Positions 1-64,000 are shown, counted from the stretch's first letter. The stretch: DNA of 64,000 bases from Ramazzottius varieornatus (GCA_001949185.1 BDGG01000002.1:1795826-1859825), one strand, 5' to 3'. Notes: generated by a model from the sequence alone, not told the origin. Translations and numbers: made by a program.

Positions 1-124
1 CCATACGCGACTGATAATCCACTGCAGTCTTCGCGGAAGTTTCTTTCTCCATCCTCTCGGCTTCTTTGTCGGCAGCAGATTTCTTCGGTGGTCGACCACG
101 CTTCTTCTTTGTCGACTCCGCCAT
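1..124 (-). CDS. 5' part of an ORF running off the window edge, with an AT-hook motif; host gene or transposase N-terminus
   Basis: Reverse strand from ATG at 124 reads MAESTKKKRGRPPKKSAADKEAERMEKETSAKTAVDYQSRM without a stop to the edge. KKRGRP is an AT-hook. Confidence 0.45.
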   Translation of the reverse strand, partial: MAESTKKKRGRPPKKSAADKEAERMEKETSAKTAVDYQSRM

Positions 125-1248
125 GCTCCACCTAGATGTGTGAGTGAGAAGACACGGAACAACAAGATTCAAAACCAGTTATCTTCAGAAAAGACTGAAA
201 TGAAATTGAGCATAAAAAATAGTGGTACTGGCAAAGAGTTTGCAGGCAGTAATAAGGCCACCAAGTTAAAAAAGTGTAGGCAAGCAAGCACTTTTGATTG
301 CTTGCTTGATCGTTCTGACGGTCCGACGCTAACCGGGCACAATTCACGGTTGTCTACGGCTGCTGCCAGCAAAAGCAATTATTCACGGGTATTAGTGCTC
401 ATTACAAATCGACGGAGAATTTCCTTCGTGATTCACGAACGAAACCCCCATTCGTTTCGTGAATAGCGACATGAATTACAAATTCAAAATGTTTAAACAT
501 TTTTAATAGCAATCGTTTCGTTTGAAGCTTCGTTTGTTTGACCCGTCTCGTGAATTTTGCAAGGTCTCTAATCTGTCGAGTGACGAGCGAAACTCTAATC
601 CGCCGACGTTATGGTTGTTGCACCAATTCCGCTGTTTTACAGTATTGTTTGTGTTTGAAATTATAATTCGGGTGGCATCTTTTTTTGTTGGTTTGTTGAG
701 TTTGTTCAGTTTGTTCTCCACTGCAGATTCGTGGATAACAATAAAATGTGTGCAAGTAAATGACCCACTTGTACGACGATTATCGGAGGTTACGGATATC
801 CATGCACTGCATACGTGGCGTCCTCTGTCATCACATTGTGCGCACTGTTGATCTTTTAATTTACGATGTTGTTGTTGCAGTGAAGGAGAGCTTGGATCTC
901 GCCGATCGCCAAGGAAACAAGTTCACGAAGCCATTTAGCCGCTCGATAAACAATTGGTTGACTGCGAAGGTGCGACGTGTGGCTTGAGATATACTCGCGA
1001 GCTGAAAAACATGGGCCTAGAAAATGAGCCGCGAGCCATGCAGCTGACAAACGTAACTCTTACCAACTACGCCACCAAAGCCAAAAAAAAACTCAAAGGC
1101 AAGTGACACCATACTTTTATGAACGTGTGACGCAGTTTTAAACTTGAAAAACAGATTGTTTTTCACCTGTTAAATTTTCGCTTCGATCATCGCGACCTTT
1201 GTATTTAGCATTGCTTTTTTAGAAAATTCGGCGGTAAACACGAAAACC

Positions 1249-2325
1249 ATGTCGGGTCGTCGTTATGCACAAGACTCTATTTGCCTGAAGGACGTTCTCC
1301 GTGGTCTCGGTGAAATCTTTTCAGAGGATAAGGTCGATGTCGATGAAGTGAAGAGTCTGCTACGCGCCTACAAGAGCAACCCCAAAGACTGGCGAAAGTA
1401 CTGCACATGGGATCCAGCCAGGTAATATTGACTTCCCCTTTCGTGAATTATGGCCCTGAAAGTTTGATGTATATTGCAGGTACACGAGGAACCTGCTGGA
1501 TTCGGGCAACGGCAAGTACAACGTCATCATCCTGTGCTGGTCGGAAGGCCAAGGCTCAGCCATCCACGCTCATGCCAATTCCCATTGCTTCGTCAAGGTC
1601 ATGGACGGCCAGATTCTCGAATCTATGTACGCCTGGCCCGAAGATGACAACGAAGAGGCACCTATGCGCATGTTGAAAAAGACCTCAGTCAATGTTGACG
1701 AAGTCTCCTATATAAATGGTAACGAGAACTGTGTTTTCGTTGACTACAAACGATCAGTCAAAAATATGCCAACGAACGACCATTCAATCGTTCAATCAAT
1801 CAATGGAGAAGAATGATTTTGGTTGTGTAATAACATTCAGTCGGCCGGTGGCGCACTCTACTAACCCATTGCGTTGAAAGCATGCGCCACTTGGGAAATC
1901 AAGCAGATTTGTCAAGGATACTTTTCCTGAGTGGCGCACTTCTTCAGCCAGTAATACCGAAAACGTGCGCCACCTAGGAAAACAATCTTGCCGAGTTTGT
2001 GTACCGAATTCTCTGTTGCTCCTAATTCTCTCTTTGTTCGTTTGACTGGGCTATCTTCAGTCAACAAACCGATGGTGGCTGAGTGGTACTTTATCTTGCA
2101 GACAGTATCGGGTTACATCGTATGGAGAACCCCAGCCACACTGAGCCGACCGTGACGCTACATGTCTACATTCCAGCCTACGGTGAGTGCATGTGCTTCG
2201 ACGAGCGCTCGGGACATCGCAGTGTCTGTCAGGTGGTCTTCCACAGCGCCCAAGACGGTACCATCGACTACGGCAACGGCAAATCTTCAGCAGCGGAAGG
2301 AGGCTTCGATCGCATGAACGACTAG
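1249..2325 (+). CDS. CDO1: Cysteine dioxygenase type 1; exons 1249-1421, 1480-1718, 2102-2325
   Basis: Spliced product has YKSNPKDW, RYTRNL, CWSEGQGSAIHAHANSHCF (HxH plus crosslink Cys), IGLHRMENPSH (third His) and LHVY (crosslink Tyr). GT-AG introns keep the frame. Confidence 0.95.
1840..2012. repeat. Intronic palindromic repeat, two units, in CDO1 intron 2
   Basis: Cores 1848-1856/1882-1890 and 1931-1939/1965-1973, each pair 25 nt apart. Right arm ggaaaacaatcttgccgagtttgtg is shared with other copies. Confidence 0.85.
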
Positions 2326-3600
2326 CAGTCGGCTCGCTCAATCTATTTCGCCTGCAGGCTCTAGCTCACTTCTGATTTTTTTCCGCATAACTCCGGTGCG
2401 CTGTCATAGCCTTTGTCACCTTGTTGACGGCAAGAACTTGTTGTGGTACTTTCTTCAGTTTTATGCGCAAGGACATGGCCGACTAATCCATTGCTGCTTG
2501 TTTACAGATGCGCCACTTCCCAGAGGCAGTGGCGCAGGAGGATTATTTTTCCATCTTATCTTTTCAGGTTTTAGCTTTCGTTTACAATCATACCATGATG
2601 CTGTATACATTGGTAAGATACTGTACGGTTTAATGAGACCTTCGACGTCTGCACCGCGAAACTAAACCGAAAATAAACGCTACGTACGGAATTGAATCTC
2701 GCAGATTTGTGCAGGAACAATCTCTCTTCGACGTGCTACTCGTCTTTTCGACAGGCTGAAATTCGACTGGAGTGAAACTGGGAGTTCGGGTCCAACATTG
2801 CGAATGCGGTCTTCGGGAATCCTAGGAGTTGGTTGAGTTAACCCTGAAGCAGCCTTTCTGTCGTTTATGGGAGAGAGTGAAAGTTAGTTTACCAGCCTTT
2901 GGCTTCTTGAACCCTACAAGCGCCAATTTTCACTGCAGAGCGCACAGTGAAGAGAAAGGCAGTGTAATAACCAACTGACAAGGGCTCAAGCCTCTCTATC
3001 TCTGTCTCGTATACGTAGAGTGGACAAACTTCGAAGCGTCACGCTGGACAGTCGACCCGACCATAATTAAAATTTAATCAAAAACAGATAAATGTTCCGA
3101 CAAATTATTAAGCACACCTTCTCGAGCGAAGACAACTGTTTCCGCAAAGCGCTAGTTTTGGAGAGGGCGGTCGTCTACGATTTTTAAGAAATCGCCATCC
3201 AGAGTGAGTTTTGCTGCCATTTTTAAAAATTGCTCGTTCAGCATTACAGGTCGCCGTTTGAAAAAACTATCACTTTGTAGGCGAGGTAGTTATCCACGAT
3301 TTTAGTACTGGTTGCCTTTTTACCAAACGCACGAGTCGAGACTCGAGATAGACCGCTGCAAAAACAAAATCGTGTTTCTGGGTTCACAGCAGCGCACTTC
3401 AGCGTCTTTGGCGTGACGCGCACCAGTACAGTACATTGAAGCAGGACCATTACACTAACATACGGAGCGGTCTTTACACGGGAAACGTTCCCAATCTTCC
3501 GTATCTAATTGTTTCCCGAAGGAATGGAATACGAGGAGACAGTTCTAACTTCGCCCATTTGCTGGACGGGAGATTACTTGACCCACAGACGCTTAATTCA

Positions 3601-4665
3601 TTTTTTTGCGTACAGGTAAATTCAGCATAAAGCAAAGATAACGAAATGCTAACACAAAGCATACAACAAACTACACCACTTGTTTCTGAATATCTAGAAC
3701 AAAAAAGACCTCTTTTAAGCCCCGAGCATGAGGAAAAGTGCCCAAAACACAAGCGGAATTGCCTCTCTGAATATCAATGGAGACTCGTTGGCGAAGAAAT
3801 TCCGAAGATCTTTTCTCTCCCGTTCTATCTCTCATCTTCTTTCCAATTTCATACAGGAGGTCCGTCGCGGCAGGTCCAAAGGTACCGTAAACTTCGAAGC
3901 CAACAGGGCTGAAGAAATACCTCTCTTCCAGGTTGGTGTACCTATCCACTCTCAGTCCTTCGGCTCTTCCCGCGGCATATCCAGCTTTATCGAAGCAGCC
4001 TGCAACATAAGTCTGGCACAATGTATCAACACATGTTACATCCCAAACCAGTGCTTTCCCTTCCTTCCATGGGATCTGGGTCATTCCGTCAGGGCGCTTC
4101 ACTGAGTTGTCCCGGAGGATGCCGTTGGGCTCCAGTATGGTAGGGATCTGACACGACACGAGGGCCCTCTTGATGGAATCATTCAGGGAAGAATGGCGGC
4201 TGTGGCGTCCGGCGGAGTACTTGCAGCTGAGACCGTGACGTCCATAGATGTCCACCTGTGCCGAACACCGACAGGTATGGGCCTCGCACAGCGGAGCACC
4301 CAAGCGTAAGCCGACGGAGATCCGGAGGGCGTCATCGTTAAGAAGATTGCCTAAGCAGGCAGCCGGCAGTGCGTGTAGCCAAGCGCCCGACTCTTTGGCG
4401 GACACAGCGAGCATCCTGGCCTTGTCCAGCACTGAGCTTGTTTCTAGTATTTCAGCAAAGCATTGGTCAGCAAGAGGCTGACTCCAGACGCGCTGTACTC
4501 CTCTGAGGGCAGCTATCGGAGGCTCAGTTCCCGATTGAACACTCCAGCTTGCCAACTCATCGGTCATCCACGTCGAAATCGGCGACCATTCCGGACGTCT
4601 TGCAGAGTAGATCGAGGCCAAATAGACCGGGAGGGCAATCTGCTCTGCTCGGCGGATGCCGACAG
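3601..4665 (-). mobile_element. 5'-truncated non-LTR retrotransposon, CRE-like, with Zn knuckle and restriction-like endonuclease (ORF 3671-4621)
   Basis: GIRRAEQIALPVYLAS, GAWLHALP, LRLG, CRC-x6-GRHGLSC, RH, RPDG, WDVTC and QRGN motifs. Short A7 run on the minus strand at 3601-3607. No RT domain and no TSD found. Confidence 0.8.
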
Positions 4666-5432
4666 ACTATTTTCTCACTAACCTTCCGCCATAAAACCGG
4701 AAATTTCATTCCCAAGTATCTTTGAACACCTGGCTTCATTTCTGTCGGGTCAGAAGTGGGAAGAAATGGAACACCATGACGGGAGAATTCACGCAGTGGA
4801 GGTCGTTTGGGAATTTCGTTCGATATTTAGGAACACGCTTCTACAGAGGGCACGGCATTCTGGAACAAGTAAACTACAGATGGGCAACGAGCAGCGATCA
4901 CATTTCTCTGAAGATATGCCCTAAGGTTAACAATGACGTAAGACGACCGTCTTTATTCAAAATCTGAACGGCTGAAACTTTGCTCACTTCAGAGCGAAAA
5001 CGTATTGTTCACGGAGTCTTCGTTTGCGTTATTCCTTGCTGGAAGCAGTGATGTTGGCATAAGAGTAATATAATTTTGACCTAATATAATTTTGATTCAA
5101 TAACGCCGAGCTGCCGGAGTTCGAATATAATCTTAATACAATATGCCGCGACCTCGGAGAATCTGATATGATGTCAATATATCAACTTGTTTCGTCGGGT
5201 GCCTATTATAATATATTATAATATTTCTGATCCGCGAGTGAACAGAGTAGGGAAACTTTCCTCCTCAGTCCTAACATCGCTTTGGTGTTACCGAAGCCAG
5301 GGAATTTTCCTCCTTAGATACTTTATCATTTGACTAAATCATCAGATCCAGCAACAGATAGATCAAAATTCTTCCAACAAATTATCTTCGGACCGTCGAG
5401 CAAAAGAATCACCGAAACAAATTAGTCATCTA

Positions 5433-5993
5433 CACTAAGTCACATACAGTATTTATCTGTCCACCCCCATCTTCGTTTCAAAACTTCATAACTTATTTCG
5501 CACTAACCCGATTTCGATATTCTGAACGTCTTTATAGAGATCAGTGTTTGATCTTTACGACCACGTGACTTCCGTAGGGATCAATCGGTAAATCAACTGG
5601 CAGTATCATCCCTACGAACACCTAAAACTGCATTGTTTTCGGCTCCGAGTTGCGGGTGCTGATAGCACATCACGCTTGTTACTATTAAGTAGCGCCAAGA
5701 TTAAGCTTTCACGTAAGCCCATGTGAGAAAGTTTTGAAATTCTGCGGAAAAAGTTTCGTTGACATGAGATACCTACATGCATCTTTTGCCGAGAACAAAG
5801 CAGTTTTATGTTTTCGTAGGAATGATACTACCAGTTGATTTGTTGATTTATTCGTACGGAAGTCACGTGGTCGTAAAGATCGAATACTGATCTCTATGAA
5901 CACGTTCAAAATGTCAAAAATCGGGTTAGTGCAAAATAAGTTATAAATTGTTGAACAGAAATGGGGGTGGACAGATAATTATGGGGCTCAGTG
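5433..5993. mobile_element. Tc1/mariner-type MITE nested in the hAT element
   Basis: Degenerate inverted arms of about 200 bp (5433-5643 vs about 5788-5993). Ends CACT...AGTG flanked by TA at 5431-5432 and 5994-5995. Confidence 0.8.
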
Positions 5994-8680
5994 TATGCCA
6001 GGAAGATAAGCAGTGTTACGCAGACAAAGCACTTTTCTTTCCAAATGGTGTCCAGCCAGTCTGTTCGCTTTCGCTATGGTCGATAGGGTGGCAATGGCGA
6101 AAACGCGCTCCGGCGCACTCGATGCAGCTGGAATTGCCAGTATGTCGAGCGCGAGGCGACTCAAAAGAGGGAACTTTCCGCTTGCAAATATCCAGAATTT
6201 TTTCGGATTGCTGTCGAATTCGTCTGTCGAACACATGGGTATCTCCATGTTGGGCTGAATCTCCAGTTCGACAGGAGACTTCGAAGCAACCGTTTCACTT
6301 TCAGCAATGATGAAGAGATCGAGTTTGTCGTCACGACCGGAAGTTCTTGCCTGCGGTTCGACCGCACTATCCCCATCTCGATCTGTACATTGAAAAAACC
6401 GTTATGAAAGATCGAGGAAGCAGAAATGCGTTGAGCGGTCCGCACCTTTTTCTACTTCAGTATACCACTCGGCGTTCTTAATCGCCAGCCATCTCGAAGC
6501 TATGCTTTTGTCTCCGGCAGTTAGAGTGAATCGTAGCGTCTTATGGAGGAAAGTTCCGACCAAGTAAGTGGCATCGAAGTTTGAGTTTAACTCGTTAATA
6601 GTGTACCCGAGGACCCGATCCAACTCTGACGTGATAGCCAATATCACCTGCATAGAACTAGCTTGGTAATGAAAGCTCGTTTCAGCTTACAGAAGAAGGA
6701 ACTTTCCCGCTTGAGGTTTATCTGTTCGAATTGGTTCTCCGTCCCGTAATCCGCGAAATCAACTCAGAGTAGTGCGACTCCAAATGGCGAACCAGACCAT
6801 TAACGGAGTAGTGCACGCGATGAATGGTAGCTGTCTTCTCGGCGCCGAAGTCATCTGTCACCTGCAAAAACCAACCATAAGTAAGAAATCAGGGTGAAAT
6901 TTCTGTGGCCAGACTTTTGTTACCATTATTAAAGTTTATTACCGTATTGAACTTGTCGAGGAGCTTGATGATGAAGCCTACAGTCACCCATTCACCCGGT
7001 GTGAGGCACCGAATTTTGAGGTGCTTCGACATGATGTCCTGCACCGAGTCTTTAAGCTCGTAAAGACGCTTAAAGAAAAGCAGTGTGGAGTTCCATCGAG
7101 TGGAGACATCGACAGTCAGGGTGAGTTTCGTTTTTTCTTGAGCTCTCCCGTGCGATTGTTGACTTTCTAACGGTGTTGACAATTTTCCGAGTCTTGGTCA
7201 GGACAGGTTTCAGCAGAGTATCCTTCTCAGATGCGCGAACTGCTGTCTGAAGACGGTGAATGCTGCATGGGTGACGGTTGAATCTGAAACCAAGACAAAT
7301 CTGATTAGATTTTGTATTTCGTTCGAGATTTCAAATCAAGAGCGTTCCCCCTTCAACCCACCTTTCGGTGAACATCTGTTCACATTCGTCCTCGAAGCTC
7401 AAGTATCGATCGATTTCATGGTCAACGTCCACATCTTCGCTGAAGTCTTCCTGCTCGACCTGTACGACTTGCTCTTCCTGCTCGTCTACTTTTTCGAAGG
7501 CACCGTGTCGAAGGATGAGATCTTTGTACGCGGCGACTATATTCAACCCATTGTCAGTCGTAACAGCTGACACTTTCGAAGGGGGGGATTTCCCAGCTTT
7601 TCATGATTTCCATGGTTAACTCGTTCACTCTAACCGCCGTACGTGGAGGTGGGAAAGAACGACAGGCGATCGTCATGGAATGCATGGCCCTGGTTTCTGG
7701 ATCGTAAAAGCGAGCAATCATTCCAAGGAAGGACTCTGTCATGCCCTTCTTTGTCCAGATGTCTAGCGAACAGAAGCAATCAGCGTACGACAAAAAATTC
7801 GCACAGTAACCAGTGTAAAGGTAAAGCAAGCATTTACCCGCGGCAAGCGCAGTTTTATTCGCGCGTCTCAGGACGGCTTTCATCTTGGCCACCGGCAGTT
7901 CGAACACCTTATCCATTTCAGTGTTGATGGCGTATCTTCCGATGGTAGGAGCGCGATGGACGTGCTTGAGAAACATACGCTGTGTTTTAGACGTTTGTTT
8001 TTTTCTCAGAGAGTGGGAGTGGCTGTAGTTTGAAGACACCACAAGGCACGTTCTCGCAGGATTGTTCGGTATCTGAAAATATGAAACATAAACGCAATAC
8101 AGTATACGTTACAGTAAACGGGAAGTCCTCTCTAAGCAAAGAATGTAGGTTGTACCTGCGACTTCCCACCAAATATGGATCCGACGACTCGGACCTGATT
8201 TGGGGTTGGAAAAACGTCTTTGCACTAGTCGAGCGCACATGCTTCTCCGCCGTGACTTTACGAACTCTTTCAGTTTCTTCGAACTCGAGGAAGACATCCT
8301 TATGGTTGTTTCTCAGATGGCTTACAGCATTTCCGGTATGTCCGTCTGGCGTGACCACGTATGTACAGGCAAGACAGGTTGTTGTTCCCTTCTCCCCGTC
8401 ACTCACATAGAAAGACCACACCGTTGATTTCTTCTTTGGTCCACTAGAACGCTGGCGCTTCACAAGTGGCTTGGTGAATAGGGCTAACAAGAGAGACACC
8501 GACGCCGCTTCATCGTCGTCAGACGATTCCGATCCTTCGTCAGAGCTGACGATGTCGATGATGGCTGGACTGACTGCACCACCCTTCGTCACCTTCCCCC
8601 GATTCACAGCGGTCTTTGTCGGCCGCTCTCTTCTACTTGACGGTGGAGGAACTCCCTTCTTTTCCATATCCTCATACTGT
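5988..8680 (-). pseudogene. hAT transposase pseudogene (BED finger, DDE core, hATC domain)
   Basis: VWSFY..CLAC..HLRNNH (BED finger), SLDIWT, VTTDNGLNI, DVSTRWNST, FPLLSRLALDILAIPAASSAPERVF. Split over several frames by introns and frameshifts. Confidence 0.85.
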
Positions 8681-9487
8681 CCTGCAATTTCTAAAGAAAC
8701 GACACACAAAACATTCGAAAGCGCAAAACCGAACCTGGAAAAGCAGACAGTTTCGCATCCAGCAATGAGCATTGCGAGCATGCAGGTGGATCGCCGGATT
8801 CATGAACTTGCACCAGCCAATCAAACGAAGTTGACAATCAATGTATAGCCCTTACCGCTGATCAATGAACGTTGATGTGCAGGTGCGTGATGCATTACGA
8901 TCCAACCCAACAGCGCACTGTGCAGAGTCGCACGCTCTCGCTTTGCGCAAATCAAGTCTTATTTTATTCAACCGAAGCCGAAATCGCATATTAATAATTT
9001 TAATATGGAGCGCCGTGCGATTTGTTTTTAATATAATATATTCAGCCCTGGCTTCCATCCAATTTGATACTAATAAATATCCTGCTTCTTTCGAGGCATC
9101 TAATAAATGTTAATACAATATATTAGATGCAAAACGCATCTAATAAGTTCTAATTTAATATAATATTCATATATGCCAACATCACTAGCTGGAAGGCACT
9201 TGACCGTCAAGGTTTAGGTTGTTTGCATGATGGATCCACACTGTTCTTCCACAACCTCCGCGACGTCCGAAGGTAACCCTTCTATCCAGCGGTAGCTGCC
9301 GCCCTGAACGGTGTAAGCGTGAAACTCGGGAGCGGTGAGTCTTGTGGTAAAAAATTAGCGGGCAAGGCTGATTGCTGCTTTGGCTACAAGACCTTCATGC
9401 AGAGGCACCGCCCATAGTTTTACGCTCACACCGTTCAGGGCGGCAGCCACCGCTGCCTCTGTCTCTGCTCACCTGCCATCCTTGGAG

Positions 9488-10345
9488 ATGCCTGGGAAAC
9501 GGCGATATGTACAAGCTCATCCTAACATGGAAGCTGCAGTAAGTGCTGTTAATGATGGAATGTCCATAACGATGGCTGCCGAGAAGTATCAAGTATGCCG
9601 AGAAGTATCACAAAACCCTCGGTAACAAAGTGAACGGGAAACACGGGAAGAAGGTCGGACGTCCAGACACTTTCACGCTGGAAGAAGAATCGGAAAACTC
9701 CGAAACCCTCGTCCGAATCCGAAAGGCGAACGCCCTGGCGAAAGGTGAGGATGAGTTTTCTTGATCTCGTTCTCGTGTGAAGGGGCAATAAGCCAGATAT
9801 CAAACATGAAATGCGCTAAAAATAAACTTCCGGTTGATTTTGCACCAAGGATACCCTTGTCAGCGGTGTTGTTTTTTCCAGCCATGAACAGGGCTGGGTT
9901 CACCGACCAATGGCACCGGAAAATCCTTCAGAGAAATCGCGAAATTTCTTCACGGGTACTTAGCGCATTGAGCTTCAAGAAGTCCAGGGAATGGACAGCG
10001 AAGCGCTGCGAAGACTGGCTTTCGCTCCTGCAGAAGCTGAGTGAACGAGGATTTCTTGATGATCCTGAAGGAATTTGGAATTTGGACGAGTCGGGATTCA
10101 GGTTGGCGGAGCTGTACGACAGAGTGTGAACGGTGAGAGGCGTGAAGGGAGCAGTGGGATACGTGAAAGGGACAGAAAGTGACCGCGAGAATATTTCTCT
10201 TGTGGCTATGGGGAATGAAACTGGAAAGATGCTGCGACTGCTTATTATCTACAGAAGAAAAATGCATATTGAATCACATTTCCGGGACACCCACCACGCC
10301 TGCTATGTAGGCACGAATTCCTCGTACTGGATAACCTCCCCTTAA
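9488..10345 (+). pseudogene. pogo/CENP-B-like (HTH_psq plus DDE_1) transposase fragment
   Basis: MEAAVSAVNDGMSITMAAEKYQV (psq-type HTH), KKSREWT, IWNLDESGF. Stops and frameshifts present. Related to the copy at 32893-34861. Confidence 0.75.
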
Positions 10346-10919
10346 TGTGCGCAACGCGAAGCACGCCCCTCGCTCCAGGTATAGCGCTATAGACCTGGCC
10401 CATCCATCACCCGAAGCAGAAAAGTCTGCCTTATTTTCTGCAGCTGCACTGCCATCCAGACATTCGCCGGTGATTTATTGTCATCAGTGTGTTCCCTTAC
10501 CATTTACTCGTTAGAGAACGCATGGAGTCATTTTTACTGTTGAGACATGAAAAGCGATGCGACTCGACACCCAAATTTTCGATTCTGGCTTGAAACGCAG
10601 TAATGCATGGGGAAGAGTAGGATTTACGACGGAGCACGAAAGGCTGCAGCCAAACTGTAATACAATATGTGGCTTAATAAAAGTGACAGGTTATAATTCT
10701 CAATGGGTGAGGGCTTTTGCCTACGCCGAGTCGATGTTTCCTAAACTCTTGGGACAGGCTGCACAACACAACAATTTCGACCCACCTGCGCAGCACATGA
10801 ACAAGCTATTGACACAAACGGACTTCTTGATAATCTGCTCATCGCTGGGACAGCTAGCCGAAATTGCACACGGGTGTCGTACCTACAATACAACAAAAAA
10901 AGACTGTAGCCAGGTTTAC

Positions 10920-11555
10920 CGCTTTTCGCTGACAGAACTCAACGTGCCATGTGCAGTATTTGGAGGCAGCAGTGTGAGTTGACCATAGTGTAAAATGTTC
11001 TATCAATCAACAGCTAAATCAACTTCAGCTTTCATCGAACACAGCAACAAGGTTATGTCGCCGATAGATTTTGTTAATTTTTTTATTACTGATTAGCGCT
11101 GATGGTGTATTGCATCAGATTATCGCCAGGTTACGAGATCTTTCTGCTCTCCAGCATCCCCTGCTGTCTTCGTCCCCTGTATCCCCCTATATCCCTCTGC
11201 CTCTGTTTACCGAGTAAGTGCTTGGTTCAAGCCTTTGACGCTGGCAAACCGTCTGTTTCTTGCAGGCTTGTTGAAGAAGCCTCGACTTGCCCCATTATCA
11301 CCTTAATCGCCCTTGTCGTCTGTCTGGCCTCTTCAGTCGCCGTCTGTTCTGCTGCTGCTACCTGTTTTACAATTTAATTCCTAGTAAAGCGTGACGTCAT
11401 CCGATCCCACTCCAATTAGCGTTCAGACCGTTGTTCGACGTTTTCGTTATTATTGCTCTATGCACATTTTACACTATGGTCAGCTCACACTGAGGGCAGC
11501 CTCCGACAAGCTCAACATGGCCTGTCCGACGAACAGGATTGTCACCGAAGTGCCT
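10920..11555. repeat. Degenerate foldback or inverted-repeat element
   Basis: cagtgtgagttgaccatagtgtaaaatgt (10970-10998) is inverted at 11464-11492 with one mismatch, and weaker similarity extends outward. No clean TSD. Confidence 0.5.
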
Positions 11556-11641
11556 GTGGCGACTCTCCGTGTTATGTTAAGTCATGTTATGTTAGGCAAG
11601 CTTGTGGCAAGAGAGCCTCTGGGTGTTCCCAGCTTCCCAGC

Positions 11642-12662
11642 TAGTGATGTTCTAATATGTGATTATGGCATTTATATAACAAAAATGAATATCCGCCGTC
11701 CACCAAAGTCTTGATAACTTGCAATTACTATAGTAAAACCTCTGCCTGATCTAATAAAATATTACTATACTAGGACTCCTGTGGGTTTGGTATTAAGATA
11801 TATTTTAATAAAGGAGAGCCCTCCAGTAGATCTTAGCACACGGTATAAGAGGCATCCGTGTCAGCAGAACAGAAGCCCTACTAAATATTTATTCGAAGAA
11901 TCAGAAATGTTTAGAAGAACACTGTAGGTTAAAAACTGTGGGTTTAAAACTGGATTCGCTCGCGGCGGCGGCCCGGGACTCTCTAACAAGCTAGAGGACA
12001 AATGATATATTTTTTCGTAACAGTATCAATGCCTGTACTACAGCTTGCACCGTGGACCTGCACTCTGCAACATGGCGGTTTAGTGTGTCGCGCTATGTGT
12101 AGGTGCATGGTGTACGCGTATGCATCTGCATTAGCTCCTCCGTGCTGGTGTGGTAGAATCATTAGGATCTGGTGCACTTCGTGAGGCGTGGTCGTACACG
12201 AAAAGGCAGTCCCACAGTCTCGCAGTCTTTTCTGAAATGGGGGCGGAGCGCACACTGCGCACTGGGAGAAAGCATGCGCGCACTATGGGAATCACGTGCT
12301 TGACGTCAGATGTGCCAGCCACTCAGAGCGAGACTGTGTAGCTGGTATAGTGCGCTGCCTTTTCGTATAGCTATAGGTCGTACGCCGCATAACCATCAAA
12401 CAGCGCACACGCATTAGAATTTAGCAAATCAACCGGCTTTTCGAATCAGCGGTAGTGTTACGGGTATCAAAATGTATTTTATTACAGGTGATAAACATCT
12501 TAATAATCATAAAATATTGGACCCTGGTTTCAAACTTCTAACATTTTAATATCGGGTTCCGGTATCCAGCTATGTTTACTAAATACCACTAAATATAGTA
12601 GACCCTGAAACCTTCTACTATCATCTACTTGAATAAAATATTACTATATTAGAACATCGCTG
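11642..12662. mobile_element. Non-autonomous hAT element (MITE)
   Basis: TIRs TAGTGATGTTCTAATAT and ATATTAGAACATCGCTG. TSD TTCCCAGC vs TTCCCACC (7/8). Confidence 0.8.
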
Positions 12663-13819
12663 TTCCCACCTGTGGAAGCCTTGCAAGACATCGTGCCAAG
12701 GCTTACACAAGTTAGTTCTCTCTTTTGCTTGTACCTAACGGTCTTACTCTTGATTGGCTCATGTTGCTTCCCCGTGTTACATCCTGTTTCCGTGTTCCCT
12801 TTACGCCCTGAGCTTGCTGGTGGCATCTCTGAGAGGCTTGTTGAGAATAGGGTAAAAGTCTATCAACTTCGGCTTGATTCCTCCTGTTACTTGCTAGAGC
12901 TAGTTGTCAAGCCTCGAAATAATAGACCTTCTGGCCTGGATCGGTCGTGAGTGGTGAAAGAACCTCGTCCAGCGAAGCCTAGACTGGTGAGACTGTTTCC
13001 TGTTGAGGAATACCTGCGGTCTCAGGGCGAGAGCCTCGTTGTCTGTCGGAGCAGACCCGAGTACTTGTCGAGTAACACTGAACTTGCAGGAAGAACGATA
13101 GCTTTCTAAAGGCGTTACGTTGACTTTGTTAACAGGATAGCGACCAATAGATTTCGGGGAGCCATTTCGGAATCCGGAGGTAGACGAGAAAAAAATCGAG
13201 GTAGTAAGAAGTGGTATGTAGGTACGTGCTGATCATGAAGAGATGAGAAGAAAACTGACGGCATCTGCCTGTAATTGTATAGATCGTCGGTTTTCAAAGG
13301 TTCGACGGCGGAAGCAAGAAGTAAGGCTTATAATGCCCTGGGCACAATTAGAAATGTTCACTTTACCATATCGGAGATTATTGCCTTTGATTCATAATAA
13401 TTTCGTTTGACGTCACTGGTTTGATGTACGCTACCTTTACTGGAGGGTTTTCCTACGAAAAGTATGACTTGTGATGACAGTGTTCCGACTATCAGTGCCT
13501 ATGCATATCGCAACACGTTTTTCGTCGGACGTCTCTCCGTAGCCCATCCACGGACAGCGTTCGTTTCATTGATCTGTTCGCGGAGCAATATATTCTCCTG
13601 AGCATTAGTCTCATAGGAACGCCTCTCTTGAGGATTAGTTTCACACGAACCTTCCAAATGTCAGCATTACGCCGTGGAGCGAGCTACGGTGCTCTACCTA
13701 GCAATACTCGGTTTTGCGAAAAAGATGGTGGAACACAGTAACCTCCAATGTTACCGCAGCAGGCTGGGAAAACTTCAGGCTTGATCAAGAGCCTATGTCG
13801 AGGTAATGGGGCAGTTTAA

Positions 13820-13862
13820 GTTTCCGGTCACGGGTTTCCGGTCACGGGTTTCCGGTCACGTG
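13820..13862. repeat. 14-bp tandem repeat (GTTTCCGGTCACGG) x3 upstream of LRRC58
   Basis: Read directly; the last copy ends in CACGTG. Confidence 0.8.
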
Positions 13863-14656
13863 ATCGCTGGATCTTATTTCCTATGGGGGATTTGGGGGTG
13901 ACGCTAGCAAAACTGTTGTTTGGGGGATGTTTTGGGGTAGGACTATACCAGATTTGTTTCCGTGGGAGAAGGAATCGTTATAAACTTTTCTTCCTCGTGC
14001 ATTCTTAAGCCTTGATTCGCTTCAGGTGTGCCCGACGTTGTAAGTGAAACTGCAGGGCGTAGACCAATGCACAGTACGAGCGCAAAATATTTTCAGTCTT
14101 GCGTTCTAGACCTGCATTATGTGACCAGAAGAATGTCCCATAACGCATTTAACGCATTCGAAGGAGAAACGCTTTTCCGGCAGGTACCTCTACTTCAGTG
14201 ACTTGGCGGAACTTGAAGCCGGCATGGTAACGCAAGTTCGACGGTACTGCACCGTCACGATCAGGTTTTCGCTGCGTGCTTCGTAGTTCTCACGAGTGTG
14301 AGCTGATCGATGATACCATCTTGCAAGCTCTGTCAAAAAAATGTGAACGAATAGCTCCCAGCAAAATTCACACGGTTAACTTCAACATACTCTTCGCATG
14401 TCTACAGCAACTGAAATCTTTACCGCGGTGTTCGATATACAACGCTCGTGCGTCAGACACTGAACCATCTACGAAACACCAAGGCCTCTCCAAGCCTTAC
14501 TTCCACCTGTCTGCCATCAAAACTTTGGAGGATAGGCTCTTCGAGACCAGCTTTGAATTTGAGGTACTGTGTGCTCTTTTTCTGATGTCTGTTCTGTACT
14601 GTAACACGCTTTCTGAATTATTCTGTGCGAATTATAGGCCGAGGTACTGTTCGACG

Positions 14657-16191
14657 ATGGCGTCCGATTGTCGTCCTTCGACCTCGCGAATGGACTCTAA
14701 CGCTTCCTCTTCCGGAGAAGAGTCGACCGACCACTGTCACGAGTTGGATTACTCACATTCGGAGCTGGAGTCATTTGAGTTGACCTTCTCTAATTTCTCA
14801 CGCCGTGAACGTAGTCGGGTAGGACGCGTCTCGTTGTCCAACAACAGACTACGTGTCCTCCCACGCAAAATTTCTCTCTTTTACAACATTCAACAACTGG
14901 ACATCTCGGGCAACCAACTCGAATCCTTGTCTTCTGAAATCCTTAAGCTTAGCCAACTGCGTATCCTGGTGGCCAAAAACAACCGTCTGACGGCTGAAGG
15001 ACTTCCGAAAGAACTGTATCAACTAACGCGCCTGGAACAAATCAACCTGGCTGGCAACCCTCTCGGCTCGGTGATTCCCGATGTTCTTACGCTTTTGCCA
15101 AGCTTAACCTACCTGCATTTGGGCGGCTGCGGACTCGAAGAAATTCCTCGCACCATCAACAAACTGGGTAGCCTCGAGGTACGTTGAAATTGACGCAACG
15201 TCATAGGCGAACCTACAGTCGAGAAGAGTCAGTGTTGGGCCAGATCGTTGTATCAAATGGCGCACGTTTCTGTTGTACTTGACCGAAAGTAAGCGCCACT
15301 TGGGAAAACGATCAGGTTCACATCATGTGCTCACGCCGCTGGTGTAGGAGAAAGGCAGACAAAAGTCAGACAAGGACACAAGAAGAAAAGGCATGCATGG
15401 GAAATCACAATGTACTGGTGTGTCTTCAGGAAGATGTACACAAGTGTGTTACAGGTATTGTATTTGGGTGGTAACCAGCTGTCGGACGTCCCCGAAGAAC
15501 TGGGTTTCCTTCCATCGTTACAATCCTTGCAATTGAACGATAACCGGTTGGAGAACTTGAACCCATCTATCGCTAATCTATCTCAGCTGCGTTCTTTGGC
15601 TCTCCACAAGAACCGTCTTTCGTCCTTACCTAGTGACATTATCAAGCTGTGCTACCTCCGAGAACTTTCCCTCCGCGACAAGTAAGTACCACCAACTATC
15701 GTTTCAGAAGGGTCGCACTGAACAGAAGACAATGAGCAAGTCGGTGTGATTACAGTCCGTTGGTGCGTCACTTTGTCCGCTACCTAATTTACCAACCAGC
15801 CACTTTACAAGAAATCGCAGCGCGCGTCATCAAGGCTCATCGAATAAACTACGAACGTTGGTTGCCGAAGAACCTCAATCAGTACCTCAATTCGGCTCAT
15901 CAGTGTGTCAACAACCAATGTCGAGGTAAGCTCGCTGCTCACAACTTACGTAACTAGCGGTGAAAGACCTGATTTTGGGTGGATCAAACGGATTTCTTTC
16001 TTCTTCCTTTAGGTGTATATTTTGATTCGCGTTTCGAACATATCAAGTTCGTGGATTTCTGCGGCAAGTACAAGGTGCCCTTCTTGGAGTATCTGTGCTC
16101 CGCTCGATGCATGCCCACAGCTCCCGACTACTTGGAAACAGCACCAAACCCCGCCGAAGCCGACTTGCTCAGAAGAGTCTTGCTTGGTTAA
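14657..16191 (+). CDS. LRRC58: Leucine-rich repeat-containing protein 58; exons 14657-15178, 15455-15681, 15756-15925, 16013-16191
   Basis: Tandem LxxLxLxxNxL repeats, then LSLRDNPLV, BC-box-like PATLQEIAARVI and the family C-terminus SAHQCVNNQCRGVYFD..FVDFCGKYKVPFLEYLCS ending RRVLLG. Confidence 0.92.
15235..15320. repeat. Intronic palindromic repeat, one unit, in the first coding intron of LRRC58
   Basis: ATGGCGCAC 15257-15265, 25 nt, AAGCGCCAC 15291-15299, then ttgggaaaacgatc. Confidence 0.8.
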
Positions 16192-16773
16192 CCTTTTCAA
16201 ACTCCACGGGTCAACTTTAAACTTTTCATTTTAACCTGCAGTCGGCATACTCGTTTGATCTGCAGTGAACCATCGCACGGCACTTACGTAAACTTTCAAT
16301 CTGCTTTTCGGACTCGCGCTGGAATATGCTTCAGGCTGTACATTATTTCGCGACCCATTCGTTCGGGGATATCGATACCTTTTTGGTTTCCAACATACTG
16401 AGAGTATACAAGAACAAATGTACGCATTTGGGAATATCGATCACGGAGCAAGCCATTACTGAATATCGGTAAAATAAGTAATAAGATGTTGATGAAGTAG
16501 TCAGCCCATATAAATGGCGACCATGTGTTCAGGATACTTTCCCGCAGCCAGCTCGTTATGGGTTCGATACTAACGCCTGGAGCGGTAATTTTCCAACGTC
16601 CTTTCTAATGTTGACGCCCAATGTAAGGCAACCGGAACTTTGTTTAAAACGTACGCCAATATGGCCAAGTTAATCCCTGTACATGCTATCGCAAACATAG
16701 ACTTCATTTCTGTACACGGTACCAGCTCAGACAACTAGGAGAAAGGCAGAAAGATGGAGGACGGGCCACGGTT

Positions 16774-19772
16774 TCAGGAAAATGTCAAGGTCTGTCTGTC
16801 CTTTGTCTTGTCGGCCACAATAACTTTCCTCAGTAGCCAATACGTCGTCATAGGACCTTTTCCCTTCACCTGTAGGAAAGCCTAATTAATACCATAATCA
16901 ACCAGAAGACATTACGTCGATGTGAATGTTTGGCGCCTAGCTTCTTGACATGAATAGTCTCTTTCAGGTGGCAACAATGTATGCTGTATTGCGGCGAAAC
17001 TATCCAGAAACCTCCCGCCCCATAATCAGTATACACGTCGGGTTGTTCTTACCTGAATCTCCCCGCGCGACTCCATTTCAAAACATTTGAAATACCGTAG
17101 AGCATCATGGGTGGTCGTTGTTATGTGCACTCGCAAAGGTTCGCCGTGCGACTCCATCCGGGACGCCGTGTTGACCGTATCCCCAAACCTGCAAAAGATA
17201 CACAAGGTTGCGCTCGTCCTTGATCGTGGATAGCGGATGTTTCTTTTTGGTCAAGTCTTACACGCAGTAACGAGGCATTTTTGTCCCGATTATCCCCTAA
17301 TACCAACCAATCAAAGAAGAGTCGTGAATGTTTATTGATATACGGTTGGAACAATGTATCTGCAGACGAACAAAAGTGAATCCCTACCGCGGCACAGGGA
17401 CCTGTGTGTAGTCCGATGCGCATCTTCAGGGCGTAGTCGGGTTTGTGGGGTAGCCGAATTTGCGCCACATCAACGATTAACTCCAAGGACATGCTGGCTA
17501 CCTCGTAAGAATGCCTGTAATGTACATCATTGTGACGCACGAATTTCGCGTCTTTCAAAACAATTTGGTCCCACTTGTTGCCGTTTCGCTCAGGAAGTCC
17601 ACTGACACACAGGTAAGCATCCCCTACGAACACAGACGGATCACGCCGTGACACACGAGCGCGAAGTGACGGATTCATTATTTATTACTACCGATGGTTT
17701 CCACTTTATAGACGTCGTAAAGTTCGATCCGTCTGTCCATGACTGAAACATATATAGCTCATGCGCATACCGTAGTACAGTGCGTAGCAAAACCTGCCGA
17801 AAAGGGACAAGCAATGAAGCAGTGGAACTTACTGGTATAGAGTTTATTCAGGGTGTCGACAATCTGCAGCGGCGTTGACGTCGAACTCAGCACTGTAAAC
17901 TCCACGATATCACTGAAAAAGACGGTGACTTGATCGTACGATTCGGGTTGGATCACTTCCCGGTTCTTCAGCTTGTCGGCGATCTGACGGGGAAGTAACT
18001 GATTTAACACCGCTTCTGCTCGCTTCTTTTCCTTCATCACTTCCTCGTTTTTCGATTGCAGAATAGCCGCAAAACTCTGGATCTGACCAGTGATGAAATT
18101 CAGTAGAACAATGATGGTCGGCAGGAGGGCCAGTGCCAGTAGGAGGATGAAGAGGTTGGAACCCACGGTTTTGTTGGCGTCATAGATGGCCTGCTCCAAG
18201 TTCTTCCTGATTCTGGCGGAAGTGTTCCTTTCGATGTCCCGAAGGATGTTTTGATAGTTGGTCATTAGGGCGTACCAAAAACGCTCTCTTTCTATGTCCC
18301 GGTGGGTTAGATTGTTTTGATCGATCAAGTTGCGCTCCACAGTGATGTTAGCTTCCAGTGACGAGCCGATGTAGCTCTGGACAAGCATCTGCTTGATTGA
18401 GGGTTCGTACTGCAGGCTTTTGTTGAGCAATGCTATGCCTTGGGATCGCTTATTCTGATACCACAAATAATTTGGTAATTCCATATGCCCTGTATGAATC
18501 AAAGACGGTAAAATGGAACGTCGGCAAAGGATGTTTTCCCTTACTGGCGCACCCTGACAGTCCATGGCTACGATAATGTGCGCCGCTTAAATCAAACTAG
18601 GAAATGGTTGGCATACCGTTTCCGTAGAAGATGGTGCCGCACGATCGTTCCGCCGCAATGTATTCTTTGCCCATAATGAACAGATGATAACCCACTAAAA
18701 GCTGCCATCTCTGTTCGGTCGCCTGGGACCCAATTACCGAATCCCCAATCCACTTCAGAATATGGGTGATAATATCCGTGAAAAAGTCGAGCTGTAGCTC
18801 TGGCGTCGAGCTGTTGACCATGATTCGGTTGATGGCAATCTGGAGTTGCAGATCTTGTTTCTGCAGGAAAAAGTGGTCCTCCGGTTTCACATCGGGCCAG
18901 CTCACTAGGGCCGCTAATGACTCGTCCACTGTTTTTCTCCTGCCGGAACGAAAATATGCATCGATACACCAATTAGGGACCAGGTAAAGAAACCGAAGAG
19001 AACGTTGGCCCAAGTGGCGCACGTTTCCGACCAACAACATCTGAAAAGTGCGTCACTTAATCCAACACTCGAAACCGACATGCTCGCTGCTCCAAGTGGC
19101 GCACACTGCCAACTGATATCGACAGAAAGGTCCGCTACTTGTTACAAGAGTGTTACATGTTCTCTTCACAGATCTAAAAATTTCAATTTTTCCGTGACCT
19201 TTCGTAAATAATGCTTTGTTTACTCACCTGAATTTGACTGCAGCAAGTAATTGCTCGTTCACCATACTCAGATAAAACGTAGTCGTCCCTCGCTCTAGTC
19301 CCAGGGCGTGGACTACATCACCAGCTTGAATGGCAAATTCAATCTGGTCCTTGAAATCGCTTGCGAACTGCTGTTGTTGGAGAGCTTGGTGGACGCTGAT
19401 GCCAGACTGAACCACTAGAATAATGATGGGAATAGCGGCCATGCCTAGGATCTTGATCAACTGCATTCGCCGACCCTTGGTCGTTCGTGGATCGTCCACA
19501 CATTTACCCGCAACTCCGGCCAGTCGCGACAAGGAACTGCGACCGGTGGCGATCGACCCCGTGTCATACTTGCCAACTTTGAAAGCGTAGTCGGAGACAG
19601 CGCGCGAACCGAGCGTTGTCGAAGACCCATGTTGTCTTTCTATCACAATGGATGGCTTCGTATCGCTGTGGTGAGTAGCGTGGCCGTGAAGGCGCGTTGT
19701 CCCGCCATTTACGTGCGCATGCTCCGAGGTAAGGTCACCAACTCGGTTGAAATCCATCGAATGTAATTTCAT
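16774..19772 (-). CDS. NIT-domain transmembrane guanylyl cyclase, multi-exon
   Basis: TM segment, NIT-like helical domain ([11 protein letters not shown]; GKEYIAAER), second TM, coiled coil, then cyclase motifs [63 protein letters not shown]. The E and C specificity residues indicate GTP. Confidence 0.88.
18990..19150. repeat. Intronic palindromic repeat, two units, in cyclase intron 1
   Basis: Cores 19014-19022/19048-19056 and 19096-19104/19130-19138, both with 25-nt spacers. Confidence 0.8.
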
Positions 19773-20139
19773 TCAGGAAGCAACTAAGGCGACCACGTAT
19801 ACCGACAGACTATAAGGATTCCTGAACTGATAAGATGGGTAGTGTGGAATGCTGGAATATGTTTCCCAACTCCTAATGTTGTATTTTCGTTTAGCGAAGT
19901 AAACTAACGCATTAAACCTAAGTGGTCATCCCATGTTGCACCATGTAAGTGCCAAGAAAGTGTAAGTATTATTTCATAATAAGCATCCGATGAGCTAACA
20001 CCTTTTTCCTTCGTCCCTGAAATTAAATTAACGCATCGCGATATATCCTCACTCCCTACTAATTTATTTTTGCGTGTTGCTCCATAATTCAACCTGTGTT
20101 GCGAGTCTATAGACAACGACTTATCTAGCTCTCAGGTTT

Positions 20140-21763
20140 TCAAGTGGAAAAATAATCAAATGTTTCGCCAGTCCGATGTTTTACACTGGCCTTGAACACT
20201 GCTCTCGCCGTCAAACTTCTCTTTGCTTGAAAGCCTATCCAGTAATCGTCGGAAGCCTCGTCATTACCCCAAGTATGGACCAGCCATTTGCCCATCCTTA
20301 GCACATCTTCTGGATTAGTGGCGATGTTGACTATCGGACTTTGAAAGGGTAGTTCCACGAAAATGACTTTCCCAAACGAGCTTGTTAGGATACCGCTAAA
20401 GTACACATCATCGACCCACAGCTCTTTAACCCTCAAGGACTCCTCGTACAGCGTCCCCACCATGTCCCAGGTGAACAGGTAAGCGTTGCCGTAACAGTAG
20501 GGAGGGTACACTGCACCTGCGTACTCTTCCTCGGCGACGTACCATTTGAAGAAAGGATCACGGGGTGCTAGCTCGTTGATCAGGACGTTGGCGCAGAAGA
20601 AGGTGCGAGGTGGGGGGCTGGCGTGGAAGCGGAGGAAGAAGCCGGTGAAGGCGTCAAGGTCTAGAACGACGTCGTCGTCCGTCTTGAAAGCCAGAGGATA
20701 GGATGTGGCGTCGATGAAGCAGGAAGTAAGGTTTTGTAGGAACTTGAGCGCGAAGCGGTGTTTGAGAGTTAAGTTGCGGTAGGAGTCGATAAAGTCGCCT
20801 TGGATAATGTCATGGTAAGCTCGACTTTCGGAGAGAACGTTTGCTTGGATGGTCTGGCTGAGGGAGGAACCCAGGACGAAAATGTTGACGGCTCGGTTAC
20901 GTTGGAGAACTTCCCTGCTTGCCCATGTTTCCCGCACCTAAAACAGTGGAATGTAGACGACAAACCACCACTCGCGACTCGTATCAAGCAAACGAGAATA
21001 ACTGTACTTCTCAACGGTTTCACTTGCTTGCTTAACACATTCAAACTAATACTGTACAGATTGCCAAACCAAGCGTACGGCATCTTTGTCTGAAGTGGCG
21101 CACGCATCCAGCTAGTATCCAGGCAAGCGTGCGCCACTTGGAAGACGAACTCGACCCAATCATTGTTCCAAGTGACGCTTTACCACTGTCATCGGCTGGT
21201 AGGGTGCGCCACTTGGGATAAAAATCTTGCACATTTTGTCTGCCCATCTGCCAGCTATTGATACATATGTATCTACAGATTTCTTTTAAAACAGAAAGTA
21301 CCTTTTGACGAAGTTTGACGTTTTGTGCTGCCGAATGTGTGTAGATGATGAAACGTGGTACGGAGGCGTTGTTCACAAGCACGACTTGACACGAAATGAA
21401 ACCGTCTGTCAAAAGCTTCGTCTTGTCCTCGTTAGAGACTCGCTCCGGCTGCTGTACGATGTACACTTGGGTTTGGTTGGTAGCATTACGCAAATGCCGC
21501 TCCAGACTATTAGCGTCATTGCTCCTGAGGACGCACAGCTGCACGTCTAGCCTGCTGGCGAACGCATTGCGGCTGCGACACTCCAGAAACGGCAGGGTAG
21601 ATAATCCTACGGGAACGAAGTCCGAATACTTTGCTGGCTCTACTTTCCTGACAGACAAGTCACGATGTTGGACAGTCAATCGAGTGATGGTGTATATGAG
21701 CGAATAAAACACTACGAAAGCAATGGCGAATGATAACAAGATGATTTTCTTACGGGCCAACAT
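20140..21763 (-). CDS. GT31 beta-1,3-galactosyltransferase-like protein; exons 21763-21302 and 20937-20140
   Basis: Type II TM anchor; RETW, DIIQGDFIDSYRNLTLK, KTDDD, KWYV, YPPYCYG, DDVYFSGIL. Confidence 0.9.
21065..21250. repeat. Intronic palindromic repeat, two units, in the GT31 intron
   Basis: Cores 21095-21103/21129-21137 (25 nt) and 21172-21180/21204-21212 (23 nt). Confidence 0.8.
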
Positions 21764-22028
21764 TGCACGATCGCTTGAGCCATATTAAAGTTTCTATATC
21801 GGTAAATCTCGAGACTCTAGTCTTTACAGGGAGACAGTCTTTGTGGCTGGTATACGTTCGAAAAGATTCATGGTTGGGTCCGCAGGCCAAATTACTCATC
21901 GGAAGACATAAACACTGAAGGATAATCATAACATTTCATATCTTGCTAGACTGGTCCTGCGAGTTGGCCAGAGACTCAGACTGCGACGCACACGTCTTTA
22001 GATCTGGTTAAACGGAAAAAGAAGCAGC

Positions 22029-23445
22029 TCATTGCAAAAAGCGGACAACGTGGTCAGCAACGCGCTCCGGAGTATCAACGTGTACGTGGTGGAGACCTTC
22101 AACTTCAACGCGTTGGAATCGTGCGCAGTTCTGCTGGAAGAGCTGCAAGAACTCTGCGTCAATTTCGGGCGATTCCCAGCCGGGCGCACCCAACGACCTG
22201 CAACGTGACGATAAGAACCTCTCGGCCACAATGAGCGACTGTACAACAGACAGCCTATCAAGAGCTGCCTGAAACGAGATCTTACTTTGTGATCAGCAGA
22301 GGACACTTGAGCTCCTTCAATACGAGCCGATGGTGCAGTAGGGGAATTTTATACAATGGAGGCTAAAAAAGAAAAACCCGCACGGGTGCTGTTATCATCG
22401 TACGGTGAAGTTATGCTGACATACAGTAACATCGGGGCAGCAGAAGGCACCTACAAAGGTTAGACGGGGGTCGCGTGCAATCTGAAACTTTCCTACAAAG
22501 AAGGATAAATTCGCCTCTCTGAAGAAAACGGTACTGTCTGTCCGGAACGATGGAGTAGACTAACCGTACCTGGTTGCGGCTGTCTGAGGCCGCGCTCCAG
22601 AAGAATTTGCGCGGCTTCCGGTGTCATGTTACCTTTGTGCTTTTCTGCAAACCTATCAAGACGAAAAACAGCTTAGCTGGTCTGGTTTTATATAAAGTAT
22701 CAAAATAAATCGAGCGTACCACTTGATGGCTTCTTCTTTCGAGTTGAAGATTTCAGACTCCGTCTGTTGTTTCTCCTTCGCTGGATCGGTATACGCCAAG
22801 AGGGACATGCGAATGCCTTTGACTAGGGTACCGGGTACCTCCGACATTTGCTTAACAATATCCAGAGCCACCACGGCCTCAACCATCTCCGTAAAGATGG
22901 ATGCAAACTACCAAGACACAAAGCCAGTCACATCACTTCCAGCGTAAAGACTGCTCTGTCGAAAGTAAGGCAAACAATTTCTGAAATCATGCGACGCATA
23001 TCATACACGAAATACCTTACATGCGTACCATTTGGGCAACTCCGGCTCCCATACTGTGCCCGATGATGGTGAACTTCGTCCATCCTAGCTCTGAGGAAAA
23101 CAGTGAATATAGAATTATGATGCCAACAGAATACCTTGACGGTGAAAGTTGGACGTTCTTACTTTGTACAACGCGAAGGACGTCGGAGATCCAGTCGATG
23201 GTATGATAGGCAGCTCCCGGCGATCGCGGAGTACTCAGACCATGTCCCGGGAAGTCGATGGCCACAATCCACCAATCAGCGGGCAATAGCTCAATCAGCT
23301 TCCTGAAAGAGTTGCTGTTGTCCTGCCAGCCGTGCAACATCAAGACCCGCTTGGTACAACTGTCCGGCTTGTGCTCCTGGGCGGCAATGATCCCGCCAGC
23401 CACCTCCAGCCGCGTATCCCGCAAGACAGGCTTTAACTCCGGCAT
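22029..23445 (-). CDS. Serine hydrolase-like alpha/beta hydrolase (SERHL/kraken-like), multi-exon
   Basis: LHGWQDNSNSF, DFPGHGLS, GHSMG nucleophile elbow, C-terminal GLHHVHVDTPERV. Confidence 0.88.
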
Positions 23446-23758
23446 GGTTAAACGGCACGACTACTTCCCGCACGTAATCGGTGTTGCACAACAATGAGTC
23501 TTTGGTAAGTTCAAAGTCTGGCGATGCTTGTTAAGTTAGAAGACGGTTGCCGGTAAATGACTGGCGGCTTGTGAATAAATATCCGGCAGGCAACTGTTCT
23601 TTCAAACGAGTCAACTGTTCTTTCAAACGGCAGGATGTAAGCCTTCGCCACTGTCAGGATAGTCTAGTAGTGCTCATTGCGCTGCCCGATCGACTGTCTT
23701 CGTCCCCAAAGTGGAAGTATCGTTTGGTGTTTTAACAGCTACAAAATTGACATCGATC
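23446..23758. promoter_or_regulatory. Probable bidirectional promoter between the hydrolase and the P450
   Basis: Head-to-head ATGs 313 bp apart. CAACTGTTCTTTCAAACG occurs at 23591-23608 and 23612-23629. Confidence 0.5.
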
Positions 23759-26361
23759 ATGGCGGAAGTGCCGGTTTACCAAGGGGACGTGTCCAACTCC
23801 ACGACGCAGGGAGCAGCCGTCCTCCAAGCTATGGCGTATTTGGATGAGGTGAAGTACACCATCCTCTTGGCCTTACTGGGCTCGGCCCTCCATTTCTACA
23901 TGAAGCGTCCGAAAGGCGCACCACCTGGACCCAACGGTAAGCGTTCAGACGGCTACATCGGCTAGATGGAATGGATTGATCTAACTTCTCTTGATAATTC
24001 CAAGCCCATACAATGGACCACCAGCAATAGTGAGGAAGAGTATTCGGAAACCAAAGTCTGGGCGCTTTATGGAGTAGGATGAACTTATCAGTGGACTAAC
24101 TCTTGGCCGCTGCCTTTTGTGTAGGTTTGCCGGTGCTGGGGTACGCGCCGTACTTGGGCCCTAGGCCGCATGAGAAGCTGGTGGAAGTGGGCAAAACTTA
24201 CGGCAATATTTTTAGCATTTATATCGGACAGAAGTTAACCGTCATCTTGAACGATTACGAAGCCATCACAAAAGCCTACATCGACAACGCCGATGCCGTG
24301 GCAAATCGTGATCCCGGCTTTGCTCACAAAGTCCTCAATGGCTCAGAACACGACACCAGAGTTCGCGGTAGGCCAAAAAATGTATTCAGTAAATTCAGAC
24401 GAGAAAAATAGTCTTAATCATCGAGTGGATATTCTGAACGGAAAACTGCAGTAATTGAAAAACAGTTGATAAAAAGACAGCAAGTCAACAGGCGGGCAAA
24501 CGAAACGCACGGGATCTTTACCTTAGGTGGCGCACGTCTTCGCTCTTCTTGGCTCGACAATTGCGCCACTGAATTAATTATCCTTCATGTTTCGTTTTTC
24601 GGGCCGGCTAAATAATGCAACAAGAGACATTATTTTTCTTTGGAAGGTTTGACAATGACAAATGGCGAGCAATGGCGCACCATGCGGCGTTTCGCTCTGA
24701 CGACCCTTCGCAACTTGGGAATGGGTAAGTCCCGCCTACAAGAACGTATCCTGGAAGAGGTCGACCACTTGACAGACACGCTGAGGAAGAAGGACGGGCA
24801 GGTTGTCGAGGCGGATGAACTGATGATTGAAAGCATCGCCAACGTCATGTTCGCCGTCACCTTGGGCAAGCGTTTCGATCACGCCGACCCCAACTTCAAA
24901 GTCATCATCGACTTCCTGGTTATCGCGCTACCCACACTGAGCAACGTTGGCCCCATTCAGCTGTTCCCCTGGCTAAGGAAGTTTGGCAAGTTTAAGCGGT
25001 TTTGGGACACTTTCCTGAGGGACATGGGCAGCTGGAAGAGGGTCTTCCGTGATGAACTGGCCGCTCATGCGGAGGTGCAAGAGACGGATGAGCCGTACGA
25101 CTACGTCAGTGCCTTCAGACAACAGCAGCTACGAGAAGCAAAGCTGGGCCAAAACATGTCGTACTTTGACGGTATGCAACCAAAAGAATCCTTTCATACT
25201 AAAATGAGACGCCGGCAAATGAAGTCAGCCCATATCGTCTTCCAAGGTGGCGCACGCGCTCAGCCAATAACAGTGAGAACATGCGCTACTTCATAATGCT
25301 TCCATTGAGAGACAAAGATGATTGCCAAGTCAAAGCCGATTCGATCTTCTCCTCTGATGCGGGAAGGAACGTTTATCAGTGTATGGTTGCTTGTTTCAGA
25401 GGACGAACTGTTGGTCGATCTGTCCAATCTGTTCGGCGCAGGCGCGGAAACCACTGCCACGACCATCACCTGGGCGTTCTACTTTATGGTCCTCAATCCC
25501 GATATACAACGAAAGACTCAGGCCATCCTCGATGCTAAAGTGGAAAGGAATCGCAACGTCACCATGGATGACAGAGGTGCGCATATTATTAGTACGACGG
25601 AAGTTCTGCTATATCTGTCTAGTTTTACCTTGATGTCAAGCTCGAATTTGACTGACTTGCAGTATTCTGTGTGGCACAATGGCGTGCGGTATCGTGGGCA
25701 CAGCAGTCAACCAAATCAGCTAATCAGCAGGCAATCGCTTCCGTCTTTGTATTTTTACCCGCCACGGTTGTTTTCTTACTGCCACTTAACGTAAATAAAG
25801 ACAGAATCGAACCTACGACATGACCAAGCCAATAAAACTTTTCTGTTTCTTTCAGCGGAATTGCCGTATGTGGAAGCAATGTACCAAGAAGTACAGCGCT
25901 TAGGCAATGTCGTCCCGCTCAACATTGCCCGCAGTGCAGCGGAGGATCTGACTGTTTTGGGCTATCGCATTCCCAAAGGCACCTTCATCATATCCAATTT
26001 GTGGAACATCCATCGGGACCCACGTTACTGGGATACACCTGAACAGTTCATCCCCGAACGCTTCCTGGACGACGAAGGCCATCTACGGACACCTCCTTAC
26101 TTCATGCCCTTCAGCATCGGTGAGTTCGGACTACGCTGTCCTAACTCACTTGACGAAATCTGTTCTTCTATTACAGGTAAACGTCATTGTCCCGGAGAGT
26201 CGCTTGCTCGGATGGAAGTCTTTCTCTTTGTCACCAACGTCCTGCAAAAGTTCACTCTGAGAGTCCCGGAAGGTTTCGATCTGCGTCCGCCGGAAGAATA
26301 CGTCAATGGCTTGACCGCTCGTCCACCCCCTTTCAGAATCGTCTTTGAACCAAGAGCATAA
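23759..26361 (+). CDS. Cytochrome P450, CYP2 clan, multi-exon
   Basis: TM anchor, PPGP hinge, WRTMRR, AGAETT, EVQR, PERF, FSIGKRHCPGE heme motif. Confidence 0.93.
24490..24575. repeat. Intronic palindromic repeat, one unit, in P450 intron 2
   Basis: GTGGCGCAC 24527-24535, 25 nt, TTGCGCCAC 24561-24569. Confidence 0.8.
25210..25340. repeat. Intronic palindromic repeat, one unit, in P450 intron 3
   Basis: GTGGCGCAC 25247-25255, 25 nt, ATGCGCTAC 25281-25289. Confidence 0.75.
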
Positions 26362-28406
26362 CTACCCAGGTCCAGTCGACTGTTTGAAATGTTATTGGCG
26401 GTATATCAGTGATAGACCATCGCACAGTTTCGCTGCAGTCGTATGGTCGTGTTCTTTATGGAAACATGCATAACCTGCCACTGTGAGACATAACTTGCCG
26501 GTAAAGCCAAAATCAACTACAAGGAGGCCTTAGCACATTCCGCAAAGCTGAGACCGAAGAACTCACTGGTCTTCTGCTCGTAAGATATTTTTCACCGAAC
26601 AAATAAGCATCTTCCGATATACTATAGATCGTTAATTCTCCCGATGATTGGCCGGGAACACGGTACAGCGTTGATCGATCCTGCAGGAAACGATTAGCGG
26701 GCGGGGTGGTGGATCATGTATTCGGCGGGTTTGAGAAACTAAATGTCAGTGTATCCGGTGAGTGGGTTTAATACTCGAAATTGTTCTGACGGTAAGAAGT
26801 GGCACGTCTTACCCGTTGAAAATGGAGGTGTAGGTACTGTTCAGTCCCGTAGGATGCTCAAAATATCTTCGTTCATCAGTTTGATCTCGTTCTTGAACGA
26901 TACGGCGGAGAAGTTTCTTCCTTCAAGGATGACACTTTCACACAAAATCTTGGCAAACACTGATTCGACCAGACTAACGATGAAACTGACAGCCCAAGAG
27001 TAGTATGATCGAGCATCGTTCGACGTTGCCACCGTATTGTCTAGCTGGCGTTCGTAACGTATTAAATCTCTGAAGTTTCCAGTGGGAGATGTCGACGCGT
27101 TGATGCATGCAACTTCCGCAACGTTCAGATAGGTTCGAAAGCGCGCTGAATAGACCGTTACACTGGTCGTTCCCTAGAGGGTGCGATACTCAGCCTTGAG
27201 AGAGGAGTTTTTGAGCGGAACACTCGAAACACTCGAAAAAGTCCTTTTTCGAGTGCGAACGAATGTTTAAACCTAATGTTCGGAAGTTGAAGTGGCAGAT
27301 TCCACAAAGTTTGGTGATAATACAGTAATATCGAGGTTGTCACAACAGCTCCCCGCAGTTTTCTGTCGTCAGTTGGGTGTCGTTGGAAACCATTGCGCGC
27401 CAAAGATCTGAGGGTAGAGCTTTGAGTGAGGACAAGCATCCAGCGCCGATGTCAGCAACGCGAAACCGGGTCCCAAAGCTTCGTATGCTGCAAAAATATC
27501 TGACAACAAGGGACCCAGATACTGCAAGGTTGAAATATTTTTAGGTTCTTCACCAAGTGTTTCGGACTCGAAACCGAGCTCCATAACAGCGCATCCTGGA
27601 CGTGACCGATTTTTGCTGGACCCAGTTCAGCAGCGTACCACGGTGTTAAACTGGTCAAAAAAATGGTTATCGAGGAAACCTCCATGGACAGCATGATCAA
27701 TATCGCAAATTATAAAGGGACGAGTGAGGCTCGATGTAAAGGCATAGCAAACATAGTATTTCGCGGTAGGACGTGCTGGAAACACTCAATCAGGAAACGC
27801 CACCTGTCGACATGGCTGGATGGGTATGCTAGTTCTGTGGATGGCTTCGGTGGTTCGAGACTGTGAATCGATTGGACCAAAGTTTACCTTGTACTGTTAT
27901 GTAGAGTCCGCTTGCTCGAAATCCGAAAAAATCGACTTCAGTTTTACGGTCTGTCAAATATTCACGAGTATACTATGTCGTACATATATGTACCACATAT
28001 TTCAGAATTATATAACGCATACAGTACACAATGCTGTAGCTCGGCTAATCAAGTAATCAAGTCGCAGTTGTTCAGCTGTGTGGGCATTACGAGCAGTATG
28101 GATGACTTCGAATGATTTTCGCGTTTCAAATTCGGGGTATCTTGAACGAATTTCGAGCGAGCGGACTATGTCTGCTATTTACCACGTATGATCCCAGACG
28201 ATCAACGAGGGAACCCTCATTTCTGCCGGTTGAGCATCGAAAAACCGCTAGGGCCGTGTTAAAAGGTGGGTTCAGTAACAAACGAAAATATTGGCCGATG
28301 CTTGGGAACAAGCGAAATACTTGAAGCGCTTACCTGCGTCGTGGTCAGTACGGTGTCAATTGGTACAAAATGCATCAGCTGATCATGCTGACATTAGTAG
28401 CACGTC

Positions 28407-30239
28407 ATGAATGTGCAGCTCCAAACTTCACATGTTGCGATCTCGTTTAGCGTACTTGTGTTCCTACTTTCGTCCACAACTTTAGCCAAGAGGGATTATT
28501 GTGGCTCTAAAATAATCGAAGCTCGCCTTAACAGTGAGTCACAATCCTGGTTCGTCAACGAGCTATCGCATAACGGTCACCTACTCGTACTGAACCCAAC
28601 ACAAAACCCCGCGCATCTGCACCATAAACGCTCCTCTATTATTGCCGAAGTATCTTCCAAAAAATGGCCAACGACGCGGAAGCTGCTGATACACCGTAAA
28701 GTCGAGTTTGATATCATTGTCGATGATTACCAGAAGTACGTTGAGGCAAGTCAAGTCAGTTCCGAACGATCATCGCAGTTCGATGTGGATTACTATCAGG
28801 AGACGGAGACTGAAACCGGCTACTCTGACGAACAGAACACATTTGACGGAAAGTCTACGCCGGCTTTTGATTTCAACAGATATAACAAACTTTCGGATAT
28901 CGATGTATTCCTCGACGCATTGCAAAATACTCCTTCAAAGCACGTACAAGTTAAGGAGTACGGGAGAAGTACCGAAGGCCGGCGTCTGAGAGCGGTCCAT
29001 GTAGGTAAATATCGACCTGGTCTCTGACACTCGTTTGGTTCAGCGAATGCCCATCCCTTGTCTTTTTTCGGAAGTTCAGACTAACAAAAGTTTTTGAAAA
29101 GACAAAACTCTAAAATGTAAACAGTGGTGAAAGTGTGCATCGGTGTACCACGCTTAGGTAGCTACTACTGGGCACGATCAGCACGGCAAGCATGTCCGCC
29201 CGAAGCCTGTTGTTATAGTCGACGCCACCATCCATGCCCGGGAATGGATAACCACTTCGTCGATTCTGTGTCTTCTTCAGCATCTGATCGAGAAATACGA
29301 GAGCGATACATTTTTCTCCCAGATTCACTGGATCATCTTACCTGTCTTGAACCCTGATGGTTACGAGCACAGCTGGCGTGTTGATCGTCTTTGGAGGAAG
29401 ACCCGCTCAAACTCGACTTTCGCTTCCCGCTCCGTACGGGGGAAAGATGTGTCAATGGAATGTGCGGGGGTTGACCCGAACCGCAACTGGGGCTTTCATT
29501 GGGGAGGTACTGCACAATCAACATGAATGATTCTCTCAAACAGTAGTTTTTCTCAGAAATATTGATAGGATAAATTTTGATGAGATCTTTCAAGAGTATG
29601 CTTAAATTTGCAGAAAGAGGAGTGCAACGCTACAACACATGTAGTGAAGTCTACGCCGGACCATACCCCTTTTCCGAGCCGGAGGTAGCTGCACTATCGG
29701 ATCTTGTGGAATACTACCGCCAGCGAACAATCCTCTACGTTAGCCTACACGCATTCAGCCAAGTTATACTGTCTCCGTATGGGTACACTCGCGGACGACC
29801 CCGTGATTACGCACAACACGTAAGGTCCGCGGCTGTTTCAGATGTTTACCGGCGTTCTCATCTACCATCGGTTTTTGCAGTTGACAATCATGAAAGCTGG
29901 TGCCGAGGCCATAAAGGAAGCAACTGGTTATGTCTACAAGTTCGGTCCCATTTACGAAGCTATGTGTCAGCGACCCTAGTTGTATTCATTCCCAACAGCA
30001 ATTTTATACGTCTAAATCTGGATACTTTTACAGACGCGGCTAGTGGAAGTGCTATCGACTATTTGTACGGGTCTTTGAAGATTAAACAGGCATTCGTCAT
30101 CGAACTGCGAGACACGGGTCGCTTTGGCTTTGTATTGCCAGAGGATGAGATTGCGCCGACTTGCAAGGAAACTATCGCTGCTGTATTGGCCATGTCCAAG
30201 GCAGCCCAAGTCTTTACTAAATCGAAGAGGGACTTCTGA
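28407..30239 (+). CDS. Secreted M14A zinc carboxypeptidase (CPA-like), multi-exon
   Basis: Signal peptide and prodomain; IHAREW, NPDGY, RLWRKTRS, GVDPNRNW, SLHAFSQ, SGSAIDY (Ile at the specificity position), IELRDTG. Confidence 0.92.
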
Positions 30240-32892
30240 CCAGACAACGTGTGGGTCGTAATCCCATTTTCTTGAATTTTTACTGCCATTGTAAATATTA
30301 TTTGCAAATTCGCCTTCCTAGCTGCTGGACATAAAACATTTGTCAGCTAAAATGAGTCTTTTCTGCTACCCATGAACTTTCTTTTGAGTTTGCAGTCTAC
30401 TGTAACAGTTCAGCGCAGTGACCACACACGTCTTGCATTAGGCACCAAGACACTCGCACACTCTAAATACAAAATGACAGGCTGTTTACGCAGACTTACT
30501 GTATTCCTTCGATAGTTCTGCGAATTACGCCATCATGCCAGTAAATTACACCCGCAATGGTATCGCTGATTGTTTGATTGTCGCCCATCATCACACTTCG
30601 ACTGGGGAGCAGTTTTTGATTGAAGGTATAGGTACTTTCTGTTCCCCGCCTGATGATATTTACCACGACAGTCACGTGATTCGCAGAACTTTCGAGGGAA
30701 TACAGTACATGTTGTTGAATTCGAATATTCCCAAGTTCTTTCCTCTTGTCGCGTACCAGAATAAAAAAGTATTTCGACAATCTATCACCCTGTGCACATA
30801 TAGCCCTAAACAGGCATGGACAAGCTCCAGGGTGGCCTCGTCGGTCGTCACTGGTACTATCGACCACCCTGTAGGTTCACCATGCATGTACCCTAGACAA
30901 ACCCATGGAACAATATGCTGAACTTTTGATGCTTGAGATTTCCGACGCTGGATGGATACGGGGTTAATTGTGAGCACGGTGTAGTGCCAATCCTTTTACC
31001 ATCCGATATTACGCGCGAACCAGATAGGCCAAAACCGATGCCGTCGTACACGGCTCAGACACAAACGCATAGCATACGACCGTACGGTGGTACACACTAC
31101 TATTGTACCATACCCGCGTGCCCCCACTTGCGCAACACACTAATGGATAATTAATTTTCCGAAATCCTGATTTCGTCAGACGAGCCCTCTCCCTCTTGAT
31201 CTTTGTTTTCTTCCAACTTCCAGACATAGTTCGTCCGTGTTGTATGTAGGGTCTGGAGGGTACTGGGACGTTACGGTTCACAAGATCCAGTCCCGCAACA
31301 AGAAGTGTGTGGACAACCGCAAGCGCTCCATCATCCGCAACGTGAAAGGCCCGTGAAAGGCCCAGCAACGTGAAAATGTAGTCGTCCTGTGCGCACGCAG
31401 GTGCGTGTCTTTATGTGCGTGTCTTTATGTGCGTGTTTGCGCTGAGCCTGGCACCGCCTCCCACAACCGGATGTGGGTGCGCTGCGTGGGTGAGCTGCGT
31501 GGCAGCTGACCAAATCATCCATTTTTGGCCGTATTGTGGCTAGTGGATAGCGCAGAGTACGTGTTTCGATATCACGGCCGGCCCATAACCGAAAGGTTGA
31601 TGAATCCGATTGAGGCCACGCCGCCGGCCCTGCTCCCTGCATCCTTGCATGAACCTTGGGAATTAATTCGCATTGGGTACCGATTATCCTAAGATTGATT
31701 GGCGAACTTCCGAAAACCAACACGCAGCCAAAATGAAGTCTCCGAAAACAAGTCAACGAAATGCATCACGTCGGAAGCGATGGTCCTCGAGTTACCAGAT
31801 GCCGATCAAACTCTTTTCCAGAAGACCCACCAGGCTCTACTGCGCCTCTAATCACCTCAACCATTTCCTCCGCGTGCTCCAACAATTATCGGCAATCATC
31901 TGCACAATTATCCGAATGCTCAATCTTTTCCATTACCTGATCGGTAAACACAAGTCGGTTGTTAAAAATCCCACTTGATTATCGAGGAATCCTTCTTGTC
32001 GACCAGCAGTTCCGCATTGATCAGTCCGTCAGTGCACTGCGGCCACACCACAAACGGCCTGCCGCTTATCAGTCTTTCCAACGAACTGTTCCTTTAAGCT
32101 ACCCACTTCAACACTAGATTTTTTTCTCGGGGTTACCGACTTGTGCATTCAGCAGCTCAGTTGGTACGACCTGAGGCCAAGAACGTATTAGAGGGAGGGG
32201 GTAGCTACGCGATTGCTGAGGTTTTGGGATTTCAAAATTGCGCATCTGCAATTTTTCGGGAGCAGTCAGGGAAAAACTTCGGATCTGCAGTTTCATCATC
32301 CGAAGTTTGCTGGAGAATGCGGAGGTTACCTTTCAGAAACCTAGTCTTTGTTGTTTTTTTCACGGAGATTTTTCGAAGTTTTCGGTCAAAACTCAGTATT
32401 TCTGCTCAAATATTAGTACGAGGTAGAGGGCATGAGTTTTGCGTATTTATTTTTGGGTCATGAGTTCTGTAATTCATTCAAAAATAACCAGTGGCAGATC
32501 AGACGTTGTTTCTGGATAGAATGGTACAATCATTCATGGTCTCCCTCGCTATTACGGTATCAAGCGTTTGGGAGCAGGCAGTTCAGATGTAAGATGCTCG
32601 ACCGGAAGGAGGGTTGCTCCCATGTTAGAGAGCCTACGAATTCAAAAGTATCAAGGCCGCCAGAGGCGCTCAAGTAGCAGTTTTCGATGAAGCAATGACG
32701 TCTACGTCAGCCGCGGATACACGTCACGAAGCTGGTTTTTGAGTGTGAACGAAGCCATAAGTTGTATAGCGCTGGTATGCGGCTTACATGACGTACTTCC
32801 GGCGCATAGTCAGTAGACAGCAGCCAGCTAGTACCGCGAGGCCAAATTTCATAAAGGATCATCTTCTGAATTCTTACTCCAGGCCCTTAGAC

Positions 32893-34861
32893 ATGGCTTC
32901 CTTCAAACTCCTCACAGCCTCTCAGGTTAGTAAGCAGTTGAGCATGGACGATGCTGTTCGTGCAGTGAAGGAAGGAGGGATAATAATGTACGCCGCAGCA
33001 AAGCAGCACGGAATCTGTCGCGAAACCTTGCGGCACAGAATACTCGGTCGACACTCAGTCATCTGGTGGGCAGCTAAAGTTTCCTCCGTGGCAAGAACGC
33101 AGTCTTGCAAACTTTCTGATCTCATGCAGCGACGAAGCAATTCCTCTTCATCGAAATCACTGCATTGGGTCGTTCTCGCACGTGGCGATGGAGCTCGGTG
33201 AGTTTTCATAGTGGCATTCACATTAAGATCCCGGGATCGCATGCATAATTTATTCTGATGTTGATCTGGACTTGCTCCACAGGTTTAACCAACACCAAGT
33301 TTGACGACAAATATCTTCGTCGTTTCCTGAAAAGACATGCTGAACTGTCGATACGTGTCACACACGCATCTAACCGGAAGAAAGCTCGTGAATGGACGAC
33401 GGAACGGTGCGAGGAGTACATCGCCAAGTTGCAGAAGCTGCACGACGAAGGGTATTTCGAACGTGCAGAACAAGTCTGGAATCTCGACGAGACGGCTTTC
33501 GACACAGCGGAGATGTACGACAGAGTAATAGCCAGGAAAGTAGCACGACAGATTCCGTCACCGTATGATGGAACTGAGAAGGAATGTGTGACCATTCTGC
33601 CTTCTGGGAACGCTGCTGGAATCCAGTTAAAGTTTATGGCGCTTTACGCTGGAAAGGTTCACGTCCGTTCGCGGCTGGATGATACTGAAGGTATGTGTTA
33701 TCATGCCGTCAACTCTTCCGGCTACATGGACGAGATTCATTTTGCCAACTACATGAAGCAGGTCGTCCTCCCCGCACTAACGGAAGACAAGGTGATATTA
33801 CAAGTTTGCCCATGACGTCACGCAGATTTGGTCGTGGATGGCCAGAGCAGCTATGCATTTTGAAGATGACGTCATCCGTTCATAAGCCTGAAAACTCTTC
33901 TTAACTTATAATTTGTTTCATGTTGCAGAACATCATTTTTGTCGATGGACATTTTTCTCACATCAACAACGTTACTCTTTCGTATTACTGCAAAGAGCTC
34001 ACCCAGGATACCGGAAAGAAAGTTGCGATCTTCTGCCTACCAGCTGGTCAGACCAGTCATCTGCAACATTGGGATGCTTCTGCCTTCGGCGGGGTGAAGA
34101 AGAAATACAAAATGTACTTCCGTGATCGTCGACTAACACCCAACGGAATGGTAGGCTCCGGAGCCTAGATTATCTCCATGTTTTTACAAATCTTTTCGTT
34201 TTAGGTTACGAAAGATAATTTGTTATCTCACGTTGTGAAGCTGTGGTATCGACTAGAAGGCTGCCCGGAGAAATATGCCTTTAACATCGGGGACTGCCTG
34301 AAATCTGGATTTCAGAAGTGCGGCCTGTACCCCTTCTCACCTAATGTGATACGAAGCACAGTGAAGTCGTATAATGATCCAACCGTGTCGAATAGCGGAA
34401 AGAGCACTCAAGAGATATCACAAGACTTCACGGCGCTGTTCGAAGTTCTTCGTAGCCAACACCACATCTCATCCGAGAGCGATCTTCAAGACTTCAAAGA
34501 GTTCACTCTCTTGAAACAGAGAGGTATCACTCCCGAAGTCGTATTGGCCAGCGCTCTGCAGAAAACTCTCATGGGCGCAGCTCCAACCAAGCAGCGTCGT
34601 GCCAAGGACGAACACCTCAGTACGGAATCCGGGGCGCTGGTTAACGAAGCGACTTGGGAAGAACATCGGGACAAAGCTAAGGCAGATAAAGCAAAAGTTA
34701 CCGCAAAGAAGACTGCGAAACGAAAGGCTCCGGAGCCGGGAGATATCTCAGTAGATCCAAGAAAGAAACGACGGAAGGCAGCGGTGAGGAAGACTGCAGC
34801 AAACAGTGCTCCACAGAAAGGGCCGTCACCGTCGAAGAAAGCTGCTGCACGGAAACGTTGA
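32893..34861 (+). pseudogene. pogo-like (HTH_psq, CENP-B HTH, DDE_1) transposase with introns, probably defective
   Basis: MDDAVRAVKEG..AAAKQHGICRETL, RKKAREWT, VWNLDETAF, IFVDGHFSH, TSHLQHWD, SGFQKCGLYP and a basic tail. TIRs not identified. Confidence 0.78.
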
Positions 34862-34932
34862 GACGCCACCGTAATCCTTCCTAATACCTGTCCTGACTTC
34901 CAATGTCCGATCAGCAACGGTCGTGCAACGAG

Positions 34933-35833
34933 ACGTGACCATCGTGCCAAGGAAAGAGAAAGGCAACCCAGCACTGATAAGCTCGACTACATCACGGCGT
35001 ACAATCAGGGAGCCACTGCCAAGAACTCCACAACGTTCGACGGTGAGTCCTTCGCTGTGGCTGCATTGTCGTGTAATGGACCAGCGTCAGTAACGCTATA
35101 TCATCTTTCAGATGAGCAACTTATCTTCTCGGTGGTCAACTTGCTTGTTGGAGGCTCAGAGAGCACCACCTCAACCATTCTGTGGTGCTTGGTGCATTTG
35201 GTGAGACACCCTGAAATCCAACAGAAAATCCACGCAGAGATCGCAACGGTGACGAATGGAGAAGTCAGGCTCATCACGCTTGCTGACAGAAGTGCGTTCG
35301 TTCGTTCGGACTTTAATCCTCTTTATGCACGTGATGTGTTTTTTTCTCGACGTGAGGCAAATGATAAATTTGAATTCCAGGCAACTTACTTTATACCGAT
35401 GCAGCTCTCCACGACATTCAAAGACTGTCCATCCTCGCTCCGTTAAGTCTGCCTCACCGTACTTTTGGGCACATGCAGATTGACGGGTATGACATTCCAG
35501 CGGGCACCTGCCTGTACCAGAATCGCTATGCAATGAGCAGGGATACAAAGTACTGGGCAAGGCCAAATGACTTCCATCCCGAGCACTTTCTGGGTCCCAG
35601 CGGCGAACTGGTGATGTCTGCTGCCTACAGCGTTGTTCAGCGTTGGTAAAAGAACCTGCATCGGAGAGTCACTGGCAAACATGGAGACTTTTCTCTTTTT
35701 CGCTAATCTCGTTCAGGCTTTCGAAATCACCGGCGACAAGAATGAAGCACAGAAAATGATGGCTGATATGACGCTGGCACTCATCAACAGTCCGCCTCCG
35801 TTCAACGTGCAGTTTCTGCCTCGTCAGAAGTAG
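34933..35833 (+). pseudogene. 5'-truncated CYP2-clan P450 pseudogene
   Basis: DYITAY, GGSESTT, DIQR replacing ExxR, PEHF, and FSVGKRTCIGE reached only through a frameshift near 35630. The N-terminal half is missing. Confidence 0.82.
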
Positions 35834-38385
35834 CTCCTGTACAATATTCGCGTAATGAAAACGGATGTTTTATGGTATGTTAATTGAATAAATTACAACA
35901 TAAAAGCTATGACAGATTGCAGTGTCAGCCTTTTGAAATATGCTCCATTTGATGGTTTTTCCATCTCTAAAACTAGATTTCAGACGAAAGTCGTAACATG
36001 AGCCCATGGAATATGGCCAATCGTCACTTGTCTACAGTAAGGAAGTACAGATGGATTACGTGAGTGAGCTGTCCGACGACGAACCTACAAGACTTGGCCA
36101 GTCTAAAAACATGCTGTGCTGAGATCCAACCACAGGTCTCTTGGTCCGATTTATAGATGGTAGAATTCACTACTTGCATTTCTACGCAGGGAACACGCCT
36201 GCTGCAGCTTCCCTAACGCTATGCGCCCTAACGCTAGAACTTGCAGAGAACTCTGCTCATGCCGTGTACCATGATTCCGTAGAAGGAGAACAACTTCAAT
36301 GAGAAAATATCGTTAGACGAATGTATAATGCCGAGGAAGTAGGTTAGCTAAAAGCATGCTCAAATTATTGCGCCTGCGGATGGTTTACCTGGTGTAAGAA
36401 ACATGGCGCAATGCAATACATATGGCCGACACAACAAACATACAGTAGAACAGGCAGTGGAGGCCGGTACATCGTTTTCCTTTGGCTAGCTGGATGTCTG
36501 TAGGATCAGCTTCGATCAGACAAGTTGTCGTGAAATTGAGTTTAAACGCGGTTCGCAAGATTCACTCCAACATGCTGGCCCCATATATGTGGTACCGTTA
36601 GACGCACTAGGTGCTTGAAACCAGCTCCGAGGTTCTTCCAAATATTCCCCTTGGTATAATTCTCAGGTACTGGGGACTCAATACAGCCTGTTTTCCGCCG
36701 CACCTCAACCATCACTCACGAACATACGGGCGCTGTGAACAGAGATCAGCCCCAATAACAAAACGGCGCGCTAACAGCGCAGCCTCAGGAAACAACGACT
36801 GGGAAAGTTCTGACACCCTACTTACCGCCTGTCTATTCGCCTGCGGAAGAACAAAAATGTGAGTCTTCTGCTCTATAGGCACTCATGTCAGCACCCTGAA
36901 CAAAAGACTAGATACCGGTTAATGATCAATGCCTATAATTAACGCACAGGCTCGGGCGACAATTCAACCGTCACTCTCTGGTTCACGCGTTCGTCCGTCT
37001 GTATGCGTATTGAGCTGTTCTGAACTTTGAAGAGATTCCTTATCGTAGAGTTTTTATTTTCCGAATCAAGTTATAGGGACGCCGACCTACTGCCACTTAT
37101 TCTTGATCCTCTTCCAAGCGGATGAATTTCAGAACGAAAGTTGAACCGCGTAGAGGCAATCGCCTATTAACCAAATCAGGCCAAGCGATGCATGATGGTC
37201 CTGGATTCGACGGGTCCCGCTTTGCGATACTGCAACCAAATCAAGATCGATCAGCGTTCACTGGCAGATATACCCATCTACAGTACGTCACGACAAGTTA
37301 GCTAGAGCTGAGGCTGAGAGTAAGTACCCGATGAATAGTTTGATACGTCTCATTAAACGAGAAATGCATCTCGAATGGGTCGCCATCTTCAGGACAGAAG
37401 AAAGCTGACAATTTCCGCTCCTCGTCGTGCCACTCGAACAGGCTCTAGAAATCGATGATACGGGTTTGATTCGTGACTGAGAAAGGTAGAACCACTGGGG
37501 ATTTGGGGAACGAACTAAGTTACCGTGATGGATGTGCCATGCTTGCGGGTTATTTCGGTTTTCTGTCCAAGATTGAAGCATAGAATGTTGACGCGTTTCG
37601 CAGCTGGCGAGACGACAGTCATAAGGAAATTTTCGCCATCTTGGGCAAAGATGAAGGTGTTGAGGCTGGCTCCCATCTTTTCGGCTGCGTCCCTGGGGTA
37701 GCCTACAACCGAAAGAGTGATCGATCGCGCAGAACTGCTATGATTCGCGGCAAGGTTTGCCTACCCGCACAGAGGAAGTACGCCATCGAGTTCTCTGCGA
37801 TGTGACTATCTTGGAACATACCAAGCCACACTGGACCCATATCAGACATTGCAGCAACGTAGGAGCGAACCCCGGACGAAATGAATGGAACTTGGGGACA
37901 AGATCTCGGTGGGCAAAGCGACACTGTGCAGAGGGGCAGAAAGAGACATCCGCTAGATATCCGAATCTCCGAAACGAAAAATTAAACTAAACAAGGAGAT
38001 CTACTCCGACCAGTCAACAGAGAAAAAACTGAGTAGAGAAGCCAAAGGCAGAAAACAGCTCAGGCTCACTCACGTAGGTGTACAAGCGGAAAAGTTTGAT
38101 CAAGAAAACAACTGTTTATCTGTGCACCAGAATGCGTGCAAAGTCTTTTCGTTCGAAAAACGTCTTTGCAGACATCAAACTCTTCCAAATATTGAATCGC
38201 ACCACGGTATCGATTTTGTGCTTTTTTGCAGCGTTAAGGAGGTCAGAACAAGTGGCAGATAGACCTGCGATTTCCACTGGGAAACTACGCAGGAGGTGCA
38301 AGCAGTCCTGGCGCACCTGCGCGCTTCAGCTGGAAAACGCGCGCGAGCAACTACTTCCGGTGCATGTTGGCACCCACAACTAGAA

Positions 38386-38550
38386 TGGATTAGACCATGC
38401 TCTGGTCGAACCGATTAGGTTCGATGTCTGGTCTGTTTGTTTTGACCTTTTGCTCAGATTTTACACGTTGGTTCGACCTTTTCGATGGATGTTAAACCAA
38501 AGGTCGAACCGGATAGACCAGTTGGTTTGACCAATGCTTGGTGTAATCCA
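38386..38550. repeat. Small degenerate inverted-repeat element (MITE-like)
   Basis: tggattagaccatgctctggtcgaacc vs ggtttgaccaatgcttggtgtaatcca (about 22/27 inverted match), with internal ggtcgaacc motifs. Confidence 0.55.
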
Positions 38551-39334
38551 CTTTGCCCACAACCTTCCACAACGCCGAAAAACAAAAGAAGCGAGCTTTG
38601 GTCTTTTATACCAGCTTTCCAAAACTTCTGAAACTTACGGTTCGCACACGTTTCGGGATTACTAGCCCGAAGGCCTGGGGGAACTTCCACCGTCTCTTCT
38701 GTCACGACGACCTGCTTCCCCGGAGCATCCTTCACGATTGAGCCACTGATACCTGCAGATTTTTCGTTTTGTGGTTTTTTTCCTAAAGCTTAGATGAAAT
38801 TTTCGCCCTTTGCATTTTTAGACGTTGTGAAGTTTATCAATTTTGATTATGCCGGACTAAACTACCAAGCATACGATATCACGAACCACTTCAACGAATT
38901 CTCCTTTGGGTGATTTGAAAGTGAGTCTCGTGTTAACTATTTTTTTCGTTGTTATGGGGGAACGAACGCGAAAACAGCTGGCGATATGGAAGCTTGCTGA
39001 TTGCAAGACTCCCGGCGGATGTTATTATCATAATTCATAAATGCGAGGAGTCGTAGAATGGGTAAAAAACCTAGAGTTGATTTCGCCATCGATGGCCATG
39101 GTAAAAAATGGCTAACTCATACGTTCACATCGAATGCGCACAAGGGGAAAATATGAGACGGAAGCTTGAGGAAGAAGCAGGGAGTCGCTCCACAGACTTC
39201 TTGTTGGATATTTAACACTTAAAAGACGACGCAATTCCGAGCTCTGGGAGCACAAGAGGGGTAGATCACCTTCCCCAATTTTTAACTGGCTGAAATCGTA
39301 GGGTGGGGTCAGATCGGGCCAATCATCACATATA

Positions 39335-40607
39335 CAGAGGGTGTTCAAGCCAAGTTGTAACACTTTACTCAGAATTTCCTACACAATCCCACAAACGGTA
39401 TTCTAGTTCAGCAGGTGTTCTATCTGAAAGCCCTTTCTCTCTATCATAAACTCCACACGTCGTTTCCAGGATTGTAAAGCTCTCTGAATTTTGTCCATCG
39501 GAAGTTTGACCCAGGCTGTCTTGATTGCGCGCACTAAACCAGTATCGTCACGCGGCTTCTTGTTGAACAATAATCCCATGAAAATTCCATTTACTGCGAA
39601 ATCCATCGGTGCCAGGTCCGGGCTGTTCCCCATTCAATGCTCTTTCGGAATGAACTTCACTTTGGACTGTCGAAGGTATTCCTGAGTTTTTCTGGCCTGG
39701 TGCACGGGAGCGTTGTCCTGGTGGAGAACGACTTTGTGAGCTTCCTTGCCGTAAAGCCGTGGGATTTCTTTTTCGATCAGCGGCTTCAGGACATTTTGGA
39801 TGTACAAGTCGGCATTGATTTTAGCCCCAGACGGAATGATGAACATCTTCGTGGGTCCACGGAAAGAAATTCCCGCGCAGCACATGATACCTTTGGGGTG
39901 CTTTCGTTGACAATTCTTCTTCCATTCTTTGCAGTTCTCCCGTCCGCGAAACTTGTAGTAGACCTTCCGCTGACCATTCACGTATGTAGGGTAGACCCAG
40001 AAATCGTCAATAGTTAAAATAAACTTCCACTTCTCACCTTTCAAGTACTTGAGAAAATTCGGACCGCGGTTGAGCCGTTGCTGGGCTTGCTGTTCGACAG
40101 AGCGTGCACGGGATATTTTTTCCGACATTCTGCCTCGCAAACTTTTGTGATAATATTATGAATCGTGCCCACCGATACCTTGTACTTCTTTGCCATCTGT
40201 CGTTGAGAAGGTGGATTCGGTTTGTCGATGTCTTTGAAGACCTTCTTCTCAATGGACTTGATGTGTTGTGGACGGGTGTTCTGCGGCGGAATTTCTTTTG
40301 GCTTCTTCTGAACTCCCTTCGTGGTATCTTTGTCCTTCCGTAAAATCCGACGGACTGTCCCATAAGATGCTGGATATCCCATAGCCGTAACTTCTCTGGC
40401 TATTTTCTTGAGCGATCCTACTTTTCGAGCGGTGGCCAAGATGGCCGCGACGGTTTCAGAACTAGTTTCTGAAGGCGTTTGTAATCTTAACATCAAACAT
40501 GAATTGACAAGCTGCTAGAAATCAGCTGAGATATGGCACAAGACTGTGAAAATGCGTCACAGGCATTTTGTCTACCAACTGTTACAACTTGGCTTGAACA
40601 CCCTCTG
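39335..40607 (-). mobile_element. Tc1/mariner superfamily maT-type (DD37D) transposon, defective
   Basis: Perfect 28-bp TIR CAGAGGGTGTTCAAGCCAAGTTGTAACA and TA TSD. ILTIDD, HQDNAPVH and SPDLAPMDF, with 37 residues between the second and third Asp. In-frame TGA at 39634-39636 and a frameshift near 40100. Confidence 0.92.
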
Positions 40608-40712
40608 TAAGCTTCGCATTTTTGGAGTAAAGTGCGCCACTACGTGAACCAAAGTGCCAGGCCTTTTCATTTTTGCTGTGACCACTGGTCACGCAGCATG
40701 GAACATACTGAA

Positions 40713-40746
40713 GACGGTACCAATGACGGTACCAATGACGGTACCA
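40713..40746. repeat. 12-bp tandem repeat (GACGGTACCAAT) about 2.8 copies
   Basis: Read directly. Confidence 0.8.
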
Positions 40747-42292
40747 CTGCACAAGCTCTCTGTCCAATTTTTAAGGAGGCTTTTCCTCAGCCAGCTCTTA
40801 AGTGAAAATTTGGTCTGTCAACTCAAGACGAAAGCTGGTCAAAAACGAAATTTTCTCTCGAAATTTTCAGAGAGCTGCTAGCCAGTTCACGTCATTTTTA
40901 ACTGGAAGCGACAAAGTTTCTGAAAGCAAACGCGAAAATTCGAGACGAAAAGGTTCAACAGAAGCCATTCCGCAACGCTTTCGAAGGTTCTCCAAGCAAC
41001 CGGGGTACCCCCTTGGTCTTTTAAATGTTGAGGGATCGGGCAGAAGATAAGTTGGAGAAACAGGTACCCCACTTACTTTGCGCACCTCACTTAAGCAAAA
41101 GCCGGTCGTCGCAGTTTTCATGGTCGCAATGACCAGTCCCACCGACTTTTGTTCTTCTCCTACATGCGAATAGGCACAAACTATCCCAGACTGTGTTGTC
41201 ACTGCTGATAAAAACTGAGCAAACCGAGAAGACAAAGCGGAAGCATCACAGAAGACTTTGAACCGTAACCGGCACCGAGCGAGGACCATGGTACATTATG
41301 GTGATCAAGTCACGCTTGTTACCGCTGAGTTTCTCTCACCCCGCAAACCGATGGCCGTAGACTATACTTCAGTGGAACGAGGATGACTGATGGAAAGTCT
41401 GTTGTGTAACAGTGAGGATTTTTCAGTCGGTGGAAGTCACTACTGCTGCGAGACGGCTCCAGATTGTATTTCACAGCTCACCATAAACAAGCCACAGAAC
41501 TTTGCTTCATGCACAATGACGTCCCTTTGGGACGCATCGATGATTTATGTGTTTACTCAGATGCATCTACCTTTTTTATTTATCGGAGTGTCGTACACTG
41601 CGTTACTAATTACTACTGCACGGTAAGAGTCGGGAAAAGAGTGTCTTGAATAATCGAGTATGCTGTCGCATGTGGCGGAGAAGCTGTAATCTGATATCTG
41701 GTGCGGAAGTATGGCCCATACCTTTGTCCTCTGCCGAACTTAAAAGTTTCTTCTGAGGAAATATCCGAAATATTTTGATCAACCTGTGCATCCGTACTAG
41801 CTCGGCACTCCCCAAACGTTTTTGGAAGACATTTCGTCCGGGGTGATATTCTGTTAGTGCCAGGATCCTACTACGAGGAGTGTGAATGGGAAGATTCAGT
41901 TCCTCTTCCTGCAGTCCTGGGGCAGTGTTTTCTTCAGTGCGCATTTCGGAGCAGTCATGCGACAGTAGTGGATCTAGTCCGTGAATTAATTTTGCCTCTT
42001 GAACGGGAAGGTTTCTATAAACATCCCTGGTCCAAAGAGGTCTAGGCTACCGTTATCGCCTTGCTGGGTGAAGAAGATTTGTAGCGGTCAAGAGTGGGCG
42101 GCCATCAAAATGTTATCGTGGCTCTCTTTTAGTGCCGCAGATAGTTCAAAATTCTCCGTGGCAGTTTGGCTCTGTTAAAACATACCACTTCTCGCTTCAG
42201 AATGTTCTGTAGAGTGCTCATGTTGTTACCGGTAACATTGCTTTCCCGCTTAGTTCAAATGGACAGTAATACTTCAGAAGAAGCACACCTCA

Positions 42293-44696
42293 CAAGGGAT
42301 TAACGCGTCTGTCCACTCTGATCCTCAAACCAATATAATAGCATGATAGAGCAGAGTTTACTCCACAAACTGAGATAAACTAAATCGGCGAAATGAAATC
42401 CTGGAAGACGCCACAGGAAGCGGAAGTGACGTCGAATTCTTACATCGACATGACATGACCAACTATACTAGCACAGTCTAAAATGTCACAGAACTCATGG
42501 AAGATAAATTTTACAGAGGTGATACTGATCGTAGAAGTGATGGAAGCAGAGAGGAGCTTTGCACCAGCCGCACTTAAGCAAAAGCCGGTCGTCGCAGTTT
42601 TCATGGTCACAATGACCAGTCCCACCGAATTCAAAGAGAATTCGGTAGGATTTACATAGTCAAAGGACTCGTCAGTATAGCCGCACAGATGCCAGGCCTG
42701 GTTCACTAGGTCTCCAAACCGGAGAGACTGAAGCTGTTGGTAAACCAAAGAATGCATCTTCAGGATTACGTCTCGATGATGAACTTGAAGTGGAAGGCTG
42801 TGCACAATGATGAAACTGGAGATCTTCCGGAAGGAGTCTTTATACATTCGGAAAAAGAGTCTGTCCAGTGGTTGGATATCATCAGTCACTTTCGGAGGAA
42901 TCGTGATCATTTCGTATTCCAGTTCTTCAGGCTTGAATTCCAAAACAGCTTCCTGGTCAGAATAGGTTCTCCACGAATCGGCCAGCAGAATGCAGCGATC
43001 TTCCACATGAGAAAACAATATCTTTTCACACCATTCCAAGTAGAGCTTCTCTGTCATCTTGCCCGAAGCCGAAGCAGTGACATACAGGTTGTCAACTTTA
43101 AACATTGTCCTTGCCACAATAGGACCGACAACGCCTTTGTCCTCCTGGAGAGTGATCCACAGTTGTGGGAGAAACTTGCGCGTGCCGGGAAAAATGGTCA
43201 TCATAACCGTGTAGCTATGCGTCATGGAGTTCTCCGACTGACAGATCGCAAGAACATGTTTTGCGCCGGCCAGATGCAGTGTGCGCCCTGGTCTCATCTC
43301 GTAATCGAACCCAGACTGATCCGTGTTCCACATACAGTCCAAGCCGTAATTTGAGATCCTCGATCTGACAAGGGCGACACACTCCTCCGCAGTTTTCTTT
43401 ACTTGCGGAGCTTCTTGAATGTACTTGTCGGTCACGAACTTGGTGATCTTCCGATCGACGATGCCGTAATACCTACAATATCGACCCCGTTAGTGTGGCG
43501 CAGTAACTCGTGAGCGAAATTCTCGGTTGAAGTGATCTGCGTAAGCAATGATACATATTTCATTTTAATACTTCAATGTGTTTACCTCTTCAACTTTCCC
43601 ACCCAATCCGGAGACGCCATGAAACCTACCAGGCCAATGGTTCGGTTCGCAGTAACAGCCCAACGTCGAATATCCATATCTTTCACAATATGAGGCTTTT
43701 GCTTGGACAGGAAGAACTGCTTGCCAGTCTTCTAACGCAGCGCCTTCAGCTTGTCATATCTGGAACCGCCCTCAGCAACATGTCGTTCCCATTCTTGGAG
43801 TTGTCAAGTACTTGTGACTTTCTTGAACTTGGTCCGGACACACGAAAGGCTACGTCGTTTCTTCGTAGCGACATTCCTCCAGAAATCGACGGAGCGTTTC
43901 TTGTAGTCGAGGGTGACCGCGTTACTTGGCGGCTGTTTTGGGTGTGATATTCGCGGGACATAGAATTCGTTGGGCGATGATTCCGTTCCACTGGAGAGAG
44001 GCTCGACGACTTTATCTTCTTGGCTAGGATTTTTGTCGGGTTCAGCCAGCTGATTAGACGCAGCAACCAACTTCTCGAACTCGTCGAACGTCTGCATGCC
44101 TGTTTCCAGTTCATATTGCAGGTCTTCTTCAAGTGCCAACGAAGAACTACCAGCTCGGTTGATTTTAACATCCGTAAATTCTGAAACGGAAACAGAAAGG
44201 TGGAATATCTCATATCAATGTCAGCCATAGTAAACGGCAACAGTACAATACCTTTGACGAGTTCTTTTAACTGCTTATCAGCCTCGCTCGGTTGTCCATC
44301 CAGTTGGAAGAGCTGCTTGTAGTCCTCCTCCACAAGCTTCAAAACATTCATCGGATTAACGGAATCCATTTCGGGCGACAGTGGAAATCACGCAGTAACG
44401 GAACGATGAATGTAAGAGCAATGAAGCAACAGGCACAGCAAAACTGATTGAGTACAAGCGCAACTGGTTCAATCAATATCAAATCAACCATCAGGCAATC
44501 AAATCAGTTGATTTGCTGTCACACTGGTGATCCGCCCTGAATTTGACGTCACTTCCGCTTCCTGTGGCGTCTTCCAGGATTTTATTTCGCCGATTTAGTT
44601 TATCTCAGTTTGTGGAGCAAACTCTGCTCTATCATGCTATTATATTGGTTTGAGGATCAGAGTGGGCAGAGTGGGCAGACTGGCGTTAATCCCTTG
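42293..44696 (-). mobile_element. Tc5-like (pogo-related) transposon with about 150-bp TIRs and a defective intron-containing transposase
   Basis: TIRs 42293-42439 and about 44539-44696 start CAAGGG. 3-bp TSD TCA lies in a CTCAG target. WNTDQSGF, THSYTV, LADSW, IQPLD, and a frameshifted C-terminal CDHENC..CGWC..CFHHF..HLC finger. Confidence 0.9.
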
Positions 44697-45211
44697 TCAG
44701 TCCTGTAAGAATCACGAAATAGTTTGGGTAGGATCGGGTTTGATATGATCGGTTAGCAGGTTTCTCGTATACCTTCGATTTCAGTCTTCCGTAAGGGTGA
44801 CTTATGAATGAAAGATCTTCTCAACGAAACCAATCCAGTCACCCACAGTAAAATGAGTTTTTGAAGTCAAGGTACGTAAAGGGGGACAAGTCATACTTCC
44901 GCACCTGATATTTCACGAGGGTTGTTTGTGGCCTTCCTCTGGCACACCATCGGTGTGCACGAATCAGCGTATTCGTCGGGAGTTCACCGGATGTGATAAA
45001 GCATTTTCATTTTCAAAGACACATGGTTTTCTGAGAGTTCTTGCGAGCAGCTACAACGCTCATCATCCAGTAAGCCTTAGGTATTTTTTGCGGGTATGAC
45101 CCAATGTCAGTCCAACCCGCGCACTCGGTCTTCAGTTGATCGTCTTCCGTCACAGGGGTTTCTGTTCATAAGCAGTAAAATGCCCCGCAAGGCGGTAAAA
45201 AAACGTCTTAA

Positions 45212-47300
45212 CACTTACAGCACCAAGCTTTTCGTGTTTGCAGAATACGATCGTTCTCTTTGTGAGTACACGAATTTGATTGGCTGAAAGCAGGGGTGGG
45301 ACTTGAAAAATCCAGTAGCACACATCCCGTATCAAGTGGCGCGTGTTACCATTGCTTCAACATGTGAAGAACTCTCAACTTAGCGAAACACATCTTTCAA
45401 AGTTTATTTCAGTAAATTCTGCGTCTTCACGCATACGACACAGACCACCGTTTGAACAGAACTTCTATGGTCAGCACAAACAGCAACCTTACAGAAGCTA
45501 CAGTCGATCCTGCTTCTTTTTTGAGTGGTATGGTGGCAGAATCTGCAGCGTTGTTGTGCCTTGGTTCCGCTTGCAACGGAAGGATTGCTTTCTGCCTTAC
45601 CGTCTGACAGAATATTCAGGGAAATCTTTATCAGCAACTTTACATCTGATTGAATACTGGCGGAGGTGAAGCGGCGGCGTAAGTGGCTTTCCATGAGGTT
45701 CCTGCTAAGTTCGTGTAGGTACTTCCGACGTCGGATGAGAGATTTAGCATGCCAGTCCGGGTTCAGCTCAGTCCATACAACGTACGAGTTCAACGCGGAG
45801 ATGTCGACGATATCGTAAAATAGCGCCATTGGCCATCTACAGGTTTTCCGACGAACACTGTAGTTTCCAGTCAGCTGATCCAGAGTGTCCACTCCGGCTT
45901 TCGTACGATTGTAGTGCGTTACGATCTCAGGTTTCTCTTCTGGGCTTTCCTCATCAACTTCTCTAAAAAATGAATCGTGACGTCACCAAAGAGAAACGGG
46001 TGTGCAGCGGTCATACTGATTCACAACGCATTCGTCATGAAGTCATGAGCAACAGCTGCACCAAGCGTAGTTTGGTCCTGTTGCGCACTACGTCACAGGT
46101 GTAGCATGGGCACTCGTCTTTACGGCTTGCAAATACGTCATTCGTCACTTACTGGGAAAAATGCATGGAGCTCAACAGCACTACAGCTTTCCCCTTCTTC
46201 GGAACGTAAGACACCAGAGTGAAATCGGGCTTGTGGCCGACGTAGGAGGAAAATGCAGCGCGACTCTTGCTTGGCAGGAAGACGGAAGGAATATCTTTAC
46301 GGTTCTTACGCATTGTTCCCACGAGAGAAATATTTTTCTTGAGAAGAGCTTCCCCCAACGTCAAGGAAGTGAAGAAATTGCCTGTGGTCACGTTTCTTCC
46401 CGACTGGTTTCCCAGATATTCCACCAGATCAAGAACCACTCGCTGTCCTTGATTCTTCTCAGCCGCTCCACCAGGAGCCTTTCCGATGTAAAGCTGGATG
46501 TTACAGCGTCCTACAGCAACAAGGGAGAAAAAGTTTCAGGCCGTACTTGCTTCTTGGTTTTGTCGGAATATATTGCTTGAAGCCGCACCGTCCTTTGAAA
46601 GGAAAGAGTTGTTCGTCCACGCACAGAAATTCGTAGGGAAGGTAGTTCTCGCGAAGCGCTTTACTTCACAAGTCATAAAACTCCTGGACGTGGGCCCTCT
46701 TTTTAGTCGCTACCCGGGCTTCTCGAGAAGGTTTGTCGTCAAACCGCAGGCTGCAGGTAATCTGGGTGAAGCGCTCCCGAGACATACAGGCGCGATAAAC
46801 TCCTTTTCCTTCGCTTTCACTCCACAGTTCACACACTGGTACAGTACCGTCATTCATTGTTCCCTGTAGAAGTAGAATTCCCAAGTAAGCATCTAGCACC
46901 ACAGGATCCAGTTTGACCCAGCCATCACCGTATTGCGTTTTCCCCTCTTCATTTGTGAACCGGATGATCAGATCTTTCACTTGTGGCGTGAAGAAAAGGT
47001 TGAACGTGTCCATGAGCGTCACGACTCGCGATCTCGCGCTGGGAGTAACGCCAAGCTGACCGGTCATCTTATTGACAGTTCGAGTTTTACCACTGTCTAG
47101 AGGAAAGCGTTCCCACTTTATGTCGGGATTTCGGGCAAGGAACGGGCTCCCGTCGTTCAGTTGGTACAAGACGCCATCGTCGTCGTCATGTTATGACTTT
47201 CCGTTTTGTACTCCGATAAACAAAGCAACCCTAAACTTTGGCACAATATTTCCCTCATAGAATAGTTGTTCACCAAGGAAAAAGTAGAAAAAAGCGAATT
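45212..47300 (-). mobile_element. piggyBac transposon remnant (transposase pseudogene about 45404-47300)
   Basis: MSRERF..LRFDD, VDEQL, VTTGNFFTS (catalytic D replaced by G), VGTMRKNR, GVDTLDQ..RWPM and a Cys-rich C-terminus. Candidate end TTAA|CACTTACAGCACC at 45208-45224; the other end was not found. Confidence 0.85.
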
Positions 47301-48284
47301 TCGTTCGGAGCTGGTGGGCAAAAAAGTAGCAGGTACTTCCAAAGGGAAGCAACATTGAATTCAAGCTCGTTAGATAGAACGGATTTGTTACAGGAAGGCT
47401 GTTTCGCGCGAAGTTATGCAGTCCGGTCGTTCCAAATCCGTAGCAAATTTTCGGATCTCTAGAACGCGAAAATCATTCAAAGTTAACCACACTGCTAGCC
47501 ATGCTCACGTAGCCGGTCATCTGCCACTTGATTATGTGATCACATCAGTTAAAACAGGCTGTGATGCATGTGTTGTGTGATTTTGGCGTTTAGTGTGCAT
47601 GCAGCATAGTGAATATATGGAGGGCTCTAAAATGAAATCCAAAAATTTGGCACGAATTTCGAGCGACTGGACCTTAGTGCAAATAAGCATCGTAGGCTAC
47701 GATAGGTCCTTTGTCATCGATGCCACACACCCTAAAAACAAAAAGTTTTTTCCTACTTCTTAAGGACGGAAGCGTGTATTCTCTTCTCGTTCAACGTTTC
47801 AGTTGGCACATAATTCTTCTTGACTTATAATGGTGCATTTCCCGGATGGCGGAGTTATGTATCAGTACCGAGCATCAGACAGCTTCCGTTCCGAAGGGAA
47901 GTAGCGTAGCCTTTGACCAGGCTAAGGAAGGCAACTGGCGGACCCGTGTTTCATTGCTCGATGGAGGGTGTGCGCGATGGATCACCATCTGCAGGTCGTC
48001 GTTGCTCATACAGTAGAGCGCAAGGGTGCGGTCGATGATGTCGTCGATCTCTTACTGCTTGTCACGGGATGGTTTGCTGGGGTTGACGCGCGTGTTAATG
48101 TAGACTAAAACATTGTCTCATACGGAGGTTCTTTGGTTCGATGGGCACGGCACATTTGTACTGAATCTCGAAACCCCGGGAGCCAGTTCTGACGAACAGC
48201 AGGTAATACACCGATGGTTCTACCGCGCAGTCACAAAAATTGACGTAAGACAAGACAAGAAACTGGAAAAGATGCAGCCCACCA

Positions 48285-48997
48285 CAGTGTTGTATTTAAT
48301 TTCAGTCCCATATTTAGTCTTACTTTCTGTCGGACTGAATCGCGTTCCGTCTCGTTGGACGGGACTGCTGTAGGCCAGTTTTGATATCAGTTTCAGTTAG
48401 ACTAATCCAATTCAGTCTCACGATATATCAGTTTTAGTCCCGAGACTGAGACTGATATGTATGGGATATCAGTTTCAGTCTGTTGGACTAACAAGGGAAC
48501 CTCGAAGACGCTCTCTTCGAATTCGTTGATTGTTGTTTTCTAAACGACACATGAAGTCCACAGGTATGAAGCATTGTAATCGGCAGAACTCCACCTCCAA
48601 ACTTTAGAAGAATTCCGAGACGTACTGTATAGTCGTTCTGGGGTGGTTAGATTTTGAGAACAAGTAATCCGCCGATTATGATGCTTCATAAAAGGTACCT
48701 GGAAACCTCCTCGATGGTTTGGAAGACAAAAACTAAAAGATTCGAAGAGAGATCTCCGAGGTTACCTTGTTAGTCCCACAGACCGAAACTGATATCCTTC
48801 GGAAATCAGTTTCAGTCCCAACATATCAGTTTCAGTCTTCCGAGCGTTAAGTTTCAGTCTTCGTGTTGGCAATGCAGTCCTACTGTTTCAGTTTTAGTCC
48901 GACGAACTGGTAAGCCGTATCAGTCTAGACTCAAGACGAAATCTGAATTGAAAACTGATATTTTATCAGTCTCGCACTGAAACTAAATACAACACTA
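48285..48997. mobile_element. Non-autonomous hAT element with subterminal TCAGTTTCAGTC repeats
   Basis: TIR (C/T)AGTGTTGTATTTA(A/G)TTTCAGT. TSD GCCCACCA vs GTCCACCA (7/8). Internal inverted repeat about 48485-48522 vs 48740-48777. Confidence 0.82.
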
Positions 48998-49757
48998 GTC
49001 CACCAGTTTTGAGTGTAGGTGTTGGTTGAACTGGTCACACTACGACGGTTGGTAGTTTCAGTGTTAGGATCGAAAATGTTGTAAAAGTCTCGTCCGTCAT
49101 ATCCACCAATCCCGCTCAATGTCGGGACCGGTTTCCATATCCGGATCCGGCCGGAGGTGCGTTCTTCGCCAGCGCGATGTAACGGTGCTTTTGTGACCGG
49201 TGGACAGCAGGAACGTGGGTGCCCGGAAAGTAGCATAAAATAAGCCATCGCAGGCCAAGCAACGAGTTGTCGAACTCGGCGTGCAGCGTTGTATCAGTAG
49301 CTTTGTGTATCGTCAGCCACTTCCGCACTGGAGGAAATGTCTTATACTCTAAAAGAAACAGCGAACATTTACTCATTCCGGTCGAACAGTGGATAGAATA
49401 TCCAAAGAATGGAGCGAGAGACAGAGTTGAATATAGGTGTGTATGTCTAGAAAACTCTTAGCGACAGAGGATTCACTTGCGCCTCGTGCTTCATGATGTG
49501 CAGAAAGCATCCCTCGTTACTCGTTACACTCGGCTCGTAGGAGACGTAGGTACCGTTGAAGTGGGGTTGCAAACGTCATCCGAAGCGGAAGTATGGCTCA
49601 CCAGACTGGAACTTCCGCAGGAGCTGCAGTCCTCTCCTACAAGAAACGGAACCAGTCTCGATACTGTATGTCCTGCACTATTCTGCTGTGTATCGACCTC
49701 AACTTACCAAATGCACCGACGCCAAGATGAGGAAGGCACTTTCCGCGATATCCAGAT

Positions 49758-50611
49758 TAGTGATGTTGGCATAAGGGTATCGCGATCTAATATAATCTTA
49801 ATTTAATAAGCCTGGGCTGCCCGAGTTCTAATATAATCTTAATACAATATGCCCCGACCGCAGAACATCTATTATAATGTTAATATATTAAATTGTCTCG
49901 CTGAGTTCTTATTATAATATATTATAATATTTCAGTCATTTTTAAATCCACATGTCAACGGGAAAAGATGACTTTCTTCCTTAACACTTTCACCAGCAAA
50001 ACAGTTTTATCCATGTCCAGCAATAGAAAGGTCATTAATTATCAGTTAGAAGTACTACCAAGGAACCATACAAAAATAACAGCCGTTTTAGCGGCTGTTG
50101 TGTCTTGTGCCTGGTGCACGGGGAAGTCCCTCTTTCAAGCCGTGCTGGCATCCCTGGGATGACAGTCATCCTAAACGCGCTGCAGGATCGCGCTGTAATG
50201 CGTTGTTTACAGCGTGAATGACGGGTATGTAAGTGAGTCCCCGAAATCGCAGTTCTTCAATCAAGTCACCACATTAGAACGTTCGTGAGTGTAACACAGG
50301 CGCAGGTGCTTGATGCGTAAAATTTACTGGCATACAGCACACTGCGCCAGTTTCACGCTTGTTGCGGACGCAAATCAAGCATTACTTTAATCAACTGAAG
50401 CCAAAATCCGTATTTCAATAATCTTAATACGGAGCGCCCTGCGGCTTGATTTTAATATGATAATTCTAGCTCTGGCTTTCATCTAATTTAATACTAATAA
50501 ATATCCCACCTCGGCCGAGGCATCTAATAAATGTTAATCTGACATATTTGATGCAAAAAGCATCTAATTAGTTCTAATTTAATATAATACTCATGTATGC
50601 CAACATTACTA
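49758..50611. mobile_element. Non-autonomous hAT element related to 5046-9187
   Basis: TIR TAGT(G/A)ATGTTGGCATA and perfect 8-bp TSD ATCCAGAT (49750-49757, 50612-50619). About 170-200 bp at each end is similar to the large element. Confidence 0.9.
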
Positions 50612-51134
50612 ATCCAGATTGAAGTAGTCAATGTTTTCAACAAGAATGTATCTGTGAGGCAGTAGCTGTCGCACATGGCCGAAAGGGACCAAAGGAACCA
50701 AGAAGAACAGAGAAGAAACGAGCCATTTACGAGTCTTCTCCCGCCGACCTCGAGGTTGCACTCAGGGCCCATCCACACTATATGTCCTGCACTATGGGCC
50801 CGGAACACCGAGCTGCAGTCGCCGGGATCGCACGCCATGGTGGGATCGTACAGCTCGTTTTCATGGTGGTAGAAACAGTGGTCGACTGTTCGAGTTTCGT
50901 TTGAATTAATGTGCGCTTTCGAAGAACTTTACGAGTAGGCATTAGAAAGCCGATTGCACACTGGACAAATCATAAACCGAGTTCGGTAACGAGTTCGGTA
51001 AACTTACTGGACTGTATTCATCGAAGTCCCTTACAAAGCTACCATGGGTTCCTCTGAGACCTGTACAGCCGGTATGCTGCGCCCCCCTTGGTGATCTGCT
51101 CTTGCAGTCCTTCTTAAAGTCGATGGGGTATCGC

Positions 51135-51248
51135 GTGATCGGCACGGAAATATCTACCGGACGTGGAGATATCCACCGGGTACCGGTTACTCAGCGTAGG
51201 TAACCGGTGGATATCTGCACGTCCGGTGGGTATTTCCGTGCCGATCAC
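51135..51248. repeat. Near-perfect hairpin with 45-bp arms
   Basis: 51135-51179 is the inverted complement of 51204-51248 with few mismatches. Confidence 0.8.
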
Positions 51249-53640
51249 CTCGTACCGCTTTTTGTGATCGGCTGGTTAGTGATCCAACTTCAGTTTATTC
51301 GAGACTTTCTTACCGCTTGTCGGTTCTTAGATTGTTTGTTAATGAATTCCCCATATTTCCCATCATTTTCCGGGACTGCGTAGAATGTTTCAACACAATA
51401 ATGTGGAACATACATGCAAAGAAAATTCGAAGCTATCCGCGCAAAAAAGTCTTTCGGTGTACCATACATCTGCTTCGTCTCTTCAAGGTACCATAATTAT
51501 CAGGGTAGTGATCACAGAGAAACCATCTCCATTGTCTTTTCGACGCTGTATATTCTGCCCATCGTGAAGGATTCTGATTGACCAATACTCCACACCACAA
51601 ACTTCCTTTCCGTATTTCATCCAGACAGTCTTCGGTAACGAAGTTCCGTCGATACGGGAATCAGGGTAGGGAATGAAACAGCCAGTTTCTGAACTGGCAT
51701 CGGTAGGAATACAGTACAGCCATCGGTGACGCAGAATGCTCCTTCCTCTGATTCCGAAATTGTGGGCGACCGCAAATCGCCTTTTTTAGCTTCTTGTACG
51801 GAAGATACCCCTTTTGCAAGACGCTGCCACCAACCTTACGGGAGTTCAACACAGCAGGCCAGAACTCTAGCTCGACCAATCAGGCTGAATTCGTCTGCTC
51901 AGCCATGCCAGAGAGACTGACCTTTCGCACGGCAACGAAGGCAGCTTTTCCCAACACCATCAAAGAACCGACACCTGTGGACCGCCTTACGGTACGCACA
52001 TGTCCAGGTGGCACGCTTTCTGGAACGGCTCAACTTTCAGCCTCTCGATCGTCTGTAGTGTTTATCGCCCTCTACAGGTATGTCGTTGGGAAAAGTTTTC
52101 TGCGTTATTTCAGCGCCAAGAACTTTACTACTACAGAAGCAGGTTGGTGGGTGAATAATCCTGCATCGCCCGCGTTACCAACACCACAGCCTGCAACGGC
52201 TTGGTTTACTATGTGCCTGGAACATACACCTCGGCTGTTCACTTCACCGAAGACTATCGGTTCATCACTCCGGACCCGAAGATCAGGGGTCGTCGCCTGC
52301 TTCCAGGTACGAGGAGCCAAAGTTATTCCTGTTTGATATGTCTGTTGCAGACCTCCACCAGAAGCAGGTTTCGTTGTCTAGCTCTTATCCGCAAAATGTG
52401 CTCCATCGAATCTGATGTGTGGAACGTAGCCTCAGTCCGTCGTGACGCTTTCTCCCTAGCTCTCCGTTAGTTGACTGGGAAGATAGGATTAGAACAAAAA
52501 TGTTCGGACTTCGAACAAACAAACGCAAAGTAAACGCAACAGGTTTCCTTTGTTTCACTGGTTCTGTATGTCAGTGAACAAGCAAACAAACCTGGCCATA
52601 GCAGGTCTTCTTATCTATACGCAAATTTTGCAGTTACAGGCTTCGAACTTCGTGAAATACGTCGTGGTAAGCGTGTGGTGCATGAATCATTAAACCCTTA
52701 AACTTTACGCGTACTGTGACGTCATTTCGCGAAGCATCACATTATACTGTGCCCATCTAAACATGCACCTCACTGTTGAAAGCCCGGGTGCCCAAAAGGC
52801 CCCAGTTTTCACCGCAAGGTGGCCGACGTACAAGCTGTTGTCTTGAGCGACATTGGAAAAGCTTATTGAAATCGAAAAACCATGAAAGCAGCTGGGATAT
52901 TCAGTTACTTGAACGGTTCTATAGCGTTTTTATTTGCTCCGTCAAGTCGTTGCACGTAGTTTCTCGTTATTTCCCGTTCTTCCTTCTACCCCAAGACTAC
53001 CCACAAAGGGTTACCATCTAGTCTAGTTGTTGTGTTTAGCCTGACCCATTATCGCAGTTCAGGTTTCCATAAACAACCAGCAGATCGCTGTAAGGTATCT
53101 CACCGGGGCTAGGACTTCGCATAGGCATTTGCTAATGCGTCAAGAACTCGAGAGACTCTAGCTGCACCCAGACTCGCAACGTCTAGTTAGAATCTTTGCT
53201 CAACGCGTACGGCTTTCGAGTGCTCCGCGAAGAAAAATGATTATTGGCGGTTGCATACGCAGACGGTGCTCGCCGACACCGAACATCAATAGCATGTTCA
53301 TAAATCAGCTAACCCAGGGGTAGTCGTCTCTCATAAAAAAACAGCTATTCATAAACAAGCCGGAAGAACCGGTCGATATGCAGAAAGCCTCAGTATCACG
53401 CTCGGTGAGTCGCACAAAGCAAACTGTGCGACTGCGGAACAAATATCCGCTGTGGAGCCCGGTTAAGAGTAGTCCATACTGCCTGTCAAAGCATACAACG
53501 CTTTGACTGTAACGCTGAATCAGACTTCTCGATCAGCTACTAGTGTGAACCATCTTCTTACACTGGCTCATTCTGTCCGGTTCTTCAGGTACAGGGTGCA
53601 TCTTCCAAGTTCGAACTTAAGTTTTGTGCAGTGGTTCAAG

Positions 53641-54076
53641 ATGTCCTCTCTTTCTGGTGGATCATCAGACGCGGATGTAAGTGTATCACAGCTTTTCCTG
53701 TCGTTTAAAAGTTTTTCGTTATGTGTTTGTCTTGAATTCTCGTATCTCTCCAGCCTAACACCGGGGTACCGTATGACTGGGAAGCTTACAAGAAATACGC
53801 CAGTAAGAACCGACTTTTAAGGCAGACATTACTCTGATTAAGAACTCATCGATCATTGCAGATTTGAACATTACTGCCGATCAGGATGCGCATCACAAGG
53901 CAACATTCTTGAAGACGGTGGAGATGGTGAAAGAGAACCAGCGTCAACAGCGTGAAGGCAAGACGCGTCCTGATTTCATCGGCATGAATCTTAATACACA
54001 CGCGCACCTGACTCCAGAAGAATTCGCGAAAGGCGCATTCGGTTTGATCCAAGCTCAGCCGCTGCGAAATCCATAA
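53641..54076 (+). CDS. Stand-alone cathepsin propeptide-like inhibitor (I29; crammer/CTLA-2-like), 99 aa; exons 53641-53676, 53754-53802, 53862-54076
   Basis: Spliced: MSSLSGGSSDADPNTGVPYDWEAYKKYANLNITADQDAHHKATFLKTVEMVKENQRQQREGKTRPDFIGMNLNTHAHLTPEEFAKGAFG. Shows the WxxYK start, an ERFNIN-like helix and an LN..HLTPEEF GNFD-like motif, with no protease domain. Confidence 0.75.
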
Positions 54077-54428
54077 GAGCAATGGCCAGTACTCCTTTAC
54101 CATGCTGGATTATTCGCACCCGCAGAAACATCTGAAACATGTTTGTTCAGTTCTTCGTACTCGGCCTTAAACCCAAATTTTTTATTTGTACTGTATTTCG
54201 CCTGTTATACCTACTTGATATTTTGAATCTTGTCACGGTGTAGTATTTTTCGATAAATCGACAGACAGAACGAAATCAAGTGATCATGGAATAACATCTG
54301 TCTGTTGTTGACCGGCGTTTGAAAATCTGGAAAGTTCCAGAGGGTAGAAGATAGTGCAAGCTATTGATCCAAACTATTAATATGACATTGATGCAGAAAG
54401 GGTTGGACGTTATGGACAATACGTGGCA

Positions 54429-54758
54429 TTACTGTCGAGGAAAGCAGACACCACCGCTGCAACGGAAGCCTTCCTGGCATTCCCAGCCGTCGGACTCGCA
54501 GGTGTTGTTGGGCTTGCCCGTAACGCACCTCCCCTTTCGGCAGATCGAGGTGGCGCGTGGACAGTCCAGGTTCTTGACTTCACAGCTATTCAAAGGACGG
54601 CAGATTCTTCCACTGTTGCACTTTCCATCCTGGCCATTGGACATCTTGCATTTTCGGAAACGTGAGCCACTGCCGCACTCGGGGTCATCAGAGCGGACCT
54701 CGGTCAGCAATGCTGCAACAATAACACAAGTCAACAAAAGGACTCCGCCACGATACAT
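54429..54758 (-). CDS. Small secreted cysteine-rich peptide, 109 aa, three 4-Cys modules
   Basis: Signal peptide MYRGGVLLLTCVIVAALLTEVRS, then 12 Cys in C-x(6-8)-C-x(5-9)-C-x(4-5)-C repeats; single coding exon. Confidence 0.8.
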   Translation of the reverse strand: MYRGGVLLLTCVIVAALLTEVRSDDPECGSGSRFRKCKMSNGQDGKCNSGRICRPLNSCEVKNLDCPRATSICRKGRCVTGKPNNTCESDGWECQEGFRCSGGVCFPRQ

Positions 54759-56159
54759 TGTATGGTATCTCCTTATTCTTTCTGTAGGCGACTTTCCAGG
54801 ATTTCGCGACGAAGAAAACGCAGAAAGGAACTGGCATGAAATGAATACTGCTGTCGACAATAGTATGCGTTTCATACAGTGTACACGATCGAGTGAGTAG
54901 AGAGCACAAAGTGGCTCGTGTGGGATCATGGCCGAAACGGGTTTTGTATGGTATTTGCCTGGAAGTGTCTGACTGCGGAAGCCGGTATTCTTAATTGATT
55001 TTCGGCTTAATCCTCCATCCATCATCTGTGCTGGCATTTTTCCGGCTTCCTGTCGGTCACTCTGTTCAAACCGTTATTCTTTCAAAGAGGGCTACTCGGA
55101 GCGTTGGATGTCTTTCTACCGAAACTATGCAGTAACAAGTTCGAGCGCTAGAGCCGGAAGCCACGAGCTGGAGAACTTTGGTCCACTCTCACTTAAGGTA
55201 ATAAATTCCATATTTGAAGTCGATTGCGGCATTCGACCGATGCCGGCGAACTAGTCTAAATATGATAGACAACAAAAACCCAGAGAATTCTCGAAGTACT
55301 AGACGGAATACCCTCACTTCAAGTGGAAGGCGCAACAGTACGGTACGGTTCGGGCCAGACCATGGGGCAACTTGCTCGCCAGAGTCAGTGTCTTCTAGCC
55401 ACCAAATACATGCATGGTCTGAAACACCCAGAATTTTCCAGCACGGTAGGAAAGTCGTGATTATGGGCTGTTACTACGAGTTTGTATACCTGTTACTACG
55501 AGTATTCGTGGTCAGGCGTAAGTGGTCGAAACTGAACCGAGGTCTTGAACGTAAGTCTTGTTTAGTCCAGCTGACCGGTGCTCAACGACACTAGCATCGA
55601 TCATCTGTCAGCAGACCTTCAGTTGCACTGTCCGAGCTCAGTTTTTGTGGTATTTCGTTAAGCAAGCGAGAGTAAAGGTGGAACAATATTCTGCTCAAGG
55701 CTCCTCGCTTTTTAAACTCGCTATACTAACTGAAAATTCGTGATGGCCATCAGCCATAAACTTGAGACATTGAACTCGAGGTGGTGGCAAGGAAATGCCT
55801 TTGGATCTTTTCACACCTTTCGATCCGCCTTGCAATTGACGAACACTTGACCATCTATGCTCACATCTGCGATCCTCGTTCAAGCACAGTGAAACTTCTG
55901 CCCTGTCTCCTCGAAAAGTTGCCTGTTGCTAGTAGCAATCAGACCACGTAGGCAATTAGGTTTTCCGGTTACCTCTTCTTCTGCTCTTGAAGCACACTCA
56001 CGCCTGTAACCCTGTCACTCTACGGTGCCGTGGATACCCCGTTGCAAGAAGACTTAAGCCCATACTTTCCATTGTTCCTGATCTGAAAGCTAGTGTACGT
56101 ACGAGGACTTCCAAAGCCAGCAGAAGTCGGTCCGGTTGTAGGGGCAGCATTCCTTCGTG

Positions 56160-58414
56160 ATGTGGCCTCTTATCTGCTTATTGCTGCCAGTGTTAACATC
56201 GGGACAAGCCTTCAAATGGGACATCTTGCCCCGGCTTTCAAAGTACCCTTATTTTTTGTCACTGGGTATTCCCGATCCCGTTCTCGACCAGGCAAATCTA
56301 CCTCCGGGTGACGACAGTATAACTTCCGGTAGAGAGCGGGAGACGCAACTCCTGAGCCAGTTCGCGAAAAAGACTCCTCAAGCATCTAGCGAGATTTTTA
56401 ACCTGTCCAGCAACAAGTCCTGTGTGGCCTTGAAGGCACGCAGGCAAATGGAGGGAACGTGTACTGGAGTATTTGACGTTGTCGTAGCCCGCCGTTGTGC
56501 CGGCTTAAAGCTGATCAAATCTCCTGACTGTCCAGAAAGCGAAGTGTGCTGTTACGATCCTCAGAGCAGTCCCGAGCGAAAAAGCTTCTCGGTGCTGGAT
56601 AGATCAGCCTGCGGTGTTCGGCGAACGCCAGAACTCGTTACTCGAGATCTTAAAATGACCTACAGCGGAGAACTGCAAGTGACCCATCGACTGCAACAGA
56701 GGTTGCTGGAAGAACTAACTGCACCGAATGAAATATGCTGGCAGGTCTTTGCTACTTTTACCATACTTTGTATCTGAAGATTTCGAGCACTTTTTCCCAC
56801 ATTTCAAAAAATAGCAGTTTGGTCTCTTCCACTTCAAAATGTGAAGAAAACCCTTAGTTTAAATCTCGTCTGCGGGTTGAGTCAGTGGCAAACTCGGTAC
56901 ATATTAGAGCTGTCGAGTGACCCCAGTATAACTCGGGCTCGGAGATTTTCACTTTTCTAAATTTTAGGCGGCCATCACGATCGATGGAAACTACGCATGC
57001 AGCGGAGCCATCATCAATTCTCAGCACATTTTGACCGCCGCACACTGGTAAGTCGCATTAAAATCTCCTGACAAACCGTCCCGTGCCAGACTTGTCTGTT
57101 GGGCAATGAAACAGACTTGACAGCTCTGAACCATTGGATCTCCGTCACAAACAACATCAGTATTGTAAGAATAGGAGTATCTTTCTAGAAATTAATTAAT
57201 TGGGGGTCGGCGCTAACACGCAAAAGTTCTTCAGTGACGATTGTTGTTCAGTTTGCAGGAAGTGAATGACGTGCGTCGACTTCGAGTACTGATCGGTACG
57301 TCCGATCTATCCCGACTCGGCAGCTGTTCAGCCAGTCTCTCCGTTTCCAAGATCCTCTTCGACAACTTCTACGACCCGCAAACCTTCGCGCACGACCTAG
57401 CCATCGTGAAGCTAGCTAAGCTCATCGACGACGCCACATGTGCTTGTCGAGTTTGTTTGCCTTCGACTGACACTGATGCGCTGTTAGACGACGGTAATCT
57501 CCGATGTATTGCCACCGGTTATAGAAAAGCCGCAGGTGAGCATTAGCCTCACAATCAACCCAATCCACTGTTCAAGTCGCGCTGACGTCACCGCGAAGCT
57601 CTTTAACTAAGAGCTCGGCAAGAAAACCCGGCAAGATCGTTACCCCGAGTGGCCCACGTTCTCATTAATGTTAGCTGGGGACGTCGCCACTTGAGACAAT
57701 TATCAGTCAAGTTTGACTGCTTTCCTAAGTGGCGCACATTCTCGAAGATACTGGCTGGGAGCATGCGCCACTAAGAGAAACGCTCTTGCTCAGTTGTTTG
57801 CCGAAGTTCAGAAAAGTTTACGTATCACAATGGCCCCTACGGTCCTACCCCATGTCACGTGGTCTTATAGCATTAACCAGCCGCGAGTCGGGTCACGTGA
57901 CATCGAGGACAGCAGCATTTCGACACTGTAAAAATGATGATGATGGGTTCTCTCGCAGCGGGGAGAACAACGATAAGCACGGAAAGGATAGCTCTCTCAC
58001 GAAATAACCATTGCGGTTCCCGTCTGAATTTAGCGCCGGCACTCACCGATTTTCTGGCTCAAGTGGACAACTCTCTGCTTTGTGGAGTCAGTGTGGGCAG
58101 TGAAAATACAACGGACAGGGCTGAAAAAGCCTGCTCAAATCAAGACACGGGTTCGCCGCTGGCTTGTCAACTGGACAGGTCACCGGCTCACACCCTTATC
58201 GGTCTGTCTTCATGGAGGTAAGTACAGAAACCACTTGATAACGAAAGTCCGAAGAAGTTCATATGACTACAGTTATGCACATGCAATGTCTTTCAGGCTT
58301 CCCTGCGAAGAAAATGCTGTCCAAATCGACATGAGTAAGAGTTCGCAAGCACCGACGATCTACGCGAAGGTGGCTTCAGCCCTGCAGTGGATCAGTGAGA
58401 AAAGCCGACTATGA
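56160..58414 (+). CDS. Clip-domain serine protease homolog (non-catalytic, masquerade/CLIPA-like), multi-exon
   Basis: Signal peptide, Cys module ending DCPESEVCC, CG linker, ICWQ, CSGAIIN..TAAHC, HDLAIVKL, and QDTGSPL in place of GDSGGPL. Confidence 0.85.
57611..57810. repeat. Intronic palindromic repeat, two units with both outer arms, in the protease-homolog intron
   Basis: Left arm gagctcggcaagaaaacccggcaagatcgtt; cores 57649-57657/57683-57690 and 57729-57737/57763-57771 with 25-nt spacers; right arm gaaacgctcttgctcagttgtttgccgaagttc. Confidence 0.85.
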
Positions 58415-58667
58415 GTGAGAGTAGAATTTCTATGTCGTGAACTAATCTGAAACTTTCAGCCTCCGCTTTCTGTACGAGAGAAGTTTCGCTACTGCGGCTT
58501 TCATAAGATATTTCGCCTGCCAGGGTGGTGCGGAGCACTGCCCTGACAATAGCTGCTGATCTCACGTTTATCTTTTGAATTACGGACCAAGTTAAATGGA
58601 AGTGGGTAAACGATCAAATTTAAAACGCGAAAGAAAGGTTGGCAGAGCTCCAAGCTTAGGTAACGAG

Positions 58668-61600
58668 TTAATCGTCAACAGCCATGTCAGTGCCAGCATC
58701 GGTGGCACCCTTGTCGAGTTCGTCCAGCAAATGGCGCTTCTTGAGTTTCTTGCGAGTGCCACCGTCTTCGTGAAAGTGCTGGCCCGCTTTCTGCCGCAGT
58801 TCGTCTACGTCTTGCGCTTCGTCTGCGGCCCATTCGAGCACAAGACGCCGCGAGTACAGATGGGTACTGTGGCTCAAGGCCTCAAATGCTTTCTGATGCA
58901 ACGCACAAGAACAGAAAGATTGTTATAATTAATCGAAGGAGATAATTCCCAATAAAAAAAACCGGACTTTACCTTTGCATCACTCTTTGCATTGTATTCC
59001 ACAAAGCAGAACCCGCGATGCGATCCACTCTCTCCCATTTTCGACGGAAGGCGAACCGACTTCAGACTTCCAAAAACGCTGAAACAGATCACCAAACCAT
59101 GTACTGTACGACAAAAAACCAACCCAGTTGTCCTTTTGATCCAGTTTTGTCCCAGTTTTGATTTGTTCTGATTCTTCATTTTTTAAGCAATAATAATTTT
59201 GCTGGCTTTACAAGTTTACCTCACCTGAATATGTCGCGAATTTCCTTTTCGGAAGCTTGGAAGGGTATATTTCTGACCATGATCTTGGCAGACTGCTTGT
59301 TGTCTTTGAGAGCTTTCCTCTTGACATTACTGTCGGTCCTGCAACAAGCGACAGATATCAGGTCAACCTTAGAGCGACTGCAGGCCATAACTCGAGAAGC
59401 ACATACTTGACGACCCTTTCGGAAACTTTCAGTTCCAGGGAGTGTCCATCCAGCGAGCAACGCTGTAAGGTCTTGATGGCTTTCTTGGCGTCGTTCTCGT
59501 TTCTGAACTCAACAAACCCATAACCCATGGACAGCGACACGCCATTCGGTCCCAGCTTTCTGGCAACAGAAGCCGAGTTGACTTTTCCAACCGAAGCGAA
59601 CAACTGCAGAAATATATTCGAATGCTTTTTGATCAACTTTGTTCTCGTTTCCGCAGTCATTATCGATGTCATTTCTTTGCTTGAGTTTCACATTAAAGGT
59701 ACTGTCATCTTACATTTCTGAGGGCTTCGTCGGTTGTGGAGAAGTTCAAGTTCTTGACGAAGAGGGTAGAACCAGTGTTTCCCACCCCTTCGTTTCCTTC
59801 GTTGTCCTCGACAGCTTCCGCTACGCTTTCTTCCGCGGTCTGAGGTCTTGATGGCGTATCCGGAGCGTCCACAGTTATAGCCGACTTATTCTTTGTCCTT
59901 GCTTTAGAAGGCGAGCTCGGTTTTGTTTCCGAAAGAGCGTCAACAGGCGCCCATTCCAGGAACAGCGGGACCGACCCAAACTGCAACACAGCTTACATCA
60001 CACACATGACATGACATGACTCTGCCTTATCAGCGTTTACATGACACGCTATGATATTCGACTACTCTTCCGTCATTGTGGAAAGGCCCCATGTACTTAC
60101 CTTGTAATAAGCTAGCGAACGGAAGGCTTTCTTAGCTTCGTTGATGTTCAACATCTCGACGATCGCAGTCACGCCGGCCGGAGGCAGAAGGAGGCGATTG
60201 ATGGCTCCGAACGGCTCGAAGAGCTTCTGTACTTCACCGGAAGGCGTTCCGGCCGGCAGGTTCTTGACCAGCATCACAGTCCGACTCCGCCGGCCCTTCT
60301 TCTACAAACACAAAAATAACCGTTCTAAAAACTCATTCGACGAATACAAACTGCGCTGGGATAATTCAGTTTCGGCGCTCGCCACACCAACTCTACAAGA
60401 TTCTTTCCCAAGTGGCGCACGCTTCCAGCAAATAACAATAGAAACATGTTTCGCATGGGAAAACGATCTTGTCGAATGTGTTGCCCGAGCTCCCAAATTT
60501 TTTATTCTAATCTAATCTTGCAAAATGTTGCTAATATCTGCCTCAAAAGTGCTTTACTGTATTCCCCCGGCATCTTCGCAAAGCCCGTTACCCCTAGCGC
60601 CACCTACAGGACGTACGTCATCCACACAATCCCCCTGTACGCCGTACGTGTTCTACGTTCCGTAGATGGCGCCATAAGTAACGGGCTTCGCGAAGATATT
60701 GGAGCAATACAGTACTTTTGCAAATGAACTGAACAACGAAATCAAGTCAGAAGTTTACCTCGTTGAAGGCTTCCAGTTTCACGCCATTTTCTTCCAAGAA
60801 CTCTTTCGTCTCTTTAACGATTTGCGTCTCACCAAGGGCAACTTTGACAGCGGCACTTTGTCCACCGGCATTCGTTTCCAGAATTTCATTCTTGGAGACT
60901 TTATAACGCTGCGCCATGATGTCCATGACGGAATTCACGCCCAAGAAAAGACTGTTCCAGCTGTGAACACTGCGAAAGACACGAAGACAACAACCGTCAA
61001 ACTGCTGTCAGCTATTGAGAAAATCGCCGGCTAACTCACGCTTTTGTACTGTCGTCTTTCGTCTGCTTGGACTTCTCCTTCTTGAAGCTGCTCTCCGTCC
61101 CGTTATTTCGTTTCGTGGACTGGGTTTCTTCCGGCTTGGGCTTTGCCGGCATAACATGAATCGTCCTTCCCTGAAAACAGACAGTAGATAGCTTTGAGAA
61201 TACCATCAAAAATTTAACTTTGATGCAGTGAATTGTTTGAAGATTTAGTGCGACCTTTTGCAGAATAGTTTGTCTACAGGAAAATCCAAATGAGATAACT
61301 CACTTACCTGGAAGGCTTTTCCATCCATAGTAAGAGCTTTGACGGCGTGTTCAGGCATCATGAAGGTGACGATGGAGTAGCCTTTGGCTTGGTTTGTGAT
61401 AAAGTCTGTCGGGAGTTTCACTTCACTTATCGGACCTAACGAAGGGGAAAAGAAAATCCAAAAGAATATGATTAATGGGGGAAAAAAGGTATGTAAACTA
61501 AATCCATTCTCTTCGACTCATACCGAATTTCTCGAATAGTTTTTCGATATCTTCAATGGTGCAAAAGAAAGGCAAGTTTCGAACGAAGAGACGACCATGT

Positions 61601-62761
61601 TCGGTGATGGAAGAATCGTCCGCCTCCATTCGGCTACCCACTTCCGCTTTGTCTTTCACGGTCGACGAAACCTCGTTATCTTCCTCGACAGGATTCTCAC
61701 ATTCTGTTACCGTCACCGTCTGTCCCAGCATCTGCTTCTTGTCGAACGTCTTAGCTTCCGCTACATCCGCCTTGGACGAAAACTGAACAAAGGCTATATC
61801 TGCAAAAAGGAAAGTTCATAAGAAATAGTTTCGACCAGAGCGTTTTTCCATTGGCGCATATGTTTAGTGATAGGGGCTAAGATCGTGCGCCACATGGGAA
61901 AACGATCTGGTCGAGTTTGTTTGCCGAGTTCCCAAATACGAACTAAGTTCGAATTTTATCGGAACAAACCTTTTGCTTTCTTAGGTAAATGCACACGCAG
62001 AGGGTTCAGTCCTACGAAGAATTCTCGAATGATGGCCTTGTTGACTCCCTTGGGCAGATGTTTAATCTTAAGAGCGTCCTTCATCTTGTTAAAATTCTCA
62101 TTTGGCTTTGTAGTCTCTTCAACGTCTTCCTGCACATTCTTTGCCACTTGCAAACCTTTCTTCGACTTTAATTCAGCGGCTGCATCATCGTTACTCCACG
62201 TGCCCTTGTTAGCCGTGTCCTTGCCCCGTTGGTTGATGGAGAAGAACTCGAGAAACTGCGGATCATTGCGCAGACTTTCGATGGCTTCTTTCTCCTTGTC
62301 CGTCAAAAGTGGATTCCGCAACAACTGACCGAGCCTGTTCTCCTCCTGTTTGGCAGGTTTTTCCTTCTTAATTTCCTTGGGTTTCTTGTCAGGATGGGCT
62401 TTGGAAAATCGTGAGGAGTCCGCGCTGTGTTGACTCCATGAACGAGAATTGTCAGCGTCGCCCAAGTGACGACACGGCTCTACTTGGATGCGCGATGTGT
62501 CGATGAAGGTGTTGTGGAAGTATGTTTGGGCTGCTTGAGCGTCTTCTTCCCGCTGGAAACCGATGAAGGCAAACTTGCGGAAGACACCGTTGGGTCCATA
62601 CTTCAGCTTGACATCGGTGATGGTGCCTTTCTCTTCAAAGACGGAACGCAATCGCTTCTCCGTGATCTACGAAGCAAACAGGCCACATTTCGATTCCGGA
62701 AGGCGGAAGGTGCTGAAAAACTTACCCCGTTCGGAAGATTCTTGATGATGAGCCGCGACAT
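58668..62761 (-). CDS. RBM19: RNA-binding protein 19 (Mrd1 ortholog), multi-RRM ribosome biogenesis factor
   Basis: MSRLIIKNLP..FRKFAFIGF, WSND, GRLFVRNLPF, AAVKVALGETQIV, LFLEWAP, LSMGYGFVEF, KIMVRNIPFQA, THLYSRRLVLEWA. Confidence 0.95.
60375..60495. repeat. Intronic palindromic repeat, one unit, in an RBM19 intron
   Basis: GTGGCGCAC 60412-60420, 25 nt, degenerate core 60446-60454, then gggaaaacgatcttgtcgaatgtgttgcccgagctccc. Confidence 0.78.
61830..61933. repeat. Intronic palindromic repeat, one unit, in an RBM19 intron
   Basis: TTGGCGCAT 61851-61859, 25 nt, GTGCGCCAC 61885-61893, then atgggaaaacgatctggtcgagtttgtttgccgagttccc. Confidence 0.82.
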
Positions 62762-63217
62762 CCTGGCGATGGACTTGGGAATGAAAGGTGGTCAGAAGAC
62801 TCAGATCTAAAGGGGAAGAAACGACCGAGAATTTCGCCGAGAAATTTTCGATCGTGTAATCAATCAACAGTTACTTCCGCCGTCAATCATTGCTCCATGT
62901 CACGTAGCTATCGTGACGTCAGTTGTTGACATTCACCAGCAGCATTGATTTACTCGTGTCTTGATTTGATGGGATGACTGGCTTACGATTTCGTCGATTT
63001 TCATCTTTGATGTCATGATGTTCTGATTACAACCGGAAGTCTTCTTCCCAACGTTCTATCGGAACCCATCCTCTGTTCCTCTAGCAGCTATCCGGATTCC
63101 GTCAGAAATAGACTTATGGACTGATGGGACGTGTTATGGGTATCCTGGCACGGCCTCACATGACAGAGGTCGGAAGGAGGGGATCGATAATGTGAGTTGC
63201 AACTGACTACGATATCG

Positions 63218-63527
63218 ATGGTGCGCCGCAGGTGGCTTCGTTTGATTAGTGTCGGTGCGCTCATATGGACGCTGGCCACAATCTCATTCTTCGCCTTGAC
63301 TTCACGTGTTCCAACGATGTTTTGGAATGAAGATGAGGGCAACTTGATCCATGAAGGCCAGCACTATGTCAAGAAGGACGGCCAGGATCATCTGGAAGCC
63401 AAAGACCTGATGGCCCTGTCCGACGCCTTCAAGAAAGCTGACGATAACCACGACAACTACTTGACGCTGGACGAACTGGAAAAATGGATTGCTACCAGAA
63501 TCAGCCAGCATCTGAATGATGGAGAAG
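63218..63527 (+). CDS. First coding exon of a secretory-pathway EF-hand protein (CREC family, Cab45/SDF4-like), divergent from RBM19
   Basis: N-terminal hydrophobic segment, EF-hand FKKADDNHDNYLTLDELEKWI, donor site after 63527; the rest of the gene is not resolved in the window. Confidence 0.65.
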
Positions 63528-64000
63528 GTAGGTCTCAAAGTGGGCTTCCAGGGAATATCCACGAATAAGCAGCGATGCCTACTACGGTTGAGCTTCTGTG
63601 ATCTGTCGAACTCTGTCGGCGGCTTACAGGGGGATTATGCCTGCCTCTTATTGGTCAAACTGTCCTGGCGGAATAATAGAGGAGACTCGTCAGGAGAGTC
63701 TTTTCTAGAATCTGAGTCAGGTAGCTAAATCCTGCGACGATCATGGATTAATCTTATCTACAAAAACTCTGAAATGAAAGTCCATTGACCAATGACCGCT
63801 TCAGCAAGCTCCGCGCTGCAGTGACGAAAAGCCCCCTGATTGGGAAGGTTGATTGGAGAAATTTCGACAAATTGCTCAGCTGATCGGCTTTTTTGTCGCA
63901 CAGCCACCGAATAGTCGATCAAAACACGCTAACGATGCGTGATGGCACACCATCCAGTCCAATCTGACGATACAGCTGCAATTGCAGCTGTCGAATCAGT

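What the first reader, a model, noticed from the sequence alone, without database searches (positions are those of the whole stretch)
1249..16191. CDO1 sits next to its own degradation adaptor LRRC58: a linked cysteine-catabolism enzyme and regulator pair
Seen: an intact CDO1 (1249-2325) and an intact LRRC58 (14657-16191) are consecutive and co-oriented. Of the 12.3 kb between them, about 7.7 kb is identifiable transposon or repeat sequence, and I recognise no host gene there. LRRC58 retains its BC-box-like segment and Cys-rich tail. Established: recent mammalian work identifies LRRC58 as an elongin B/C-cullin substrate adaptor that targets CDO1 for degradation when cysteine is scarce; the human genes are on different chromosomes. 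Inference: adjacency of this specific substrate-adaptor pair suggests ancient microsynteny or a co-regulated module, and predicts the circuit operates in this invertebrate. Chance adjacency cannot be excluded from one genome.
Basis: partly seen in the sequence, partly recalled or inferred. Interest (0 to 1): 0.82.

Follow-up and report, generated by a model that had tools for sequence, protein, structure and literature searches.

The report
Tardigrade CDO1 linked to LRRC58
In the tardigrade Ramazzottius varieornatus the cysteine-degrading enzyme CDO1 lies directly upstream of LRRC58, the adaptor that marks CDO1 for destruction, and two other tardigrades annotate the same two genes as one fused protein, so the linkage is inherited and not a one-genome accident.

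Summary
An intact three-exon CDO1 (1249-2325) and an intact four-exon LRRC58 (14657-16191) are consecutive, on the same strand and single-copy in this 55.8-Mb Ramazzottius varieornatus genome. At least 8.3 kb of the 12.3 kb between them is nested transposon sequence. I found no host gene, tRNA or Rfam RNA there.

The new result is that the linkage is shared. Hypsibius exemplaris OQV25643.1 (586 aa) and Paramacrobiotus metropolitanus XP_055334048.1 (584 aa) come from independent annotations. Each is a single model with a complete CDO1 domain, a linker of about 40 residues and a complete LRRC58. The two are colinear with each other and with both window genes. Three parachelan families therefore keep CDO1 directly upstream of LRRC58, in genomes reported to retain little gene order. 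By parsimony the tight or fused state is ancestral, and the Ramazzottius arrangement (stop codon plus transposon-filled spacer) is derived.

Nothing supports pan-animal synteny. No other CDO+LRR protein turned up, and none of 80 non-tardigrade LRRC58 loci carries CDO.

Catalytic, BC/Cul2-box, zinc-cysteine, C-cap and most interface residues are conserved. The circuit was already shown in C. elegans.

Exons were searched separately; no joined model was used.

The parts
1249..1421 (+). CDO1 exon 1 (start codon at 1249)
   Evidence: Pfam CDO_I E 1.2e-9. Matches solved CDO1 structures. The start is colinear with the Hypsibius and Paramacrobiotus proteins.
1480..1718 (+). CDO1 exon 2 (carries Y58, R60, the iron ligands H86 and H88, and C93)
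   Evidence: Pfam CDO_I E 2e-25. Solved CDO1 structures E 1e-23, with the alignment shown.
2102..2325 (+). CDO1 exon 3 (H140, Y157, LRRC58-contact patches 1-3; stop TAG at 2323-2325)
   Evidence: A Ramazzottius-like metagenome fragment (P0258) ends at the same stop position.
2672..2677 (+). AATAAA, a candidate polyadenylation signal for CDO1, 347 nt after the stop
   Evidence: sequence motif only.
3613..10324 (.). Block of nested transposon and repeat sequence
   Evidence: Copies elsewhere in the genome at 73-92% identity; the way the copies join shows that elements are inserted within elements.
5047..9186 (-). hAT-family transposon. It has 15-nt terminal inverted repeats and an 8-bp target duplication (GCTGGAAG), broken transposase reading frames, and a 570-base foldback element inserted at about 5428-5998.
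   Evidence: (hAT dimerisation domain, 5988-6248).
11538..13135 (.). Second repeat block: a short hAT-like non-autonomous element at about 11631-12661, lying inside another repeat
13136..14656 (+). Non-repeated sequence upstream of LRRC58. It contains a candidate 74-nt intron in the 5' untranslated region (14564-14637) and a frame with no stop codon for 142 codons before the start codon.
   Evidence: No Pfam or Atlas match.
14657..15178 (+). LRRC58 exon 1. The start codon at 14657 aligns with Met222 of the Hypsibius protein. The public annotation starts 24 codons upstream, at 14585.
15455..15681 (+). LRRC58 exon 2 (leucine-rich repeats)
15756..15925 (+). LRRC58 exon 3 (BC-box, Cul2-box and the first zinc-binding cysteines)
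   Evidence: LRRC58 (9t7v_B) is the only significant match among solved structures, E 1e-9; the other two listed hits have E 0.19 and 0.76. 111 relatives among 1.84 billion representative proteins.
16013..16191 (+). LRRC58 exon 4 (C-cap VDFCGKYKV, remaining cysteines, C-terminal VLLG; stop at 16189-16191)
   Evidence: LRRC58 is the only significant match among solved structures, E 7e-10; the one other listed hit has E 0.13. These columns are invariant in alignment A1.

Best explanation
The two genes are the single-copy Ramazzottius varieornatus orthologues of cysteine dioxygenase CDO1 and of LRRC58. LRRC58 is the elongin B/C-cullin 2/5 substrate receptor that ubiquitylates CDO1 when cysteine is scarce.

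Their head-to-tail adjacency is inherited. The common ancestor of the parachelan eutardigrades (Ramazzottiidae, Hypsibiidae, Macrobiotidae) already had CDO1 immediately upstream of LRRC58 on the same strand. The two were so close that in Hypsibius exemplaris and Paramacrobiotus metropolitanus they are annotated as one open reading frame of about 585 codons.

Ramazzottius shows the derived state. CDO1 ends in its own stop codon, LRRC58 starts at the methionine that Hypsibius also keeps, and the spacer has grown to 12.3 kb, with nested transposon insertions accounting for at least 8.3 kb of it.

Shown here: the gene models, orthology, single-copy status, transposon content, and shared order and orientation in three species. 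Inferred: the proteins work as in mammals and C. elegans, with CDO1 docking on LRR4-9 and the C-cap and LRRC58 recruiting elongin B/C and a cullin. Also inferred: the linkage is tardigrade-specific rather than pan-animal. Open, at roughly even odds: whether the relatives make a true fusion protein or read-through transcript, or whether the two gene predictors merged very close neighbours.
For: Gene models and family membership.

Single copy.

Organism and annotation (GAU91844.1, RvY_04023).

Paramacrobiotus XP_055334048.1 is 584 aa with CDO_I plus LRR domains. Its residues 11-209 are colinear with Ramazzottius CDO1 as far as the stop, and residues 221-584 with LRRC58 from residue 2.

Hypsibius OQV25643.1 is 586 aa with CDO_I at 10-170 plus LRRs. 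It is colinear with the Paramacrobiotus protein over its full length at 63% identity, and with both window genes; its Met222 aligns with the start codon at 14657.

The three species belong to different families and two superfamilies.

Transposon nesting and target duplication.

Residues named as contacts in PMC13156300: CDO1 R57, G82, R141, E143, H147, D168, R170 and H173 are identical, and Q169 is replaced by E. LRRC58 Y172, R243 and Y322 are identical.

At least 7 cullin loci and 2 Skp1/elongin-C-type loci are present in the genome.
Against: Adjacency there is therefore inferred from single gene models, not seen directly.

Gene predictors do merge close same-strand neighbours in compact genomes.

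I could not compute the baseline rate at which neighbouring pairs stay neighbours among these three genomes. I have only a qualitative statement from the literature.

In Ramazzottius the 12.3-kb transposon-filled spacer shows that close spacing is not required in this species.

Contact patch 4 has diverged on both partners: CDO1 Q55 to P and Y56 to A, and LRRC58 E238 to R.

The human ubiquitylation site Lys8 has no aligned lysine; the nearest is K14.
Confidence: 0.75

Rival explanations
1. This refines the best explanation rather than excluding it. The tardigrade ancestor encoded CDO1 and LRRC58 as one polypeptide, a natural enzyme-receptor fusion of the 'Rosetta stone' type. Hypsibius and Paramacrobiotus keep the fusion. 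The Ramazzottius lineage split it: a stop codon arose after the CDO1 tail, the internal methionine became the LRRC58 start, and transposons accumulated in the former linker.
For: Two independent annotation pipelines (a submitter's annotation for Hypsibius, as described in PMC5531438 and seen, and the NCBI RefSeq annotation for Paramacrobiotus) give the same architecture. Total lengths are nearly equal (586 and 584 aa), as are the linker lengths (39 and 37 residues after the VVFH motif), even though the linker sequences have diverged. The Paramacrobiotus model has no methionine at the homologous LRRC58 start, yet the acidic, serine-rich N-terminal segment downstream of that position is conserved as protein in all three species. 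On the tree (Paramacrobiotus,(Hypsibius,Ramazzottius)), parsimony makes the fused or tight state ancestral.
Against: No transcript, peptide or genomic sequence was available to show an uninterrupted frame. Hypsibius keeps a methionine exactly where the separate Ramazzottius gene starts, as expected if LRRC58 is also translated separately there. In mammals LRRC58 and CDO1 have inverse stabilities (PMC13156300), which is hard to reconcile with a covalent 1:1 fusion. No fusion appears in any other animal. The structure prediction for the Paramacrobiotus protein was too poor to show the CDO domain docking on the LRR domain (pLDDT 65, pTM 0.54).
Confidence: 0.4
2. The adjacency is a neutral leftover. 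The two genes became neighbours once in an early tardigrade and have simply not yet been separated. The single-gene models in the relatives are prediction artefacts, and the linkage has no regulatory meaning.
For: Ramazzottius tolerates a 12.3-kb transposon-laden spacer, a separate stop codon and a candidate polyadenylation signal. The genes are unlinked in other animals in which the circuit works (human and C. elegans positions are from memory; the function is shown in PMC12589099 and PMC13158863). Across the roughly 13,000 neighbour pairs in a genome like this, a few functionally related pairs are expected by chance (my estimate, not computed).
Against: The pair survives in three families even though local synteny is reported as rare even between the two closer ones. 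The same pair is merged by two different pipelines. CDO1 and LRRC58 are each other's top co-evolving partner by phylogenetic profiling (PMC12589099), so this is not an arbitrary pair.
Confidence: 0.35
3. The pairing is an ancient, pan-animal microsynteny block, which is the strongest form of the reader's reading.
For: None beyond the tardigrades.
Against: About 100 LRRC58 orthologues from arthropods, nematodes, cnidarians and sponges are 214-615 aa long and lack a CDO domain. No other CDO+LRR protein of 321-1022 aa was found. Of 80 non-tardigrade LRRC58 loci from metagenomes, none has CDO, including 11 with at least 2 kb upstream and 21 with at least 2 kb downstream. Human CDO1 at 5q and LRRC58 at 3q, and C. 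elegans cdo-1 on X and lrr-2 on III, are from memory and were not tested here.
Confidence: 0.05

Closest known systems
Human CRL2/CRL5-LRRC58 ubiquitin ligase with its substrate CDO1 (PDB 9T7V; PMC13156300, PMC12589099, bioRxiv 10.1101/2025.09.23.678073)
   Same: Both proteins are clear orthologues. The CDO1 iron ligands and the Cys-Tyr crosslink residues are kept. The LRRC58 repeats, BC-box, Cul2-box, zinc-binding cysteines, C-cap and C-terminal VLLG are kept. So are 8 of 11 named CDO1 contact residues and 3 of 5 named LRRC58 contact residues.
   Different: The human genes are on different chromosomes (from memory), whereas here they are neighbours and in two related tardigrades they form one gene model. 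Contact patch 4 (CDO1 Q55 and Y56, LRRC58 E238) has diverged on both partners. No lysine aligns with the human ubiquitylation site Lys8.
C. elegans lrr-2 (Y42G9A.3) regulating CDO-1 protein levels (PMC13158863)
   Same: An invertebrate, ecdysozoan instance of the same enzyme-regulator pair. It already shows that the circuit is not restricted to mammals.
   Different: In the worm these are two separate genes (on X and III, from memory), and no genomic linkage or fusion has been reported.
Rosetta-stone (domain-fusion) proteins and conjoined or read-through genes
   Same: Two proteins that interact as separate chains in most species appear as one open reading frame in some species (the Hypsibius and Paramacrobiotus models).
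   Different: The fusion here is known only from gene predictions. The partners are an enzyme and the receptor that destroys it, an unusual combination.

Membership tests
Cysteine dioxygenase type I (CDO1, Pfam PF05995) | Match to the CDO_I profile across the whole domain | tested here: met
   The three exons cover profile positions 11-55, 58-134 and 136-170 of 170, and all score above the curated cut-off.
Cysteine dioxygenase type I (CDO1, Pfam PF05995) | Three histidine iron ligands (human H86, H88, H140) and substrate residues Y58 and R60 | tested here: met
   All are identical in the alignments to solved CDO1 structures.
Cysteine dioxygenase type I (CDO1, Pfam PF05995) | Residues of the Cys93-Tyr157 crosslink found in animal CDO1 | tested here: met
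   C93 lies in SHCF and Y157 in LHVYIP.
LRRC58 (BC-box substrate receptor) | N-terminal leucine-rich repeat domain colinear with the nine repeats of human LRRC58 | tested here: met
   GAU91844.1 residues 54-380 align with 9t7v_B residues 21-352 (E 4.6e-76), the best hit among solved structures. Pfam LRR families are found in exons 1 and 2.
LRRC58 (BC-box substrate receptor) | BC-box and Cul2-box between the repeats and the tail | tested here: met
   PATLQEIAARVIK and LPKNLNQYLNSA align with human PPTLLELAARTIK and LPGNLLRYLGSA. The segment is conserved in alignment A1.
LRRC58 (BC-box substrate receptor) | Zinc-binding cysteines and the C-cap (human residues 316-324, VDFCGKYRL) | tested here: met
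   The five cysteines and FVDFCGxY are invariant in 13 animal orthologues. The window has VDFCGKYKV.
CDO1-LRRC58 degradation circuit | Contact residues of the solved complex are kept on both partners | tested here: inconclusive
   Patches 1-3 are essentially kept, and patch 4 has diverged on both sides. This is conservation by alignment only. No co-fold could be evaluated.
CDO1-LRRC58 degradation circuit | Elongin B/C and cullin 2 or 5 are present in the genome | tested here: inconclusive
   At least 7 cullin loci and 2 Skp1_POZ-type loci are present. I did not determine which are CUL2, CUL5 or elongin C.
CDO1-LRRC58 degradation circuit | Cysteine-dependent, LRRC58-dependent turnover of CDO1 protein | not testable with these tools
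   This needs an experiment.
Gene fusion (single CDO1-LRRC58 polypeptide) | An uninterrupted reading frame or a spliced transcript joining the two halves | tested here: not met
   Not met in this window: there is a TAG stop at 2323-2325, a 12.3-kb spacer and separate annotation. For Hypsibius and Paramacrobiotus only the protein models could be seen; their DNA and RNA could not be tested here.

The most novel reading that the evidence does not exclude
Tardigrades ancestrally made CDO1 and its own E3 substrate receptor LRRC58 as a single polypeptide, a natural enzyme-degrader fusion still present in Hypsibius and Paramacrobiotus. The Ramazzottius locus would then record the fission of that gene, associated with transposon insertion, back into two genes.
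Probability: 0.4. Interest if true: 0.75.

Novelty: new variant of a known kind. Interest (0 to 1): 0.6.

Why it matters
The LRRC58-CDO1 axis was only defined in 2025-2026 as the way animal cells tune cysteine catabolism. Conserved genomic linkage in a whole animal clade is independent evolutionary evidence for the partnership, and so is the possibility that the two are one protein. It is the kind of evidence that could have predicted the interaction.

If the fusion is real, it is a natural experiment. A substrate permanently tethered to its receptor conflicts with the inverse stability of the two proteins in mammals, so tardigrades would have to regulate the step differently. Hypsibius exemplaris is tractable by RNA interference.

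The Ramazzottius locus would then be a clear example of gene fission or spacer expansion by nested transposons, in a genome that is otherwise compact and poor in transposons.

If the models turn out to be merged neighbours, the finding shrinks to a lineage-specific piece of microsynteny.

Tried and rejected
The planned neighbour-by-neighbour synteny survey could not be done.

2. Exon-sized queries are filtered by length in the word search. The Hypsibius protein was also hidden because its cluster representative is a 95-aa fragment. It surfaced only through the listing of cluster members.

3. The one metagenome scan used a broad LRRC58 alignment and returned 80 non-tardigrade loci, mostly 1-3 kb and transcript-like. 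None has CDO. This is only weak evidence against linkage elsewhere.

4. I searched for further CDO+LRR proteins with the CDO half of the Paramacrobiotus protein. It found only nematode CDOs with unrelated extensions.

5. AlphaFold2 on the natural Paramacrobiotus fusion, with a mixed alignment, gave mean pLDDT 65 and pTM 0.54, with the CDO domain poorly modelled. No statement about docking is possible.

6. The 142-codon stop-free frame upstream of the LRRC58 start codon has no Pfam or Atlas match and no similarity to the relatives' linkers. I treat it as untranslated sequence.

7. The linker peptides of both relatives have no counterpart in the 12.3-kb interval.

8. The supplements of the Paramacrobiotus transcriptome paper do not mention either gene. 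No paper cites the three accession numbers.

Exons were searched one by one by reference, and the public protein GAU91844.1 was used for full-length LRRC58. No full-length Ramazzottius CDO1 search was therefore made.
Full report
**What is in the window**

The window is contig 2, positions 1,795,826-1,859,825, of a 55.84-Mb assembly in 200 contigs. The LRRC58 protein it encodes is GenBank GAU91844.1, locus tag RvY_04023, from Ramazzottius varieornatus. This confirms the organism named in an earlier scan note.

CDO1 has three exons: 1249-1421, 1480-1718 and 2102-2325. Its introns are GT-AG and it ends in a TAG stop at 2323-2325. Each exon matches Pfam CDO_I above the curated cut-off, and together they cover profile positions 11-170. 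Each exon also matches solved CDO1 structures. The iron ligands H86, H88 and H140, the substrate residues Y58 and R60, and the crosslink pair C93 and Y157 are all present.

LRRC58 has four exons: 14657-15178, 15455-15681, 15756-15925 and 16013-16191. Exons 3 and 4 carry the BC-box, the Cul2-box, the zinc-binding cysteines and the C-cap. Human LRRC58 (9t7v_B) is their only significant match among all solved structures. The full annotated protein has LRRC58 as its best match, at 260 bits against 186 for the next LRR protein. In a 13-species alignment the cysteines, FVDFCGxY and the C-terminal VLLG are invariant or nearly so.

Both genes are single-copy in the genome. I searched exons one at a time by reference. 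No joined spliced model was given to any tool.

**The interval between the genes**

Of the 12,331 bases between the two genes, window 3613-10324 and 11538-13135 (8.3 kb) recur elsewhere in the genome at 73-92% identity. The way the copies join shows nesting. A hAT element at 5047-9186 has 15-nt terminal inverted repeats, an 8-bp target duplication (GCTGGAAG) and a hAT dimerisation domain. It sits inside an older element that carries a pogo-like helix-turn-helix, and it is itself interrupted by a foldback element.

About 4.0 kb is not detectably repeated: 2326-3612, 10325-11537 and 13136-14656. Open reading frames in the interval have no Pfam match apart from the transposon domains. There is no tRNA or Rfam family. 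An AATAAA lies 347 nt after the CDO1 stop.

**Is the adjacency more than chance?**

A search with the LRRC58-specific C-terminal region returned about 100 orthologues. Almost all are 214-615 aa long and have LRR domains only.

One is different. XP_055334048.1 from Paramacrobiotus metropolitanus is 584 aa and has CDO_I plus LRR domains. Against the window, its residues 11-209 are colinear with the three CDO1 exons up to the Ramazzottius stop. An 11-residue stretch follows, and residues 221-584 are colinear with LRRC58 from its second residue.

A cluster look-up then revealed OQV25643.1 from Hypsibius exemplaris. It is 586 aa, and NCBI names it 'LRRC58' while UniRef names it 'cysteine dioxygenase'. 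It has CDO_I at 10-170 plus LRRs. It is colinear with the Paramacrobiotus protein over its full length at 63% identity and with both window genes, and its Met222 aligns with the window start codon at 14657.

The earlier searches missed this protein because its cluster is represented by a 95-aa fragment.

The three species belong to Ramazzottiidae, Hypsibiidae and Macrobiotidae, which span two superfamilies of Parachela. [quoted passage not shown]

A single gene model requires both halves to lie on the same strand, in this order and close together. The order CDO1 then LRRC58 is therefore shared by all three species and is most simply explained as inherited.

On the tree (Paramacrobiotus,(Hypsibius,Ramazzottius)) the tight or fused state is ancestral. 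The Ramazzottius state, with a stop codon and a 12.3-kb transposon-filled spacer, is derived. A Ramazzottius-like metagenome fragment (P0258) ends its CDO at the same stop position.

**Fusion or merged neighbours?**

In favour of a real fusion:
- Two unrelated annotation pipelines give the same architecture.
- Total lengths (586 and 584 aa) and linker lengths (39 and 37 residues after VVFH) are nearly equal, although the linker sequences have diverged.
- Paramacrobiotus has no methionine at the homologous LRRC58 start, yet the segment after that position is conserved as protein.

Against a real fusion:
- Hypsibius keeps the methionine that Ramazzottius uses as its start.
- Gene predictors often merge close same-strand genes.
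- In mammals the two proteins have inverse stabilities (PMC13156300), which fits poorly with a covalent fusion.

AlphaFold2 on the natural Paramacrobiotus protein was too poor to say anything about docking (pLDDT 65, pTM 0.54, CDO half badly modelled). I leave the question at roughly even odds.

**Beyond tardigrades**

No other protein combines CDO_I with LRRC58. None of 80 LRRC58 loci from metagenomes has CDO on the contig. These loci are closest to sponge, coral, copepod, mite, springtail and nematode sequences. Only 11 have at least 2 kb upstream and 21 at least 2 kb downstream, so this is weak evidence.

From memory, and not tested here, the genes are on different chromosomes in human (5q and 3q) and in C. 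elegans (X and III). I therefore read the linkage as specific to tardigrades and not as an ancient animal block.

**Function**

The complex structure paper (PMC13156300) names the contact residues. In Ramazzottius, CDO1 R57, G82, R141, E143, H147, D168, R170 and H173 are identical and Q169 is replaced by E, while Q55 and Y56 are changed to P and A. In LRRC58, Y172, R243 and Y322 are identical, R323 (a backbone contact) is K, and E238 is R. Patches 1-3 are therefore kept, and patch 4 has changed on both partners.

Cullin and Skp1/elongin-C-type genes are present in the genome.

That the circuit works outside mammals is already published for C. elegans lrr-2/cdo-1 (PMC13158863). The two genes are also reported as each other's top co-evolving partners (PMC12589099). 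None of the three LRRC58 papers mentions synteny or fusion, and no paper cites the tardigrade accession numbers.

**Verdict**

The proteins are ordinary members of known families. The genomic arrangement is a new variant.

Noticed in passing
window 14231-14656: The reading frame of LRRC58 has no stop codon for 142 codons upstream of the start codon at 14657 (chance about 7e-4 for this base composition). It has no internal ATG apart from 14585 and no Pfam or Atlas match. I have no explanation; it may be chance or a relic.
   Followed up: partly
window 14564-14637: A candidate 74-nt intron (GTACTG ... polypyrimidine ... TTATAG) lies in the LRRC58 5' untranslated region. It contains the ATG at 14585 that the public annotation (GAU91844.1) uses as the start. 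The Hypsibius methionine instead aligns with the ATG at 14657.
   Followed up: partly
window 5047-9186 and many sites across genome G000: The hAT element here has many short internally deleted derivatives, which keep only the element's two ends (window 5047-5371 and about 8700-9187), scattered over the genome at 82-89% identity. This suggests a past burst of a miniature element in a genome considered poor in transposons.
   Followed up: partly
window 3671-4621 (- strand): A 316-aa open reading frame inside a repeat has a copy on contig 7 at 92% identity. It has no Pfam match and is probably part of an unclassified mobile element.
   Followed up: partly
window 17121-18565 (- strand), 20140-20937 (- strand), 24640-25296 (+ strand): The downstream neighbours are a guanylate-cyclase-domain gene, a galactosyltransferase and a cytochrome P450. 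An earlier scan note mentions another cyclase-like receptor about 30 kb upstream of the window.
   Followed up: no
proteins P0243, P0258, P0002, P0244 and P0245 (ENA and JGI metagenome contigs): These are exon-level CDO1 and LRRC58 fragments at 73-90% identity to Ramazzottius, sitting on environmental contigs, one of them 64 kb long. They probably come from other tardigrades and could extend the synteny test if their DNA is fetched.
   Followed up: no
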